A stretch of DNA of 64,000 nt from Caecitellus pseudoparvulus. Taxonomy: Eukaryota > Protista > Bigyra: Bicosoecida. Of this stretch, positions 1-64,000 are shown piece after piece. Numbering within the stretch: the stretch's first letter is position 1; every line of letters starts with the position of its first letter. The translations under genes and the position numbers were made by a program. Under the pieces are notes generated by a model, which was not told the DNA's origin, made no database searches, and saw only the letters and a program-made list of their open reading frames with translations. The DNA is taken from assembly GCA_965644315.1 (NCBI GenBank), contig CBFFRQ010000067.1, forward strand, positions 1 to 64,000. Reading direction: 5' to 3'.

Positions 1-1210
1 TAACCCTAACCCTAACCCTAACCCTAACCCTAACCCTAACCCTAACCCTAACCCTAACCCTAACCCTAACCCTAACCCTAACCCTAACCCTAACCCTAAC
101 CCTAACCCTAACCCTAACCCTAACCCTAACCCTAACCCTAACCCTAACCCTAACCCTAACCCTAACCCTAACCCTAACCCTAACCCTAACCCTAACCCTA
201 ACCCTAACCCTAACCCTAACCCTAACCCTAACCCTAACCCTAACCCTAACCCTAACCCTAACCCTAACCCTAACCCTAACCCTAACCCTAACCCTAACCC
301 TAACCCTAACCCTAACCCTAACCCTAACCCTAACCCTAACCCTAACCCTAACCCTAACCCTAACCCTAACCCTAACCCTAACCCTAACCCTAACCCTAAC
401 CCTAACCCTAACCCTAACCCTAACCCTAACCCTAACCCTAACCCTAACCCTAACCCTAACCCTAACCCTAACCCTAACCCTAACCCTAACCCTAACCCTA
501 ACCCTAACCCTAACCCTAACCCTAACCCTAACCCTAACCCTAACCCTAACCCTAACCCTAACCCTAACCCTAACCCTAACCCTAACCCTAACCCTAACCC
601 TAACCCTAACCCTAACCCTAACCCTAACCCTAACCCTAACCCTAACCCTAACCCTAACCCTAACCCTAACCCTAACCCTAACCCTAACCCTAACCCTAAC
701 CCTAACCCTAACCCTAACCCTAACCCTAACCCTAACCCTAACCCTAACCCTAACCCTAACCCTAACCCTAACCCTAACCCTAACCCTAACCCTAACCCTA
801 ACCCTAACCCTAACCCTAACCCTAACCCTAACCCTAACCCTAACCCTAACCCTAACCCTAACCCTAACCCTAACCCTAACCCTAACCCTAACCCTAACCC
901 TAACCCTAACCCTAACCCTAACCCTAACCCTAACCCTAACCCTAACCCTAACCCTAACCCTAACCCTAACCCTAACCCTAACCCTAACCCTAACCCTAAC
1001 CCTAACCCTAACCCTAACCCTAACCCTAACCCTAACCCTAACCCTAACCCTAACCCTAACCCTAACCCTAACCCTAACCCTAACCCTAACCCTAACCCTA
1101 ACCCTAACCCTAACCCTAACCCTAACCCTAACCCTAACCCTAACCCTAACCCTAACCCTAACCCTAACCCTAACCCTAACCCTAACCCTAACCCTAACCC
1201 TAACCCTAAC
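1..1210. repeat. Terminal telomeric repeat (TAACCC)n = (TTAGGG)n on the minus strand
   Basis: Perfect uninterrupted hexamer array from base 1, ending ...CCCTAAC at 1210. The C-rich strand at the 5' end marks a left chromosome end. Confidence 0.99.
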
Positions 1211-1430
1211 TTTCCAAATGTCAACCTAATCATAGGTTGTCAAGGGCTAACATAGCCTAATCCAGGCGCTCGTGCACCCCATTGTGGTGTGCACAGTGCA
1301 TTTGCATTGCTTTAGGTGCGCGGGTGAGCGGCAGTGCGAATTCCGCACGCTACGCCTCCCCACGCAGTGCTTTGTGCGATTCTCTGCCGGATCTGCACCA
1401 CTGACTGCACCATACCATTGCATCATCACA

Positions 1431-4400
1431 ATGTCAACCAAGGCCAGCCAAATTCTCGGCGTGCTGTTCACGGAGAAGTGCCTGGAGCAGCATGTGTCAG
1501 GCCGGCCGAGAACAGGTGTGCTGACAGCCTTGCCACGCCGAGGCGCTGCTCGCACCTTCCGGCTGGGTGGAGTCGACATTGACCTGTCAGCTGCAGAGGA
1601 TGCAACATTCTTCGTTGGACAGTGGCTCGACATCTTTGGAGACCGTCTGGAAGCTGAGTTCCCTGGTGCCGTTGCCGCGCTGGCGTGCGCAAAATCCGCT
1701 CTGCGGGAATCCGCGCCAGGGCGAAAGGATCTCCTCGTGACGCTTGCGAGCGACAGCGACGGAGCCGCTACTGCCAAGTGTCTTCGAATTGCAGCCGCTG
1801 CCCGTGAAGACTTCACCGTCACCCTTCCCGGTGGAGGCTCTGTTGGTGTGGTGTACCCCAACACGAAGCAGTTCACATCAGCCCGCGCTAGGGTCAGCCT
1901 CATCGCGCCTCCATCTGCTGTGAAGGTGGCCCAGAAGATCTCCCAGACTGCTACTCGCATTGCTTCTGAAACTGGAGATGTATCAAGGGTGCTGAAGCTT
2001 GTGCACGCTCAGCTCACACATCAGCAGCCGAAGCCCCAGCGTACTGCCACGCACGTCGGACACTCCGTCTCTACTGTAGACGACGCCCCTGTCGACAAGC
2101 CTGCACTCACGCAAGACCGAGCCCCATCTAAGGCACCTGCCAAGACGAACAAGAGAACACGTCGTGGGAAGCGAACCTCTCGACAAACCCACGTGTTCCC
2201 GAAGACCTTCGCCGACATCATCCGCGGAGCAGCTGCTCATAACCAACCTGTACGGAAGACCACACCATCTTCATCCCAAGGCAAAGCCGTGCCTGAAAGT
2301 TGTCCAACTCCTGAGCATGTACGCCTGCCAACGTCTCGTGTCCAATCTCGGCCATCTCGGTGGGATTCCCCTGCACCACGTGCACCAGCTGCACAGGGTG
2401 CCACAAATGCTGAGAGCGACTCACCTGTCCCTACTGCAGCTGTCGATGAAGAAGATGAAAGTGACTTCTCGATAATCTCCCTTGAGACCTGCCACCGAAA
2501 GCCAGCAAAGCTTGCCAGCCACAAGCTTCCTGAAGAGTCGCCACTTGTAGGACTGTTGTCCAACTCAACAGTCTTCGGTGACGATGAAGACAAAAACTGT
2601 GTCCAGGCTTGCCTTGAATCGGCCTCGGGAGAACCCGTCCTTCAGGAGCAAGACTTTCTCCTCCTGCAGCATGCGGCGACGATCAATGCTGCCCAGAAGA
2701 GTCTTCTTCACATGCTGAAGCAGCGTCATGTACAAGATGCGGATTCGTCCAGCTCAGATGTTGTGATCACTGATGCTGCAGTTCTCCCGCCGCTCGAAAC
2801 TGAAGCAGACAGGCTGGAGGTCATGCGTTCCCTCGTGTACCGCTTTGCACCTTCCACACATCATCTGTCCCTTCTGTCTCCACCTGTGCTGCTGCCTGGG
2901 CTTGACCTCCTACTTGAGCGAATGGGAAGGGGCTACGCAATGTTGAAGAGCCCACCAGACTGGAACGGGAAAGGCATATCGCCGCGAACGCTGGTGGACG
3001 ATGCTGAACAAGACACATACCTTGAAGGGGTATTGTTTGCCTTTGGCCTGAGTCACCCACATGCAGCGACATGGGCCCATCTTCAACTCATTCTTGTTGA
3101 CCATGAGCGGGGCGTCCTGCATGTCTGGAATCCCACTCAACCCAAAGATCATCACGACATCCCACTCAACGCATGCATGGCAAGACTTCATGCAGAAGGC
3201 ATTGATACAGTCTACAGGATCTCCTCTGTACCAAACCATGGGATGGCCTCTCCTCTGCGTGATCGAATCAAGCAGGCACTGTGCTCCCTCCGTGCTGACT
3301 TCCCTCCACTCCCCTTCCTGGGACCGGATGGCAAGCTATACAGCCAGACATACATCGCAGCGAAGAAGGTCCGTGTGTGCCTCCCTGAGAATCGGCGAAC
3401 TCGAAAGCAAGCTGCTGTACTTGAGGAAGTCAAGCAACATGATCCCCTGCTTGAGTACATCCCGACACTAAAACACCACAAGCTGTCACGATGGAGCCCA
3501 AGTCCACCCACACCGGTTGGCAAGCATCAACGATGTCGCCTTGCGCTGGCATCATGGAACGTCCGAGGGTCATGTGGACGACGCCTACACGACGTGATAG
3601 AATGTGTGCAGTCCATCACAAGCCACACGTCTCTCCTTGCTCTCTGCCTCACCGAACCAGGTGGACGCGGGACCCTGGACAGTGCTGTCCTTGGTCTCGA
3701 ATGTTTCCGGCCCAACCCACCCGACCGTCCTCCTGGAAGAAGCGAAGTCGCCCTGCTGCTTGACAGACGCTTGAAGGCAACACCCATGCACAACTTGGGA
3801 CTTGATGGCAGATGCTCAGTGGCATGCTCAGTTGCAACACTCCCCCGGCCACTTGCAATCCTTGCGACATATGTCCCCAACTGGCATACTGCCCAACGCA
3901 AGAAACCTGTTGCTGATCCTGACACCAAGCTGCCTCACAGGCAGGAAGTGTGGCAACAGCTCTTTGATGCTGTCCATCGCCTCAAGCGCACACACATGGT
4001 GGTCCTTCTTGGTGACCTGAACTGCCACCCTGGCGACAACGGCATGAGATGCTGGACATCAGACATGTGGGTTAACAAGACGGAAATCAAAGACCCAACC
4101 CCCGATGTAAGTCAACTCGAAGAGATCTGCCTAGAAGGAGGTCTATGCCCTGCAGGCCTTGCAGGAAGCCCAACCCAAGCAAGGTATGGTAGGGTGCTTG
4201 ACCACATACTCGTCAGTTTGGATCTACGCAAGGTGCTTTGCCGACCTCTGCTTGTGACTACAACTTTTTCTGGGCATGGGCAGCGACGGACTGGCACGCG
4301 AGTTTTCAGTGACCATCACCTGCTTAGCACCGAGGTTCAGGTGAAGCTTGGTACACGATCTCACGCAAGAGCTCCACCAGCACGGCAGGCAACAGCTCCA

Positions 4401-7400
4401 CCCTGGTGGTCAGCAGCAACTGAGGAGGGGAAGGCGGCGCAGCAGACTTTCAGGACATGCCTCGATACGGTCATGAAGATAGATGAACCCCAGGAACTCC
4501 CTGCTGATGACTGGACTCTACAGCACATGAACACTATGATTGCCCAAGCTGCGAAAGAAGCTCACACAATCTCAAGAGTGGCCCAGACTGAGCTCCCACA
4601 ACCGCAAATGGCCATCCGAACCCAAAGCCGAGTAAAGAAACGTATGACAGCGCGAGTGTCGCTCATCAAAAGAACTCGAGAGCGGGTCAACCGGCGTCTG
4701 GTGCTGATCCAATGTGGAGGAGCGATGGCCCCAGCCTCTCTCAAACTCCGCGTCCAGGAGCAACTCTCAATGCTGGACGAGGATGAGAGCAGCTGTCTGA
4801 GGGAGAGAAAGACGGCAATGCGCACCTGCACCCGGCTCACTGCCAAGCTGAGGAAGAAGACCCTTGCTTGTGTCAAAGCGCGCATCAAAGACCTGGTCAA
4901 GTCTGACCCCTTCAAGGCACACGTGCACATTCGGCGGCTTTCAGGGAGGCCGCGCAACTCGGGCAGCTCGGCAATATCTTCAGTGATGACAGACACAGGA
5001 TCCCTCAGCTCAGATCCTGATACACTACGGCAAGAGGTGGCGAAGCAAATGGGTGCCATCATCAGCAAACCAACTCTCTCTCGCACACCACTGAAGTATG
5101 GACTTGGTCGATTCCTTCCTTCATCAACTCCGGAGTTCCAGCCCCCAGAAGACTGGCTTCCAAACACATCAGAGGTCCTCCGCTGTATGAATGCACTAAG
5201 CCTGCACCGCCACCCCGGCTCAGGAACATTTCAGGCGGAGCATATCAAGTATGCAAGCACACCCTTTCGCCTTGCATATGCTCAGACCTTGATCAACACC
5301 CTGTCAAGCGGATCGTGCCCTGAACCGTACCATGATGGAATAGGCACCCTGATCCCGAAGAAGACAAGCGAGGTGGGCCGGCCAGCAACTTACAGACTGA
5401 TTGTCTGCAGGCCAGCACCTGCAAAGCTGTTCTTCTCAGCAGTGGCGGCTTCCCTAGAAAAGTGGATGTCCAGCTGGATATCTCCTGAGCAGGCAGGCTT
5501 CACAGCCCGACGCAACACTCACGAACAAGTCATCGCTCTCCAAGAAGCAGTCAAAGGGCACTTGCGACACTCACCTTCAACTCGACAAGTCCTCATCCTG
5601 TTCGTCGACTTCAAAGGGGCGTTTGACTCGGTCAGCCATTCTTGCATCATGGAGATCCTCAGAGATGCAAACGTCCCTGCTCCGCTCCTCAGTCTTGTCA
5701 ACAGCTACATGCACAACGCAGCCGTCTCTATCAACACGGCAGCAGGACTCTGCCCCCCCCTGCGTGTCACAACGGGTGTTCCACAAGGGGGTGCTCTTTC
5801 ACCACTGCTTTTCAAGATTGCAATCGACGTTGTCTCAAAGCGTTTGGCAGAACTCCCATATCAAGGGGTCCAAGGCACTGGTATCTCAACTCCTGACGGA
5901 TACCTTACGCATACACTGTATGCAGACGACTTGGCGTGCTTAGCTACCACCCCATCAGGACTACATCGAATGTTCAAAGAGGTCAAGACGATTGGAGAAC
6001 GATCAGGGTTGCTGATCAACCCCAAGAAGAGTGGGGTCATGATCATCCCTGGTCGTGATGGGACTTCATCACAACACACCAGCGACAGACAGAAGGCCTT
6101 GTGGAGATCGAAGCACCTGAGAAGTGGTGAAGAGCTGAAAGTGAACGGCACGCCCATCACACGAACTCCCACGTACATGTACCTCGGGGTCCCCATGGCT
6201 GAAAACCTCATCCGGTCCAGAGCACTTGCACTTGAAAAAGCGCAGATGGCCTGCACACATGCTGGGTTTTCCTGCGGAGCGGTCTTCTCAGGGGCCTGGC
6301 TAGGAGTGAAGCTGAAGAACCAGATTGGAAGAGCCATTGTCACATCCTCAGCGGACTATGTCCTGTGCACACAAGCCAACAGCCTCTTGATACCTCTGCG
6401 GCAAGTTGACCGAGGTGTATCCAAAGCACTGAGCAAGAGCCTTCTCTGTACACAGAGCTCACTCATGAGGCCACACAGTGCCGCAACACTCACACTGTGC
6501 GGTATAAAGCCAGCTCACATCAGATCATCACAGCTTCGTGTGAACCTCTTCCGGAAGATGCTTGCACGCCTCCACGATCGCTCTCCCTTGGCAAAGTCCC
6601 TCCTTCTCACCATTCCCCAAGCCATCGACATGCTGCCAGCAACAATCTCGACCGCGTTCGTCGTCCAAAGCACCGTTCAACTACAGCACCATCAAGCCAA
6701 GCAAACTCCGCTCCCATGGGCCTTGTTTGGGATTCTTGACCTGTGGATGTATGGATGCTTGCCCGATCTGAACGATCTGAAAGATGCATGCCTGGCAGAG
6801 GAGTCACGAAAGCAGCAAGCACTCACAGCAGTTCTTACATGCCTGAAGAAGCCTCCACACTCTGCGAAGATCGAGGTGATGGGCGTTGCGATGCCACCCC
6901 TGGCAACTATGGACACCCCTCCACAGTTTCAGTCACTCTCATCTTGGCAGACTCGACACCGTGTGGTTGCCTCATACCTGCACGTCGTGCAAGCCAAGCA
7001 AAGCAGAGAGGCTGGCTACTCCACGTCGGCAAAACTCCCAAGCACCATCAAACCGCGCCCTCATCACGTTGGAATTGGAGCACAGCACTTTACCATGCTG
7101 CACCCAATCCCATCTGGGATCAGCCCACTCTTGTGGGCATGTGCCGAGGACAAGCCTCTCTGCAACATGGTTCATCAGTGGCAAACGCTCCAGCTTCTGC
7201 ACGGGGGGGATGAGCCTACACCGTACCCGACCTGTCCACTATGTGCTGATGAAGTCCTTAGAGATCTCCACTGCCACATCATCCTTCACTGCCGAAAACT
7301 CAACACACTGAGAAAATCAGCAGTAGCAAGGATTAGTGACCTCCTCCGTGAATGCGAGGAACAGACGCATTCAGCACGGACAACAGTTCCAATTCCCCAA

Positions 7401-7934
7401 GCTATCTCCAGCGCAATCCGTGCTTGCCTCAATCACATGCACGTACCTGAGGAGCATGAAGAAGTCATGTACCGCCTGATACTCTGTGGTCAGTGGCCAT
7501 GGTACTGGGGACACAGCACCGCATATCAACTAGTGTCCAGAGAGGAAGCTAGTGTGTACAGCTACCCATACATCCTACACCACAAAGGCCTGAGACGAGT
7601 ATCACCACCCCGCTCATGGAAGGAGCTCCAACGCCAAGCTGCAAAGTTTGCTGGGCAAGCATGGCGTGCGGTTGTGTCAGCCCTCTTGCGGGACAGGCAT
7701 CCTGACAGATTATCTGTGCATACTCACGCCAGACACCTCTGGTGGTCTGTGTTTGGACGTGATGCCCCCTTCCCTGGCCACACGATTCCTGAACCGTCCG
7801 CGGTCACGAAGCAAACTCGAGCACCCAAAGCGATACGAGTCAGACGGTTCTTCCCTGCTCGAGCAGGGCAGGTACCGTCACATGAAAGGAAAGTCCAACG
7901 TACACTCCATGACATAGTTCAAAGAAGAAGGTAA
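1431..7934 (+). CDS. Retrotransposon polyprotein: N-terminal domain, putative cysteine protease, APE endonuclease, reverse transcriptase, CCHC zinc finger
   Basis: APE motifs SWNVRG, LTEP, YVPN, GDLN, LDHI, SDH. RT motifs EQAGF, FVDFKGAFDSV, GVPQGGALSPLLF, YADD (5919-5930), INPKKS, YLG. Finger CPLC..H....C. ATG 1431 (MSTKASQILG) was chosen because it aligns with the copy 2 ATG; the frame is open from 1272. Confidence 0.95.
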   Translation: MSTKASQILGVLFTEKCLEQHVSGRPRTGVLTALPRRGAARTFRLGGVDIDLSAAEDATFFVGQWLDIFGDRLEAEFPGAVAALACAKSALRESAPGRKDLLVTLASDSDGAATAKCLRIAAAAREDFTVTLPGGGSVGVVYPNTKQFTSARARVSLIAPPSAVKVAQKISQTATRIASETGDVSRVLKLVHAQLTHQQPKPQRTATHVGHSVSTVDDAPVDKPALTQDRAPSKAPAKTNKRTRRGKRTSRQTHVFPKTFADIIRGAAAHNQPVRKTTPSSSQGKAVPESCPTPEHVRLPTSRVQSRPSRWDSPAPRAPAAQGATNAESDSPVPTAAVDEEDESDFSIISLETCHRKPAKLASHKLPEESPLVGLLSNSTVFGDDEDKNCVQACLESASGEPVLQEQDFLLLQHAATINAAQKSLLHMLKQRHVQDADSSSSDVVITDAAVLPPLETEADRLEVMRSLVYRFAPSTHHLSLLSPPVLLPGLDLLLERMGRGYAMLKSPPDWNGKGISPRTLVDDAEQDTYLEGVLFAFGLSHPHAATWAHLQLILVDHERGVLHVWNPTQPKDHHDIPLNACMARLHAEGIDTVYRISSVPNHGMASPLRDRIKQALCSLRADFPPLPFLGPDGKLYSQTYIAAKKVRVCLPENRRTRKQAAVLEEVKQHDPLLEYIPTLKHHKLSRWSPSPPTPVGKHQRCRLALASWNVRGSCGRRLHDVIECVQSITSHTSLLALCLTEPGGRGTLDSAVLGLECFRPNPPDRPPGRSEVALLLDRRLKATPMHNLGLDGRCSVACSVATLPRPLAILATYVPNWHTAQRKKPVADPDTKLPHRQEVWQQLFDAVHRLKRTHMVVLLGDLNCHPGDNGMRCWTSDMWVNKTEIKDPTPDVSQLEEICLEGGLCPAGLAGSPTQARYGRVLDHILVSLDLRKVLCRPLLVTTTFSGHGQRRTGTRVFSDHHLLSTEVQVKLGTRSHARAPPARQATAPPWWSAATEEGKAAQQTFRTCLDTVMKIDEPQELPADDWTLQHMNTMIAQAAKEAHTISRVAQTELPQPQMAIRTQSRVKKRMTARVSLIKRTRERVNRRLVLIQCGGAMAPASLKLRVQEQLSMLDEDESSCLRERKTAMRTCTRLTAKLRKKTLACVKARIKDLVKSDPFKAHVHIRRLSGRPRNSGSSAISSVMTDTGSLSSDPDTLRQEVAKQMGAIISKPTLSRTPLKYGLGRFLPSSTPEFQPPEDWLPNTSEVLRCMNALSLHRHPGSGTFQAEHIKYASTPFRLAYAQTLINTLSSGSCPEPYHDGIGTLIPKKTSEVGRPATYRLIVCRPAPAKLFFSAVAASLEKWMSSWISPEQAGFTARRNTHEQVIALQEAVKGHLRHSPSTRQVLILFVDFKGAFDSVSHSCIMEILRDANVPAPLLSLVNSYMHNAAVSINTAAGLCPPLRVTTGVPQGGALSPLLFKIAIDVVSKRLAELPYQGVQGTGISTPDGYLTHTLYADDLACLATTPSGLHRMFKEVKTIGERSGLLINPKKSGVMIIPGRDGTSSQHTSDRQKALWRSKHLRSGEELKVNGTPITRTPTYMYLGVPMAENLIRSRALALEKAQMACTHAGFSCGAVFSGAWLGVKLKNQIGRAIVTSSADYVLCTQANSLLIPLRQVDRGVSKALSKSLLCTQSSLMRPHSAATLTLCGIKPAHIRSSQLRVNLFRKMLARLHDRSPLAKSLLLTIPQAIDMLPATISTAFVVQSTVQLQHHQAKQTPLPWALFGILDLWMYGCLPDLNDLKDACLAEESRKQQALTAVLTCLKKPPHSAKIEVMGVAMPPLATMDTPPQFQSLSSWQTRHRVVASYLHVVQAKQSREAGYSTSAKLPSTIKPRPHHVGIGAQHFTMLHPIPSGISPLLWACAEDKPLCNMVHQWQTLQLLHGGDEPTPYPTCPLCADEVLRDLHCHIILHCRKLNTLRKSAVARISDLLRECEEQTHSARTTVPIPQAISSAIRACLNHMHVPEEHEEVMYRLILCGQWPWYWGHSTAYQLVSREEASVYSYPYILHHKGLRRVSPPRSWKELQRQAAKFAGQAWRAVVSALLRDRHPDRLSVHTHARHLWWSVFGRDAPFPGHTIPEPSAVTKQTRAPKAIRVRRFFPARAGQVPSHERKVQRTLHDIVQRRR

Positions 7935-8090
7935 AAGAAAAAACAAAGAAAAAAACACAACGGAGATGTTCAGTCATGCTCTGCTCCCTCAGACCCATCT
8001 CCTGCGACATCACCATCACTAACCCCGCCCCCCATCTGCCTAGACCACTCAACGTCCATGAGAACGCAAAGTCACTCACTCTACCTCCAA

Positions 8091-9454
8091 CACAAGGGCA
8101 AAGTAGCCACGCAGCGGCCCCGACGCCCATTCAACAGCATGAGCACGACTACTGCCTTGCCCCCCACTGAGCCCAGCCCGTACAGTACCACTGAGTGTCC
8201 CTCGCTGCCCTTCAGCGCCTCCAACAGAGCCGCACAAGGCCCCTGAGCCGGCCAGCAGGCCCCCCCACACAAGGGCAAAGTAGCGACGCAGCGGCCCCGA
8301 CGCCCATTCAACAGCATGAGCACGACTACTGCCTTGCCCCCCACTGGGCCCAGCCCGTACAGTACCACTGAGTGTCCCTCGCTGCCCTTCAGCGCCTCCA
8401 ACAGAGCCGCACAAGGCCCCTGAGCCGGCCAGCAGGCCCCCCACACAAGGGCAAAGTAGCGACGCAGCGGCCCCGACGCCCATTCAACAGCATGAGCACG
8501 ACTACTGCCTTGCCCCCCACTGAGCCCAGCCCGTACAGTACCACTGAGTGTCCCTCGCTGCCCTTCAGCGCCTCCAACAGAGCCGCACAAGGCCCCTGAG
8601 CCGGCCAGCAGGCCCCCCCACACAAGGGCAAAGTAGCGACGCAGCGGCCCCGACGCCCATTCAACAGCATGAGCACGACTACTGCCTTGCCCCCCACTGG
8701 GCCCAGCCCGTACAGTACCACTGAGTGTCCCTCGCTGCCCTTCAGCGCCTCCAACAGAGCCGCACAAGGCCCCTGAGCCGGCCAGCAGGCCCCCCACACA
8801 AGGGCAAAGTAGCGACGCAGCGGCCCCGACGCCCATTCAACAGCATGAGCACGACTACTGCCTTGCCCCCCACTGAGCCCAGCCCGTACAGTACCACTGA
8901 GTGTCCCTCGCTGCCCTTCAGCGCCTCCAACAGAGCCGCACAAGGCCCCTGAGCCGGCCAGCAGGCCCCCCACACAAGGGCAAAGTAGCGACGCAGCGGC
9001 CCCGACGCCCATTCAACAGCATGAGCACGACTACTGCCTTGCCCCCCACTGAGCCCAGCCCGTACAGTACCACTGAGTGTCCCTCGCTGCCCTTCAGCGC
9101 CTCCAACAGAGCCGCACAAGGCCCCTGAGCCGGCCAGCAGGCCCCCCCACACAAGGGCAAAGTAGCGACGCAGCGGCCCCGACGCCCATTCAACAGCATG
9201 AGCACGACTACTGCCTTGCCCCCCACTGAGCCCAGCCCGTACAGTACCACTGAGTGTCCCTCGCTGCCCTTCAGCGCCTCCAACAGAGCCGCACAAGGCC
9301 CCTGAGCCGGCCAGCAGGTCCCCCCACACAAGGGCAAAGTAGCGACGCAGCGGCCCCGACGCCCATTCAACAGCATGAGCACGACTACTGCCTTGCCCCC
9401 CACTGGGCCCAGCCCGTACAGTACCACTGAGTGTCCCTCGCTGCCCTTCAGCGC
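8091..9454 (+). repeat. 176/177-bp tandem repeat (about 7.7 near-identical copies) in the 3' UTR of copy 1
   Basis: Unit starts (CACAAGGGCAAAGTAGC) at 8091, 8268, 8444, 8621, 8797, 8973, 9150 and 9327. The length difference comes from a C6/C7 run. Confidence 0.97.
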
Positions 9455-9756
9455 TTGCAGCATGGTCAAGCTTGCTCTGCGCCACTCAGCGTGCGCCTGC
9501 GAAACGTGATGAGAGAAACACAGGGCGAAGCACGAATATTTTATCTCAGGCGGCATCAGAAGGTGCTTTTATACTAGCACGCAGTGGGTGAGCGCTGCTG
9601 CATGCAGCCTGCTGGTGTATGCGTCCACCTGATGATCTGCGTTTCCTGTGAAACGCTGCCACAATTTCCGCCCACGCACCTGCTCCCCAACGTCAAGGAA
9701 ATGCCTACCGGGTAAAAACTACGCCATTTTTTATTTCAATATTACATATTTCTCAT

Positions 9757-10082
9757 TGAATTATTGATGTTGAAATTTTGAATTTGAACGAATCTGGCAA
9801 ATTGCCTGCAGTGGGGGCAGTTCTTCACATACAAGTTCCGTGAATGACACCAAAACAAGTTCTCCATCCAGGACTCACAAGACCTTCCCACCCGGAGCGG
9901 ATACTGAAGTATCCTAGCACATGGCGACATATAGAACGGACGAAAGTCTGTGTTTGTTGCAGAGCCATGCAAATGGTAGCCATGCTGATGTGAGTGACCG
10001 CGTAACGGTTTGTAACATCTACTGTGAAGCTCCAGCTGAACCGCACATGAACAAGTGTGGAAGTGAAATGCATTACATCTGA
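9757..10082 (+). ncRNA. Conserved structured 3'-terminal RNA element of copy 1
   Basis: Stems GGATAC/GTATCC, CATGGC(9920)/GCCATG(9979), CGGAC-GAAA-GTCTG, CCAT-GCAA-ATGG and CCGCAC/GTGTGG. They covary with copies 2 and 3. Confidence 0.8.
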
Positions 10083-10132
10083 CTAACCCTAACCCTAACC
10101 CTAACCCTAACCCTAACCCTAACCTCCCTAAC
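10083..10132. repeat. Interstitial telomeric spacer (CTAACC)7 plus variant TCCCTAAC
   Basis: Directly visible between the 3' end of copy 1 and the 5' end of copy 2. Confidence 0.98.
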
Positions 10133-10351
10133 TTTCCAAATGTCAACCTAATCATGGGTTGTGCATTGCTAACATTGCCTAATCCAGGCGCTCGTGCACC
10201 CCAGTGTGGTGCTGCACAGTGTTTGGGTTGGCGGTGTGGCGCGCGGGTGGCAGCTGTGCGAATTCCGCACGCCATCACACCAGCGCAAGCAGTGTGCACT
10301 CCACGCGGGAGCCTGCACCTGAGGACACCTGCATCACGTTCCATCATCATC

Positions 10352-13300
10352 ATGGAAGCCAAGACAAGCCAAGTGTTGGGTGCGCTCTTTGTGGATAAGT
10401 GCATTGCTGCGCGAGCAATGCGTGGGCCACGAACAGGCGGATTTACTGACATGCCGCGCCGAGGCGCTGCACGGACGTTCCAGCTTGGCGGAGTGCCGAT
10501 CAACGAAGACCCTTCAACATCTTCATCAACCATTCGTGATTCTTGGCTTGAAGCCTACGGAGAGGCGGCGGAGGCCCAGTTCCCTGGCATCTGTGCGGAA
10601 GTTGGGCGTGGTGCAGTGGCGTTGCGCCGCCCACAAGGAGCCCCAGCTGCCCTGCTAGTCTCACTCGGTGGAGGGAGTGACAGCGCAGAACTGGCACGGA
10701 GCATGCGGGAAGCAGCAGCACGTGAGGACGACTTCACTGTGCGCCTTGGAAGGGGTGGCTTCTTGGCCGTGGTGTTTCCAAACACACGCCAGTTTGTCGC
10801 TGCCAAGGCCAAGGTCCAAGCCAAAGCGCCAACCCTTGTGCTCAACGCTGCCCGGGAAATAATGCCGCTAGCTACCAGCCTTGCAGTCAACACGGGAGAT
10901 GTGTCGTCTATCGTCACTCTCGTGAAGTCTCACTTGCGTCAAGCTTCTCCAGCTGCGCACCAAGATCGCCAACACGTCCGACAATCCGTCCCCAAGAAGG
11001 GAGATGCTGCTGTCGACAAGGCGCCCATTCGACACAACATCAAGACATCCGCACAAACCCAACAGGCTCCAGGTAAACGCAAGAAGGTCAGGCGTGGTCA
11101 GCGCTCCAAAGCAAGCACGGCATCTACACATTCCAAAGTTGTACCAGGGCGAACCTTTGCCGACCTGTTCAAGACGCCTCCATCAGAAACGACTGCCCGA
11201 GAGAAACACCAACACGTGGTGCCATCAAGTCCTCCTGCAAGAATGCCCAAGCTGCAGACGGAGGCGGTGGTGCTTCCATCGTCACGAGTGCGAACTGGGC
11301 AACAAACGCGCTGGGACAAGCCATCAACCCTTGACCAAGATTCGAAGATGCAGGCACCCGTGTCGGAGGACAGCATGCCTGCATCTCAGACAAGTACCTC
11401 CACAGCAACAACACTCATCCTGTCGCCACCTGCGTCAACCCCTGAGTCGATATCAGAATCAGACACCTCGCTCAGCCTGTCTGCACCTGAAGCTGCACCC
11501 CATCATACTGTGAAGGTTGTGAGGATGAAGGATTGCCCCCGAGTCCCTGGATCACTTCCCACCCATGACATTCCAGCATCGTCACCTCTCGCACGCCTGC
11601 TCGCTTCCCCATGTGTGTACGGGAACAGAGACCAACGGCATTGCGTACAGGCCTGCTTGGAAACAGCGGCAGGGGAGAAGGTTTTCGAGACTGAAGACCT
11701 CGTGCTTCTCCAGCATGCAGCTACTGTCGAGGCAGGACAGCGAGCCTATCGGAACCTGCGTCGTAGAGCTGCTGCAAACACATCGGACTCCTCCAGTTCT
11801 GATGTTCAGTGTACGATGCCAGCAGGCGGTGTCATGTCAGACTGCGCAGAGGATCAACTGGAAGCTCTTGCTCGCTTGCTGTTTCGCTTCACACCAGAGG
11901 ACTCCCTTCTGCAAGCACAAGCACCACCTGTCCTTCTTCCCGGTTTGCATATGCTTCTCAACCGCATGAACAGTGGGCACCGTGCCCTTCTTGGTGGGAG
12001 TAAACTCCATGGGGGCATCTGTCCTCAAGCAGTGATGTACGAGGACGGCCAAGACAAGTACTTCGATGGTGTTCACTTTGCCTTTGCCCTACATCGTCTC
12101 CAACACACTGACACTGCTCACCTTACGCTGGTTCTGGTCGATCATGATCGAGGAGTGTTGGTTGTATGGAACCCAGACATTGCAGATGCAAGTGTTGAAG
12201 TGCCCTTCCACAACTGCATGGAACGTCTGCACGCCGATGCTGTAGAAATGGTCTACCGAGTATCATCGACCCCCATGGTGGGATCTCCAAGCCCCTTGAA
12301 AGAAAGACTGCGCAATGTGATGCAGTCGCTGAAGCAAGACTTCCCCCCTCTCCCTTTTGCTGCGGAAGATGGGGAACTCCACCTCAAAACGTACATCGCT
12401 GGACAGTTCACCCGTGTTGCCCTCCCAACTGGACGCCTGACTAGACAGCAGGCTTCTGCTCTAGCAGACGCAAAAGAGCATGACCCACTACTGAAGCTAA
12501 TCCCGCAAGACACAGATACAATGCCTCCACGCTGGGAGCAAGGCCCGTGTACCCCAGTGGGAAAGTCAGCCACAACTTCCATCTCCATGGTGTCTTGGAA
12601 TGTTGCAAGCTCCTGTGGTAACCACCTCCACGAAGTCATAGTCTGTGCGAAGTCGGCCTCCTCTCGATCTTCAAAGATGGTGCTCTGCCTTACGGAGCCA
12701 GGCGGACATGGGACCTTGGACACGGAGATCATGGGTCTACAATGCTTCAGACCAGGTCCACCTGATCGTCCACCAGGACGAAGTGAGGTCGCCCTGCTCA
12801 TCGACAGAAGACTGCGGGCTCAACGGATGGGGGACCTTGGTCTTGATGGCCGCTGTGTTGTTGCTTGCACCATTCCCACAACGCCAAAGCCTCTTGCAAT
12901 CATCACGGCATATGTGCCTAACTGGCACACAGCGCAGCGAAAGAAGCCGTTAGCAGACCCAGATACAAAGCTTCCACACAGGCAGCAGATTTGGGAACAG
13001 CTCACGAATGCTGTTCAACATCTGAGGACAACCCACATGATCACACTCATGGGTGATCTGAACTGCCACCCAGGTCAACACGGGGTAGCTTCGTGGGACA
13101 CGTCATGCTGGCGCAACCAATCTGGCATCCCCGACCCGACGGACGACGTTCAGGAACTTGCGACTGTGTGTGAACAGGCACAACTTCAGCCTGCTGGAGT
13201 CGGGGGACAGCCCACCCAAGCTACCTTTCAGAGAGTCTTGGATCACATCCTCGTATGTCCCTCGCTGCGGTCGCGGTTGGTAAAGCCCCTTGCTGTTGTT

Positions 13301-16300
13301 ACAACATACTCAAGCGCCAGGAAGAAGAACCACCGAAAGATGATCCTCAGTGACCACCACATGCTCACTGCCGGTGTTGTAGTCAAGCTGCCCCCCCGAC
13401 CCAAAGCCTCAAGACAACCTCCATCGACCCACTCTGTCCCCCCCTGGTGGGCATCGTCCACACGTGAGGGACTCAAGGCGCAGTACATGCACAGACGCCA
13501 TCTTGATGCATCTCTTGGGCCAGCAGACCTGCATGTCCCTGGTACTGGAGATGAGGCAGAAGCACTCCAAAGCTTGGACGCCCTCATTGCTACCAGTGCT
13601 CGAACCACGCATGCCCAGTGCAAGTCCACATCGCCTCAAATGATTCAGGCATTTGCTGACATACCACGACTCAGCTCCCTGAAGAAACGCTTGACAGCCA
13701 AGACGAGGTCCATACAGAAACAACTTGTGAAACTCCGTCGGCGCAAGCATCTGCTGCGGCATTCCTCACTGCTTAGCTCGATCGAGGCTCTGCGCAAGGA
13801 GGAAGAGCGGGAACACATGCTGCTTCAAGACCTGCATGCGACGAGGACTGAAAGGAGGCAAGCGATGCGCAGGTGCACCAGACTCGTGGCAAAGAAGCAC
13901 AAAGCCGCGAAGTTCCAGGTACAGCACCGCATCAGGGAGCTTACACTGGCCGACCCATTCACTGCGCATCAACACATCCGGAAGTTGGCTGGGAAGAAGC
14001 GGAAAGGCACAGTGTCCTGCATCCAGTCAGTGCTCGATAGCAACGGGACACTCATCACGGAACCTGCTCTCGTTCGGTCCACGGTGCGGGACCACATGTC
14101 CCAAATCATCAGCTCCCCCCCTTTAGAGCTTGCCCCACTGAAGTTCGGTTTGGCCCGGCTGCTGCCGTCTGCACAAGATGCCACCGCCTCTCATGATGCT
14201 TGGGTCCCAAGTGTGGACCTCATCATGAGAAAGATTCAGTCACTCAACCTACACCGCAACCCTGGCACTGGAAGCTTCCAAGCTGAACATCTGAAGTACG
14301 CCAGTGAAACCTTCAGGAAGAAGTATGCTGTTACCCTCCGCCAAGCCATCAGCACTGGCTCCTGCCCTGAGGAGTACCACTGTGGCGTCGGGACTCTCAT
14401 CCCAAAGACCGCTAGCCAACCCGGACGAGTACAGACATACCGCCTCATTGTTTGTCGCCCACCTCAAGCCAAGCTGTTCTTCTCTGTGGTAGCAGCTTGT
14501 GTGGAAGACTGGGTCCAAAGATGGATCTCTCCAGAACAAGCTGGCTTTACTCATGCTCGAAACACGCATGAACAGATACTGGCACTACAAGAAACTTCTG
14601 CTGCGTATCTTCGAACAAAGCCGGACGCCAGTGTCCTCATACTCTTTGTTGACTTCAGAAGCGCCTTCGATACTGTCAGTCACGGTGCGATCATTGAGAT
14701 CCTTGAGAGCGCAAATCTCCCGAGCGCCCTACTCGAATGTGTGAAAGACTACATGCGGCGAGCTTCTGTTGCCATCCACACGGGGCATGGCCTCTGCAAC
14801 CCCCTGCCTGTGACAAACGGTGTCCCACAGGGTGGAGCCCTGTCGCCTCTTCTGTTCAAAATTGCCATAGACGTCCTCTCTCACCGGCTCAGAGAACTAC
14901 CAAAGCAGGGGGTGGCGGGTGCAGGAGTACCCACACCCCGAGGCCGAGTCACCCATACGCTGTATGCGGATGATCTTGCCTGCCTGGCTACCACACCAGC
15001 TGCCCTCCACCGAATGTTTCTCGAAGTCAAATCTGTGGGCAGTCGTGTTGGACTGACCATAAACCCCAACAAATCAGGTGTCATGATCTTGACTGGAGCC
15101 CAACATGTCAGGGGCATATCAGCAACAGAGAGACGAAAGCTGGTCTGGAGATCCCGCTGGATCAAGTCTGGGGAGATGTTGAAAGTAAAGGGGGCGCCCA
15201 TCCAACGTACGAGTGTCTACTCGTATCTTGGTGCCCCACTTTCAGAAAACTTCAGCCGCACCAGGCTGCTTGCCTTGAAGCATGCAACACAATCTTGCAC
15301 CCGGGCTGGCTTCGCCTGCGGTGCCCTCCTTAGTGGCGTCTGGCTTAGTCCAAGTCTCAAACAGCGGGTCGGTGCTGCAGCTGTCAACAGCGCCGCCGAC
15401 TACATCCTTGCCTCTCAGGTCAGCAACTCCGTGCTACCTCTTCGAGATCTTGACCGAGGACTGGCCATTGCCTTCTCTAAGGCCCAGCTTGGCATGCAGA
15501 GTTCACTAGCTCGGATGCACAACTATGCAAAGTTGGCTGTATGTGGCATTCTGCCAGCACACATCCGAGCGACAAGGTTACGCAGCAACATCTTCAAAAA
15601 GTTGCTGAAGAACTTGCACAGCCCCACGCCTATAGTCAAAGCCCTGTCATCCAGCCTTCATCAAGCCCTGCGCCAGCTTCCGCCCACCATGGACATGGCC
15701 TTTGTCTTTCAGGCCAATGTCCGCCTGGATAGGAAAGGACCGGGAGGAATTCCAGACCCATGGGCCCTGCACGGTCTCCTTGACCTTTGGCTACATGGTT
15801 GCCTCCCTGATCGCCGGGCACTTGAGGCAGCTTGCCAAGAGCCAGCCGCAGACTCATCACCCGAAGCACAGGGGATCGACATCCTTGCTCGGCTGGATCC
15901 CCCTCCCCCCAAGGTCCAACTCCTTGGACTTGCTGCCCCGGAGCTGTCAGACCTCTCACGACCCCCAACCTTCCCAAACAAGACCTCTTGGTCGATCAGA
16001 CAACATGTAGTCGCCTCGTTCCTCCATGTTGCACAAGCGGTTCAATGCCAAGAAGTTGGCTACACCACCACTGGCGAGATGAAGCGCTCAAGGCGGCCTA
16101 AGGAGTTCCACGTTGGGCTGGGGGCCTGCTTCTTCACATGGCTCCACCCCATCCCCTCTTCTGTGAACCCCCTCTTCTGGGTCCATGAAGATGACCAACA
16201 GAGTCGAGTCAAGATCCACCTCTGGCAAACGCTGCAGGTCTTCAATGGGGGAGACATCCCCACACTCTTCAGCGAGTGTCCCTTGTGTCATGGAGTTTCA

Positions 16301-17077
16301 TGGTGTACACTCCATGAACATGTCCTCTTTGACTGCCCTCATTATAAACTGCAACCATCGCGGACGGACGCGATGGTTGCAGTGCGGAACTTTCTTGAGC
16401 GGTCAAATGACGCGGTGAGGGGGGTGGCCAACGCCCAACACCTTGAAGTGCCCCCCCCCCTCCTTGATGCTGTCGTCCGGGCTGCTGAAGGCCGCTTTGT
16501 GGGCCGACCGGGTCGCTTGATTCTTCTTCGCCTGCTACTATGCGGCCAGTGGCCCCACCGGTGGGGCCAGCCTCCATCACAGCAGCCTTGGAGTCCTGAG
16601 GCGGCCGCAGTCTTGAGCAACCCTCATGCTGCTCTTCGCGGCCCCTCAGGTCTTCTCCGTCCTCCCAAGTACTGGAAGCAAGCTCTGGCTGCCGCCACGA
16701 GCTTCTCTGTATCTGCGTGGGACGTGCTGGTAACGTGTATGCTTGGACGTACCTCACAGGTTGATCGTCATATCCAGGTGCACGCCAGGTATCTCTGGTG
16801 GGCTGCACATGGCCGCACGAGTCCACTCCCGGGCTTCTCCACTCCTGATCCCAGCGCTGTGAGAAAGCATACACGACATGTTCGCACGCGGCGCTTTGAG
16901 CGAACTTACTTTCCTGTCAGGGCTGAGCGCAGGCCCCCTCGCTCCTTCACGAGGCAGGCCACTCTCCTGGACTTTGGCCTCACACGGCCCGAAGCCCGTG
17001 ATCACCCTCCATCGCCCTCTTCCAACTCGCCCACGTCCTCCGAGGTATCCCTGGAAAGTCCATCGTCCTCTGAATAG
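10352..17077 (+). CDS. Retrotransposon polyprotein, paralog of 1431-7934
   Basis: SWNV, LTEP, YVPN, GDLN, LDHI, SDH; FVDFRSAFDTV, GVPQGGALSPLLF, YADD (14963-14974); CPLC..H....C. Start MEAKTSQVLG at 10352; the frame is open from 10154. Confidence 0.95.
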   Translation: MEAKTSQVLGALFVDKCIAARAMRGPRTGGFTDMPRRGAARTFQLGGVPINEDPSTSSSTIRDSWLEAYGEAAEAQFPGICAEVGRGAVALRRPQGAPAALLVSLGGGSDSAELARSMREAAAREDDFTVRLGRGGFLAVVFPNTRQFVAAKAKVQAKAPTLVLNAAREIMPLATSLAVNTGDVSSIVTLVKSHLRQASPAAHQDRQHVRQSVPKKGDAAVDKAPIRHNIKTSAQTQQAPGKRKKVRRGQRSKASTASTHSKVVPGRTFADLFKTPPSETTAREKHQHVVPSSPPARMPKLQTEAVVLPSSRVRTGQQTRWDKPSTLDQDSKMQAPVSEDSMPASQTSTSTATTLILSPPASTPESISESDTSLSLSAPEAAPHHTVKVVRMKDCPRVPGSLPTHDIPASSPLARLLASPCVYGNRDQRHCVQACLETAAGEKVFETEDLVLLQHAATVEAGQRAYRNLRRRAAANTSDSSSSDVQCTMPAGGVMSDCAEDQLEALARLLFRFTPEDSLLQAQAPPVLLPGLHMLLNRMNSGHRALLGGSKLHGGICPQAVMYEDGQDKYFDGVHFAFALHRLQHTDTAHLTLVLVDHDRGVLVVWNPDIADASVEVPFHNCMERLHADAVEMVYRVSSTPMVGSPSPLKERLRNVMQSLKQDFPPLPFAAEDGELHLKTYIAGQFTRVALPTGRLTRQQASALADAKEHDPLLKLIPQDTDTMPPRWEQGPCTPVGKSATTSISMVSWNVASSCGNHLHEVIVCAKSASSRSSKMVLCLTEPGGHGTLDTEIMGLQCFRPGPPDRPPGRSEVALLIDRRLRAQRMGDLGLDGRCVVACTIPTTPKPLAIITAYVPNWHTAQRKKPLADPDTKLPHRQQIWEQLTNAVQHLRTTHMITLMGDLNCHPGQHGVASWDTSCWRNQSGIPDPTDDVQELATVCEQAQLQPAGVGGQPTQATFQRVLDHILVCPSLRSRLVKPLAVVTTYSSARKKNHRKMILSDHHMLTAGVVVKLPPRPKASRQPPSTHSVPPWWASSTREGLKAQYMHRRHLDASLGPADLHVPGTGDEAEALQSLDALIATSARTTHAQCKSTSPQMIQAFADIPRLSSLKKRLTAKTRSIQKQLVKLRRRKHLLRHSSLLSSIEALRKEEEREHMLLQDLHATRTERRQAMRRCTRLVAKKHKAAKFQVQHRIRELTLADPFTAHQHIRKLAGKKRKGTVSCIQSVLDSNGTLITEPALVRSTVRDHMSQIISSPPLELAPLKFGLARLLPSAQDATASHDAWVPSVDLIMRKIQSLNLHRNPGTGSFQAEHLKYASETFRKKYAVTLRQAISTGSCPEEYHCGVGTLIPKTASQPGRVQTYRLIVCRPPQAKLFFSVVAACVEDWVQRWISPEQAGFTHARNTHEQILALQETSAAYLRTKPDASVLILFVDFRSAFDTVSHGAIIEILESANLPSALLECVKDYMRRASVAIHTGHGLCNPLPVTNGVPQGGALSPLLFKIAIDVLSHRLRELPKQGVAGAGVPTPRGRVTHTLYADDLACLATTPAALHRMFLEVKSVGSRVGLTINPNKSGVMILTGAQHVRGISATERRKLVWRSRWIKSGEMLKVKGAPIQRTSVYSYLGAPLSENFSRTRLLALKHATQSCTRAGFACGALLSGVWLSPSLKQRVGAAAVNSAADYILASQVSNSVLPLRDLDRGLAIAFSKAQLGMQSSLARMHNYAKLAVCGILPAHIRATRLRSNIFKKLLKNLHSPTPIVKALSSSLHQALRQLPPTMDMAFVFQANVRLDRKGPGGIPDPWALHGLLDLWLHGCLPDRRALEAACQEPAADSSPEAQGIDILARLDPPPPKVQLLGLAAPELSDLSRPPTFPNKTSWSIRQHVVASFLHVAQAVQCQEVGYTTTGEMKRSRRPKEFHVGLGACFFTWLHPIPSSVNPLFWVHEDDQQSRVKIHLWQTLQVFNGGDIPTLFSECPLCHGVSWCTLHEHVLFDCPHYKLQPSRTDAMVAVRNFLERSNDAVRGVANAQHLEVPPPLLDAVVRAAEGRFVGRPGRLILLRLLLCGQWPHRWGQPPSQQPWSPEAAAVLSNPHAALRGPSGLLRPPKYWKQALAAATSFSVSAWDVLVTCMLGRTSQVDRHIQVHARYLWWAAHGRTSPLPGFSTPDPSAVRKHTRHVRTRRFERTYFPVRAERRPPRSFTRQATLLDFGLTRPEARDHPPSPSSNSPTSSEVSLESPSSSE

Positions 17078-17623
17078 GCGGGGATCTGTGCGAGACAAAG
17101 CGCAGAAGCAGGCAAGCTTACGTATGTATCGTGGTAAGAACCACGGTCGTGGTTGACTGCGAAGGCGAGGCTGCTACATGCGCTGTCCTTGATGCGTTGG
17201 TTATTCTCTGTGAAAAGTTGGAAGGTTATTGGAAAGTAAATGTTGTCCAGTATACGTACCTGATGTCTTCGGGGTCCACATGAAAGGTCCTCTGGCGGCT
17301 CCTGCGATGGTGCGGGCGGAATTTGGGAGCGTGAACAGGTGGGCGCAGCGGTGCAACGCCGCAGCGCGGAACTTACAGGTCCGCCAGGTCCTTGATTGAT
17401 GATGGGGCTGGGTCATCTGTGAACAAGGGAGCATGCTGGTGTGTTCTTGGTGGGCGGGGGGCGTTGTTCCGGCGGTGCGCGCTGCTACCACCGGCGTGGT
17501 GCAGTGCAACACCGCCGTGAAACGCAACCCCCCAAAGGCGGCCACCGAGGCTCAGTTCAGCGCGCAGTGGCCCCAGGCACACGTGCAGTGCCTGGCGAGG
17601 GCCAGGAGATATGGGGGGATTCA

Positions 17624-17932
17624 GAATTATGATGCGAAGTGTGGACTGGGACGAAGTAAGAGTGGGCCCGGCCCCCTCTGGCTCAGCCGACTGAGCCGAG
17701 AGGGCGCGGGAGGGACAGTTCAGCACGTATGGGCGGGCGCGGGCGCGCCCTAGCAAGCGGCGGCTTATACAACGGACGTATGTCCGTGATGGCTGCAGAC
17801 CCACGAGAGTGGGAGCCGCTGTGGTGCCTACTACAGTGCATTCGTGTGCTGTGGTACGCAAGGCACCACGAGTGATGCCCAAGCTGTACCGTGCAAGAGT
17901 GTGCGGAGGCAAGTTGCAATGCATTGAGTGAG
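17624..17932 (+). ncRNA. Conserved structured 3'-terminal RNA element of copy 2
   Basis: Stems AGCGGC(17756)/GCCGCT(17815), CGGAC-GTAT-GTCCG, CCCAC-GAGA-GTGGG, GTGGTGCC/GGCACCAC and CCGTGCA/TGTGCGG, then AATGCATT. Confidence 0.8.
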
Positions 17933-17956
17933 CTAACCCCTAACCCCCTAACCTAA
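17933..17956. repeat. Degenerate telomeric spacer (CTAACCCC TAACCCCC TAACC TAA)
   Basis: Telomere-variant units with irregular C-runs between copy 2 and copy 3. Confidence 0.9.
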
Positions 17957-18275
17957 AAGGTGCAGAGAAGTGAGTTGGATTATGATGTGAAGTGCTGATT
18001 GACGAGCGCGCCACCTGGATGGACTCTCTGTGGTGTGGTTCAAGCTGGTCAAGGACGGGACTTTCTCCCCACAGGGCGTGCGTAGGACACGCCCTAGCAA
18101 GCGGTGACCTCTACAACGGTCGCAAGACTGTGTTGGTTGCAGATCCACGCAAGTGGAAGCCGCTGCAGCGCTTCTGCAGTGCATTCGTGCACGGCAGCGA
18201 GCGCCGCACGTGACGCCCAAGCCGAACCGCGCAAGTTGCAAGCGTGGATGTGAAGTGCAATGCATTGAACAGCTA
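17957..18275 (+). mobile_element. 5'-truncated relic (3' terminus only) of a third retrotransposon copy
   Basis: Aligns with 17624-17935: ATTATGATG.GAAGTG, CGCCCTAGCAAGCGG, TGCAGA.CCACG..AGTGG.AGCCGCTG, CAGTGCATTCGTG, TGCAATGCATTGA...AGCTA. Confidence 0.88.
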
Positions 18276-18643
18276 TGGCGTTTTGGTATGTATGTATAGC
18301 CGTTTAGGTGCAGGGCAGGTCATGGGCGGCTGCTGGGCGCCGTTGCGGGCAGGCGTGGCGACATGGTGGTGAGGCTCACACAAATGCCGCGCCGCACGGA
18401 GACCCCATACACCCTGAAGTAATTGAATTCATAGTTCTTGGCGGGTGACACAATCAGAAAGAATTCAGGCTTTCTTGGCGGGTGACAACAAGAACCAAAA
18501 GAATGCAAAGAAGATCAAGCACACAGGTCTGCAATCTGCAGAGTGTTCCTGTGCACTGGATCTTTTTTGTATCCTTCTGAAGGAGAGAACTGAACCTACG
18601 TTGCACGTATCCATTTCTTCGCTCAATGTGTCTGCGCAGTTGC

Positions 18644-21600
18644 TCAGGAGGGAGGCGGCTTGGCAGCGCTGTTTCTTCGCTGGGTCGCTGACGAACGCCG
18701 ACGAGCCGAGCCTGTGAAAGAAATGCGACCCCGGCTGTCAACAGACCGTCTCGCCGCTGATGAGCCCCGCCGGGTGCGCTGCTGCTCCGCCATTTCTGCA
18801 ATGGCCGCCATGTGCCCCATGCTCAGCCGGCGAGTGCGCTGAAGAGGGTTCTCAACCTCCTCTCCTTCTCTTCCGAGCTCCAGCCTTCCGGCAAAGCTTG
18901 AACGCGGACTGCCAGCACTGGGGGTCGAAGGTTCGCCTGAAACACCAATCATTGACCGACTGAGGTCTGCAAGCCCAGCTTGGGAGCTGCGCCGCGCTAC
19001 AGAAGTTGGCAGGTCTGCTAGCTGGCCTGGTGCTCGCGCTCGACTGTCTGGGAGATCAGACGTCTGCTTTGCCTGTTCTGACTGCGATGGCGTCGAAGCT
19101 TGCTTCTCAGCACCAGCTACTTCATGGCTGCGTGCCGAGGTGGGCTCTGCCTTGCCTGCCCGCAGAGGGTTCGTCGCGTTGCCGGCACCTGCCTCGGTGA
19201 TGGGGAGCAGAGATGCTTCCTGTAATGCCAGCAAAGATGGCGGTTGGGCTGGGCGTGTACTGGACTCCTCCTTTGTTGTGTCTGTCGTTTCCGCGTTCGC
19301 TCTCGCAGAGCTTGGTGTGGATGCCACGGACACGAGGGCGGCTCCCCTTGGACCCAAAGCCTGCAGCACGGCATCGACGTTGCTACGTGGACTACTCAGT
19401 CCACTACGCTGCACCATGCCACCAGAGAACGACAGCACAGTGCCCAAGCTGGTGGCAGTGCGTGGGGCGGCTGGCTGGATGCGACCACACCTCACCAGTC
19501 GCTGTGCCAGGGCTGATGCGATGTCCACGAACGTCGGCACTCGACTGTCCACGATCTGCCCCACAGTGCTGTCCCCTGCGCTGTCTGCACTGCCCAGCTC
19601 AGGCAAAAGAGCCCGGATGCGGGTTCCGATACGAGCCAGCACTGCCCGTGCCGCTGAGCTGTACCCACGCACCACCACCAGCAGAATGGCCAGCAGAATG
19701 ACGCCCTGTGAAATGTACAGGAAAGTATCTGTGACTCCCCGCACACCTGCAGGTGGGCGGAGGCTGTTCACGCCCACCAGCACCACCTCCAGCAGGATGC
19801 CGCCTTGGGCCATGACGTCCAGGTCTGTCAGCTCCTCCAGACACCAGGGCCGCCGCCACCGCACAAGGAGCAGGCTGCCCAGCACCACGCCACCCACAAT
19901 ACACAGGCGGAGCATGATGTCAGTGGTCAGCCACGTGACACATGCCACGACAGCGACGAGAGTGGTCTGCATCGCAAGGAATGTGTGTGTGGGCAGCAGC
20001 CATGCGAAGCCCCAGCATGCTGCCTGAGCTTGCTCAGCCTCAGCGACAGCAGCCTCCGCAATGGCACTGCTCTTATCGCCACCTGTGTTAGTCACAAGGT
20101 TCCGGGCTTGCTGTGGCGTCATCTGGATGCGGTAGCCGTTGGAGAGGAAGCCACGCACGGTGGCGCCTCGCAATGCAGCGGTGCTCGCTCCGCGCCACTG
20201 CCGCCAAGCCATGAAGGCGACGAAACCCACACTGCCTGCCAGAATGTGCAGTATGAGGGGGAAGATGAAGGGAACTGCAGCCTTCATGGTGCCAGCTGGT
20301 GTGTTGGCGTCAGCCAATGCTTCATGCTGAGGACGCAACCCAACCAACTCGGCGTGCAGCTGCAGCAGAGCTGGCAGCAGGCGGACGTACGCAGCTGCCG
20401 GCAGCAAAAGCGACACACTGCACCACACCCCACGCGTTGTGCCAGCTGCAGGCTTTGTTAGTCCCAGCGTCAGTGCGGATGCCATCAGCAGGAAGGCGCC
20501 CAGCGCCACCAGGAACAGGTTGCCGGCGTTGCCTGGACTGGATGGGTCGCCACCACCTGCGGCACAGGCCACAGATGGCAGGCTTGCCAAGCTGCTAGAG
20601 CCAGTTATGGCGGACAACACAGCCATGCCGCCTGCGCCCGCCGAGTCAGTGTCAGCATCGCGAGTGTAGAGCGTGCCGTTCAGATTTGAGGTTGGCTGAC
20701 CTGCCCACGGTCTGGCCAGCTCACATGCGCCAGCCCACTGGTGCAGGGAGTGTGCTGACGCTTGAAGAGAGTCTGGGCCCGATGGGGCAAGGATTGCGAT
20801 CTGAGCAGATATGCCGATGAACCAGAGCATGATCCTCAGTCCGCCGGTGAACAGGCTGGTGGTGAGGTTCTCTGGTGACTTGGCGTACTTGCGGAGACTG
20901 AGGACTGCCACCGCCAGAGCCATGATGACCTGCAACGCAGCAAAGCCAACGGCTGCGCCCGTTGGGGATATGCCAGTGTCGGGGCACTGCTTACAAGCTG
21001 AACAAGGTGACACAGCCGCCCAACCTGCGACACAAGTGCCACAAGCTGCTCCAGAGTGGCCTTGAGCGCAGCCACTGATGCCTGCCAAGGTACTGGACAC
21101 TGGACAAGCACCTCGGCGCGGACAAGGTAACAACTGAGCTGTGGTGGCGCTATCACATGCAGCATGGCACGTGGCCGAGCCGGGAAAGGCCAGATGAAAG
21201 GTGGAAGACGAGGTTCCTGCAGTCCCCACTTGCCAGGCCCAACTCGAGCCTGTTGCAGTGGGCAAAAGAGAAAATCGTTTCTCGTTGGGAGAAGGCATGG
21301 TTTCTTGAAGAACTGGGGAAAGGGAAGCAGTCTGCGAGCGAGTGCTTGAGGGTAATGCGCTCACAATGGCCAACGTCGTCCCCATCATAGAAGACGTGGC
21401 CGTGGCAGTAGAGGTGTGAGATGGCGTAACAGTCACAGAGGTAGTGGCCGTGGTCATTGCCGTGGCGGTGTGAGATGGCGTAACAGTCACAGAGGTGGTG
21501 GCCGTGGTCATTGCCGTGGCGGTGTGAGATGGCGTAACAGTCACAGAGGTGGTGGCCGTGGTCATTGCCGTGGCGGTGTGAGATGGCGTAACAGTCACAG

Positions 21601-23806
21601 AGGTGGTGGCCGTGGTCATTGCCGTGGCGGTGTGAGATGGCGTAACAGTCACAGAGGTGGTGGCCGTGGTCATTGCCGTGGCGGTGTGAGATGGCGTAAC
21701 AGTCACAGAGGTGGTGGCCGTGGTCATTGCCGTGGCGGTGTGAGATGGCGTAACAGTCACAGAGGTGGTGGCCGTGGTCATTGCCGTGGCGGTGTGAGAT
21801 GGCGTAACAGTCACAGAGGTGGTGGCCGTGGTCATTGCCGTGGCGGTGTGAGATGGCGTAACAGTCACAGAGGTGGTGGCCGTGGTCATTGCCGTGGCGG
21901 TGTGAGATGGCGTAACAGTCACAGAGGTGGTGGCCGTGGTCGGTGCCGTGGCGGTGTGAGATGGTGTCCCGGTGGGCGTTGGGGATGCAGACGGTGTGGA
22001 GGTAACAGTTTGTGACGTACTCGGTGTCTGAGACGGTAATCCCGTGGGTGAGCGTGCTGGGCTCGCAGATGGGCTTGGTGAAGGCGTAGCCAAAGCCAAA
22101 CTCTGGCCGGGCAGGCAGACGATGTCCACGACTGGTGGGCACGTTCCTGCGATGCACCTCCAAGCACCATACAGTGTGCTGCTTGCACACGAGCCCGAAC
22201 CTGTGCACGAAATGTTGCAGTGGCTAGGCGTGGATGGGCGGTTACAAAACATGGTGGTGTCTGTACAAGAGTCCCTGCCAGAACAATTAAGATCAGCACC
22301 CTCAAGCAGTATGAGAGGGTGGTTTCCTGATGTGGCAGGGCAGCTATTCGATGAACTACAACTTATGGTTTCGTTGGAGAGGGGAGGTGCAATGGGGCAG
22401 TGTTGACACATGCAGAGCTGGGGGCTCGTGGGAAGTGGACCATCAGACAGGGAGCAGTTGAACGGCAAGGGTGGAGAATGGGGACAAGAACTTTCAAACG
22501 GTGCCCCAAACGTTGTGAGAGTGACGAGATTGGTGAGGCTGTCAAACAAACCGATGGGAAGGCTAGTCAGGGCATTGTTGCTCCTTAGGTCCAGGGTTGT
22601 AAGGAGGGTGAGGCTGTCGAACACGCCCACAGGCAGGCTGGACAGGTCGTTGCTGAACAAGGACAGGCTCCTGAGGCTGACTAGATTGTCAAATACGGCC
22701 ACGGGCAGGCTGGTTAGGTCGTTTTCGCTCAAGTCCAGGTACATGAGGTTGGTAAGGCTGTCAAACACACCCACAGGCAAGATCATCAGGTCATTGCCCC
22801 TCAGGCTCAGGGTCGTGAGCCTGACAAGGCTCTCAAACACGCCCATTGGCAGGCTGTTCAGGTCGTTCTTATGCAGGTGCAGGGTTTCAAGGTTGGTGTT
22901 GCTGTCAAACACACCCACAGGCAGGCTGGCCAAACTGTTGAACCCCAGGCGCAGGTTTCTGAGGTTGGTGAGGCTGTCAAACATGCCCACAGGCAGGCTG
23001 ACCAGGTCATTGCTGTTCAGGACCACGTGTGTGAGGCTGGTAAGGTTGTCAAATACGCCTACAGGCAGGCTGGTCAGGGCATTGCTGCTCAGGTCCAGCT
23101 GTGTGAGGCTGGTGAGGCTGTCAAACATGCCCGCAGGCAGGCTGGCCAGGGCATTGCTGTTCAGGACCACGTGTGTGAGGCTGGTAAGGTTCTCAAACAC
23201 GCCCACAGGCAGACTGGCCAGGGCATCGTTGTGGCTCAGCTCCAGGTGTGTAAGGCTGGTGAGGCCATCAAACACGCCCACAGGCAGACTGGCCAGGGCA
23301 TCGTTCTCGTACAGGTCCAGGTGTGTGAGGCTTGCGAGGCTGTCAAACATACCCACAGGTAGGCTGGTCAGGGCGTTATTGTACCCCATGCTCAGGTGTA
23401 TGAGGCTGATGAGGCTGTCAAACACGCCCTTAGGCAGGCTGGTCAGGGCAGTGTTTTCGCTCAGCTCCAGGTGTGTGAGGCTGGTGAGGCCATCAAACAC
23501 GCCCACAGGCAAGCTGGACAGAGCATTGTTGCTGTTCAGGTACAGAGTGCTGAGGTTGGTCAGGCTGTCAAACACGCCAACAGGCAGGCTGGTCAGGGCA
23601 TTGTTGTCGCTTAGCTCCAGGTGTGTGAGGCTGGTGAGACCGTCGAATGCACTCGCGTTGATGCCTGTGAAGCTTTCGGATCTGATTCCCAAACTCGTGC
23701 CGCCACAACTGCTGCAGTCTTGTAGCAAGTTGCTCGCCACTACGCAGCATCCAGACACGGCACCTGTCACATCGGCCCACAGACTCAACAGGCACACCAC
23801 CATCAT
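18644..23806 (-). CDS. Surface receptor: signal peptide, about 16 LRRs, Cys-rich region, Thr-rich mucin stalk, Cys-rich region, multi-pass (about 7+) TM domain, disordered tail
   Basis: LRR consensus LTSLPVGVFDSLTxLxxLxLxxN. Hydrophobic leader MMVVCLLSLWADVTGA at 23806 (the ORF is open from 24061). CAQGHSGAACGTCxxGW..C..C precedes the TM helices. Confidence 0.9.
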   Translation of the reverse strand: MMVVCLLSLWADVTGAVSGCCVVASNLLQDCSSCGGTSLGIRSESFTGINASAFDGLTSLTHLELSDNNALTSLPVGVFDSLTNLSTLYLNSNNALSSLPVGVFDGLTSLTHLELSENTALTSLPKGVFDSLISLIHLSMGYNNALTSLPVGMFDSLASLTHLDLYENDALASLPVGVFDGLTSLTHLELSHNDALASLPVGVFENLTSLTHVVLNSNALASLPAGMFDSLTSLTQLDLSSNALTSLPVGVFDNLTSLTHVVLNSNDLVSLPVGMFDSLTNLRNLRLGFNSLASLPVGVFDSNTNLETLHLHKNDLNSLPMGVFESLVRLTTLSLRGNDLMILPVGVFDSLTNLMYLDLSENDLTSLPVAVFDNLVSLRSLSLFSNDLSSLPVGVFDSLTLLTTLDLRSNNALTSLPIGLFDSLTNLVTLTTFGAPFESSCPHSPPLPFNCSLSDGPLPTSPQLCMCQHCPIAPPLSNETISCSSSNSCPATSGNHPLILLEGADLNCSGRDSCTDTTMFCNRPSTPSHCNISCTGSGSCASSTLYGAWRCIAGTCPPVVDIVCLPGQSLALATPSPSPSASPARSPTGLPSQTPSTSQTVTSTPSASPTPTGTPSHTATAPTTATTSVTVTPSHTATAMTTATTSVTVTPSHTATAMTTATTSVTVTPSHTATAMTTATTSVTVTPSHTATAMTTATTSVTVTPSHTATAMTTATTSVTVTPSHTATAMTTATTSVTVTPSHTATAMTTATTSVTVTPSHTATAMTTATTSVTVTPSHTATAMTTATTSVTVTPSHTSTATATSSMMGTTLAIVSALPSSTRSQTASLSPVLQETMPSPNEKRFSLLPTATGSSWAWQVGTAGTSSSTFHLAFPGSATCHAACDSATTAQLLPCPRRGACPVSSTLAGISGCAQGHSGAACGTCVAGWAAVSPCSACKQCPDTGISPTGAAVGFAALQVIMALAVAVLSLRKYAKSPENLTTSLFTGGLRIMLWFIGISAQIAILAPSGPDSLQASAHSLHQWAGACELARPWAGQPTSNLNGTLYTRDADTDSAGAGGMAVLSAITGSSSLASLPSVACAAGGGDPSSPGNAGNLFLVALGAFLLMASALTLGLTKPAAGTTRGVWCSVSLLLPAAAYVRLLPALLQLHAELVGLRPQHEALADANTPAGTMKAAVPFIFPLILHILAGSVGFVAFMAWRQWRGASTAALRGATVRGFLSNGYRIQMTPQQARNLVTNTGGDKSSAIAEAAVAEAEQAQAACWGFAWLLPTHTFLAMQTTLVAVVACVTWLTTDIMLRLCIVGGVVLGSLLLVRWRRPWCLEELTDLDVMAQGGILLEVVLVGVNSLRPPAGVRGVTDTFLYISQGVILLAILLVVVRGYSSAARAVLARIGTRIRALLPELGSADSAGDSTVGQIVDSRVPTFVDIASALAQRLVRCGRIQPAAPRTATSLGTVLSFSGGMVQRSGLSSPRSNVDAVLQALGPRGAALVSVASTPSSARANAETTDTTKEESSTRPAQPPSLLALQEASLLPITEAGAGNATNPLRAGKAEPTSARSHEVAGAEKQASTPSQSEQAKQTSDLPDSRARAPGQLADLPTSVARRSSQAGLADLSRSMIGVSGEPSTPSAGSPRSSFAGRLELGREGEEVENPLQRTRRLSMGHMAAIAEMAEQQRTRRGSSAARRSVDSRGRISFTGSARRRSSATQRRNSAAKPPPS
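21414..21965 (-). repeat. Coding 54-bp minisatellite (about 10 copies, TPSHTATAMTTATTSVTV)
   Basis: Near-perfect tandem unit visible in both DNA and protein. Confidence 0.97.
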
Positions 23807-26076
23807 GATTCTGCACCACCTTACTTCCTTAATTGATGTCCTTATCTTCCCAGCTGGCATGCCTGCGCGGCATGTTGTTCCAAGCTTCGGTGTGGTTTCC
23901 AACGTTGATTGCACTCCCCGCATTTCTGAGCTGTCACGTGCATGAACTTGGACCCTCGTTGGGTGAACCCCCCTTTTCAAAGTATTAATCATACACAAAC
24001 GGACATAGGCAGTGCAAAGGCTTGCATCTCTGCGCTCTTGAGACTGCACCATCGCTGTCACCTGTACTTGTACCTTGGGCTCCTCCGCCTCAAGGTTTGC
24101 CCAAACAGTGCCCTTGTGGCCTGGCTGTGCGCGAGTCGACTGGTAGACAGAAAAGAAGAGTGAACCTCAAATGGTCTACGTTGCCTCTGTCTCAAGGGGA
24201 GCCACGCGCAGCCTCGTCGTTGCAACGGAGTGAAGAAGTCTGACAGGAGCAGGTCGACGTGACCCCTCTATAAGTCACATATTGAGGCAGAGGCGGCGAT
24301 GCTGCCCAATCGTCAGAGTGTTATTTGATTCTGTGTAGCGAACGTTCTTGTGTGCAAAGTGCACCACGCGCACGGGGGCGCTGAGGGGACTTTGACTACC
24401 TACGGTTGGGACTGGCTCAGTTTCGTCCGAAACGCAAATTGACCTCTCGACGTCTCTCTGCAAGGCAGCTGAAAGCGAGCACACCATCCGGCGCCCAACG
24501 CCGCTAGCCCCTTCATGACCCATAGACACCACCATCCCTGGTCTTTCTCTGTTCGCCTCCACGTTGGGTCTGCTGTGTTGAACGTGCTTAGGGTCTGCTC
24601 CCATGCAGCTGCAACCTCACCCCTTTACCCCGTTCAATCCACAGCGGCCCAGCTTTATGAACACAACATCAATAATTACCTTGTGTTCCTCGATTGCTGT
24701 GTTTATCACCTTGGTGACAAAGCCCTAAGAACGCCAATTGTCTTCCTCAGCCACTCCACCACGATCCACTGCTCGCCTGTGCAGAGGCCAAACACGGCAC
24801 AATGCGGCTCATCGCGGATGCCATTGCATAAGAGATGACCATGTTCAATTCGGGCGTGAGTCTGGCAAACTCTACTTCGACGAGGTCACCTTGTCTCCGA
24901 TAAATCCAACCTCAGTTCAAGCTCCAGGCATGCAACTGCCTTCAGGGAGTGTGCAAGGTTTGAGGTCTCCAAAGCCCCAACACTGCCCATGATGCTGTAG
25001 ATAACTTTATGCTTCTCAAGACAACTCTGTTCCGCAAAACTGGTCGACTATCTTCGCCAGTCCCATTCCAACACCCTCCACTGCGCATCACAGCAGCAGG
25101 CTGCAGCGGTGCAGCATGGCAAGCGAGAAGAAGCCTTCCCAGACTTTACATGCTGGCCCTTAGAATATCTTGGCCGGCGCAGCATTCTCCGTCAGCGAAA
25201 CAGCGCTTCTTGATCTGTCCTTCGGATAAATCTGCGCGGCCTGCACAACAGCTCAAGGAAGCGTCCCACTTACCATAGCACATGCCCAGATGGCACTGGC
25301 ACAAACACTTTGGTGTGATTTTCGCAGTGCAGTCCTCAATGTGTGCCTCCTCAGTAGCGATCCTGCCGTGCAAGTCCAGACCATCATGTCCTTCAGAGCA
25401 ATGCAGGAAGCATGGACGCACACGAGCCAGAAGAAGTCCATGAGGAAAACTCCAAGCAACACATGAACTTCGTACAGCCTACATCGAAAATAATACCCGT
25501 ATCTCGCTTTCATCACCCTTTGCCTGCGCAGAGCCCCACGTAAACTCTCCTGTAGGCACCAATTTCCGCCACCTTGCACCCGCTACGCCAGCCGCCAGTG
25601 CTGACCACACTGCAACTGAATCAGTGCAAGAATAATACCTATCAATCAAAAGATAACTTATCTTCGCCATGACAGCGTCTAGGGAGTGAATACTTTGCCC
25701 TGTTCCTGGCCATGCTTCACTTCAGCGGAATGTGGTCTGAGCCTTTGCGAAGCTGTAAGTATCCGGGCCCATCTGGCGCACCCTGCTCCCAAAGGTCCGC
25801 ATTTAAGCCTAACTGCCGATAAAGATGTTTGGCTGTGCGCGAAGCTTTGTTTTTTGCCCCAGACCCTGACGGGCGACATCCCACCCGCTGCCCGGATCCG
25901 CATCTGAGTCATTCTCCACTCGGTCAATCCCATCAGCCAAGACATCCCACGAAAAATTCACACACTAGAATCGATCACCCCACACAAGTAACCACAGCCA
26001 TACACAGAAAGCGAGAAGTGTGCATTTCATGACCTTTGGTGCCTGCAAAGCAGAGCCCCCTGCTGCTCAGGCGAGC

Positions 26077-29000
26077 TCAAAGCGCGAAGCACAGCACGCG
26101 GTGGCCGCCGTCATCACAGGTGGAGTCAGCCTCTGGGTCGCACAAGGCACGGATGCCGTCTGAATCTGCGCGGGTTTCCAGCCCAGCGTTGTTCACCGCT
26201 CGCACCGTTGCAAAGGTCACTTCATCTCGTTGCAAGGCGACAGTTGGCGTATCTGCCGTATCGGACACGCCTTCAAAGGCTGCAGGAACTGACACACCTT
26301 CAGCTGATGCCGGTGCCCAGGTGCAGGGGTGCTTGTCATCTGCGCCAGGGATGCTGCCCAGACACCACCAGTAGCCAGCCAGCCCGCTCTCGGCATCCGT
26401 GGCTTGGGCCCAGGCAATGTGCAAGGCTGTGGGGGCGACGATGCAGTCAGCATCTAGCCCAGGCACAGCGCCGTCCACTACGGCAGTGATGCCGCCAGGC
26501 CACACTGGGCCTGTGCCGTCGGTGATGCTGACAGGCGCACTGAGCAGCGTTTGCTGTCCGCCGCCGTTCGTCGCTCTCAGCACGAGAGCAAGGCGCTCAG
26601 AGCGCAGCAACCAGGCTTCGGACGCGGCGCGTTCGGCGGCTGGAATGGGCGACAGGACCACTGCTCCGTCAGACGCGGTGCTGCCTTGGCACATGCTCAG
26701 ACGGCCGAAGAGAGGGCGGTCATCGGTGGACAGCCCGACAAACTCCTGGGGGGTCGAAAGGCCATCTGTGTTGAGGGACACCCAGCTGTCTTGGCTGATT
26801 GGGCCATTGCCTGCCAAGCCCAGCGCCGTGGGAGCAGACGAGCCTGCGCCAGTGACCAGCAGGACATCCAGCCCAGCGAGGCCTGTCTCGGGGTCTGCAA
26901 TACCAGCCCAATGCAGCACGACGGGCGCATCGGTTTGTGCGCGGTACGTGACGTGCCCTGCACGGGCCGTCACTTGTGGAGCACGCTCACTCAGTGAAGT
27001 GCCCGCCTCAACTGCGGCCAGCTGTGCAGTATGGGTGCAGGCGCTGGCCTGCTCTGCAGCCAACGCCCCCACCCACAGTCCAGCTGGGACGCCCTCGGCA
27101 GGCGGGGTTGTGTCCAGCAGGGCCAGTGGAGCGACACCGCGTGCCGCAATGCCGGCCCCGTTCTCCGCGACCACCGTGAGCCAAATGACAGCTGCAGGCT
27201 CTGGGACGATGCTCGTCACATTCAGCACCAAACTTGCAGGGGTGGTCGCAACACAAACTCTGTCAAGCTCGGAGCCTTGGGCCCAGCCCGCAGGCGTTGT
27301 GGATAGGAAGGCACACACCTGCCGCATGCCGCTCTGGGCGTCACTCCACTGCCCAAGCTGCACCTCCACGCCATGCTCCACTGCATCCACCCACGCCAAC
27401 GGCTCCAAGTTATCGACGTCCGCGACTGGCAGCGGGTCCAACGCAAGTGTGCTGCCTGCTTGGAAGGCGTCTTGGACAGCACTGATGCTCAGCTCCAGGG
27501 CGCGGCTTGCAAAGTGCACCTGCCCGCCGTCCGGTATGCTGGAGTCCAGCAGGAGGGGTGGCGAGCTGGTGAGTAGGCTTGCGCCCAAGGCCGTCACCGT
27601 CGTGACGTCCACTCGCACGACTGAGCCGCCTGGTACGAGGGAGGCTGGCAGGGACAAGTCTTGCAAGGCCAGCTCCACTGCGTTGCCTTGTGTTGCAGAT
27701 GCCAGTGTGGCTGGTTCAAATGCGCCACCTGACACGCGCGAAACGGAGCCGTCGTCTGCCAGGAGACTCACTTGGTACTGAACGCTGGCCAGCGGTACCA
27801 AGGGCAGCAGGGGCAGGCGCAACTTCGCGTGCAGGGCGTTGCCGTGCTGGGCCGTCATCACGCCAGGCAGATGTGCCACTGGGTGTGCCGAAGGGAAGGC
27901 GACGCGACCAGGCACCAGCACAGGCGGCTGCACGATGAGCAGAGGGGACAGCGCGAGGGATGCGGCACCTGCACCATTCGCCACCTTCACAGCCACAACG
28001 TGGGGCAGGTCGCTTGCCGCATCCAAGAAATCGCGCCCGACCTCGAATCGCATGCGGCTGTCGGTGGTGGCCAGAGCGGACGAGGAAATGGCGTTCCAGT
28101 CAATGACAATGTCCTGAGCATGTGCAGCGCAAGCGGCTGCCTCGGCACATGCAGAGGCGTTCACAGGCAGCAGCGCCCATGCGGCGCCCGACTGGGCGTC
28201 CCACGGTGCGTCAGCTGTGAAGGTGAGGCCTGTGGCCTGTGTGAACGCCGCAGCGGCCAAGGACCCCTCGTTGAGCTGGGTGCCTTGGGCTGGCACGAAT
28301 GCCAGCTGCCCTTCCACGGCAGAAGGCGCTTCACCCAGGACGGACGCAGCAAGGGGGTGCAGCGCACGGGCCAGAGCCCGCTGGTTGTGCACTGTGCCCT
28401 GCCAAACGCCATCTGCATCCAGGGTGCTGCTCGCCGCCAGCGCCATGGACAGCGGCTGCTGCACTGGCGCACTCCAAGCTGCATCCACAGTTACACCCAC
28501 GCTGGAGGCGACACTCGTCCAACTGTCACTGGACTGCACGTGGAGGTTGGGAAACACCTGTGAGCCACTGGCGAGGTGCAAGCCAGACACCAGCAGCTCG
28601 CCTTGCAGGGCCTGCAGCTGGTCCAGTGGAACTGGCTGTGCTCCTCGCAAGTCTCGCAAGCCTGGCTGGGAGCCAAGGGAGATCTGCACAGAGTGTACAG
28701 GAGCCTGAGAAGCCACGGTCCACTGCACACCCACGGCGGTTGTGTTCTGCTGGAAGCAACACATCCCGCCTGCACTGCCGCTGGAAGTCAGCGGCACGGG
28801 TGCAATGGAACCTGAGAAGGCGGCCTCTTGCCCGATGAAAATGCTTCCACTGCTCGTGTTGGCAACGTTCTCCGCGCTGTCGGTCGCCTTCAACGACAAG
28901 ATCAGCGTTTCCTGCCCATTGCCCAGGGGCAAGGACAGGGTTGTGGCGGAGAGGGTGGCGTTTGTGTCCAGACCAGCTGCAGGCGGAAGCAGCGACACCT

Positions 29001-30960
29001 CTTGTGCCGTGCCCAAGGCAGTCCACGGCAGCACCGCAGCTCCAGAAGAGGCGTTCACAACAGACACCTCGTAGGTCAGGGAGCCCGCAGTCGCGACGGC
29101 ATCGTGCCACCGCCAGCAGGCGTGCACTGGCGCCCCGATCGGAAGGAAGAAGTTCTCGACAGGCGGAGTGGACCCCACATGCCCCCTGCAGGCAGCAGAC
29201 ACTGACAGCCAAGTGGGTACAGGTGCTGCCGTGTCCACCACGATGCCGTCTGTGAAGGCGTACGTCTGCAGGCCAGCGGCGCTGGTCAACACGACGGTTC
29301 CGTACAGCACGTCGCCCTGACCTGGTGCAAACCCAGGCACAGCAGAACACGTGCCTGAAGCCAGGCCTGGTAGCGCATGCACGACTGCCTGGGACGCTGG
29401 CACGACGTCCTCTGCACCGGGGCTGGTGCCCCACATGCACTGCACGTGCTCCAAGCCAGATTCGGCATCCGCTGCACCTTCCCACGCCAGCGCCAGGAAG
29501 TCCGCAGACGCCGTGGCTGCCGCGTCGAAAGATGCAGCCAGCTCGTCGCTATCCAGGGGCGCCCGGAGCGAATCCCATACCCGCAGCAGGGTGGGGCCAG
29601 TGGCGTCCACTGCACCCGTGCGAGCGGTGCTGGTGGTGTACTCGCCAGCGCCATTTGCGAGAGTGAGGGAGAAGTAGGCCCGCTGCCCGTGCACGATAGT
29701 GGAGGCCAGAAACGTGTCGAGGGAGTCCAGAGGCACAGCGGCAGGGGGCGCGAGCTGTGTGCCGCCTTGGGAAGTGCCAGCTGACACGACCACCACAGCC
29801 AGGCCGCTCTCGGCATCTGCAGCGGCATCAAACGTCAGCGCAAACGCGCCTGCTGCCCCAGACATGGAGGGGGCGCAAGGTGTGCACTCAGTGATGGAGG
29901 CACCGTGAGTGGCCTTGTATGTGCCGAGGGAGCAAGAGGCACAGGCGCCACTGGTCGCCTCTCGGTACGTGCCTGGAGCACATTGCAGGGCTGGGGCATC
30001 CGAAGACACTGGCGGGCTGGGGGTGACGATTCCAGTGGCATCCGAGTTGCAGGCGTCACAGAGGGCGGGGTCGTTGCCCAGCACTTGTTTGCAGGCGGGC
30101 ACGACGCAGGGTTGGCAAGCATTGCTCGTCGCGTTCAGCACGAAGCCCGGCCCACACTGGCACACGCCGCCGCCGTGCGTGAAGTCGGGCACAAACGCAG
30201 CATTGGGGTCGGCACAGGCACACGTGCTGCGCCCCGTAGGATCCCCGATCCCAAACGCCGTCAACAGCAGGGTCTGTGCACTCGTGCCAGCCAGGGAAGG
30301 CAGCGTCTCGTCACAGGCAAAGCCGTCCGAGGAGGCGACGCTGGCGTGTCCCGCCATGTTCGTGGCACGAACACTGGTGTACAAAGTGCTCCCAGGCGTC
30401 AGCGCCAGGCCTGTCGCAGCCCATGCCGTGCGTTGCGCCACGACTGTCCAGGGCATGACGTCGTCCAGCCCTGCCGCGCTGCCTAGCGCGACCTCGTACG
30501 TTGCGATGCCAGAGGGGTCCATGAAAGAGCCCCAGTTCGCAGCCGCCTGGCTGCAGTCGGCGGAAAAGTCCACGTCGCCGCCCAGTCGAGCGCCATCGCG
30601 CACCATGCCGGCAGTAGGCCCACTTGTGACCAAGGGTGCACGGCGCCCCAGTGCTCGCCGCGCCAGGCCTGCTGCGTTGGTCGCCTTGACACTACAAGCC
30701 AAGAAGCGGCCTTCAGGGAGGGGGTCCGGCACTCCATCGCTCCCGGGGATAAAAGTAGCTTGGTCCTCACCTGGTCCCAGGGACAGCACGTTGGACAGCG
30801 GCACGATGGAGCCAGTCCCACCTGCCGTCACCTCCACCAGCCCGACCTCCATGCCCACCACTGGTGCCTGGGCGTCTTGCACACCTGTCCACCCACACGT
30901 GACCTGTGCCGCATCGCTCAAAACGGACACCTTGCTGCCAGGGGCATCCAGGAAGTGCAC
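26077..30960 (-). CDS. Large extracellular-type protein with FN3/Ig-like 'D-x-E-S-G...W-x-LG(S/T)xPG..D' repeats and a Cys-rich TNFR/ephrin-receptor-like segment; 5' end uncertain
   Basis: 1627-aa ORF with recurring DAESGL / DPSGI / GTSPGAEDV modules and the segment CAPGTY...CASCSLGTYK...CTPC. No ATG or signal peptide at the ORF start. Confidence 0.8.
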   Translation of the reverse strand: MHFLDAPGSKVSVLSDAAQVTCGWTGVQDAQAPVVGMEVGLVEVTAGGTGSIVPLSNVLSLGPGEDQATFIPGSDGVPDPLPEGRFLACSVKATNAAGLARRALGRRAPLVTSGPTAGMVRDGARLGGDVDFSADCSQAAANWGSFMDPSGIATYEVALGSAAGLDDVMPWTVVAQRTAWAATGLALTPGSTLYTSVRATNMAGHASVASSDGFACDETLPSLAGTSAQTLLLTAFGIGDPTGRSTCACADPNAAFVPDFTHGGGVCQCGPGFVLNATSNACQPCVVPACKQVLGNDPALCDACNSDATGIVTPSPPVSSDAPALQCAPGTYREATSGACASCSLGTYKATHGASITECTPCAPSMSGAAGAFALTFDAAADAESGLAVVVVSAGTSQGGTQLAPPAAVPLDSLDTFLASTIVHGQRAYFSLTLANGAGEYTTSTARTGAVDATGPTLLRVWDSLRAPLDSDELAASFDAAATASADFLALAWEGAADAESGLEHVQCMWGTSPGAEDVVPASQAVVHALPGLASGTCSAVPGFAPGQGDVLYGTVVLTSAAGLQTYAFTDGIVVDTAAPVPTWLSVSAACRGHVGSTPPVENFFLPIGAPVHACWRWHDAVATAGSLTYEVSVVNASSGAAVLPWTALGTAQEVSLLPPAAGLDTNATLSATTLSLPLGNGQETLILSLKATDSAENVANTSSGSIFIGQEAAFSGSIAPVPLTSSGSAGGMCCFQQNTTAVGVQWTVASQAPVHSVQISLGSQPGLRDLRGAQPVPLDQLQALQGELLVSGLHLASGSQVFPNLHVQSSDSWTSVASSVGVTVDAAWSAPVQQPLSMALAASSTLDADGVWQGTVHNQRALARALHPLAASVLGEAPSAVEGQLAFVPAQGTQLNEGSLAAAAFTQATGLTFTADAPWDAQSGAAWALLPVNASACAEAAACAAHAQDIVIDWNAISSSALATTDSRMRFEVGRDFLDAASDLPHVVAVKVANGAGAASLALSPLLIVQPPVLVPGRVAFPSAHPVAHLPGVMTAQHGNALHAKLRLPLLPLVPLASVQYQVSLLADDGSVSRVSGGAFEPATLASATQGNAVELALQDLSLPASLVPGGSVVRVDVTTVTALGASLLTSSPPLLLDSSIPDGGQVHFASRALELSISAVQDAFQAGSTLALDPLPVADVDNLEPLAWVDAVEHGVEVQLGQWSDAQSGMRQVCAFLSTTPAGWAQGSELDRVCVATTPASLVLNVTSIVPEPAAVIWLTVVAENGAGIAARGVAPLALLDTTPPAEGVPAGLWVGALAAEQASACTHTAQLAAVEAGTSLSERAPQVTARAGHVTYRAQTDAPVVLHWAGIADPETGLAGLDVLLVTGAGSSAPTALGLAGNGPISQDSWVSLNTDGLSTPQEFVGLSTDDRPLFGRLSMCQGSTASDGAVVLSPIPAAERAASEAWLLRSERLALVLRATNGGGQQTLLSAPVSITDGTGPVWPGGITAVVDGAVPGLDADCIVAPTALHIAWAQATDAESGLAGYWWCLGSIPGADDKHPCTWAPASAEGVSVPAAFEGVSDTADTPTVALQRDEVTFATVRAVNNAGLETRADSDGIRALCDPEADSTCDDGGHRVLCFAL

Positions 30961-32038
30961 GCTGTCAACGTCTACCGAGCCCTGCCCACTGCGTGCTTCC
31001 TGGCTCGGCGCACGGCTTGGGCCAGTGCGTGTTGCACCTCAGAGCATGAACCGAGAGAGGAGTGCTTTCCGAACAGCGTCTCTTTCCAGGAGTCCACCTT
31101 GTGCTCGAAGGGCTGCAAGAGCTCTCCCCAGCAGGCTGCCTGCACCTTGACCGTGCCTTCCCAGCGGAGCATGACGGAGCTCTCCCACACGCGAAGGGTG
31201 CGCATGCTGTACACGGTGAGATGTGCCAGTTAATGGGGCTATACAACCAACGGCATTGGGTGGAGGCTGCGTGTGGGAGAGTCGGCGCTGGCAGGTGTGA
31301 CGTCGACGCCATGCCGGGCTTGGCCACAGTCTGAACTGCCGCTATGGGGCTAAAAAAGCTTGGAGTACGAAGATTCACCCAAATGCGGCTTTATGAGACG
31401 TGCAGCTTGTGCCCTGGTTGCGATATTCCAAGCAGTGGTGTGCAGATGCGTCTTTCCCTCGGCATTCCCCGACCGAGAAAGTGGCTTTCCTCTGGCGTGG
31501 CGTGGGATCTTGCTTCTGGGGGTTTGGTCAGCACTGACCGGAGCCTTTGCAAAGCCTGTCCATCAATATTCCTGGTGCACCACTTCCCTGCAGGTCCCCG
31601 TCGGCCTGGCCCTGCCACATATTTAGATCCCAGGCCAAGCTGGACATACTCTCGATCTCGGCACAACCCAAACCAAACCTTCCCATGGGGGGCAGAAAAC
31701 CAGCATGAAAACTAGAATGCACGGAAAATGTTTCGAACGCTCTCGCTGTGAACCTTTTTACCCGTGCATCGTGTCAGGAGGTGGTGCGTGCCGCACTGGC
31801 GTGTCTTTAGCCGTTGCGATTTCCGCACTCGTAAACCCGCCGCATTCGTCGCACAAGCACCGACACAGCCGCTGAGTCTTCATGTCCACAGGCTTGACAT
31901 CAATATCTGTCCAAGCATTTTTCCGTGGCATACTTACTGCTCTTCCGCGCAACATTGCGGAGACTCTGCTTCACGAGCCTTGCTCAGCGTGTTGCTTCAA
32001 CTTCAGCGTTGGCCACTGGCATCCTGACGCTACTTGCC

Positions 32039-33202
32039 ATGGCAACCTTTGAAGATTCAGCCCACCTCAAGATCCAGTGGAAGGCCGCTTGTGATGAGGA
32101 GGATGTAGATGAGCTGTGGGACATCTTGCAGCAAGCCAGCGGCCACACTGCCAGTTTGGCTGAGGTACTAACGAGTTCAGACACAACAGCTGGGTTTCAG
32201 GTTGCGTGCCAGAAAGGACACCTGGAGTTGATGCGTGAGCTGCTGCACCTCACAGGTAGCCTCACGGTGGATGTACATGCGGCAGACTGGGATGGACCTG
32301 AGGCTGGCTTCCGAAGAGCTTGCTACTTTGGCCACATCGACATCGTGCGTGAGCTGCTGAGCCTCACTGGGGCGCGTGAAGTGGACATGCACGTGGCAGA
32401 CAGGTCAGGCCTTGAGGCTCCCTTGCGGTGGGCATGCCGCAATGGTCACTTGCATGTCGCGCAGGAACTATTGGGGCTTACAGGGGCGCGGGCTGTGGAT
32501 GTGCATGCAGCGGATTGGGATGGCCCCGAGGCCGCCTTCCGATGGGCATGCAAGAAGGGCCACGCAGATGTTGTCCGTGAGCTCCTGGGTCTGACTGGAG
32601 CGCGGGCAGTGGACGTGCACGCGGAGTATATGGGACGGCCCGAAGCCGCCTTTCGATGTGCATGCGAGAATGGCCACCTCGACATCGTGCGCGAGCTGCT
32701 GGGCCTGACTGGTGCGCGGAAAGTGGATGTACACGCGGCGGATGGGAACGGACCTGAGGCCGCCTTCCGCGCGGCATGTACCAATGGTCACACAGATGTT
32801 GTCCGTGAGCTACTGGCCCTGACTGGGCCACGGGAAGTGGATGCGCATGCGGCGGACGGAGCAACATCTGAGGCCGCCTTCCGAGAGGCATGCAAGAATG
32901 GTCATAGAGACGTCGTGCGTGAGCTGTTGGGTCTGACTGGAGCACGGGAAGTGGATGTGCACGTGGGGGATTGGGGAAAACCTGACGCCGCCTTTCGATG
33001 GGCCTGCAGATTTGGTCACATACACGTTGTCCAAGAGCTGCTGAGTCTCACTGGAAGCCGAGCCATCCCAGCTCACTCCTGGCAGCGAGAAGGGAAGGCT
33101 TTGATCCAAGCTGCGCGTGATAGAGTGTGGGCTGGCACCAGCACTCGGCACGGGCGGCGTGCGATGCTGTTGCTGAGATCTCGTGGTTTGGGGCGAGAGT
33201 GA
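32039..33202 (+). CDS. Ankyrin-like repeat protein (about seven 38-aa repeats)
   Basis: Repeat EAAFRxACxNGHxDVVRELLGLTGARxVDVHA. ATG 32039 (MATFED) is the likely start. Confidence 0.88.
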   Translation: MATFEDSAHLKIQWKAACDEEDVDELWDILQQASGHTASLAEVLTSSDTTAGFQVACQKGHLELMRELLHLTGSLTVDVHAADWDGPEAGFRRACYFGHIDIVRELLSLTGAREVDMHVADRSGLEAPLRWACRNGHLHVAQELLGLTGARAVDVHAADWDGPEAAFRWACKKGHADVVRELLGLTGARAVDVHAEYMGRPEAAFRCACENGHLDIVRELLGLTGARKVDVHAADGNGPEAAFRAACTNGHTDVVRELLALTGPREVDAHAADGATSEAAFREACKNGHRDVVRELLGLTGAREVDVHVGDWGKPDAAFRWACRFGHIHVVQELLSLTGSRAIPAHSWQREGKALIQAARDRVWAGTSTRHGRRAMLLLRSRGLGRE

Positions 33203-35210
33203 CGATCATGCTCCAATGCAGTGGTCATTGCCGCCATAGATTTGGATGGATCTGCCGGATTTAGCACGCCTCCCCCCCCGTACACACTTCACTTCTACTA
33301 TTGCTCCTTCGGGAGGCTGCTGCATCGCGTTCCGGGGCTACTTTCCTTCCACCTGCCTCCTTCGATCAAGTTCCTGGCCACTTCACAGCTCTCCTTCTCT
33401 CTGCCATTTTACTTTCACCCGACACATTCAGATCAATGCCGACAGACACGCAAGATGCCATCATGCTTACGTGCCTGGTATTCATGTTTCATCAGACCAA
33501 AGCTGCTGCTGACCCCTGACTTGCCTTCCCTCCTTCGCGTCGAATGCATGAGCCGGTTGCCCTCGCTCGCACATCCACTTGCACATCGCCAGCTTGAATG
33601 TTCAGGACCAATGCAACCATGCAGAGACTCACATCAAACATTGAGTGCTCCTCTCTTGATGGGTTCTGCAACGGCTGCTCCAGCTTTAGCATTACCCTCC
33701 CACGATGCAGGAGTGGCTTTTACACACCCAACTTCAAACGCCCGGCTTGAGCACCTGCCTCTTGCGTGCCCAACAAATGGCTAACCTTGCTACCGGACCA
33801 ATGTGGAGGTTCATAAGGTATTCACGCAAGAAGATACTTCCAGCGGGTCTGTTGCGCAATTCTTCTCGCCTGCCCCTGCGCACAAACTTCACGCTCCACC
33901 CCACCAACATTCGCGTGCCCAAAGCAGCACCTTCACTCACTGCAGCTCGAGTGTATACCGCGGGTGAAAGGCCCGCTCTTCACGATGTCCACATCTTGCA
34001 CATTCCGAAATCCCAGGGCCCCTTGTCGGCGGCGACAGCAGGAGGCCTCAAGCGTGCTGCACGTGCAAGCCATCTCAACCGCACCTTCGAGCTTTCGAAG
34101 CAGCAGCGGCACCGGAAAGGACTTCCAGCCCCCAGACCTCGCGGCCGACTTTTCCTCTGCAACATTGTGAATTTCATCGCTGCGGCCGCCCATACCTTGC
34201 GTTAGCCTCTCTGGAATCGACCGCGCCAGTCCCGGCAGCGGAAACCGATTTCCGCAGCCCAGCTGCCTGCTCTTCGCAGCCTCTTGGAGGTTTGTCACAA
34301 AGCGATTGCAAGCAATTAAATCATGACACGCCATTTAACTCGAAACAGTGCTTAGTTCTAGCCACCTATGACTCTCATTCCTGCAGCACTCGTTGCTCAG
34401 CACTCTGCTTGATTGCTTTGCCCAGCGACGCCGACAGAAGTGGACATGGTTCCAAAGGCATGCCAGACGGCGGCTCTCCACACAGCGATGGGTTTGAAGT
34501 TGAAGAGCGTATTACTTCACCTTCGGTGACCTCACGGACTCGTGTAACCATACGGACTTGCTTGAGTAGGATTCTGCCTCGCAGATGGTGCGTCACGGAT
34601 TGGTGGATCAGGGTTGGTTTGAACTCCAGGGGCCCCTGTGATTTGTCACCAGCGGAGTCGATTTCCACAGTGAGGAGGTGTTGTGCAATATGAATTTACC
34701 AGCGCCTCCCATCCACTCATGTATGCCTTGTTGGGTGTTCTTTTTTTCGTGCAACTGAGGGTGCGGCAGTACGCGGGTGTTTGTAGCCGTTTGTGCTCGT
34801 GTCTCGATCGGCAGCCCTGCCCCAGCGCAACGTAGGCCCGCTCGTTCGCCTAAAACGGATACTCATCTGTTTCTCCGCTTTGCACTGAATTGCCACTCAG
34901 TGCCTTGGTCTTGGTACTTTCCTCAGCAAGTCTCGAGCACAGTTTGAATGGTGAGCATAACGGCAAGATTTTGAGCGTTGCTCACAGGTCAAGGTCTCCC
35001 CTACCGTGAAAGCAGGCGGGACTTCAAGCCCAAGGGAGGCTAGATCGGCGTGCGAAGTCACAAAGGGGGACTGCATTGAGTCCACCGGAGCACACCATTC
35101 TTGCAGCTGTGAGGGTTTGAAACGGTGTGCGGAAATCGCTACGCATACCGTCACACTTCCCCCCCTCCTTTGCCAAATAGGCGATTCTCTACAACACAAA
35201 GGACGCCCCG

Positions 35211-36644
35211 GTGACGGGGGGCATGTTGGGCACAACTCCTGGCTCACTTTCCTTCTCTTGTCTGTCTCGGGAGCGCCCCTTTGACCCGAGTGGTGCAAAC
35301 AACCTACAAAGTCCAGCTACCATGCTCTCTGAATTGGGCATCCCCGTGGATGGACACATCCTGGGCGACGCAATCCTGCGCCTTTCGAACAGAAATGCCC
35401 CCGTCTTTGTATTGGACCCCGCTCTCATCCCCGAATTCTCCTTCCAGAAGCTGGACAGTCATGGACTGTGCTCCCGGCCGAAGTGCAAGGCACATGCATC
35501 AGCCGTGTTTCATGCTACCCACTGCATGTTTTACCATGCAACAAGGAAGAACCTGAACAAGGCACACGCTGAGTTCCAAGACGTGTTCACTGAGCTGTGG
35601 GACAAGGCATGTGCCATGCGAGGCCTACCGAGCACCAGCCGGACTGTTTACCCAACCGTCGCGGACATGGTGCAGACCATGTTCCGTGTTTACGAGGACA
35701 TCGTACCTATTTCCTTTCATGCTCTCATTGACATGTGGTTGGTCCGCAGACTCTTGGACCTCCACAACGCCCCTCGTGCGAGCCTGGCAACCTTCACGCA
35801 GGTCCAGAGCCACGCTGTTGGCTTGCCGATGCAAACACTCCACACCCAGCAGGGTTCACTGGGGCCACCCGGAATCCAAGGGTCAGCTGTAAGTCAAGAA
35901 TCGCAAGGAAGTGCCAGCAACGTTCCTACTGTCCCCTCCCTCGGGATATCTCTGGGGCAAGCACCCGCCCCCCAACCCACGCCGCCCACCGGAGGGCTGG
36001 GTCCAGTTGAGGGCAGCGGAGAGAGCTCCTTGGATTCGTCTTTTGCGAGTAGCACCCAAAGCCACAGCGCGTTGCTCGAGAATCCTCATCTGCCTCATGA
36101 CTCGCACGATCTGGCCGGACAGTCACAGCCTGGGGAAGAGCCCGTGGAGCCCGATGCGCAACGTGCTGCCCGAGCAGAAGCTGCGCGTCAATCGGCGCTG
36201 GTGGGGATGGGCATTTCTTCGGCAGTAAATGCTTTTGCTCGTGATGCGATTGCCCTTCTTGCACCATTCGAGAAAATGGCAGAGATGCTCGTGCTGCTCG
36301 TGGACAAAGTGGACCAGGGCCGGGCAGATCAGAGGAGAGCTGTGGAGCTCCTCAGTGTCATAGCTTCTTCACAAACTGGGCACATTCCCGCTGACACTGC
36401 AAGTGCTTCGAGGTCACCATCTTCTTCTCGTGCCCCACCGAGCTCTTCTGGTGCGATGCGGCAAGAAGGATTAGGTGGTCCCGCCCCAACTCCTTCACCC
36501 GAGGCTTCGGACCGCCCCACCATTGGCGGTCACAAGAGAACTCGCCCAAACTTCACTGACAACGTGCCAAGCACAGGAGATGCATTTCTCCAAGACGTAG
36601 CGAGATACAACAGACGCCGCCGAGGGCACTCTGACTCCCCGTGA
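35211..36644 (+). CDS. Transposon accessory protein (Cys/His cluster at the N-terminus, low-complexity C-terminus, basic NLS-like end)
   Basis: 477-aa ORF inside the TIRs, convergent with the transposase. Motifs GLCSRPKCKAH...HATHC, HKRTRP and RRRR. The first ATG is near 35322. Confidence 0.7.
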   Translation: MTGGMLGTTPGSLSFSCLSRERPFDPSGANNLQSPATMLSELGIPVDGHILGDAILRLSNRNAPVFVLDPALIPEFSFQKLDSHGLCSRPKCKAHASAVFHATHCMFYHATRKNLNKAHAEFQDVFTELWDKACAMRGLPSTSRTVYPTVADMVQTMFRVYEDIVPISFHALIDMWLVRRLLDLHNAPRASLATFTQVQSHAVGLPMQTLHTQQGSLGPPGIQGSAVSQESQGSASNVPTVPSLGISLGQAPAPQPTPPTGGLGPVEGSGESSLDSSFASSTQSHSALLENPHLPHDSHDLAGQSQPGEEPVEPDAQRAARAEAARQSALVGMGISSAVNAFARDAIALLAPFEKMAEMLVLLVDKVDQGRADQRRAVELLSVIASSQTGHIPADTASASRSPSSSRAPPSSSGAMRQEGLGGPAPTPSPEASDRPTIGGHKRTRPNFTDNVPSTGDAFLQDVARYNRRRRGHSDSP

Positions 36645-36649
36645 TTGTT

Positions 36650-38832
36650 TCACTCGTTCACGTAGCCGTAGTTGTAGGACTGACAATCCATCATGTACGC
36701 GACAAGCTGACTCCCGTCAAAGTCCTCCTTGAAGTGCTCTGGTGGGAGCCACGTGTAGTCTTTCTTTGCCACGTCGCGGGTCTCTGCTTCAAGGAGGGAT
36801 GTGAGCAAGTGCCCTCCGGTCTGCCCATCAGGGAGGGTCTCGAGGAGTTCATCTCCGTACTTGTCATAGTACCACACATCATACGCCTCTTCTGACTCCT
36901 CAAAAGTGGCGGTGTCTCGAGTGGGTTCAATAAGAGCGTAGACGATCCCACGAGGGTAGGACAGCTCAGGATCATGATTGTACTTGCCGACTACAACTGG
37001 CTTGCCGGCAAGAGCAGCCTTGTCTGCTGCAGCACCCCACAGCTTTTCAAGATCCATGACTTCCTGTGGGCGTACCTTGTCGTCGTCAGTCTTGGCGGGG
37101 CGGCAGTATCCAGGTGGAGAGTGTGGCGATGCCATGATGCCAGGAGAGGAGGCCCCCCAGGGGATGCGACACCAGAGCGTGGCGAGACAGCTACCTGCCT
37201 GCGCTGCTTTTTCAGCCTGCCAAGTTCTGTGAGACCACCGCACAAAATGCCACTTACAAGAGGAGACAAGTTCCCTTGTTCCGACCAGGCGAGCACTTGC
37301 TGCAGCTGAGTAGCAGCCTCAATATCGCTTCGTTCCAGTGAAGGCCTCCCGGCCGTACCCAACTCGGCCCCGCGAAGCAGCCGTAAGACGTCATGAAGAA
37401 AAGATACGCTCCTTCGTTTCGCGATGCCGCTCGGAAGGCTTGCGTCAAGTTCACTGTCACGGCGATTAGAAGCAGGACAATCTCCAGCCAAGGATGCAAA
37501 CAGCTCAAACAGGACGAGTGCTGGCTGACGCGAACCGCGGATGTGGAGCCACTGCTCTGACCGAGGAACCCGGTGCCCCTCTGCTTGTTGGAAAGCGAGC
37601 ATCCCAGCAGTAATGTACCCCATGTCTCTGATCTCTTTTTCCTTGGTTTGCGCTTGCAATGGTCTGACACTGGACGATCGGACGAGACCACACACCGTCT
37701 TGAACTCCTTCACACAGTTCTCGACAACCTGGCGACCTGACACGAAGATCTCACGCTGCACAGTTTTGTGTGCCAGGGCGGAAGCCGTTGCTCTTGCCAA
37801 GTCCCGTGGAGAATGCAGAGAGCCAGGGGCTGGCGAGGAGACCCACAGAGACTGAACTCGGGCCGCCATCTTCTCCAACGCCTTGTTGCCCGGAAGGTGC
37901 CGCACAGCAGGCCTGACTCCCTGGAATACACCGTCACCGACAAAGTACTCGCCTTGCTTGATGGCGCCTGAGCGCAGCATGCGCTCGGTTGCTCGTCGCG
38001 CGGCTGCAATCTCAGACACTGTGTTGCCCTTGCCCATGGGTTCGATCCATATAACCCTCCCCGAAACACTGCAGAACAACAGAAAGTTGTACCCGTACAT
38101 CGATTGGTGGTTGCTGTACCAGATGCGGTTCTCTTTGTCTGAAGAAGTTGCTTTCGTCTCCCATGTCAGGCCGTCTACGAACCCTACCAGCCCTGGAGCC
38201 AGTCCACCATGGAAGGAAAGCGCCTCTCTGCGGTGCTCTGGAAGCACTGCCCAGGGCAGCGCTTTGTAAAAGAAGGTCTTCAGCACTGGAATCAACCGAG
38301 GAATGCTGTCTTGGAGAGTAGTAGCGGCAATGCTCAGCCTAGACGTGATCTCTTGGCGGTTGCGCCCGGCACACACCATCATCACCCCGAGCAAGAGGTC
38401 GGCTTCACGCCCATTCTGGATGTCCCTGAGGGCGTTCCACCTCAAGAAGCTGTCCGATATCAAGCCAGAGAGGGCTTTGGCTAAATTTCTTGCTCTCATG
38501 CGCATGAAGGTGAGGCACTCGCCCGATGTGAGGAATTCGTAGGTGGGTGTCCCCTTGCGGATTTTGGGGTGCAGCCTGGCCCCCTCCATCGAGTCGTTGC
38601 GGTCGATGTTGCGACGTTTCGTGCCCCGCAGCTTTTGTGTTTTATGGTATACCCTTTTGATCAACTTGTGACCGACATGTTGAATCACGCAACATGCAGA
38701 ATGTGGCGCAGAGGCCCGTCGCTCAACGGATGCTGCCGTTGTCGGGGTGACAGAAACGCTCGGCTGCACCAAGCGTGATTGGGTGGACTCCATTGCCTCG
38801 AAAATGCCACAACACCCGAATAATTGTACCAA
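36650..38832 (-). CDS. DDE_Tnp_4-like transposase, probably spliced (intron 37064-37194) onto a C-terminal exon
   Basis: GFVDG, WYSNHQ..YGYN, GDGVFQG and RQVVENC..EFK give the Harbinger/IS5-type D-D-E. The predicted intron joins ORF 36991-38832 in frame to ORF 36650-37243. Confidence 0.85.
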
Positions 38833-39575
38833 TGCTTGATTTCCAGAGTCCTAATCGCCGCTCTTGCAGTGCTGACTCTCTCAGGGTTGATTTCCTGTCT
38901 CGACAGCGTGCGACCCCTTTCTCACTAACGCCTGGGGCAAAAAATCAAGGTTCGGCTCGTTGATCTCGCCAAAATGGCTAAAACAGTTCCTCAGGCATGG
39001 TACATTCTCTTTTTCCCGACAGTCAACTAGCGCAAACATAGAAAGATTCTAAGTCGATGTGTTGATCTCACAGGATTGACACAAGCCGTTGGTATCTCGC
39101 CTTGATCCACCAATCCGTGACGCACCAGATGTGACTGATCTCTGCGCCGGCCAGCGACAAGCTTGACGGATCAATCCTATTCTTGAAAAATGAAACAACC
39201 CATCTTTCCCCAAAACATCCTTGCATACAACTGAGATCCTTCACTTCCCACTGCCTCAAGGCAGCTTCGAACTTGTGTTGCTCCAGCGAGCCCGGCGGAA
39301 TTGCCCGTGCACCATCAAGCAGTGCAACCTGCTGCTGACCTCAGCAACAGCAAAGGGTCACCGCAACACGAGTCTTGTCCGCTGACGAGGCCCAGGTGCG
39401 ATACGTCAAGTACGTGCGTCAACTTGTTTTCAGGCCTCGTGTGTCGGAACTCTGGGAATGTGTGTGGCGTGGTGGGGGGAGCGTTGGCGCTTTCACTTGT
39501 CACAAATGCCCTGCACGGCCGTTCACCCCTCCACATAGGATACGCCAGCGTCTTGACAAACTTGTGCTAAACAAC

Positions 39576-42500
39576 ATGGCATGGTCAGGTCCAGGGTTTG
39601 TGGACGCGCTCGTAGACGTCAATCTTGGGCCATCCACGCAGAGCGTTTCGGTTCGTGGCGATGTCCGCGATGCACTCGTTGGGCTCGCGAATGCGTTTGG
39701 GCAGGACATGCTCAGCACAGAGACTTGGATCGGGGTGGATGGCCAACTTGCAGCACTGGGAAGGGCTGAAGCTGGACTTGTGCAACTGATGGAAGGAGGA
39801 GGCGTGGATCCGCGTCACGAACGAAGTGCAAAACGCCTTGTCTGGCTATTTCAGCAAGCTCAGAGAGCGCTGAAGCGCACTGTGCGCTGCGCAGTTTTGG
39901 CAGGCAAGTGGAGAGAGAGGCAGCGACTTGACACGCTCTATGCCAGGATTGTGGACGTATGGAAGCACGTGTCTCCAAAGATTGCATGCCCTGGTCCAGA
40001 CGACGTTTTGCTGGCGTTGGAGACGTGTGAACTCCCGCACCTCGAGGACCTGCCGTCACTCAATGGAGGCGAAGCTGCTGACCGTGGCACTACACCTGGG
40101 GCTTTTGAGGAGAGTGGCACCTTGGTTGCTGTTTGCCGTGAACTCCGTGATCGTGCAAATCAGCTGGACGGCCAAGCGCAGTATACCTCAGCCCCTTCTG
40201 GGGACGACCTGAGGCGCCTGGCAGTTGCACTGCGTGACTTGGGAAGTTTTGGCACGCCCGAAATCGAGGCAGTGGAGGAAGATGAAATGGGTGAAAAGGT
40301 GCCGTTGCAACTGTGCCAAGGAGTGAGAGCCTTCCTCCGAGCGGACGGAAGTGGCATGGTGCTGGAGTGGCGACACCCTATCAGCGAGCCAATCTTGAGT
40401 TCTGGTGAAGCCCAAAGTTCCCGGGCAAAGCAGTGTTTGAAGTTTGTGCAGGGCTTAGTGTGGGGGCAGCGCTTGAATGCCTGGGCGGAAGCAGTTGGTG
40501 CCGCTGCGCCGGTGCAGAAGCTTCTCGGCCTACACGTTCGACTGGGGCAGATGACTGAGGCAGCCGGTGACTCGCACACCATGCCCTTACTCCGCATGCA
40601 AGTTTCAGTTAGCGCATGCAAACCCCTGCATGACTTGCAGGAGATTGAGGGGTGGGAAGACGTTTGCGCGACTGAGAAGTCGGCCCTGCTGCAAGAGCTT
40701 GTCGGCGTGCTGAGCACCTGTGAGCAGTCTGGGGCAGACTGCGCAGCAGTTGAGATGGCCAAGGCGTTTGTGGTCGAAGGAAACGTGGTTGGAAAGGGGC
40801 ATGGAGGACTGGGCCAGATGCTTCAGAGGAATGTGCTCGCCAGCGTTTGCTCTGGCTTTCCCACAGTGCGGCTGTGCGCAGGCAGCGCGAGTTTCGCCAG
40901 CCCAGGTCACCCTGACGAAGGCGCGTTGATGTCTGTGCTGATGGAGCTGATCCAGCCTTGCGATGGGGCAGAGCCAGCGGAAAGTGAAGCGCATGGCGGC
41001 TTGCTGGCCGGGAGCGCACCCATGGGCTGCTTCGGTGAAGTAGTCAGTGCTATTCACCCCAAGCACCTTGCCGTCACATTTCATGCACTTGGCAAGTCTT
41101 GCAAGTGCTGGAAGGAGTGTTTGCGTTTTGATCTTGGCGAAAGAGACGTTGGGCTAGCGTGGGACGCGCTAGAAGACGGTAGCCAGAAGCAGTTGGTGCT
41201 GTCGGTGTGGCGCAGCATGCACGTGTGGAGGACTCAGTTGCAAGTGGAGGGCCACCTCATGCGACGAGAGAGCGAACACCGAAGAGCGTTTGCTTGCGGT
41301 AGCTTCCGAGTGGCGGGGCTGGAGCCAGCCTTGCGACCAGCTGGTGCAGTGACTCACAGCAGTGCCCATGCTGCAGCTGTCCTCGCCACCCCCACAGTAT
41401 GTGGGGGTCGGGAAGGCAATCGCCGGCAAAGTTTGTTCTCTGAAGTTGGTTTCCAGCTCTTGCGGCCTGTACGGTGGCATCCGTGCGTTCGCTTGCGGGT
41501 GCGGCTGCGACAGCCAGGAGAACAGGGTCCCTATCTCCGCGATCTGGCAAGTCTCACATGTGCTTGGCCAATTGGGCAGTATCTCGAGCTCCAAACGCAA
41601 TCAGGTGCATGGGTTTACGCTGCATGGTCAACAGGGAACATGTCAGTGCCTTTTCTGTTGGCTTGGGTGAAGCCCCACGAGCATTGCACATGGGCGGAGA
41701 TTGCAAAGGCAACGAATGAGCGTTCAACAATGACCGAGGAAGGCTGCGCCACAGGCCAAGCTGCCGCACCTCACTGTCGAACTGATTTGACCTGCCCAAT
41801 CCCTCTTGCATGTGTGCCAATTGTTGCGGCAGGGTCTGAGGGCACAAGAGGCCAGTTTGCCTGCCATCTACAGGTCGCACATGGATTGCCTGTGCCAACT
41901 TGCCCTGCAGCCACCCCAAGGCGGCGTCGCATGTTGACAGATGAAGAACGGGCTGAAGCCCAGTATTGTTTGGGGCGTAATTACCAGTATGGTTACACAG
42001 TAGAAAGCGACTTAACATTGGCGAAGCTCTGGTACTCTCGAGCCGCCCGAAACGGCAACCCCCACGCACAGCACGCTCTTGCTCGTATGCTCGAGAATGG
42101 CAAGCATGCAGTGCCTGACTACCCTGCTGCAGCGCGTTGGTATCAAGCAGCAGCTGAGCAGGGTCTTCCTGCAGCTCAAGTAGCCCTGGGTCGCATGTAC
42201 GAGAATGGCCGTGGGGTTCACCAGAGCTTCAAGGATGCAGAGTTCTGGTACGTCAAGGCTGCACACAACTTCCATGCTGACGGGCTGTTTGCTCTGGGCT
42301 GTCTATACGAGGCAAAAGTGAATGCGGCAGCCGACCGCGTTGCTGCGGTCTGTTACTTTGCGGCGGCTATTCAAGGCCATGCCGAAGCCCAGACAGCTTT
42401 GGGTCGCATGTACGAGTATGGCCGTGGGGTTCCTCAAAACAGCGTGGCTGCCTGGCTGTGGTACCATGAGGCTGCCCACAACGGCGACGCAGGCGGGCAG

Positions 42501-42785
42501 CTTGCCTTGGGTCAAGCGTACAAGAGTGGCCGAGGCGTGCCGCGAGACCTGGCGCAGGCCGTGAAGTGGATTCGCTTCGCGGCGGATCAAGAACTCGCTG
42601 AAGCGCAACTTGCCTTGGGTCGCATGTACCAACACGGCATTGGTGTCGACACAGATGTCGGGAAGGCTGAAGGCCTGTTCACCACGGCAACCGCGACGGA
42701 AGACGGTGCACGGGCTCGTGCTGCGCTCGCTCGGCTGCGAGAATCAGGCTTTGCTGCTACTCCTGATGCCGGTTCAGGTCTGTAG
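39576..42785 (+). CDS. Sel1-like repeat protein (about seven C-terminal SLRs, long unknown N-terminal region)
   Basis: AQ..LG.MYE.G.GV..D...A..WY..AA.QG repeats at about 41950-42690. The start is uncertain (the ORF is open from 39375). Confidence 0.85.
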   Translation: MAWSGPGFVDALVDVNLGPSTQSVSVRGDVRDALVGLANAFGQDMLSTETWIGVDGQLAALGRAEAGLVQLMEGGGVDPRHERSAKRLVWLFQQAQRALKRTVRCAVLAGKWRERQRLDTLYARIVDVWKHVSPKIACPGPDDVLLALETCELPHLEDLPSLNGGEAADRGTTPGAFEESGTLVAVCRELRDRANQLDGQAQYTSAPSGDDLRRLAVALRDLGSFGTPEIEAVEEDEMGEKVPLQLCQGVRAFLRADGSGMVLEWRHPISEPILSSGEAQSSRAKQCLKFVQGLVWGQRLNAWAEAVGAAAPVQKLLGLHVRLGQMTEAAGDSHTMPLLRMQVSVSACKPLHDLQEIEGWEDVCATEKSALLQELVGVLSTCEQSGADCAAVEMAKAFVVEGNVVGKGHGGLGQMLQRNVLASVCSGFPTVRLCAGSASFASPGHPDEGALMSVLMELIQPCDGAEPAESEAHGGLLAGSAPMGCFGEVVSAIHPKHLAVTFHALGKSCKCWKECLRFDLGERDVGLAWDALEDGSQKQLVLSVWRSMHVWRTQLQVEGHLMRRESEHRRAFACGSFRVAGLEPALRPAGAVTHSSAHAAAVLATPTVCGGREGNRRQSLFSEVGFQLLRPVRWHPCVRLRVRLRQPGEQGPYLRDLASLTCAWPIGQYLELQTQSGAWVYAAWSTGNMSVPFLLAWVKPHEHCTWAEIAKATNERSTMTEEGCATGQAAAPHCRTDLTCPIPLACVPIVAAGSEGTRGQFACHLQVAHGLPVPTCPAATPRRRRMLTDEERAEAQYCLGRNYQYGYTVESDLTLAKLWYSRAARNGNPHAQHALARMLENGKHAVPDYPAAARWYQAAAEQGLPAAQVALGRMYENGRGVHQSFKDAEFWYVKAAHNFHADGLFALGCLYEAKVNAAADRVAAVCYFAAAIQGHAEAQTALGRMYEYGRGVPQNSVAAWLWYHEAAHNGDAGGQLALGQAYKSGRGVPRDLAQAVKWIRFAADQELAEAQLALGRMYQHGIGVDTDVGKAEGLFTTATATEDGARARAALARLRESGFAATPDAGSGL

Positions 42786-43201
42786 CACCACATCGTAGTG
42801 AAGAAGTTGAATTATTGTTGCAACTCTTACTTGTGGTTGAGGAGAGAGGTGGGTTCGTTAGCTCCTCAACCAAAACGACGAGCCAAGCGGAGCTGAGCCG
42901 CTTGGCGTTGTTGTATTCTCCGAACACAACATCTCAGCACTGGGAAAACACGCCCTGGCGAGAGATTGGTTTGCACGTCGTAAGACAGCAAGGCAATCAT
43001 TCCTCGAACTTGTAGTTTGTCTGCGCATTCTCTTGAGAATTGCTCAAGCAACAGGTGAGGCATGCCGGAACGTGCCGTTGCCATTTGTAATGTCACTGGC
43101 AACTGACCAAAAGAAGCCAAAACAGGCTTCGAATGCATTCACAGCATCACCTTCCATGATAGAACGCAGCCTTCAGCTTATTTTGCCATCCTGCGATGCA
43201 C

Positions 43202-45294
43202 TCATCGCCGACCCTTGCGGCGCTTCTTGCGCTTTCCTGACTTTGGCTTCGCCTGTGCCGCCTGAGCGTCCTGCTGAGAGGCGGCAGCGGCGTCGGCAGT
43301 TGAGCTCTTCCCTTCATCCTCCGCTCCACCTGACGTTTCTGTGTTACTTTCCGCCTGTTTGGCTGTTTCTGCACCTGCACCCGCTTCAGCCTTGCCTTCA
43401 TCCCCATCCTCTTCATCTTCATCACCCTCATCACCTTCACCGTCATCACCATCCCCGTCCTCTTCACCATCATCACCATCTCCATCCTCTTCATCACCTG
43501 TTGGGGTCTTATCGTCATCATGTTCCTCAGCCGCTGCCTTCTCGGCTGCCACACGCTCCGCCTCTGCCTTCTCAGCCGCCGCCTTCTCGGCCGCCACACG
43601 CTCCGCCTCGGCCTTCTCAGCTGTTGCCTTCTCGGCCGCCACACGCTCCGCCTCGGCCTTCTCAGCTGCCGCCTTCTCGGCCGCCACACGCTCCGCCTCG
43701 GCCTTCTCAGCTGCCGCCTTCTCAGCCGCCGCCTTCTCGGCCGCCACACGCTCCGCCTCGGCCTTCTCAGCTGCCGCCTTCTCGGCCGCCACACGCTCCG
43801 CCTCGGCCTTCTCAGCCGCCGCCTTCTCGGCCGCCACACGCTCCGCCTCGGCCTTCTCAGCTGCCGCCTTCTCGGCCGCCGCACGCTCCGCCTCGGCCTT
43901 CTCAGCTGCCGCCTTCTCAGCTGCTGCCTTCTCGGCCGCCACACGCTCCGCCTCTGCCTTCTCAGCTGCCGCCTTCTCAGCTGCTGCCTTCTCGGCCGCC
44001 ACACGTTCCGCCTCGGCCTTCTCAGCTGCCGCCTTCTCGGCCGCCGCACGCTCCGCCTCGGCCTTCTCAGCTGCTGCCTTCTCGGCCGCCACACGCTCCG
44101 CCTCGGCCTTCTCAGCTGCTGCCTTCTCGGCCGCCACACGTTCCGCCTCGGCCTTCTCAGCCGCTGCCTTCTCGGCTGCCACACGTTCCGCCTCGGCCTT
44201 CTCAGCTGCTGCCTTCTCGGCTGCCACACGCTCCGCCTCGGCCTTCTCAGCTGCCGCCTTCTCGGCCGCCACACGTTCCGCCTCGGCCTTCTCAGCCGCC
44301 GCCTTCTCGGCCGCCACACGCTCCGCCTCGGCCTTCTCAGCCGCTGCCTTCTCGGCTGCCACACGCTCCGCCTCGGCCTTCTCAGCCGCTGCCTTCTCGG
44401 CTGCCACACGCTCCGCCTCGGCCTTCTCAGCTGCTGCGGCCTCAGCGAGCTCACTTGCTTCCCCAGCAGCTGCTGCCGACTGTACAGGCGCTTGGTCAGC
44501 TGGAGCTTGTCCTGCAGGTGGCGATCCCTGGCTCAGCAGAGGGTGGCCTTTGAACTCAGGCGAGGCTGTCACAGACTGAGGCTGGGCCTCTGCGGTGGTG
44601 GGTGTCTGTGTAGCTTGCGTGCCGTGCTCCGCTGCAGCGACGATAGAGTCTGGCGTGCGGTGCAGCTCCATCAGACTGCGGAATGAGGCGTGGGCCGTGA
44701 CTTCAGGGATACGGGCGACAGCATTGAAAAACTTGGGGATCTGCTGCATGCGGTGGCTGATGACGTCGGGGGCACGGTTGTTGAGCAGCACTTTGGGCGG
44801 AAAGAGGTCTGCTTTATCTGCTGCCTCGGGAAATGCAGCAACGAGCTCGGTCTTGACAGCGTGGAACTCCTTATACCGCCGCGGAATGACCCAGCTGGAC
44901 GCAGAGTCGACAGAAGACGCTGCATCGGGCTTCACTGTCACAGTTGTGTCATACTGAGTGTAGCTGCGGGCTGAAGTGCACAGGCAGCGCAGTTGTGACA
45001 AGTGCAGTGCACATGCGGAAAACGACCGTCCACGTACAGCTGTTGTCTTCGCTCTCCTGCAGGGAAACAGCCACGTGCAATGACCTTGCGGCGGCCATGG
45101 TGACAAGTGGCTAGGTTGGGCACAGTGCCCTCAGTGATGGTCAGGCTTGACCAGAGAGCAGCCACTTGTTGGCACAAAGTGCTGCGCGTTGCTGTGGTTT
45201 TGGGCGTGACCACGCACTGCACTGGCTTCGAGGGTCAACGTGCCCCGGCGCTGCGGCGCAGGTGGGCTCCAGAACGACCCGCGCTGAAAGACAT
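43202..45294 (-). CDS. PX (phox homology) domain protein with Ala/Glu/Lys repeat rod and acidic/basic tail; intron-containing 5' end
   Basis: WVIPRRYKEF...LFPPK...VISHRMQQIPKFFN is a PX signature. The upstream exon boundaries are inferred. Confidence 0.8.
43525..44440 (-). repeat. Coding repeat (AAEKA AAEKA EAERV), 15/45-bp periodicity
   Basis: About 0.9 kb of tandem units with occasional extra 15-bp blocks. Confidence 0.95.
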
Positions 45295-45700
45295 ATAGAT
45301 TTCACGACCTGCGTCCTCAGCCTTTGCTCAAGGTGCTGTCATTTGGCCCTGCAACAGGGCCAGAGCATGCCAGACAAGCCATGCGCTGTGAAACCTACCT
45401 GCCAATCCTCCACATCCACATGGCATGCAGCCTGCCACCCCATGATCAGGCTTCCCAGCCTCTCACTTTGACCCCCCCACGCTCTCTGTCCAGCGATCAG
45501 TTCGTCTGCAGCCCTCCAACTGCCGAGCCTTCTTCGGCCATCGCACTCACCCAGAAATCCCCTGCAATTCCCTGAACCCCCCATATCCACCACATCCAAG
45601 TATGAGACACTCCACGCGTTTAACGGAGTGCGCACGGTGAATACAGCACGTCTGGGTCAAGCGCTGCAGTGCGTGCGTTTCACGCGCGTTGCATGGAAGG

Positions 45701-46961
45701 ATGGGGGGGGTTTGGACCCTTGCCTTCGTGTTGCTGGCGTGCCAGGTGCGCATCTCCCTTGGCGCCATCGACTTAGCATCCCTTCCCGAAGGCTTTGATC
45801 CGTATGCGGTCCTTGAGGTGGACCCTGGCGCTTCGCAGAAAGATGTGAAGAAGGCCTATCGAAGACTGGTGCGTGGAGGCAATGTTGCTCCGCGCCCCCC
45901 CTCACCAACCTCAACCCCCCCCTGCCGTGCGCGGCCCAGTCGCTGCTGCACCACCCAGATAAGAACACTGGAGAAGGTTCTGCGGGCGCAGAGAAGTTCG
46001 CTGACATTGCCCTGGCGTACGAAGTGCTGGGTGACGTGGACACGAGAGCCACGTGTGCGTGCCGTGCCACGCTGTGGCGGAGCCCGTCACAGTCCGCACG
46101 CGCTCCGCCTGCGCCCTTGGCACAGATGACACCTTTGGCACCAAGACATACACCACCGAATGGGAGTTCCGCGCGGCACAGCGGCGTGGCGAGGCAGGGG
46201 TCGGCGAGCGTGGGTTCTACGAGGGGGATGCCAGCATCATGCAGGTGCTGCCGGAACACATCGACGTGGGCTTCGTCACACACACCCTGGGCAAGCCGCT
46301 GCTCGTGGAGTTCTACGCGCCCTGGTGTGTGCACTGCCAGACACTGGCCCCCACTGTGCGCCGCATGGCTCTCGTGTGGGCGGAGCAGCTGCAGGTTGGC
46401 GCTGTGAACTGCGACGAGCGGCCCGTCATGTGCCAGGAGGAGCAGGTGACGGGGTACCCCACCCTGCGGCTGCTGCAGCCAGGGGGGGGCATGGACATCT
46501 ACTCTGGCCCGCTGACGGCGCCTGCAGTGGAGGCGTGGCTGGAGGGCGCCCTGAACCCGGCCGTGCAAACGCTGACGCCAGCCGCAATCGGCACCACAGT
46601 TGAGGGTTCCCCCTTCATCTGGCTGGTGTCTTTTTCCCTGCCGTCGTGTGGGCCGTGCCAGGCCATCAAGGGGCTGCTGCAGGAGACAGCTCGGTCCCTC
46701 GCTCACCTGGGCGTGAAGGTGGGGTCGCTGGACTGCTCAGCGTGGCCTGGCGTCTGCGCCCAGCATGGCGTGCCGTACTACCCCTTCCTCAAGGTGCTGG
46801 GGGCAGGGCGGGGGTCCCTGGCGGAGGCTGGCGTTGACGTCACTGTGGACCTGCGGCACAGTCCAGGCGCCTTGGCTGTGCAGCTGGCCAGCGCCGTCCT
46901 GCATGCGGTGCTGGCCCCCGTGGAGGAGGGCGCACCCCCCACGCTGGCTGGAGGCAGTTGA
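45701..46961 (+). CDS. ER J-domain plus thioredoxin protein (ERdj5/DNAJC10-like), 2 introns
   Basis: Signal peptide; DPYAVLEV...VKKAYRRL | intron | HHPDKN...AYEVL; thioredoxin motifs FYAPWCVHC and CGPC. Confidence 0.88.
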
Positions 46962-47064
46962 ACTGCACAGTGTGACTGGCCTGCCGTGCATGTGCGGGTG
47001 CGGGGTGCACGCTGCGCAGCCAGCAGCAGACATGCATTCTGGGCCCAGGGCAGGCGTGTGAGCG

Positions 47065-49582
47065 TCACCGCATCTGGTCGCAGTAGTCGAAGTAGTGCCC
47101 GCCATCGGCATCGGGAAAGCGGCAAAAGGTGCGCATGCCCGTGACACTGCGGGCGACGAGCAACGTGCCGCTGAACGAGGCCAGCAGGAACAGCAACACC
47201 CAGCCCTGGAAACGGGCGGACCAGGCCCTATTCAGGCGCACCGCCAGCAATTCAGCTCGAATGGCGAGGGACGCCACCACCCTCTGCAGCGGCGACATGT
47301 CTGCCAGGGACGTGACTGGGCTCCACAGCACAGTGGCTGTGCCGGCGCCACTGCCCTCCACTGCCAGCTGCAAGCACTGCTCCAGTGTCAGCGGCTGCCA
47401 CAGCGGGTCGGACGTCACTTGCTCGATTTCGGCACTGTACTGTTTCCGCTGTGCTGCCACGAGGGAAGCAACGTCCGCGTCGCCTGGGGACAGCACGCAC
47501 CCGCAGGTGGAGGTGTTAGCGGGGGCGTCTGACGCGCCCTCCTGCAGTGCAGCAGTTGGCAGGGGTGTGTCATCCAGCAACGCCGACCCTGCTCCCGACT
47601 GCGCTGGGCTGCTATCCGCGCCACCACCGTCGGCAGGCAGTTTGCTCGCAGGGGCCTCCGCTGCGACGAGGCCGAGGCTGAGTGGCGCCACTTGAGCGCG
47701 CCCCACTGCCTTCCACCGCACTCCACAGCACAGGGGCATGGTGAGCAGCAGCAGGGCAGGGGCCAGGTCTGTCGCGAGTTCCAGAACGTACTGCGCCCCC
47801 ACACGCGCAAAGACATCTGCGACGCCCAGCGGCTCGCCACCCAGGCGCGGGGGGATGCGCAGGAGCAGTGCAAAGGCGAGGCTGGACAGGATGCCGACGT
47901 CCTCTGCCATAGTGTCAAAGGTGAGCATGGAGAACCAGGCGTGAGTGTCCTGCGCCGCCAGGGACCGCGCGCCCACGTCCTCGTCAGCCAGCTCAGAGGC
48001 AGACGCCTCCTCGCCCCGCCCGGTCCAAGGTGCCCTGCTGCTGCCCTGCTCTGGGGCTTGCGAGGCGGTGGGAGCGGGGCCACCCTTGCCCTTCGTCCCA
48101 GGCTCGCTCGTTGACACTTGCAGCACCGCAGCGGCCCCCGGCGGCGCAACGGGCAGCTCACTCGCGCCTGCCTCTGCCACGTGTGCACTGTGAGTGGGCG
48201 ATGTGCTGGGTTCAGCAGCACTGGTGGTGCGCAGGCGAGGGTCCTCTGCGGCGGTGGGGGGGTCGGACTCCAGACGCGGCACCCTGGCGTCATCCTCCTC
48301 CTCACTGCTGCCGCCCCCTGCCCCTCCGTCGCTGGACAGCGCCACTCGCTCCGAATCGTGCACGTCGCCCTGCACGTGTGGGGCGACTGCACGAGGGGAG
48401 GGCGTACCCTGCCGCCCCCGTGCCGCTGTCGGGGTCTGCATGACAGCTGCCTGGTGCAGCTTCCGAGCACAGCCACAGCGCCCGACGAGGGCGATGAGAC
48501 CTGCGTCGCGTGCTGGCGTGGTGATGCGCATGGTCAGCTCCACCAGCCCCAGCAACACCGCCGCCCCCACCGTCTCGCCGGTGGAGTCGAAGGACGACGT
48601 CAGCACACGCCCAGCCACTGCTGCAGAGACGATGGCCATGGCAGCCAGCGCCACCAGGCGGTCTCGTGGCAGTGCCGAGGAAAAGTGCACTTTGGAGCAC
48701 ACACGTACGGTGGCCAGGGCCACTTCGTACCCCAGAGTGAAGGCCACCACACGCAGGATGAGCTGCACCACCACGCCAGCCTTGCCAAAGGCCGGCACCA
48801 CCACCGACACGACGTAGAACGCGAAGATGATGAGGGCCAGCACCATGCCCAGCTGCACACGCATGGGCTTGTGCACGAAGGGGGCGATGGTACCAGCCAA
48901 CAGGAGGGGCGTGGCGACGGCGGGGATGAGCTGGCCAGCCCACCCCATCACCCGGGTGAGGAAGTCCCACAGGCCCCCCGACGCGGCGCCCGTGCCAGAG
49001 CCCACGGATCGGATGGCAGCAATGACGAGGTTGGCGAGGAGGCTGACAGAGAGCAGCCCGCAGACAGTGCTCCACCGCAGCACGGTCCAGCCGCTGATGA
49101 CCACCCACGGAACAATGGCTATGGTGGCGATGTTGAAGGTGGTGACGACGAACTGCAGCTGGCCCAGCCAAAAGACGCCCTCAGATGCAAAGGCCCAGGC
49201 ATCGCCGCCGAACCACTCGGGCGTCACCTCCGACACGGGCGGGTTGGTCGCGTTGAGCGCAGGTGTGTGCACTCCCAGCTCCTCTGCAGAGGCAGGGCAG
49301 GACGGGGAGCCAGTGCAATAGGGTGGCGCAGGTCAGGGTAGGCCGTCGGCGAGGCGCAGGGGTTGCCACGCAGCAAGTCGCAGCGACATGTGCCCACTCA
49401 CCTGCCCGAGCAAACCAGGTGTTGAGGAGGAAGAAACGGTATGACATGGCCAAGATGGCTAGGGCACCACCAAGCAGCGTCCATGCCTTGAGCTGCACCT
49501 TGTGCCGCCTGTGCCGCCGGGCGAACGGGCCCAAGTTCCACAAGCGTGGCAGCCTCAGTTTGCTGTGGCGCACGTCAAGCAC
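47065..49582 (-). CDS. Multi-pass membrane protein, unknown function (5' exons uncertain)
   Basis: 735-aa ORF 47065-49272 with many hydrophobic helices, plus a probable upstream exon (LLGGALAILAMSYRFFLL) followed by a GTGAGT donor. Confidence 0.65.
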
Positions 49583-49956
49583 TCACATGGCAGTTGCCAG
49601 GACAGCCGTGGGGTCATTCCCCAGGAGGAGTTCGTCAGAAGATGGCATGCTTCAAGCGCGAGGCAGCTGCACGTGCCGTGGGGTGGCAAACAGTGCGCCC
49701 AGCAGCAGCCTGGTGCTGCTGTGCGGCAGCGGGCGTTGCGCCCTGTAACTCCACGCCCCACGCTGAGCGCAACGGGGGGCTGGAGGGGGGGCTTCCGCGC
49801 GTACCCGATCTCGCAGTGCGTGCAAGAAAACACAGATTCTCCAAACTTTTGGCGAAACGTTTCGAGTGGAGTCAGAGTTGTGGCGCAGACGGCTCTGGGT
49901 CTGGACAGTGAGCGGTCCGTCCGGCACTGAGCCTGCTCGTGGGCGAACCTCCGCCC

Positions 49957-50906
49957 ATGGCGGCCAGCCTGCCCTCCACTGCGGACGATGAAGGCTTGGG
50001 TGGCGAGGGGGACTGGAGCCTGGATGACTCCCTCACTGGCGACGGTGGGGAGGCGGGCGCGCCAGGTGAGGTGCTGAACGCAGACGTGCAGGCCCTCGCG
50101 GCGGCGTGGGTGAATGAGAAGGTGGGTGGCCGCTGCCCGTCGCGAGCCGCACCATCTGCCAGAGCCCTGCAGCTTGTCCTTGTGCCGCAGAATGCACCAG
50201 AGGTACTTCCATACAAGGAGGAGCTCATGGTGTCCCTGACTGAGATCGTCAAGTCCCAGGTGCGGCAGCGCTTTGAAAGCACAAGGCCCCTGCTTTCGCC
50301 CAACTTGCAAGCGCCATGAACGGTGCAAGAGGCAACTGCACACCCACTGCCTTCCTGTCTTCTTACAGCAAGTGCTTGTGGATGAGCAGAGCGGCTCCGC
50401 CTCCATGTCCGTGCTGTCACAGCTGTATCAGGTGCGCGGGCAAAGTGGTGCCTGGGAAACGCACGCGAAACGCAGGCTTCCCTCCACCCCGCCCTCTGCA
50501 GCGTGACATCGAGCGCGTGACGTACCTCCTGTCAGCCTACCTGCGCACTCGCCTGCGGAAGATTCGCGACAACGTGCTGTACCTGCTCAGTGACAGCCAA
50601 GCCATGTACACGCTGCTGTCCCCGGCCGAGCAAGCCTTCTGCAGCGAAGTGGGCCAGCTGGTGGACCAGCAGTTGACAGGCACCGCGACGAGCCACCTTC
50701 CCCCTCGCATCGCAAAGTCCCTGCCGGAGGAAGGCATCACGGCGCCGCCTTCGCCTCACAAGTTCGTGCTGGTGGAGGCGCTCGTGGACGGTGCCAGCCT
50801 TCAAGCTGGGAGCGAGACGTACCGACCGGAACAGGGTGCCATCGCTGCCGTGGACTTCGTGCACGCACGTGCTTTGCTAGAAGAGGGCAGCGTGCGGCTA
50901 GTGTGA
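49957..50906 (+). CDS. GINS4: GINS complex subunit Sld5, 3 introns
   Basis: AWVNEK|NAPEVLPY, DIERVTYLLSAYLRTRLRKI, LLSPAEQAF and LLEEGSVRLV are Sld5 motifs split by GT-AG introns. Confidence 0.92.
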
Positions 50907-51046
50907 GGGTGCTTGCCTTCACGTGGAAGGAGGGTGCACGTGTGTGTGGCGAATGCCCCCCTGCAGCTGCTCCGCGCGGGGGGCTGTCACCCGCAGCCCA
51001 TCACTTGTCAGAAACCTACAAAACACAATCTGCACAATACATCACC

Positions 51047-52586
51047 ATGAAGCGCCCTCGAGAAGAAGCAACGTCGCCCGAAAGCCGTGCCAGTGCCGCC
51101 TCCGTCTCGCCGCTGCCTGCCCTTTCAGCAGCACATCCCAAGAAACGCCCCACCTCGCCAACCATGGCGATCCGGCGGCAAGCCAGCATTGACCGGTACG
51201 AGACCCACGTCAATGAGCAACTAGATGACCTCCTGACTGTGAGTGGCGAGTGTTTGCTTCCATTTCGCTGTGCTGTGTGCTGCAGCAGATTGGCGTGTTG
51301 AGTGGGTGCGGGAATTGCAGAATGGAAGGTGCTTCACCTGGGTGTGCAAACGCACCCCGTCAGCTGGTGCACGCGAGGCGTTTAGCGAGCACAGTGCATT
51401 TTAGCTGCACATTGCATCCATTCTCTCCTGCGCCACTTCCCTTGCACAGGACGTGCGCATCTTGCGGGACGAAGCGAAGAAGCTTCGAGATCAGCTGTCA
51501 GTGTACACGGAGCGAGCGGACCGCGTGGCCCACGACGACTTGTTCGCGCACTTGGGGGAGGCGGGCCAGGCCGACGTGCAGGCGAAAGTGACGCAAATCA
51601 TGGACTTGCTGCACAACGTCACCATCAACGTCTCCACCGTGCGCGCCCCGGAGCAGCTGCGGGACTACAACAAGGCCATGGGCACGCTGGAGACGGTGCG
51701 GGACCAACTCGGCGCAGCGACGGCGGCGGCAGACTTGGACAAGGTCAAGCAGCTGCGAGACCTCATCGCCACCAACGCCAACGCGACAGAGCCAGAGCCC
51801 TCCGGCCCCGTGAACTACAAGTACCAGTCCGTCGTGCTGGGGTGCACGAAGGAGGACCAGAAGCAGCTGCGAGCAGATTGGCGAGTGCTGCAGCAGCAGG
51901 CTGACCGCAGTGTGGAGCGGGTGGAGGCGGACGTGGAGGCACATGTGGCGGCGCCGGCGCCACCACCACCCCTGCGAGCGCCGTCCGACAGTGCTAGCAC
52001 CGCACCCCCCTCTGCCCCCCCTGTCGTTTCACCGGCAGTGGCGGCCGCTGGGGCGGCTGCTGCTGCTCGAAGGGCCGCCGCTGCTGCATCCAGCACGCCT
52101 ACACCCACACCCACACCCACGCCCACGCCGCCAGTGGCTGCTGACACTCAAGGCAGCGGTGTGGAGTCTGCCACGGCGCCTCCCCCACCCAAACGCCAGG
52201 CTGCCCAGACACAGCGTGGGCAGGTGCCACCGCAGCAGGGCAGGTGGCAGATGACACCTGAGGAGCAGTACTGGATGCAGCAGCGACGAGCTCAGGCAGC
52301 GGCTGATCAGCGCAGGCGCCAGGCGGCAGCTGCGCAGCGGCAGCGGGGTGGCGGTCTGTGGGGCCAGGGTTACTCCCCCCATGACGACGCCCCCACAGAG
52401 GAAGAGCTGCTGCGCGAACGAGCGGCACAGGCCGCAGCGGCGGAGCGTGCCAACGCCATCGCTGACGCACGTGCCAGGCGCGCACGCCAGAGGCAGTATG
52501 GTGGCTTGCCCATGGGACGGGGCTGGGGCGGTGGTGGGTTCGGGGATGGATTCTGGGGAGGTGGTGGCGGGGGGGGCTTCTTCTGA
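51047..52586 (+). CDS. BAG2-like Hsp70 co-chaperone with low-complexity Pro/Ala/Gln/Gly tail, 1 intron
   Basis: VTINVSTVRAPEQ and GPVNYKYQSVVLGCTKEDQKQL resemble BAG2 (V.[29 protein letters not shown], recalled from memory). Intron about 51239-51449. Confidence 0.78.
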
Positions 52587-52633
52587 GGTGTTCTCCTGCC
52601 TCGGATTGCACAGGTGCCACCCCAACGCCCCCC

Positions 52634-55600
52634 TCACTCTCCCTCGGCTGCGGCAGGGTGTGGACGGCTGCTGTGGAACCACTGCGCGAACGCCAAGAAC
52701 AAATTCAACTGCAACACCACTTCTGAAATGTGGCTCTCCAACACCAGGCGCTGGCGGTGGCCAGCTTGCAAGTGGACGCCCCCTTGCTCCCCCCCCGGCA
52801 CCCCCCCTCCCCCTGCCGCTGCAGCCCGCACCAGGAGCTGGCACTGGAACAGGTGCTGCAGCAGTGTTCCGAAATCGCTCAGCATGTGCGCTGACGCGGT
52901 TTCCGACCCCTTCTCACGCGGCTTGGCCGGCGGGGTGGGGGGTGCCAGCGCTGCTGCCAGGTCAGCGGGCGCCACTGACCTCCACGGCACGGCGTGGCGC
53001 TCCGCCCAAGACACGTGCTGCAGCAGACCTGTGACTGAGGCAGCGCCCTGCGAAGCTGCGCCCCAGTGCACGGTGCCTTGAGTTGCGGCAGTTGACTGTG
53101 CCGCCGCGGTGGCCAGGGTGGTGTGCAGTGTTGGCAGCGGCGTGGTGACCACCTGCCAGAAGCGACGTGACTGCAACATGGGCCCATCAGCGCCGGCTGG
53201 CTTGCTCGAAGGGGGTGGCTGCAGCAGCACCAGTGCATCCTCTGCACCGGCTTCGGAACACCCCTGCCACACCGACACCACTTCACCAGCCACGAAGCGC
53301 AGGTCAGTTGGACCGGGGCAGCACGGGTGCCCCTCCTCACCCCCCTCCTCACCTCCCCCCTCCTCATCACCCACCGTTGAGCTTGGCGGCACCAAGGCTC
53401 CAGCTCCGCCGCCTGCTGCCAAAGCAGCCAGGGCAGTGGCGTCCCCAGCCGTGCGCACATCCAGCGCCGACGCCTGAGCCATGAACAGACGGCGCATGTG
53501 ACGCAGCACGACCAGCAGACGGCACACATCCCCCAACACGCCGTGGGAGGTGCTCAGTAAAAACGCCGCCAAACGTCCATGCAGCAGTGAGGCAGCCTGT
53601 GAGCCGCTGCTGTGGGGGTGGGGTGCAGCCCCCCCCAGCAAGTTGCTGAGGGGGGGGTCCAAACACGGCACCGTGGTGGCGCCACCCTGGCTGCTGGCCG
53701 CCGAACCCTGTGTACCGTGGCCAACCTGGGCCATGGACGTGCCTGAGCCACCCAGCGCCGCAGAGGGTGGGGGCTGGGCCAGTGTGGCCGGCGCCTGCAG
53801 CCACAGTGGCGGGGCCAGGGCTGCTCCCGCCCGCCCCGCTCCCTGCACCACACGAGGGGGCAGGCGTGCGAAGCTGGTGAGGGGTTGCTTTAAGCTCGGC
53901 ACTCGCAGTGTGTGGCCCCCCCCCGGCATCAGCGGTGCCGCTGACAGTGCCATGAAGGCGCGTGTCGCGTGGCCCAAGTGCCAAGCCAGGAACATGAGAC
54001 AGCGCTGGTACAGTGTGTTCCACATCCCCTTCCACTTGCCGCGCATGGCGCCGTCCAACACGTGCTCCTCAGCCCGCGCCGCCAACATGCCGGCTTGGCT
54101 GCGAATGCTCATCCAAGCGTTGTGGGATGACAGCAGCGCCACCGTGTCCACCGGCCCGCTGGGCGACTTGGGCGCGCCCCCCTGCTGCGCCGCCCCGTGC
54201 AGCAGCGCAGCGTAGGAGGCTGCCCAGGTGAAGGCGGCGTCCTCTGTCCGGCCCAGCAAGCAGCTCTGCAGCACGCCCAGCGTGAACATGTCTGCTGCCG
54301 CGCTGGGGCCAACGTGGCGCGGTGCGGGAATGCTGAGCGCTGCAGACCCCACACTGCCGCCCAACGCCAAGTAATCGGCCAGACGCAAAGCGCCCTGCAG
54401 CGCAGCCGGCCCGCTCTCGTCGGCGATGGCCTGCACAGCAGTGGGCGGCAGCAAGACGCAGCCCTCGGCGAAGCCAGCTGCCACGGCATCCATGCCTTGT
54501 GTGAAGGAGACACCGCCCCCCTCCACACTGCTCTCGGAGCGCTGCGATGCGGCATCCACTTCGTCTGCTACCGAGGCGTCCTCGCGGACCTCTGCGCCCT
54601 GTGCTGCCAGTTGGGCCTCAACGGGGGGAGCGGACGTTTGGTGATGCGAGGGTGGCGCAATTTTCCGCAAATCCTCCGCAGCCCGCGCCAATCGCGCCCC
54701 CACCCGCCGTGTGGCGTCCGCCCACTGCACTGAGGGGGCGGGGCTTCCGTGCCTTGGGCTTGGGGAGCGGCGCTGCCTAGGCTGCTGCGGCTGTTGCTGC
54801 CTGGAGTGTCCGTGGCCCTGACGCCGGCGAGGCTGCTGTCTGGGCTGCAAGGCCTGCTGGTGCTGGTGGCGAGCCTCGTCGGCCTGGCGCTGCTGGTGGC
54901 GAGTCAACGCAGTGCGCCAGGCACTGAGGACTGTGGGCCTGTCCACGGCAGGGCGGGGTGCATAGGCACTGCCAACCCCCTCCTCGCCTTCTGACTCAGA
55001 CGTGGGTGTGTCGAAGTCACTCACCTCCTCCTCACTGCCCTCGCCGTCACTCCACACGGCGCCTTGGTCCACCCGCCCAACCTCCACCCACTCATGCGGT
55101 GCGGGGGCAGGCGCATACTCAGCAACGGCTCGAGAGTGAGCGGCATGGCGCTCCTGGGCATGCGATGTCACCTGCGCCACACTGCGTTGCTCACACGCCG
55201 GGCAGTGGCGGTGCCCACCCCCCCTGCTCCACACCGGAGGAGGTGCAGGCGCAGACTGGGCTGCAGGAGCAGCTGCATGGTGGCAGCACTCGCGCACATG
55301 CCTTGTTGGTTGTACCCTCGCCTGCGCCACTGGCTTGCGCACATGCCTGGTGGGTGCGGCGGCTTCATGTTCGCGAGGGGGGGGCTTGGCCGCTGCACCG
55401 GCGCCTTGCCTGGCTACCCGCTCCGGCTGCCGCTCACGTTGCACGCCGCCGTAGCACAGCACTGGCTGCACAGCTGCAGCAGGAGGCAAGGCCCTAGGCG
55501 CTGGCTCAGCCGCGGGAGGGGGCGGCGTGCTGCTCCGCCGCGCAGGCAGGGCACGCCACTGACTCCACGCTCGGGCCAGGCGCTGCCGCCGCTGGACAAC

Positions 55601-57013
55601 ACGCGCCACGGCCCGGCACAACAACGCAAAGGCATGCGTGCGTTGGCGGCGAGCCAGCAGCACAGGCAGCACCGCAGTGCGGGGCACGGCGCCTGACAAC
55701 GCACGCCCCTTCCACATCAGAAACGCTCGCTGCAGCGCAGTGGCACGCACCACCAGCTCTTGCCGCATCATGCACCGGCGCAAGCACTTGAACAGCGTGC
55801 GGCACATGCTGTGGCACCGCTGCACTTCGCGTTCAGCCTGTGCCTTGGCACGGTGCAGTGCCAGGTGTGCCAAGCCGTTGCTCTGCACCGCCGCCTTCAC
55901 GCGGCCGGCCAACTGCCGCCCCTGCATGGCCAGCAGCGTGTCAGCCAAGTGCACGCGCCGAGCATTCAGGGCCCTCTGTCCGTTCAACTCACACGTCAGC
56001 TCTGCCAGCTGCCGGCGCAGAGTGACAATCTCCTCAGCGGCCTGCATGGCCTCGCCTTGAGCCGTTTCGGCGGCGGCAGTGGCGGCGTCACGTTGTGCGG
56101 CAGCGGCAGCGGCAGCCTCCCCCACACCCCCTGCCCGCCGCACCTCCTCCGTCACGCTCCCCTGGGCAAGGGCCAGTGCATCTTCGAGTTGCGTAATACG
56201 CTGCAGCAGCGCCGTGGCTGACGTCGCCTCCCCCTTCAACCGCGCCACTTCCGCCTGCGCCGCGGCAGTGTGCGCTCGCTCCTCCGCGACAGCCGTCATA
56301 CGGTCCGCCTTCACATTGTCGTACATGCTCTTCAAACGGTGCACTTCATCTTGTGCGGCCTCCAACTCAGACTGCGCCTTGGCCCTCGCCGCCTTCACCA
56401 CCGCCACCTCCTCCTCCACCGCCGCTCGCCCCCGTCGACACCGCTCCAGCTCTTCGCTCAACGCCGCAATGTGCCGAGCACGGGCCTCCAAGTGCTCCGC
56501 TCGCTGCACTGCATCAGCTTCGCGAGCCGCCTTCTCACGGTCCAGCTCCATGCGGCAGGCGCGCAGGCGGTCCAGCAACCCCGTCACGCACCCCCGCCCC
56601 TCCTGCACTTGAGCCTCACTGGCAGACAGCTCCTGCCGCAGGTTGGCCACAGTGGCACGCTCACGGGCCAGCATGCTGACGAGAGTGACGTTGTCTCGCT
56701 GGATGCCGCCGGCGTCCGCGTCGCCGATGTCCGCCCGACACCGCCACAACTCCGTGGCCGACGCAGCGACGGCGCCCGATGCCACTGCCGCATCCAGACC
56801 AGCGTACGCCCGGTACAGGGCGGCTGTGGAGGGGTGCCCCCCACGCGACACTGCAGAGCGCGACATGAACCCCGGTCCAGGCGGTGCGTGGTCCCACTTG
56901 GTCGTGAACATGGCCTGGGAGTCCAGGGCGGCTTCCAACACCTTGTCGCGGGTCGCAGCGACGCCGTCGCCATCCTCTGCGACACAGGCGCGAAGGAAGC
57001 ACGTGCATGCCAT
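52634..57013 (-). CDS. Large hypothetical protein with N-terminal coiled coil
   Basis: 1459-aa ORF with a heptad-like A/E/R/L-rich N-terminal third. The termini are uncertain. Confidence 0.65.
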   Translation of the reverse strand: MACTCFLRACVAEDGDGVAATRDKVLEAALDSQAMFTTKWDHAPPGPGFMSRSAVSRGGHPSTAALYRAYAGLDAAVASGAVAASATELWRCRADIGDADAGGIQRDNVTLVSMLARERATVANLRQELSASEAQVQEGRGCVTGLLDRLRACRMELDREKAAREADAVQRAEHLEARARHIAALSEELERCRRGRAAVEEEVAVVKAARAKAQSELEAAQDEVHRLKSMYDNVKADRMTAVAEERAHTAAAQAEVARLKGEATSATALLQRITQLEDALALAQGSVTEEVRRAGGVGEAAAAAAAQRDAATAAAETAQGEAMQAAEEIVTLRRQLAELTCELNGQRALNARRVHLADTLLAMQGRQLAGRVKAAVQSNGLAHLALHRAKAQAEREVQRCHSMCRTLFKCLRRCMMRQELVVRATALQRAFLMWKGRALSGAVPRTAVLPVLLARRQRTHAFALLCRAVARVVQRRQRLARAWSQWRALPARRSSTPPPPAAEPAPRALPPAAAVQPVLCYGGVQRERQPERVARQGAGAAAKPPPREHEAAAPTRHVRKPVAQARVQPTRHVRECCHHAAAPAAQSAPAPPPVWSRGGGHRHCPACEQRSVAQVTSHAQERHAAHSRAVAEYAPAPAPHEWVEVGRVDQGAVWSDGEGSEEEVSDFDTPTSESEGEEGVGSAYAPRPAVDRPTVLSAWRTALTRHQQRQADEARHQHQQALQPRQQPRRRQGHGHSRQQQPQQPRQRRSPSPRHGSPAPSVQWADATRRVGARLARAAEDLRKIAPPSHHQTSAPPVEAQLAAQGAEVREDASVADEVDAASQRSESSVEGGGVSFTQGMDAVAAGFAEGCVLLPPTAVQAIADESGPAALQGALRLADYLALGGSVGSAALSIPAPRHVGPSAAADMFTLGVLQSCLLGRTEDAAFTWAASYAALLHGAAQQGGAPKSPSGPVDTVALLSSHNAWMSIRSQAGMLAARAEEHVLDGAMRGKWKGMWNTLYQRCLMFLAWHLGHATRAFMALSAAPLMPGGGHTLRVPSLKQPLTSFARLPPRVVQGAGRAGAALAPPLWLQAPATLAQPPPSAALGGSGTSMAQVGHGTQGSAASSQGGATTVPCLDPPLSNLLGGAAPHPHSSGSQAASLLHGRLAAFLLSTSHGVLGDVCRLLVVLRHMRRLFMAQASALDVRTAGDATALAALAAGGGAGALVPPSSTVGDEEGGGEEGGEEGHPCCPGPTDLRFVAGEVVSVWQGCSEAGAEDALVLLQPPPSSKPAGADGPMLQSRRFWQVVTTPLPTLHTTLATAAAQSTAATQGTVHWGAASQGAASVTGLLQHVSWAERHAVPWRSVAPADLAAALAPPTPPAKPREKGSETASAHMLSDFGTLLQHLFQCQLLVRAAAAGGGGVPGGEQGGVHLQAGHRQRLVLESHISEVVLQLNLFLAFAQWFHSSRPHPAAAEGE

Positions 57014-57529
57014 GCCCAGGCCACTGCTATGGTCTACAGTGCACGTTTACTCACGTTTGTGCTCAGATGTGCCTGCGAGAGGGCGGGCGGTGGCTGTGCC
57101 CTCAGCCGCGCCACCGGACTGGGCGCCAAGTGCGGAAGTTGAAGCAGACGCCATGGCTGCAAGAGGCACAGGCAGCTCAGCAATGCATGAGAAAGGGCTC
57201 AGCATAGGATCACCATCACAGCAAAAGCTGCAGGGTGCGTTGGTTTTGCCGCCAGCTGGAGTTCCTCACGCCCCAGGTCTCCTGCCTCACACAACTGCTT
57301 GCTTCGTCCACGCCACACACCAGAGCATTCACCTGAAATCCAACACAGCTGGGGGTGGGTCACAAACTGCAGAAGCTGCACCTTACAGCAGCTGCTCCTT
57401 GTTGATGCTGCCCGCCAGCTGACACGCGGCAGTGCATTGCGAGGACAGGCAGGCAGTGCTGGGCGCACACTGCACCCACACACAAAACAGCTCTGGCTGC
57501 ATGGGGGTCGGCGCGATCCATGCAGCCAG

Positions 57530-59052
57530 TCACCCCTGGTCTGCAGATGCACGGGACTCTCTCTGCCCCCGCCACTGCCGCCACACCAGGCCCCCCACGG
57601 CCACACCTGCCAAGACAGTCAGCCCCGCCACCACCGCCCACCCGCCAGTGCCGAGTGAGTCACCTGTCCCTGAGTCACTCACAGCCGTGCAGTCCTGCTG
57701 AGTCGGGATGTGTGAGGAAGTGTGCCTGCGCTTGACGAGGGAGGGTCGGCGCTTGCGACCTGGCGTCGCGGGCGGGGCTGGTGCGACCCCCCCCTCCACC
57801 CCCCCAGCATCCAGCAGAGCAGTGTGCGAAGGAGCAGTGGCGGCAGAGAAGGCAGCAGCTGCTTCGTCGGGTGCGAGACTGTGGCGCCTGCGATCGGGGC
57901 GGCCTCGAGCGCCCCGCCTCGCACTGCGACCTGCTCCCCCCGCTGGCCCGGCACACTGCAGGGCTGACGCCAGGGCAGTCAGTGCCGCGTGGTCGGCATC
58001 CAGATGGGGGCAGGGCTTGGCGTGCCTGGATTTGGGCAGTGTGAGGGCCTTACCGTCCTCCGCCCAGGCCACGTGTGGGCGACCAGCGTACCAGTACCGT
58101 ACCGTGAGACACTTGACCTGGCGGGGAGCTGGGTCCATGAATCCAGGCAGCGTGTGGCGCGGCGTGTCACACAGCACCACACGAGCCTGTGTACCGCTGG
58201 GCGTGTCGGCCTCCTCCACCATGCACTGCACTTGCCGAGTGACGTTTTGCACGGCGCCAGCACACTGCTGCCGCACCGCCTGCAGCGGCATGCTGTCCAC
58301 GTCACCCTGCACCGCTGAAAAGTCACCGTACAAGGCTCCTGCTACGATGACCCCACCAACACCGCACCGATCAGCTGATCGGGCCACCTCGCACGCTCGT
58401 GTGTACTCATCCTGTGTCGCAGGCGGCGCAAGCAATTTCCGCAAAGCCAACACATGCTGCGCCCGAGCAAGAAAAGGCGCTGCGGCATTCACGCACCACA
58501 CTCGCTCCAAGGTACGAGTTAACTCGCTTCCGTTCCAGGAGGGCCAGCCGCTTCCCCTGCGATTTCGAGGCACCGGCGCACCTGCATCACTTGTGTCACT
58601 GCCCGCGCCACGCCAGCGGCAACTCACCACGACGCTGTTCTCGTCGTTCAGCGCGCTGAAACGGCGCAGGCACTCCTCCTCGTCCATGAGCAACTTGTGT
58701 GCTCGCGTCAAGTCCTTGGCCAGGGCGCTGCAAGCGGAAGGAAAGCATTCGCGTGCCGTCTCGCACGCCCATGCCGTTGGCGCGGCACGCACCTGTCTCT
58801 GGCGCTGGCACGATCCGGGTGCAGGCGCCGGATGACGCTGCGGTACGCCACCTCCACCGCCGCCTTCCACCGCTGCACCGAGGCATCCTGCGAGAGGGCT
58901 TCTCCCTGCTCAGGAAACATGCCCTGCAGTCCCAGCAGGCGTTGTGCTGCAGCGACAGCCTCCGGCCCGTCACCCGCCACATCGTCACCCGGCAGCGGCT
59001 GCGGCGCAGGGTGGTACCGCACCAGAGCGAGGCTCTGCGTGGCCACAGGCAT
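57530..59052 (-). CDS. J-like (HPD) plus DUF3395/DNAJC11-C-terminal-like domain protein, intron-containing
   Basis: AYRSVIRRLHPDR then a GTGCGT...TGCAG intron; later VIVAGALYG...LPGFMDPAP...KCLTVRY.Y.G..H....D...L.LP..H. Confidence 0.7.
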
Positions 59053-59448
59053 GGTGCATGGAGAGTGTGGGTGTGGTTTGGCAGGAGCAAGGTCAAATGA
59101 AGGATTCGCCACACAAAGGTTGTGCTGGTCTTGATTTTGGCTTAGCGAGGTGAAAATTGCGACCTATCGTACAAAACGCGAGAACATGCACTCAAGATCA
59201 TCAAGTCAGAAGTCGCAGACCGCGGCATACACACACTGGACGGTAGAACGTAACAACATTCGTTTTGCATTGTGCAAGCGTGCACGGCGCCGGTATGTTC
59301 CGTGGAAAGAGTGCTAGCTCGTCTGCCTCATCTGAGCTTGGTCGAGTACCGGTCCACACTGCAAGCGGCAGTGAGCGGGGCACCAGGAGCGGGGGGACGC
59401 AGGGCAACAACAGGACGCCCCACTCGCCCCAACAGCGTCCTGGACTGT

Positions 59449-59709
59449 TCAGGGCCCGGACAGCGTGAAGCCAGCTGGTGCGTCGGGTGGCGCCTTGGTT
59501 GCCAGGTGGTACTTTGCCAGGAAGTATGTGATGGTGCCGACGATGAGGCCGTTCACCAGCAGACTGCCTTGCTGTGGATCGGTCTGGGAGGGTGGCTTCG
59601 GGGGAGCTGCAGAGGAGCTCGCACAGGCCCTGAAGGGGGCTGGTGGTGACGGTGCGGATTTCGGCAGAGCGTGCGCAAAGCGCCGCAGCGCCACCAGCCC
59701 ACTCGCCAT
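59449..59709 (-). CDS. Small single-TM protein with mitochondrial-presequence-like N-terminus
   Basis: MASGLVALRRFAHAL...; TM segment LLVNGLIVGTITYFLA; divergent from the next gene. Confidence 0.5.
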   Translation of the reverse strand: MASGLVALRRFAHALPKSAPSPPAPFRACASSSAAPPKPPSQTDPQQGSLLVNGLIVGTITYFLAKYHLATKAPPDAPAGFTLSGP

Positions 59710-59901
59710 GACACGTCGCAAAAGGGGCACGCAAGGACACAGCGTCAAATACAAAACTGATGCAAATCTCAGGAGTTGATTTTTTTTCAAGATCACGGTG
59801 GTTGTGTAAGCGTGCGTGTCTCCACGGCTGAATGTGCTTCGGGCCATCTTCTTCGGGCGACCATCTCACCTGGCGCAACGGAATCGGAGGACGGACGAGA
59901 C

Positions 59902-60919
59902 ATGTCGGGAACCAGTTCATGGAAGTCGCAGATGAAGGCAGCTTCTGCCTCCAGGGCTTCATCTGGAATGCTCTCCGCTGCCGAGCTGCGCAGGGTACGA
60001 CGACTGGCGCCGCGTTTTGCCTGCGTTTTGCCGGCACACCACAGTCGCCTGCCCTGCTCCCTCCAGCGCAAGAAGCTCAAGAAGCAACAGGGCAGTGGAC
60101 GCCGCGGTCAAATTTCGGACAAAGCACACTCTGTGGCCCAAAGGTGCGTGGATCTAGCAGCAGGGCACCGACACGGCCGCGTATGGTCCGCCACCCTCTT
60201 TCCACAGACCAAGCACATCGCAAGCCGCACAGCGCCGCCCACTCGCGGGGGCTGCCATGCCCGGCGAGGACGCCGCTGCCAGGCAGGACGCCCTTCCTCC
60301 AGGCTTCTTCGACCGCGCAAGTGCCCAGGCTCCCAGTCCGGCCCCCAGCAAGTCTTCCTCCACTGTGCAGCCTGCGCAAGCCACCTCCACCGCCGCCCCT
60401 GAACTCCCCGAGGGTTTCTTCCAAGATGCGGCGAAGGACGCGGTGGCCCGAGGAGTGGATGCCAAGGCGGCCGCTGCAAAGGCTGCGGCAGCGGAGTGGG
60501 CGGCGTTCGAGTCCTTCACGCAGGAGGTGCAGGCGACGGCCCAAGAGGAGGCGGCAGCTGCGGAGGCGGCAGCGGAGGACCGGCAGCACATGGCAGATGT
60601 GGAGTCACAGCTGTTCAAGCTGCGCGTGGCTGAGCTGCGCTCCGCCGCCGCCCGCCGAGGCGAGAAACGCCCTCGCCCCGACGCCGCTGCCACCGACGCA
60701 CCAGCGCCTTCAGATGCGCCAGAGCAGGCATGGAGTCTGCTGACAGTGGCAGACTTGCCTTCCGCGGCAGTGACGGCGGCAGGTGCCGAGGCTGTCTTCC
60801 GCAGTGCCAAGGCTGCTCGGAAGGAGGAGGGCTGTGAGGGGGGGGGTGGGGGTGGTGCGGCGGAAGATGAGGATGCATTGGCGGGGCTGGAGTTGGACTG
60901 GCGAGGTACGGGCATGTAG
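59902..60919 (+). CDS. ZNF830/CCDC16-like splicing-associated protein, intron-containing
   Basis: LPPGFFD, LPEGFFQDAAKDAVARGVD, EWAAF and C-terminal DWR match remembered ZNF830 motifs. The 5' exons are inferred. Confidence 0.7.
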
Positions 60920-60951
60920 CTGTGTGGCGACATGCTGCGGCGCAGTGTGTG

Positions 60952-62532
60952 TCATTGGGTTGGTTGCTGCCCCAGCACCAGGCCTCGCATGGCGGTGGGC
61001 ACAGAGGCGGCGGTGGAGGGGGGCGTCGCCACACCCCCCGATGCCCTGCTCAGCTCGGTGAGAGTGGAACCAGAGACAGAGCTGGAGCCTGACGAGTGGT
61101 GGGTGGGGCTGGGGTGGGCGTGGAGGGGTGTCAGGGGGGGGCTGTACGGGCTGGTGAGGGGGTTGCGGGAGGGCGAGGGGGGCGCGCCCCACCCCTTGTG
61201 GGCCGGCCACAGGCTGAACGTGAGGACGCTGGCTGTGAAGCCTTCGCAGAATGGGAAGATGATGTACTGCGCGACGAGGTACTGACTTGAGTTCTGGGTG
61301 GAGGTGTACGGCCCCAGCACCATGACCAGCACGGTGGTGAGGAGCGTCACGGAGACAACCACGGAGGCCACCGTCGCCAGCACAATGCGCGACAGCAGCT
61401 GCTGTAGGGGGTCCCGTGCGCACACCAGGTACGGGAAGCGGCAGCACAAATGCAGCGACACAGCCTCGGCGCTGCCACTCAACACGCGCCCTGCACCACC
61501 TGCACCGGCCCGGGGCCGTGCAGTGGTGAGAGCGCTGGGGCCGCCACCCGCACTGTCAGTGGAGGTGTGGCGTGGGGGGGTGGCGGCCCCCTCACTGCTG
61601 CCATCCCCCTCCTGCGTGTCGCCCAGGAAGAGCGACGCCGCCACGGCAGCATGGTAGGCGTAACCCGGCGGGGGGCTGCTGGCGCTGCCACGGTCGGCCC
61701 TGCTGCCCACATGCCCCAGCGGTGTGCTGGAGGCGGCTGTGAGGTACTGCAGCGCGTGCAGCACACGAGCTGCGAACCATGCGCCACAGCCAGTCATGAC
61801 CAGCACGTACACGCCCACGGGCACGTTGCTGTCCGCGTACAGCTGGTAGATGCCTGTCACGTTCACGATGGCGATGCCGACGTAAATGGCCACCAGCACT
61901 GACACTGCCAGCTTCACGGCCAGTTTCAGGCGCTGGCCAGGCGGGCGCGAGCTGACCCTGCCTGCGTGTGACCTGCGCAGCATGGCAACCATGTCGAACC
62001 ACACCACCACCAGGCACAGGTACGCCGACACCCACAGGATCTGGGGCGTGCGCAGCAGCAGCGTGAACAGGCCGTACAACCACTCGTCTTGCAGACGGGT
62101 CAGCGGGATGGCGAACATGGCGCAACGCAGCACGCTGGCGGCCATGACGAAGCCGCTGACGCAGTTTCGCCACGTCAGCCACGGGCAGGCACCCCCCCCA
62201 CCACGAGTGGTACCGAGCAGCCCTTGCCGTTCGGATGCAGTGACTGGGCCAGTGCTGGTGCCCCCCACGCCCTGGCGCCCGCTGCGTGTGGAGCACAACC
62301 ACAGCTGAGCCACCAGCACTGCAGCTTGCACGGCGACAGACAAGCCCACCATGCCCCAGTACGCACCGCCCACGCGCTGCACGTAGTTCTCGCCACAGTC
62401 CGTATCATCAAGCCAGAAGGGGTCGCAATCGCACCGCTGGTGCTCGCATGTGCCTGTGCAGCCAAGGTGCGTGGGCAGTGCAGCGCTGCCAGGGTTGCGG
62501 ACTTTGTCGCCTGCGCACCATGGCCGTGGCAA
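60952..62532 (-). CDS. EGF-like plus about 7-TM membrane protein (5' exon upstream, uncertain)
   Basis: C.GTC....CDCDPFW....DC followed by about seven hydrophobic helices. Confidence 0.7.
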   Translation of the reverse strand: MPRPWCAGDKVRNPGSAALPTHLGCTGTCEHQRCDCDPFWLDDTDCGENYVQRVGGAYWGMVGLSVAVQAAVLVAQLWLCSTRSGRQGVGGTSTGPVTASERQGLLGTTRGGGGACPWLTWRNCVSGFVMAASVLRCAMFAIPLTRLQDEWLYGLFTLLLRTPQILWVSAYLCLVVVWFDMVAMLRRSHAGRVSSRPPGQRLKLAVKLAVSVLVAIYVGIAIVNVTGIYQLYADSNVPVGVYVLVMTGCGAWFAARVLHALQYLTAASSTPLGHVGSRADRGSASSPPPGYAYHAAVAASLFLGDTQEGDGSSEGAATPPRHTSTDSAGGGPSALTTARPRAGAGGAGRVLSGSAEAVSLHLCCRFPYLVCARDPLQQLLSRIVLATVASVVVSVTLLTTVLVMVLGPYTSTQNSSQYLVAQYIIFPFCEGFTASVLTFSLWPAHKGWGAPPSPSRNPLTSPYSPPLTPLHAHPSPTHHSSGSSSVSGSTLTELSRASGGVATPPSTAASVPTAMRGLVLGQQPTQ

Positions 62533-63057
62533 TCTTGTGCCGAGTGGCAGTGGGTGACGGCCTCATGAGAAAAGACGCTTGAGGTGTTCATGGTGCACTT
62601 GGCCCACCCTTTTATCGAACAAGGCGCAGGGCTGGGTGACTCCTCCTGCCCAGCAGCGCGAAGGAAGGGCACTGCTGTCGAGACGAGCAGCGCACGTGCG
62701 TTGGCCTCGCTTGGGCCGTCAGCCCTCACCGCCTTCTTGAGCGCAGATACGAGAGGATAATGGTCACACTCAGCGTAATTTCACGGGCCACATCCGCTCC
62801 CAGTTGTGTTTTGTGTTTGAATAGGGCCGGAGCAGTGTTTTTGGCGCCGGCTATCCTGCTGCCTTCTCCCCCACATCAGCCTGACATGCGCAGCAAAATA
62901 ACTCTGCGCAACATTTCAGTTCCAGCTCTACACGCTTCTCGCACCCTTCGTCTTGCGCTTGTGACCACCGAGGTTGAGCACAAGCGGTCCTGAGTGCGTA
63001 CCGATTTCCGCATCTTCGCGGCTCATGTAGCTTGCCTTCGTAGCCCCGACAGAAAGC

Positions 63058-64000
63058 ATGTGGTCCCAGGCGCGAGCCCACGCCCATGTACACATGCAGT
63101 CCATGGCTTCTGCCTTGTTCCAGCCCTCTCGCTCCCTTGCATCCAAGTCCAAGGCCGCTCCGGTGGACGCACTGGCGTCCATTGTGTCCCTGTGCAAGCG
63201 GCGTGGCTTTGTCTTCCCCACTGCAGACTTGTACGGGGGCAGCGGCATCGGCTACGACTACGGCCCGTTGGGTGCTCAACTGGTGCACAACCTCAGCAGC
63301 CGGTGGTGGCGTGACTTCGTCACTGCTCGCAGGGACGTGTTGCCACTGGACTCCTGCACGCTGGCACCTGCCGCACTATGGCAGGCGTCAGGGCACCTGG
63401 AGCACTTCGTGGACCCCCTGACAGAGTGCGCGTCATGCCATGCCCGATTCCGCGCTGACCACATTGTGGGGGATGTGCCTGGCGGCTTGCACGGCCTTGC
63501 CGAGGCACTGCAGGCTTCGGACAGGCGCTGCCCAGCCTGTGGCGCCAGTGGGCAAGATGGGTTGACTGGTGCGTTTCATACTGCTGAGCGCGTCTTGCTC
63601 CCCGGACGCACCCGCCACATGTGCCGCCCCGCAGACCCGCGACAGTTCAACATGCTCTTCAACACGTCAGTGGGCCCAGTGGCAGGTGATGCTTCCCAGG
63701 CTTACCTGCGCCCAGAAACGGCCCAAGCCGTGTATGCACAGTGGCGCAACATTGTCCAGTGCACGCGAGGCAAGCTGCCTATGGGCATCGCCACGCTGGG
63801 CCGCTCCTACCGCAACGAAATCAGCACTGGGAACTTCATCTTCCGCACACGAGAGTTCACGCAGGCTGAGATTCAGTACTTCTGCCACCCGCAGCAAAGT
63901 GACCAAGTGCACGAGGAGTGGGTGACTGCCGCTTGGCAGTGGCTCCTACAGCTGGGCTTGCCACCCCACAAGCTGCGAAAACGCCAGCACAGCCGAGACC
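63058..64000 (+). CDS. GARS: Glycyl-tRNA synthetase (alpha2 / GlyQS type, likely organellar), runs off the window end
   Basis: SLCKRRGFVF, YDYGPLG, WQASGH..HF.DP, RFRADH, FNMLF.T, YLRPETAQ and RNEI...NFIFRTREF.Q.EIQYF. One intron about 63569-63633. Confidence 0.95.
   Translation, partial: MWSQARAHAHVHMQSMASALFQPSRSLASKSKAAPVDALASIVSLCKRRGFVFPTADLYGGSGIGYDYGPLGAQLVHNLSSRWWRDFVTARRDVLPLDSCTLAPAALWQASGHLEHFVDPLTECASCHARFRADHIVGDVPGGLHGLAEALQASDRRCPACGASGQDGLTGAFHTAERVLLPGRTRHMCRPADPRQFNMLFNTSVGPVAGDASQAYLRPETAQAVYAQWRNIVQCTRGKLPMGIATLGRSYRNEISTGNFIFRTREFTQAEIQYFCHPQQSDQVHEEWVTAAWQWLLQLGLPPHKLRKRQHSRD

Follow-up and report, generated by a model that had tools for sequence, protein, structure and literature searches.

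Telomere retrotransposons are central to ideas on the kinship of telomerase and retroelements and on the replacement of telomerase in Drosophila, and the known hosts of telomere-specialised retroelements comprise insects, a lizard, two fungi, Giardia, Chlorella and rotifers (PMC10088271). No report of such elements from stramenopiles was found in the literature searched. The family described here, from the stramenopile Caecitellus pseudoparvulus, combines the genomic anatomy of MoTeR1/2 and HeT-A/TART with a 3' tail resembling that of the Athena/Coprina Penelope-like elements (PLEs). Features earlier seen only separately are joined in a telomerase-intact host, including an APE-type LINE in which a telomere-repeat tail replaces poly(A), a covarying 3' RNA structure that deeply diverged lineages have in common, an autonomous element accompanied by a Gag-only partner, and a predicted papain-fold protease fused to an ORF1p-like RRM.

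MoTeR1 and MoTeR2 of Pyricularia oryzae and FoTeR of Fusarium oxysporum reside only at telomeres, in telomerase-positive hosts (PMC7367193, PMC12857005). Their arrays resemble those of the Caecitellus family in several respects: the elements follow one another head to tail with their 5' ends facing the chromosome terminus, the gap between neighbours ranges from half a telomere repeat to a few, and TAACCC repeats rather than poly(A) adjoin the 3' end. In both, a shorter partner shares both terminal sequences, and healing of truncated copies takes place at short seeds that are in phase (PMC7367193, PMC12857005). However, MoTeR and FoTeR are CRE-clade elements with a restriction-like endonuclease at the C terminus, whereas the Caecitellus family carries an N-terminal APE; MoTeR2 has no conserved protein, while the short Caecitellus element encodes one of 694 aa; and the Caecitellus family lacks their 5' block of tandem variant repeats and possesses an RRM and protease module that they do not.

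HeT-A, TART and TAHRE of Drosophila are, like the Caecitellus family, APE-type LINEs, and the Gag-only HeT-A depends on an RT-encoding relative, an arrangement to which the Caecitellus Gag-only partner presumably corresponds. Both systems display head-to-tail arrays with the 5' end outward, built in Drosophila by end addition (PMC13534243, PMC5537684), and in both several lineages coexist. The Drosophila elements differ in their poly(A) tails, separate gag and pol ORFs, Jockey-clade RT and host without telomerase, whereas TERT is intact in Caecitellus and the junctions hold telomere repeats rather than oligo(A). TRAS/SART of Bombyx (R1 clade) and Tx1-1_ACar of the anole are also telomere-specific APE-type LINEs of hosts that keep their repeats, with fixed orientation and junction phase, and their 3' UTR is required for retrotransposition (PMC4700185, PMC10088271). 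These elements have two ORFs and poly(A) and use a sequence-specific nick to insert within long arrays of repeats, whereas the Caecitellus units contain one uninterrupted ORF and no poly(A).

The endonuclease-minus Penelope-like elements Athena and Coprina likewise occupy chromosome termini and bear reverse-complement telomere repeats at the 3' end, which are thought to pair with the G-overhang (PMC8557442). Their RT is of the PLE/TERT-like type, and they have hammerhead ribozymes and no endonuclease, in contrast to the LINE-type RT, the APE and the lack of any Rfam ribozyme match in the Caecitellus family. Zepp of Chlorella (L1-like) and GilM/GilT of Giardia are further LINE-like elements of algae and protists stacked at telomeres (PMC10088271), neither of which shows the Caecitellus module order; Zepp has poly(A), and GilM/GilT belong to the restriction-like endonuclease type. 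Cysteine proteases are also encoded by the non-LTR elements NeSL and Utopia-1_TSP (both with an Ulp1 protease) and by Dualen (PMC4640811), but these proteases are Ulp1-like (clan CE) and occur in elements of the restriction-like endonuclease type, while that of the APE-only Caecitellus family is predicted to be papain/Josephin-like (clan CA).

Organization of the terminal array

The window, meaning the whole stretch of DNA that was analysed, comprises 64,000 nt of contig CBFFRQ010000067.1, and all features given below lie on its forward strand. It opens with the chromosome tip, a terminal tract of (TAACCC)x201.7 with 100% matches (1..1210), in which the C-strand reads inward. Next come two full-length autonomous elements of different subfamilies: unit 1 measures 8.87 kb (1210..10082) and unit 2 measures 7.8 kb (10132..17932), and between them lies an internal tract of 49 nt that starts with CTAACC (10083..10131). 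Unit 2 is followed by a degenerate telomere tract of 24 nt (17933..17956) and then by unit 3, a 5'-truncated copy consisting of 3' UTR only (17959..18275, start approximate). All three units point their 5' end toward the chromosome tip. Unit 3 corresponds to the 3'-terminal part of a full-length copy from a metagenome (L053), and the terminus of unit 3, GAACAG plus CTA (18273-18275), is joined directly to unique subtelomeric DNA.

Unit 1 begins with CTTTCCAAATGTCAACCTAATCAT, and unit 2 begins identically. At the other end, AATGCATT (10067-10074 in unit 1, 17918-17925 in unit 2) is followed by 8 and 7 nt, respectively, and then by CTAACCC from 10083 and from 17933. Poly(A) is absent, the longest run of A across 1210-18300 being 7. 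Unit 1 comprises a 5' UTR (1210..1430), which opens with ~95 nt that hardly vary between subfamilies and that include CTAA/CCTAA motifs, a single stop-free ORF of 2167 aa (1431..7934), a 177-bp tandem repeat of 7.7 copies with 99% matches that is confined to the 3' UTR of this unit (8090..9454), and a conserved and structured part of the 3' UTR, after which comes an unpaired tail with a palindrome around AATGCATT (9883..10082). Unit 2 has a single ORF of 2241 aa (10352..17077) and a structured 3' UTR (17740..17932); an alternative ORF start, the ATG at 10154, was rejected, as it lies inside the 5' UTR and the family alignment places the common start at 10352. Across 2228 aligned positions the two ORFs show 45% identity, and neither contains stops. 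The original prediction had described the array, its orientation, the telomeric spacers, the lack of poly(A) and the CTAACCC junctions, all of which held to the base, and had described both ORFs as intact despite strong divergence, which held as well.

Confinement to chromosome ends

Throughout the 30.6-Mb genome, every RT match (73/73) is located no more than 22 kb from a contig end, to which its 5' end points, and the matches to the 3'-UTR RNA model (150/150) are terminal, within 29.4 kb of a contig end, and co-oriented, falling on the + strand near contig starts and on the - strand near the opposite ends. The RNA-model matches are distributed over 65 contigs, one of which, C89, carries them at both ends, giving ~66 contig ends in all. 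Scoring in the genome search is limited to the top candidates and may have missed a small number of internal copies, and the lengths of contigs C13 and C137 were unknown to the terminal-distance counts. Among detected copies, the family is confined to chromosome ends with the 5' end outward. The contig ends carry 0.3-4.7 kb of CCCTAA repeats adjoining element 5' ends, and long perfect repeats cap every array. Carriers include the megabase contigs C18, C68 and C69, together with many short ones (8-60 kb), and an independent metagenome contig from another data set holds a full-length copy with telomere repeats on both sides.

Junctions, termini and 3' RNA structure

All sampled 3' junctions (51/51) read ATGCATT, 6-8 nt, and then CTAA(CC), and none (0/51) has a poly(A) tail. 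At 15 of the 51, the tract amounts to just 4-7 nt before unique DNA or a truncated element begins; since CTAA(CC) is kept even against unique DNA, the telomere unit is part of the element. Fifty of the 51 junctions are unique, the exception being one that is identical on C18 and C30. Internal tracts have a median of ~12 nt, against 288-4719 bp for terminal tracts, and measure 20 nt or less at 39 of the 50 unique junctions. The 3' ends are constant, 5' breakpoints vary among copies, and there are no LTRs; every mappable truncation boundary (10/10) shows a 1-2 nt in-phase overlap.

Subfamilies that are only 35-62% identical in protein have in common their initial ~95 nt and, at the 3' end, a covarying RNA structure of ~190 nt, and comparison of the terminal alignments indicates that the 5' and 3' termini are unrelated sequences. 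The RNA structure comprises 49 pairs, of which 97% are paired, against 26-48% in slid controls; compensatory changes occur in 25 pairs, compared with 10.8 +/- 2.1 in shuffles, none of which (0/500) reached as high a value. In all members, the structured 3' UTR ends with CAATGCATTG, 6-8 nt and CUAACC. No Rfam ribozyme or known RNA was matched at E <= 1 within 1205-18400.

Domain composition and selection

The ORF joins, in order, an L1-ORF1p-like RRM, a Josephin-like papain-fold protease, an APE, an RT and a CCHC motif. The N-terminal 690 aa gave no match in Pfam and PDB sequence searches. The RRM-like domain at the N terminus of unit 1 (1521..1862), whose limits follow from homology with residues 31-144 in the model of the short-element ORF, resembles the RRM of human L1 ORF1p (structure match Z 6.9, 97 residues aligned). 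The protease domain (2493..3290) contains, in unit 1, an invariant Cys (CVQAC, nt 2598) and an invariant His (AHL, nt 3075), with an Asn/Asp 14 residues after the His (VWNP, nt 3123), and this Cys...His...Asn/Asp order is kept in 6-7 sequences, down to 19% identity. The model of the domain (pLDDT 72.9, pTM 0.73), searched against 48,161 chains, matched Josephin-2 (Z 7.9) and the Josephin domain of ataxin-3 (Z 7.8, 167/181 residues aligned), and papain-fold cysteine peptidases filled almost all of the first 50 rows. These Z values are middling, and the correspondence of the triad to Josephin's own catalytic residues has not been verified residue by residue. The papain/Josephin-like fold (clan CA) is predicted by model, and any peptidase or deubiquitinase activity would be an inference only.

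An Ulp1/C48 identity for the N-terminal region was supported only by a 0.80 lead from the Atlas feature search. It was rejected because the Cys after the His is not conserved in distant members; the upstream Cys is invariant, and the fold search yields papain-like proteases.

The APE-type endonuclease lies at 3549..4316 in unit 1 (Exo_endo_phos, 44.7 bits) and at ~12680-13357 in unit 2, and its catalytic residues E, Y, D, N, D and SDH are invariant even among relatives that are 34% identical. Searched against PDB, the APE profile gave merely weak ExoIII matches and did not reach the TRAS1, R1Bm or L1 endonuclease chains even at E = 10. The RT (5352..6164 in unit 1, with YADD at nt 5919; ~14399-15106 in unit 2) scores 101 and 104 bits against RVT_1 in the two units, and its best PDB matches are the R2 RT and the L1 ORF2p RT. 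A C-terminal Cys-His motif, CX2CX10HX4C, follows at 7233..7292 in unit 1 and 16277-16336 in unit 2. No restriction-like endonuclease was found, Pfam showing only APE and RT and the C terminus containing the CCHC motif. Intact ORFs of more than 2000 aa are present in at least 13 copies, and the RT dN/dS is 0.07-0.16, also between copies with dS of 0.06-0.10, showing that the family ORFs are under purifying selection.

The Gag-only partner

A 2.9-kb partner element, present in 30 or more near-identical copies, shares both termini with the autonomous elements and encodes the N-terminal module only, as a conserved 694-aa protein with one 97% relative in public proteins. Tandem short elements differ at 2 of 2928 bases. 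The partner presumably uses the autonomous RT in trans, an inference for which there is no transcript or read evidence.

Proposed mechanism and competing explanations

The host genome encodes an intact TERT, with Telomerase_RBD and RVT_1 in a 1389-aa open frame, and the evidence favours, as the likely reading, a telomere-specific APE-type LINE family that adds to chromosome ends in a telomerase-positive stramenopile. In this model, the RT would bind the 3' RNA structure of a transcript ending in CAAUGCAUUG, 6-8 nt and CUAACC(n), an end inferred from DNA junctions alone. The CUAACC tail would pair with, or merely abut, the 3' end of the G-rich strand, the acceptor ends being mostly those stripped of nearly all repeats, and the G-strand DNA end would prime reverse transcription. 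With the DNA end as primer, the cDNA would lengthen the chromosome and the element's 5' end would therefore point outward; telomerase would then add repeats to the new end, whether the copy was full-length or eroded, and repeated rounds would build the head-to-tail stack. The priming step, like the RNA 3' end, remains inferred without transcript or read evidence.

The same results bear on the remaining claims of the original prediction. Its identification of an APE- and RT-encoding non-LTR element held, as did the protease upstream of the APE, in the form of a model-predicted papain-fold domain; its proposal of telomere specificity also held, genome-wide mapping having found only terminal, co-oriented copies and no random dispersal, and the check it suggested for TERT found the gene. 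An RNA 3' end continuing into the telomerase-template sequence is supported at DNA junctions only, and the evidence does not decide between its two suggested pairing partners, the overhang and an APE nick. Its conceptual novelty was overstated: pairing between a reverse-complement telomere tail and the G-overhang was already established for endonuclease-minus Penelope-like elements (PMC8557442), and arrays of almost the same anatomy had been described for MoTeR1/MoTeR2 and FoTeR (PMC7367193, PMC12857005).

The principal alternative follows TRAS/SART, which insert by this route (PMC4700185): the APE would nick the G-rich strand at TTAG^GG inside double-stranded repeats, target-primed insertion would occur within the tract, and the terminus would not serve as primer. 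In its favour, members with as little as 34% identity still have every APE catalytic residue, purifying selection acts on the ORF, the junction phase is fixed with a CTAA start throughout, and full-length copies are flanked by telomere repeats on both sides. A conserved and, judging from sequence, apparently active APE is not needed for end-priming and suits such a nick. Its retention is not decisive, because TART and TAHRE retain APE yet add to ends. Against the nick, random cuts in tracts of 288-4719 bp predict proximal tracts of hundreds of bp, whereas the observed tracts are mostly of 20 nt or less, and 15 of them leave only 4-7 nt against unique DNA or truncated elements. We consider this alternative unlikely, while noting that the internal tracts could also be short because interstitial repeats, which in the blast fungus are fragile (PMC7367193), contracted after insertion.

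The arrays might instead consist mostly of relics that spread among chromosome ends through break-induced replication or recombination of subtelomeres, retrotransposition now contributing little. The junction shared by C18 and C30, the near-identity of the tandem short elements, the subtelomeric DNA that lies beyond the innermost element and is common to C67 and C42, and the enlargement of MoTeR arrays by break-induced replication (PMC7367193) all favour this view, and the first two indicate that part of the copy number is due to recombination. As a general account it is very unlikely, given that all but one of the junctions are unique, that at least 13 copies retain intact long ORFs, that RT dN/dS stays low even between copies with dS of 0.06-0.10, and that 5' truncation points vary among copies. 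An assembly artefact, in which telomere reads were mis-joined to dispersed repeats, gains some support from the many short carrier contigs and from the poor assembly of repeats, but is all but excluded by the recurrence of the same anatomy on ~66 contig ends, including those of megabase contigs, and on the metagenome contig from another data set, and by junctions that are base-precise and phase-consistent.

Returning to end addition, a bolder reading is that the family acts as a back-up system of chromosome-end healing, preferring ends nearly devoid of repeats and leaving re-capping to telomerase, that the one-repeat RNA tail and the 3' RNA structure let the RT prime from a bare G-strand end, and that the Gag-only partner and several autonomous lineages share this niche. 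Taken as one joint claim, it is a proposal we lean slightly against; if true, it would represent an independent re-invention of the Drosophila HeT-A/TART arrangement before telomerase loss. Because several lineages, inferred from sequence to be active, and many unique junctions are available, the choice between a nicking endonuclease and a bare-end primer is directly testable.

Relatives of the family

The family is a new, sequence-isolated APE-LINE lineage, with no close relative outside itself among 1.84 billion representative proteins, of which 9, mostly family members, were matched at E < 1e-30. The original prediction that its architecture matches none of the telomeric elements listed there is supported by this absence of close relatives, without a phylogeny of named clades. 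The RT tree contains no Repbase-type named references, and cluster names were uninformative for clade assignment, so no named clade is assigned. For the RT region, public proteins include one that is 57% identical and two relatives at 32-33%. Relatives are present in two metagenomes, ERZ23495255 and ERZ922783, the latter from coral. The nearest outgroups in the tree are unnamed metagenome proteins and a plant L1-like protein with zf-RVT, with a support of only 87, and the family itself is monophyletic (SH-aLRT 99, stem 0.8).

The telomeric array

The window opens with a terminal telomere tract of perfect (TAACCC)n in its first 1,210 bases, followed by three units in a single orientation: units 1 (1210-10082, +) and 2 (10132-17932, +), both full length and starting with CTTTCCAAATGTCAACCTAATCAT, and unit 3 (~17959-18272, +), the final ~315 nt of a third subfamily. 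At the 3' ends of units 1 and 2, AATGCATT is followed by 8 and 7 nt, respectively, and then by CTAACCC; unit 3 ends in GAACAG-CTA, abutting unique DNA. A 49-nt stretch of telomere repeats lies between units 1 and 2, and a degenerate one of 24 nt between units 2 and 3. No poly(A)-like run was found in the array, whose longest A-run is at most 7, and the ORFs of units 1 and 2 (2167 and 2241 aa) are both open, with a mutual identity of 45%. The original prediction, made from the sequence alone, had described these units, their orientation, spacers and CTAACCC junctions, the absence of poly(A) and the intact, divergent ORFs, all of which held to the exact base. An ATG at 10154, given in the ORF listing as the start of the unit 2 ORF, was rejected because it falls in the 5' UTR; the ORF start common to both units lies, in unit 2, at 10352.

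A 177-bp tandem repeat (8090-9454, 7.7 copies, 99% identical), confined to the 3' UTR of unit 1, is reminiscent of the VNTRs reported in FoTeR. Subtelomeric genes adjoining the array encode a 1805-aa ORF with 24-aa (72-nt) repeats resembling LRRs (18644-24061, -), a PIF/Harbinger-type DDE_Tnp_4 ORF (36991-38832, -) and a Sel1-repeat protein of 1136 aa (39375-42785, +). Just inside the innermost element lies a subtelomere block (ATGTATGTA.AGCCGTTTAGGTGCA...) common to two chromosome ends, with nearly the same start point in both (window 18290-18350; contig C42, ~705380-705440, in extracted stretch L120).

Terminal distribution in the host genome

The host genome comprises 30.6 Mb in 215 contigs, with few introns and a GC content of ~60%; its HSP90 shares ~74% identity with those of oomycetes and diatoms, which places the host among the stramenopiles. 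It encodes TERT (C77:24238-27642, stretch L054) in an uninterrupted frame of 1389 aa with Telomerase_RBD (73.7 bits) and RVT_1 domains.

Searching this genome with the unit 2 RT gave 73 matches, every one of them no more than 22 kb from a contig start (+) or near the other end (-). The same terminal pattern was obtained with the N-terminal 690 aa (72 matches), a distant relative (39) and two 3' UTR DNA queries (54). The covariance model of the structured 3' UTR (R1) scored 150 matches on 65 contigs: 122 lie on the + strand, none farther than 29.4 kb from the contig start, and 28 on the - strand, none farther than 20 kb from the contig end where its position is known. Internal or inverted copies were not seen among the scored best candidates, to which the genome searches were confined; the end positions of two carrier contigs remain undetermined. 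At sampled contig ends, 0.3-4.7 kb of CCCTAA repeats lie directly against element 5' ends. The 895-kb contig C89, likely a telomere-to-telomere chromosome, carries family 3' ends at ~8533-12208(+) and 893866-893991(-), one at each end and pointing outward.

Junctions and conserved termini

Fifty-one 3' junctions, 50 of them unique, were extracted, and all 51 read ATGCATT, 6-8 nt, CTAA(CC...). Among the 50 unique junctions, the telomere tract after the element 3' end measures 4-7 nt in 15, 9-20 nt in 24, 27-37 nt in five and at least 57 nt in six, in contrast to terminal tracts of 288-4719 bp. Beyond the 4-7 nt tracts comes either unique DNA or an element truncated at its 5' end, so the CTAAC(C) unit acts as if it belonged to the element. 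Each of the 10 mappable truncation boundaries shows an in-phase overlap of 1-2 nt, a feature also described in MoTeR (PMC7367193). On an independent metagenome contig (ERZ23495255), these termini recur in a full-length copy that has repeats on either side. The shortest copy seen is a ~23-nt 3'-end remnant, GAGGTGAAATGCATTACGATTAG, between two telomere tracts (C145, stretch L035, ~32700-32760); a remnant of this type likewise occurs in stretch L027.

Both termini are conserved across subfamilies, the first ~95 nt being nearly invariant and the last ~190 nt forming 11 helices of 49 pairs. Pairing is met in 97% of cells, as against only 26-48% in slid controls, and 25 pairs show compensatory changes versus 10.8 +/- 2.1 in shuffles (0/500). 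No Rfam family matches the elements, and a relative with 35% protein identity conserves, of the 3' UTR, just the terminal motif and CTAACC. The last ~25 nt are unpaired and hold an invariant, palindromic core, 10 nt (CAATGCATTG) in units 2 (17917-17926) and 3 (18258-18267) and 8 nt (AATGCATT) in unit 1 (within 10066-10075). Located in an unpaired tail, it might serve RNA dimerisation or protein binding; it remains unexplained.

Protein architecture

Pfam recognizes APE and RT in the family ORF and nothing else; the catalytic residues of the APE show no variation even where identity drops to 34%, and a CX2CX10HX4C motif lies close to the C-terminus. No sequence match was found for the N-terminal ~690 aa, whose alignment reveals an invariant Cys and His, with Asn/Asp 14 residues past the His. 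A model of this putative protease domain (pLDDT 72.9, pTM 0.73) was compared with 48,161 chains by fold search, yielding Josephin-2 (Z 7.9) and the ataxin-3 Josephin domain (Z 7.8, 167/181 residues aligned), and papain-fold cysteine peptidases filled almost the whole of the top 50. Residues 31-144 resemble the human L1 ORF1p RRM (Z 6.9). The Z values for both predicted regions are middling. The papain-fold reading rests on the uniform hit list and the conserved triad; peptidase activity is inferred.

Proposed mode of insertion

The orientation, the element-encoded telomere unit and the telomerase-repeat caps are compatible with target-primed reverse transcription from the G-strand 3' end, an inference without read or transcript evidence. 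The G-strand 3' end would prime reverse transcription of the element RNA, the element would be added at ends stripped of nearly all repeats, thereby healing them, and telomerase repeats would then cap it.

Taking retrotransposition to telomeres as given, we lean slightly toward end-priming at short ends, because the acceptor tracts are very short compared with those expected from nicks at random positions in long tracts. A TRAS-like APE nick remains possible: APE conservation keeps it a candidate. The short tracts could also stem from later contraction of interstitial repeats, which is not excluded. A mixture of end-priming and nicking, to which the remaining weight falls, appears unlikely.

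Evolution, partners and relatives

The family comes out as monophyletic, with a long stem (SH-aLRT 99, stem 0.8); in a search of 1.84 billion representative proteins, just 9 matched it at E < 1e-30. Its nearest outgroups, weakly supported in a tree without named reference clades, are metagenome proteins and one plant L1-like protein. Open frames exceed 2000 aa in at least 13 copies. RT dN/dS is 0.07-0.16 at all depths, including pairs with dS of 0.06-0.10, so several lineages are active and under selection.

The N-terminal 690 aa search also recovered a 2.93-kb short element in at least 30 equally scoring, near-identical copies. It has the family 5' and 3' ends, and its sole ORF (694 aa, 42% homologous to the N-terminal module) comprises the RRM-like and protease module and lacks both APE and RT. 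Tandem arrangement is frequent, with CTAA alone between copies, as at 1183-4110 and 4111-7040 of stretch L110 (C43:1-7400); two adjacent copies differ at 2/2928 bases. By analogy, this is likely a HeT-A-like or MoTeR2-like partner, and its presumed division of labour with the autonomous element resembles that of HeT-A and TART. MoTeR1/MoTeR2 and FoTeR share the family's genomic anatomy but use a restriction-like endonuclease instead (PMC7367193, PMC12857005), Athena and Coprina PLEs have a similar tail (PMC8557442), and TRAS/SART have the same target (PMC4700185). No stramenopile appears in a 2023 list of telomeric elements (PMC10088271), nor was any report of such elements in stramenopiles found in the literature searched.

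Larger relatives, with ORFs of 2779-3394 aa, likewise occupy ends. Giant relatives, each encoding one ORF (2779-3724 aa) with an RT ~35% identical to that of the family, are also terminal and end in GCAATGCATTGAACTTC followed by CTAACC (C42:706639-714700(-); C147:53537-57457(-); P0012 on stretch L108); the ~1400 extra residues at their N-terminus gave no Pfam hit. Distant members with 32-33% identity occur in other samples, in L109 (coral metagenome ERZ922783) and L108 (SRR24000141), the latter beginning with three CCCTAA repeats and carrying its element in the same orientation as in the family.

Follow-up and report, generated by a model that had tools for sequence, protein, structure and literature searches.

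A covarying nine-helix RNA fold at the 3' ends of LINE elements stacked below a protist telomere

Results

Non-LTR elements stacked at a chromosome end carry a common RNA fold

The first 64,000 nucleotides of contig CBFFRQ010000067.1 of the marine protist Caecitellus pseudoparvulus (the whole stretch analyzed, hereafter the window) contain three copies of a sequence that a first-pass annotation had read as a multi-stem RNA, and the question raised by this locus is what such an RNA does there. Position 1 of the window is the chromosome end, and the elements are stacked below it as follows.

1 to 1210, no strand: terminal telomere tract, (TAACCC)x201 (TRF, 100% matches)
1211 to 10088, plus strand: full-length subfamily A element, 5' end CTTTCCAAATG...
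1272 to 7934, plus strand: single ORF of subfamily A, 2220 aa, with APE at residues 760-1015 and RT at 1361-1631
8090 to 9454, plus strand: repeat in the subfamily A 3' UTR, 7.7 copies of a 177-bp unit
10083 to 10131, plus strand: telomere repeats between the A 3' end and the B 5' end, (CTAACC)x7 and a degenerate unit
10132 to 17938, plus strand: full-length subfamily B element
10154 to 17077, plus strand: single ORF of subfamily B, 2307 aa, with APE at residues 843-1068 and RT at 1416-1651
17933 to 17958, plus strand: short degenerate telomere tract between the B element and the truncated F fragment
17959 to 18278, plus strand: 5'-truncated, decayed subfamily F fragment of 320 nt, containing module copy 3

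The carriers of the fold are non-LTR elements with both an APE-type endonuclease and a reverse transcriptase (RT), arranged in head-to-tail arrays below the telomere with their 5' ends toward the chromosome tip; CCCTAA repeats lie on both flanks of the elements, and short telomere tracts separate the units. Module-bearing protein-coding elements span 7.7–8.9 kb with one ORF of 2200–2300 aa, their 5' UTRs share ~105 nt that are nearly invariant, and the endonuclease motifs WNV, LTEPGG, GDLN and SDHH are conserved between subfamilies A and B. At the 3' end of the F fragment, CTA abuts unique subtelomeric DNA directly; an intact full-length relative of this fragment is found on an ENA contig (L051). 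A TERT gene is present in the same genome.

A long-range helix closes a four-way junction

All of the stems proposed by the first-pass annotation are present in the three copies, at or within a few bases of where it had placed them. Its list missed one helix, P0, a long-range pairing of 4–5 bp between GGAGC or GGGGC 5' of P1 and GCUCC or GCCCC after P5, which itself covaries. The complete module is a sense-strand fold of ~195–210 nt with nine helices, located as follows.

9894 to 10088, plus strand: module copy 1 (subfamily A), covariance-model match
9894-9898 with 10029-10033, plus strand: copy 1 P0; 9899-9904 with 9909-9914: P1
9915-9919, plus strand: copy 1 junction UAGCA; 9959-9963: junction GCAGA
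9920-9925 with 9979-9984, plus strand: copy 1 P2; 9926-9929 with 9955-9958: P3; 9936-9941 with 9946-9951: P3a
9964-9968 with 9973-9977, plus strand: copy 1 P4; 9987-9991 with 10015-10019 and an inner hairpin: P5
10035-10037 with 10062-10064 and 10041-10046 with 10055-10060, plus strand: copy 1 P6
10067-10074, plus strand: copy 1 palindrome AAUGCAUU; 10083-10088: CUAACC
17730 to 17938, plus strand: module copy 2 (subfamily B), covariance-model match
17730-17734 with 17877-17881, plus strand: copy 2 P0; 17735-17740 with 17745-17750: P1
17756-17761 with 17815-17820, plus strand: copy 2 P2; 17762-17765 with 17791-17794: P3; 17772-17777 with 17782-17787: P3a
17800-17804 with 17809-17813, plus strand: copy 2 P4; 17821-17828 with 17862-17869: P5
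17883-17885 with 17908-17910 and 17889-17894 with 17901-17906, plus strand: copy 2 P6; 17933-17938: CUAACC
18073 to 18278, plus strand: module copy 3 (subfamily F), covariance-model match

P0 closes a junction whose arms are hairpin P1, a three-way-junction domain (P2, P3/P3a and P4) and the long variable P5; the core is therefore a four-way junction, the three-way junction being one of its arms. To the 3' side follow hairpin P6, the palindrome (C)AAUGCAUU(G), a spacer of 4–8 nt and CUAACC. Folded alone, copy 1 forms the same helices at −60.9 kcal/mol with z = −2.7, as against z = −1.3 for the antisense strand. The 7-bp leading hairpin described for copy 3 is an artefact of two substitutions in this decayed fragment, as comparison with its intact relative reveals. 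Pseudoknots between loop and junction (UAGC or CAGA with the tail), checked by eye, are not conserved across subfamilies.

Pairing is maintained while sequence changes

We assessed covariation in an unbiased MAFFT alignment (A3) of 34 distinct copies, comprising 48 pairs and 1604 pair cells. Standard pairs occupy 95.9% of these cells, compared with 31–45% when partners are slid by 1–3 columns, and double-sided changes occur at 26 of the 48 pairs. The covariation score of 0.436 (at most 0.138 with slid partners) was reached by none of 500 shuffles. A model-based alignment gave the same picture, 26 of the 48 pairs still had double-sided changes when each subfamily was reduced to one majority sequence, and individual subfamilies contain three clear compensatory changes of their own. 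Chance is far from accounting for the structure, although its covariation rests on about seven lineages, since one species or strain cluster is the source of every copy. G-U pairs make up 11% of pair cells, which assigns the fold specifically to the sense strand. The covariation noted in three copies extends to the larger alignment, and together with the G-U pairs it upholds the proposal of a folded plus-strand RNA with a three-way-junction core.

While the helices covary, bases in the junctions and internal loops stay fixed (UA.AA, G.U, GC..A and GU.gA). Loop sequences are not conserved, and the GNRA loops to which the first-pass annotation drew attention are not kept as GNRA among copies. 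TAGCA and GCAGA, which it had called invariant, are so among the three copies in the window, whereas subfamilies E and G have variants of them; the E module departs from every autonomous subfamily at some of the fixed bases, with AAGACA for UAGCA and GCAAA for GCAGA.

The module is the last feature before the telomere repeats

The genome contains at least 150 full-length covariance-model matches (~144–220 bits, E down to 7e-56), and module copies sort into seven subfamilies; on each of eight contigs longer than 300 kb that were checked, matches lie no more than 25 kb from an end. ORF identities are 45% between A and B, 58% between B and F and 43% between E and B. Modules are 65–76% identical between subfamilies, compared with 55–61%, or shuffle level, for the adjoining upstream 200 nt; conservation starts exactly at P0 and stops at CUAACC, where telomere repeats take over. 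At 90 distinct junctions the module is the last feature of its element, ending 0–8 nt before CTAACC; at least CTAA(CC) comes next in every case, and poly(A) in none. The terminal CUAACC, complementary to GGTTAG, is present in all intact copies, and every retrotransposed copy has the entire module and CTAACC. Telomere tracts 3' of the module range from 4 to >80 nt, and many modules adjoin truncated units or unique DNA. Among RNA data, only assembled Logan contigs of one marine metatranscriptome overlap the locus, at positions 17624–17796, a part of the 3' UTR.

The commonest variant is subfamily E, a 2928-bp element whose 748-aa ORF corresponds to the N-terminal third only, lacking APE and RT, and in which a distinct, likewise covarying form of the module is retained. 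The N-terminal protein contained no detectable Pfam domain, and its AlphaFold model was poor (pLDDT 43), with no significant Foldseek matches.

Known RNA families and outside relatives

At the gathering threshold, Rfam returned no matches over the whole window, with models for the R2 element, hammerhead, HDV-like, twister, pistol and hatchet ribozymes, xrRNA and telomerase RNAs included; the earlier impression that the fold resembles none of the ribozymes named holds up. Relaxing the cutoff to E up to 10 over positions 9500–18600 produced five weak matches, none to a ribozyme or structured-RNA family and none overlapping a module, and ARAGORN found no tRNA-like structure over the same interval.

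A metagenome scan with a structure-anchored pattern of 24 positions gave three matches, all of them chance matches in bacterial coding DNA. Outside the source organism, the module was found only on the ENA contig L051, whose full-length element belongs to subfamily F and hardly differs from copy 3, so that the contig derives from this organism or one very close to it. Among 1.8 billion representative proteins, the nearest relatives beyond the organism's own elements are 33–34% identical. One of these (P0004, 34% identity, coral metagenome) has neither module nor telomere repeat in its 470-nt 3' flank, and another (P0005) runs off its contig; a further candidate (P0002/L052) is an unrelated LINE.

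Discussion

A probable recognition and priming element

The module is most likely a cis-acting 3' recognition and priming element for target-primed reverse transcription on telomeric DNA. Among the functions suggested at first pass, a scaffold for putative RT binding or template positioning best fits the context, because the module lies at the extreme 3' end of non-LTR elements with APE and RT, ends in target-complementary CUAACC and is kept by a partner without RT (subfamily E). It resembles the 3' tails of stringent-type LINEs in its extreme 3' position directly before the target junction, in its compensatory structure across diverged lineages (proteins 43–58% identical) and in being shared with a non-autonomous element, again subfamily E.

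We propose that the element's RT, possibly together with the N-terminal protein, would recognize the geometry of the junction and those unpaired bases that stay fixed; with loop sequences variable, the bases used for recognition would have to be those in the junctions. The CUAACC(n) tail would anneal to a 3'-OH on the TTAGGG strand, either made by the element's APE endonuclease or provided by the natural overhang, and the RT would then copy through the module and onward into the element. The outcome would be a head-to-tail array with 5' ends facing the chromosome tip and short telomere tracts between units. Sharing this handle would allow the gag-only subfamily E to be mobilized in trans. The differences between the E module and all autonomous subfamilies at some fixed junction bases count against the proposal.

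Like the R2 3' UTR (R2_retro_el), the module is a multi-helix fold conserved at the 3' terminus of a non-LTR element that is site-specific and lacks poly(A), with pairing kept while sequence drifts; the R2 fold identifies the RNA to the R2 RT and sets where target-primed reverse transcription begins, a role to which that of the module may be likened. The two share no sequence or model similarity, however, and R2 has a restriction-like endonuclease and a 28S rDNA target, whereas the elements here combine an APE-type endonuclease with a telomere-repeat target to which the RNA end is complementary. SART1 and TRAS1 of Bombyx mori are likewise APE- and RT-encoding LINEs, inserted in one orientation in telomere repeats alongside a telomerase gene (TERT here). 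Their 3' UTR stem-loops are needed, SART1Bm requires its 3' UTR, and telomere-like RNA bases anneal to the nicked target (PMC7265360). They differ in having two ORFs and poly(A) rather than one ORF of 2200–2300 aa and a terminal CUAACC without poly(A), their fold is unrelated to the module, and the host here is a marine protist. In UnaL2/UnaSINE1 of eel and ZfL2 of zebrafish, the signal for recognition consists of a 3' stem-loop and a short terminal repeat, and such stem-loops are recognized by stringent-type LINE proteins (PMC4176376). The UnaL2 and ZfL2 tails are single small hairpins, whereas the module is a ~200-nt, nine-helix fold. UnaSINE1 is a non-autonomous partner mobilized through the 3' end that it shares with UnaL2; that partner is a SINE, in contrast to the 2.9-kb element encoding the N-terminal protein here.

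Alternative roles

A bolder possibility, to which we give a minor share of the probability, is that the fold and its CUAACC tail act as a telomerase-RNA surrogate that docks the LINE RT on the natural overhang of the G strand, with no cleavage by the endonuclease, so that the family and its gag-only partner form a second chromosome-end extension system beside telomerase. Like telomerase RNA, the module has a telomere-repeat complement, CUAACC, able to pair with a G-strand end, and a three-way junction that may be compared with CR4/5, which is bound by RT, as is putatively the case here. The analogy drawn at first pass holds for this complement and fails for its placement: the template-like tail is located 3' of the fold, through which RT must copy, and there is thus no template boundary. 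Nor is the module a stand-alone non-coding gene, being copied into DNA at every insertion. Athena RNAs are likewise reported to end in reverse-complement telomere repeats (cited in PMC10088271). Athena and Coprina are endonuclease-deficient Penelope-like elements, whereas the elements here have an intact-looking APE and a LINE RT, neither TERT nor Penelope-like, and Rfam detected no hammerhead motif at the module (9500–18600).

The arrays recall HeT-A, TART and TAHRE of Drosophila, which also form head-to-tail arrays with 5' ends to the chromosome tip and variable 5' truncation, and in which an abundant gag-only element accompanies autonomous gag+pol elements. The families are unrelated, and Drosophila lacks telomerase repeats and has elements ending in poly(A), whereas the units here are capped and separated by telomerase repeats in a genome that has TERT.

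It is improbable that the module serves mainly to protect or localize a non-polyadenylated RNA, blocking 3'-to-5' exonucleases or targeting the nucleus or telomere in place of RT recruitment. The lack of poly(A), the compact, GC-rich fold at the very 3' end and its retention by the protein-only partner E would all suit such a role, but the module resembles no stabilizing element in Rfam (xrRNA, ENE triple helix) and has no A-rich or U-rich tracts, and the CUAACC tail 3' of the fold would remain exposed. Protection or localization may coexist with RT recruitment.

More doubtful is a role in 3'-end formation, in which a new self-cleaving ribozyme or a cellular RNase substrate would cut array read-through just after CUAACC to give a defined non-polyadenylated end; a new ribozyme class in the junction core is less likely than a telomerase-RNA surrogate. 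Tandem elements without poly(A) need some means of forming a 3' end, and fixed unpaired bases in multi-helix junctions are typical of ribozymes. No Rfam ribozyme matched even at E up to 10, however, and no tRNA-like structure was found; because every retrotransposed copy has the whole module and CTAACC, template RNAs are not cut inside the module; and the telomere tracts after it vary from 4 to >80 nt. A precise RNA end is also not required, since the RTs of site-specific LINEs, R2 and SART1 among them, are able to start internally on read-through transcripts (PMC7265360).

The least probable reading is conservation at the DNA level with incidental helices, the unit's 3' end being a promoter for the next unit downstream, as it is in Drosophila HeT-A: the module does lie 50–100 bp upstream of the next 5' end in head-to-tail order, but a DNA motif cannot explain the compensatory changes at 26 pairs or the G-U pairs, which the opposite strand would have as A-C, many modules precede truncated units or unique DNA instead of a full next unit, and the nearly invariant ~105 nt of the 5' UTR are a better promoter candidate.

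Significance

Structured 3' ends underlie own-RNA recognition in site-specific LINEs, and few are known to have been defined with good covariation. With nine helices, 26 compensatory pairs and clear fixed junction bases, the module is suited to binding and cryo-EM work on an APE-type RT, a class of enzyme of interest as programmable insertion tools. As judged from their sequences, its carriers appear to be a new telomere-targeting LINE lineage, with closest outside relatives ~33% identical. A gag-only partner is an arrangement known mainly from Drosophila, and here it is found together with telomerase repeats and a gene for TERT. Were the elements indeed a second extension system, most or all of the protist's chromosome ends would be served by it, and the Drosophila solution would have been reinvented independently. 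The system offers a way to test directly how chromosome ends are shared between retrotransposons and telomerase.

A telomeric array of non-LTR elements and its relatives in the genome

The window starts at a chromosome end, where a terminal telomere tract is followed by elements A and B and a fragment of subfamily F, all in one orientation and each ending in the folded RNA module (copies 1, 2 and 3, respectively).

Features of the chromosome end and the adjoining subtelomere (window coordinates; strand where assigned)
1-1210, terminal telomere tract, (TAACCC)x201; the window start is the chromosome end
1211-10088, element A; one ORF, 2220 aa
10132-17938, element B, preceded by (CTAACC)x7; one ORF, 2307 aa
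17959-18278, subfamily F fragment, 5'-truncated, 320 nt, preceded by a short degenerate telomere tract and adjoining unique DNA
18644-24061, minus strand, BspA-type leucine-rich-repeat protein, 1805 aa, with internal 54- and 72-bp tandem repeats; subtelomeric, beside the array
36994-38832, minus strand, Harbinger-type transposase (DDE_Tnp_4); subtelomeric, beside the array
39375-42782, plus strand, Sel1-repeat protein, 1136 aa; subtelomeric, beside the array

The ORFs of A and B specify an APE-type endonuclease (Exo_endo_phos) followed by a reverse transcriptase (RT; RVT_1) whose closest PDB matches are LINE-1 ORF2p (E 2e-18) and R2. None of the three units has a poly(A) tail; the 3' end of each reads ...AUGCAUU, 4-8 nt, CUAACC and then telomere repeats. 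At 18270-18280, in the innermost and oldest unit, the F fragment, CTA is fused straight to unique DNA without a telomere tract, which could record a healed broken end or a later loss of repeats. The 3' UTR of element A also holds a 177-bp tandem repeat (8090-9454; 7.7 copies, 99% identical) that is not present in element B.

We gathered further copies of the module from the window's own genome (30.6 Mb, 215 contigs) using BLAST-type searches and a 26-nt junction pattern, which had more than 100 exact matches. The copies, all from one organism or strain cluster and representing about seven lineages, sort into seven subfamilies, A to G, with subfamily C combining B's 5' half with another long stem. 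A covariance model trained on 34 distinct copies found at least 150 full-length matches (scores of about 144-220 bits, E down to 7e-56), and on all eight checked contigs longer than 300 kb the matches lay no more than about 25 kb from an end.

The module is a covarying RNA fold on the sense strand

All of the helices listed in the first-pass annotation were found in the window sequence, and RNAalifold, applied to a MAFFT alignment, recovered those stems along with one more, the long-range helix P0, in which the five bases immediately before the first hairpin pair with five bases beyond the long variable stem. P0 closes a four-way junction with three arms: hairpin P1, the long variable stem P5 and, between them, a three-way-junction domain made up of P2, P3 (interrupted by an asymmetric internal loop and capped by hairpin P3a) and hairpin P4. 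Located 3' of this junction are a bulged hairpin, P6, a palindrome of 8-10 nt, (C)AAUGCAUU(G), and a terminal spacer followed by CUAACC. Helix sequences vary and loops show no sequence conservation, while many unpaired bases are invariant: all seven subfamilies share UA.AA and G.U (P3 internal loop), GC..A (between P3 and P4), GU.gA (ahead of P0's 3' strand) and UGCA.U (tail). Folded singly, copy 1 forms the same helices (-60.9 kcal/mol, z = -2.7; antisense strand, z = -1.3).

The covariation claimed from the three window copies held in an unbiased MAFFT alignment of the 34 distinct copies. Standard pairs filled 95.9% of 1604 cells, as against 31-45% with partners slid by 1-3 columns, and 26 of the 48 pairs had changed on both sides; the covariation score was 0.436 (at most 0.138 with slid partners), and none of 500 shuffles equalled the observed values. 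An alignment from the covariance model gave 96.5% pairing and double-sided change in 25 of 48 pairs, and with one majority sequence per subfamily 26 of 48 pairs were still changed on both sides. Compensatory changes also occur inside subfamilies: one P5 pair alternates between G-C and A-U in subfamily C, and two P6 pairs switch in subfamily G. Because G-U makes up 11% of pair cells, which would become A-C on the opposite strand, the fold is on the sense strand. Neither the compensatory changes nor the G-U pairs can be accounted for by a DNA-level promoter for the next unit.

Conservation at the two ends of the elements

Between subfamilies the modules are 65-76% identical, and the 200 nt directly upstream are 55-61% identical, the level of shuffled sequence; ORF identity is 45% for A versus B, 58% for B versus F and 43% for E versus B. 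On these comparisons, constraint is confined to the module relative to the upstream 200 nt. A coding explanation of module conservation is excluded by one-base indels between subfamilies.

Separately, subfamilies A, B, F and E differ hardly at all over the initial ~105 nt of the 5' UTR (CTTTCCAAATGTCAACCTAATCA...) and in a GTGCGAATTCCGCAC hairpin.

Near-invariant 5' UTR stretch
Window, 1211-1320 and 10132-10240
L051 (ENA contig with an intact subfamily F element), 53-160
L071 (locus in the window's own genome), 1187-1295

Given that the proteins of A, B, F and E are only 43-58% identical, conservation here greatly exceeds that of the 3' module; the stretch could act as a promoter, in 5' processing or in priming of the second strand. 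Also in element B's 5' UTR is a long near-perfect hairpin (10196-10312) with weak, sub-threshold Rfam matches to miRNA precursors.

Junctions, truncated units and an RT-less partner

At least CTAA(CC) follows the module at all 90 of the distinct 3' junctions examined, while the telomere-like tract beyond varies (6 nt or less at 13, 7-12 nt at 30, 13-24 nt at 28, 25-48 nt at 10 and longer at 9), and CUAACC therefore belongs to the element. Many units are severely truncated at the 5' end, some keeping just 45-170 nt of module. Abortive target-primed reverse transcription usually leaves such truncation, and we regard these units as signs of that process.

Subfamily E, the commonest in the genome, is a 2928-bp element, often in tandem.

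Subfamily E element
L071 (G000:C43), 1187-4114, repeated at 4115-7043; also at locus L072; directly under the telomere

Its ORF, 748 aa long, aligns solely with the N-terminal third (800 residues) of the long ORF, with endonuclease and RT absent, and the element retains both the shared 5' end and a covarying module version of its own. By a classic argument, the piece kept by a spreading RT-less element is the handle for an RT acting in trans, and E's retention of the module suggests that the module is such a handle. In being a gag-only partner, E resembles HeT-A.

The N-terminal protein (window 11561-12568, residues 470-805 of ORF B) and its homologues share an invariant AHL.L.L.DH..G.L..WNP ... 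C motif. Its AlphaFold model is poor (pLDDT 43), and Foldseek matched it best, without significance, to papain-like cysteine proteases and deubiquitinases (Josephin, GtgE, USP7/28); a protease acting on the polyprotein is one possibility.

Function of the module

In the mechanism we propose, the RT would recognise the junction geometry and the fixed unpaired bases, the CUAACC tail would base-pair with a 3'-OH end on the TTAGGG strand, cDNA synthesis would pass through the module into the element, and telomerase would later re-cap the new end. This would produce the observed layout, in which units are separated by short repeats and have their 5' ends toward the chromosome tip. Since endonuclease motifs are conserved between A and B, the predicted enzyme likely nicks the telomere repeat; priming on a natural overhang instead is conceivable. 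There are published parallels in SART1Bm, whose 3' UTR stem-loops are needed and whose telomere-like RNA bases anneal to the target (PMC7265360), and in stringent-type LINEs, whose proteins recognise a 3' stem-loop (PMC4176376).

The module could possibly be a stabilising or localising element, a role compatible with RT recruitment. The ribozyme or 3'-processing signal raised in the first-pass annotation found no positive support: no Rfam ribozyme matched, even at E = 10, nor did a tRNA-like structure, and modules are always copied complete, so template RNAs were uncut inside them. One marine metatranscriptome overlaps 17624-17796, in assembled contigs that have no bearing on RNA ends, and weakly suggests transcription.

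Elsewhere in the same genome a telomerase RNA-binding domain match (79 bits; G000:C77:25738-26142, locus L078) inside a 1389-aa open frame marks a TERT gene. The elements thus coexist with telomerase, as do silkworm SART and TRAS.

Relation to known elements

Nothing in Rfam matches the module fold, and a structure-anchored pattern scan of a metagenome collection gave chance matches only. The sole outside copy is L051, a complete subfamily F element between CCCTAA repeats, whose near-identity to copy 3 places it in this organism or a very close one. Of 1.8 billion representative proteins searched exhaustively, only 8 scored below 1e-30, the nearest distinct relatives being 33-34% identical. 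An unrelated 2545-aa RT-encoding element of another organism (L052, Logan contig SRR21069135_89411, 1-60) begins directly after U2-snRNA-like sequence and may be a U2-targeting LINE.

The telomeric retrotransposons named in the pertinent passages of a 2023 paper are SART/TRAS, GilM/GilT, Zepp, MoTeR, Tx1-1_ACar, Athena and HeT-A/TART/TAHRE, with no marine-protist element among them (PMC10088271). Set against the Rfam, metagenome and protein comparisons and those passages, the kind of element, a LINE 3' recognition structure, is already known, and the module architecture, the telomere-repeat tail replacing poly(A) and the host lineage are new.
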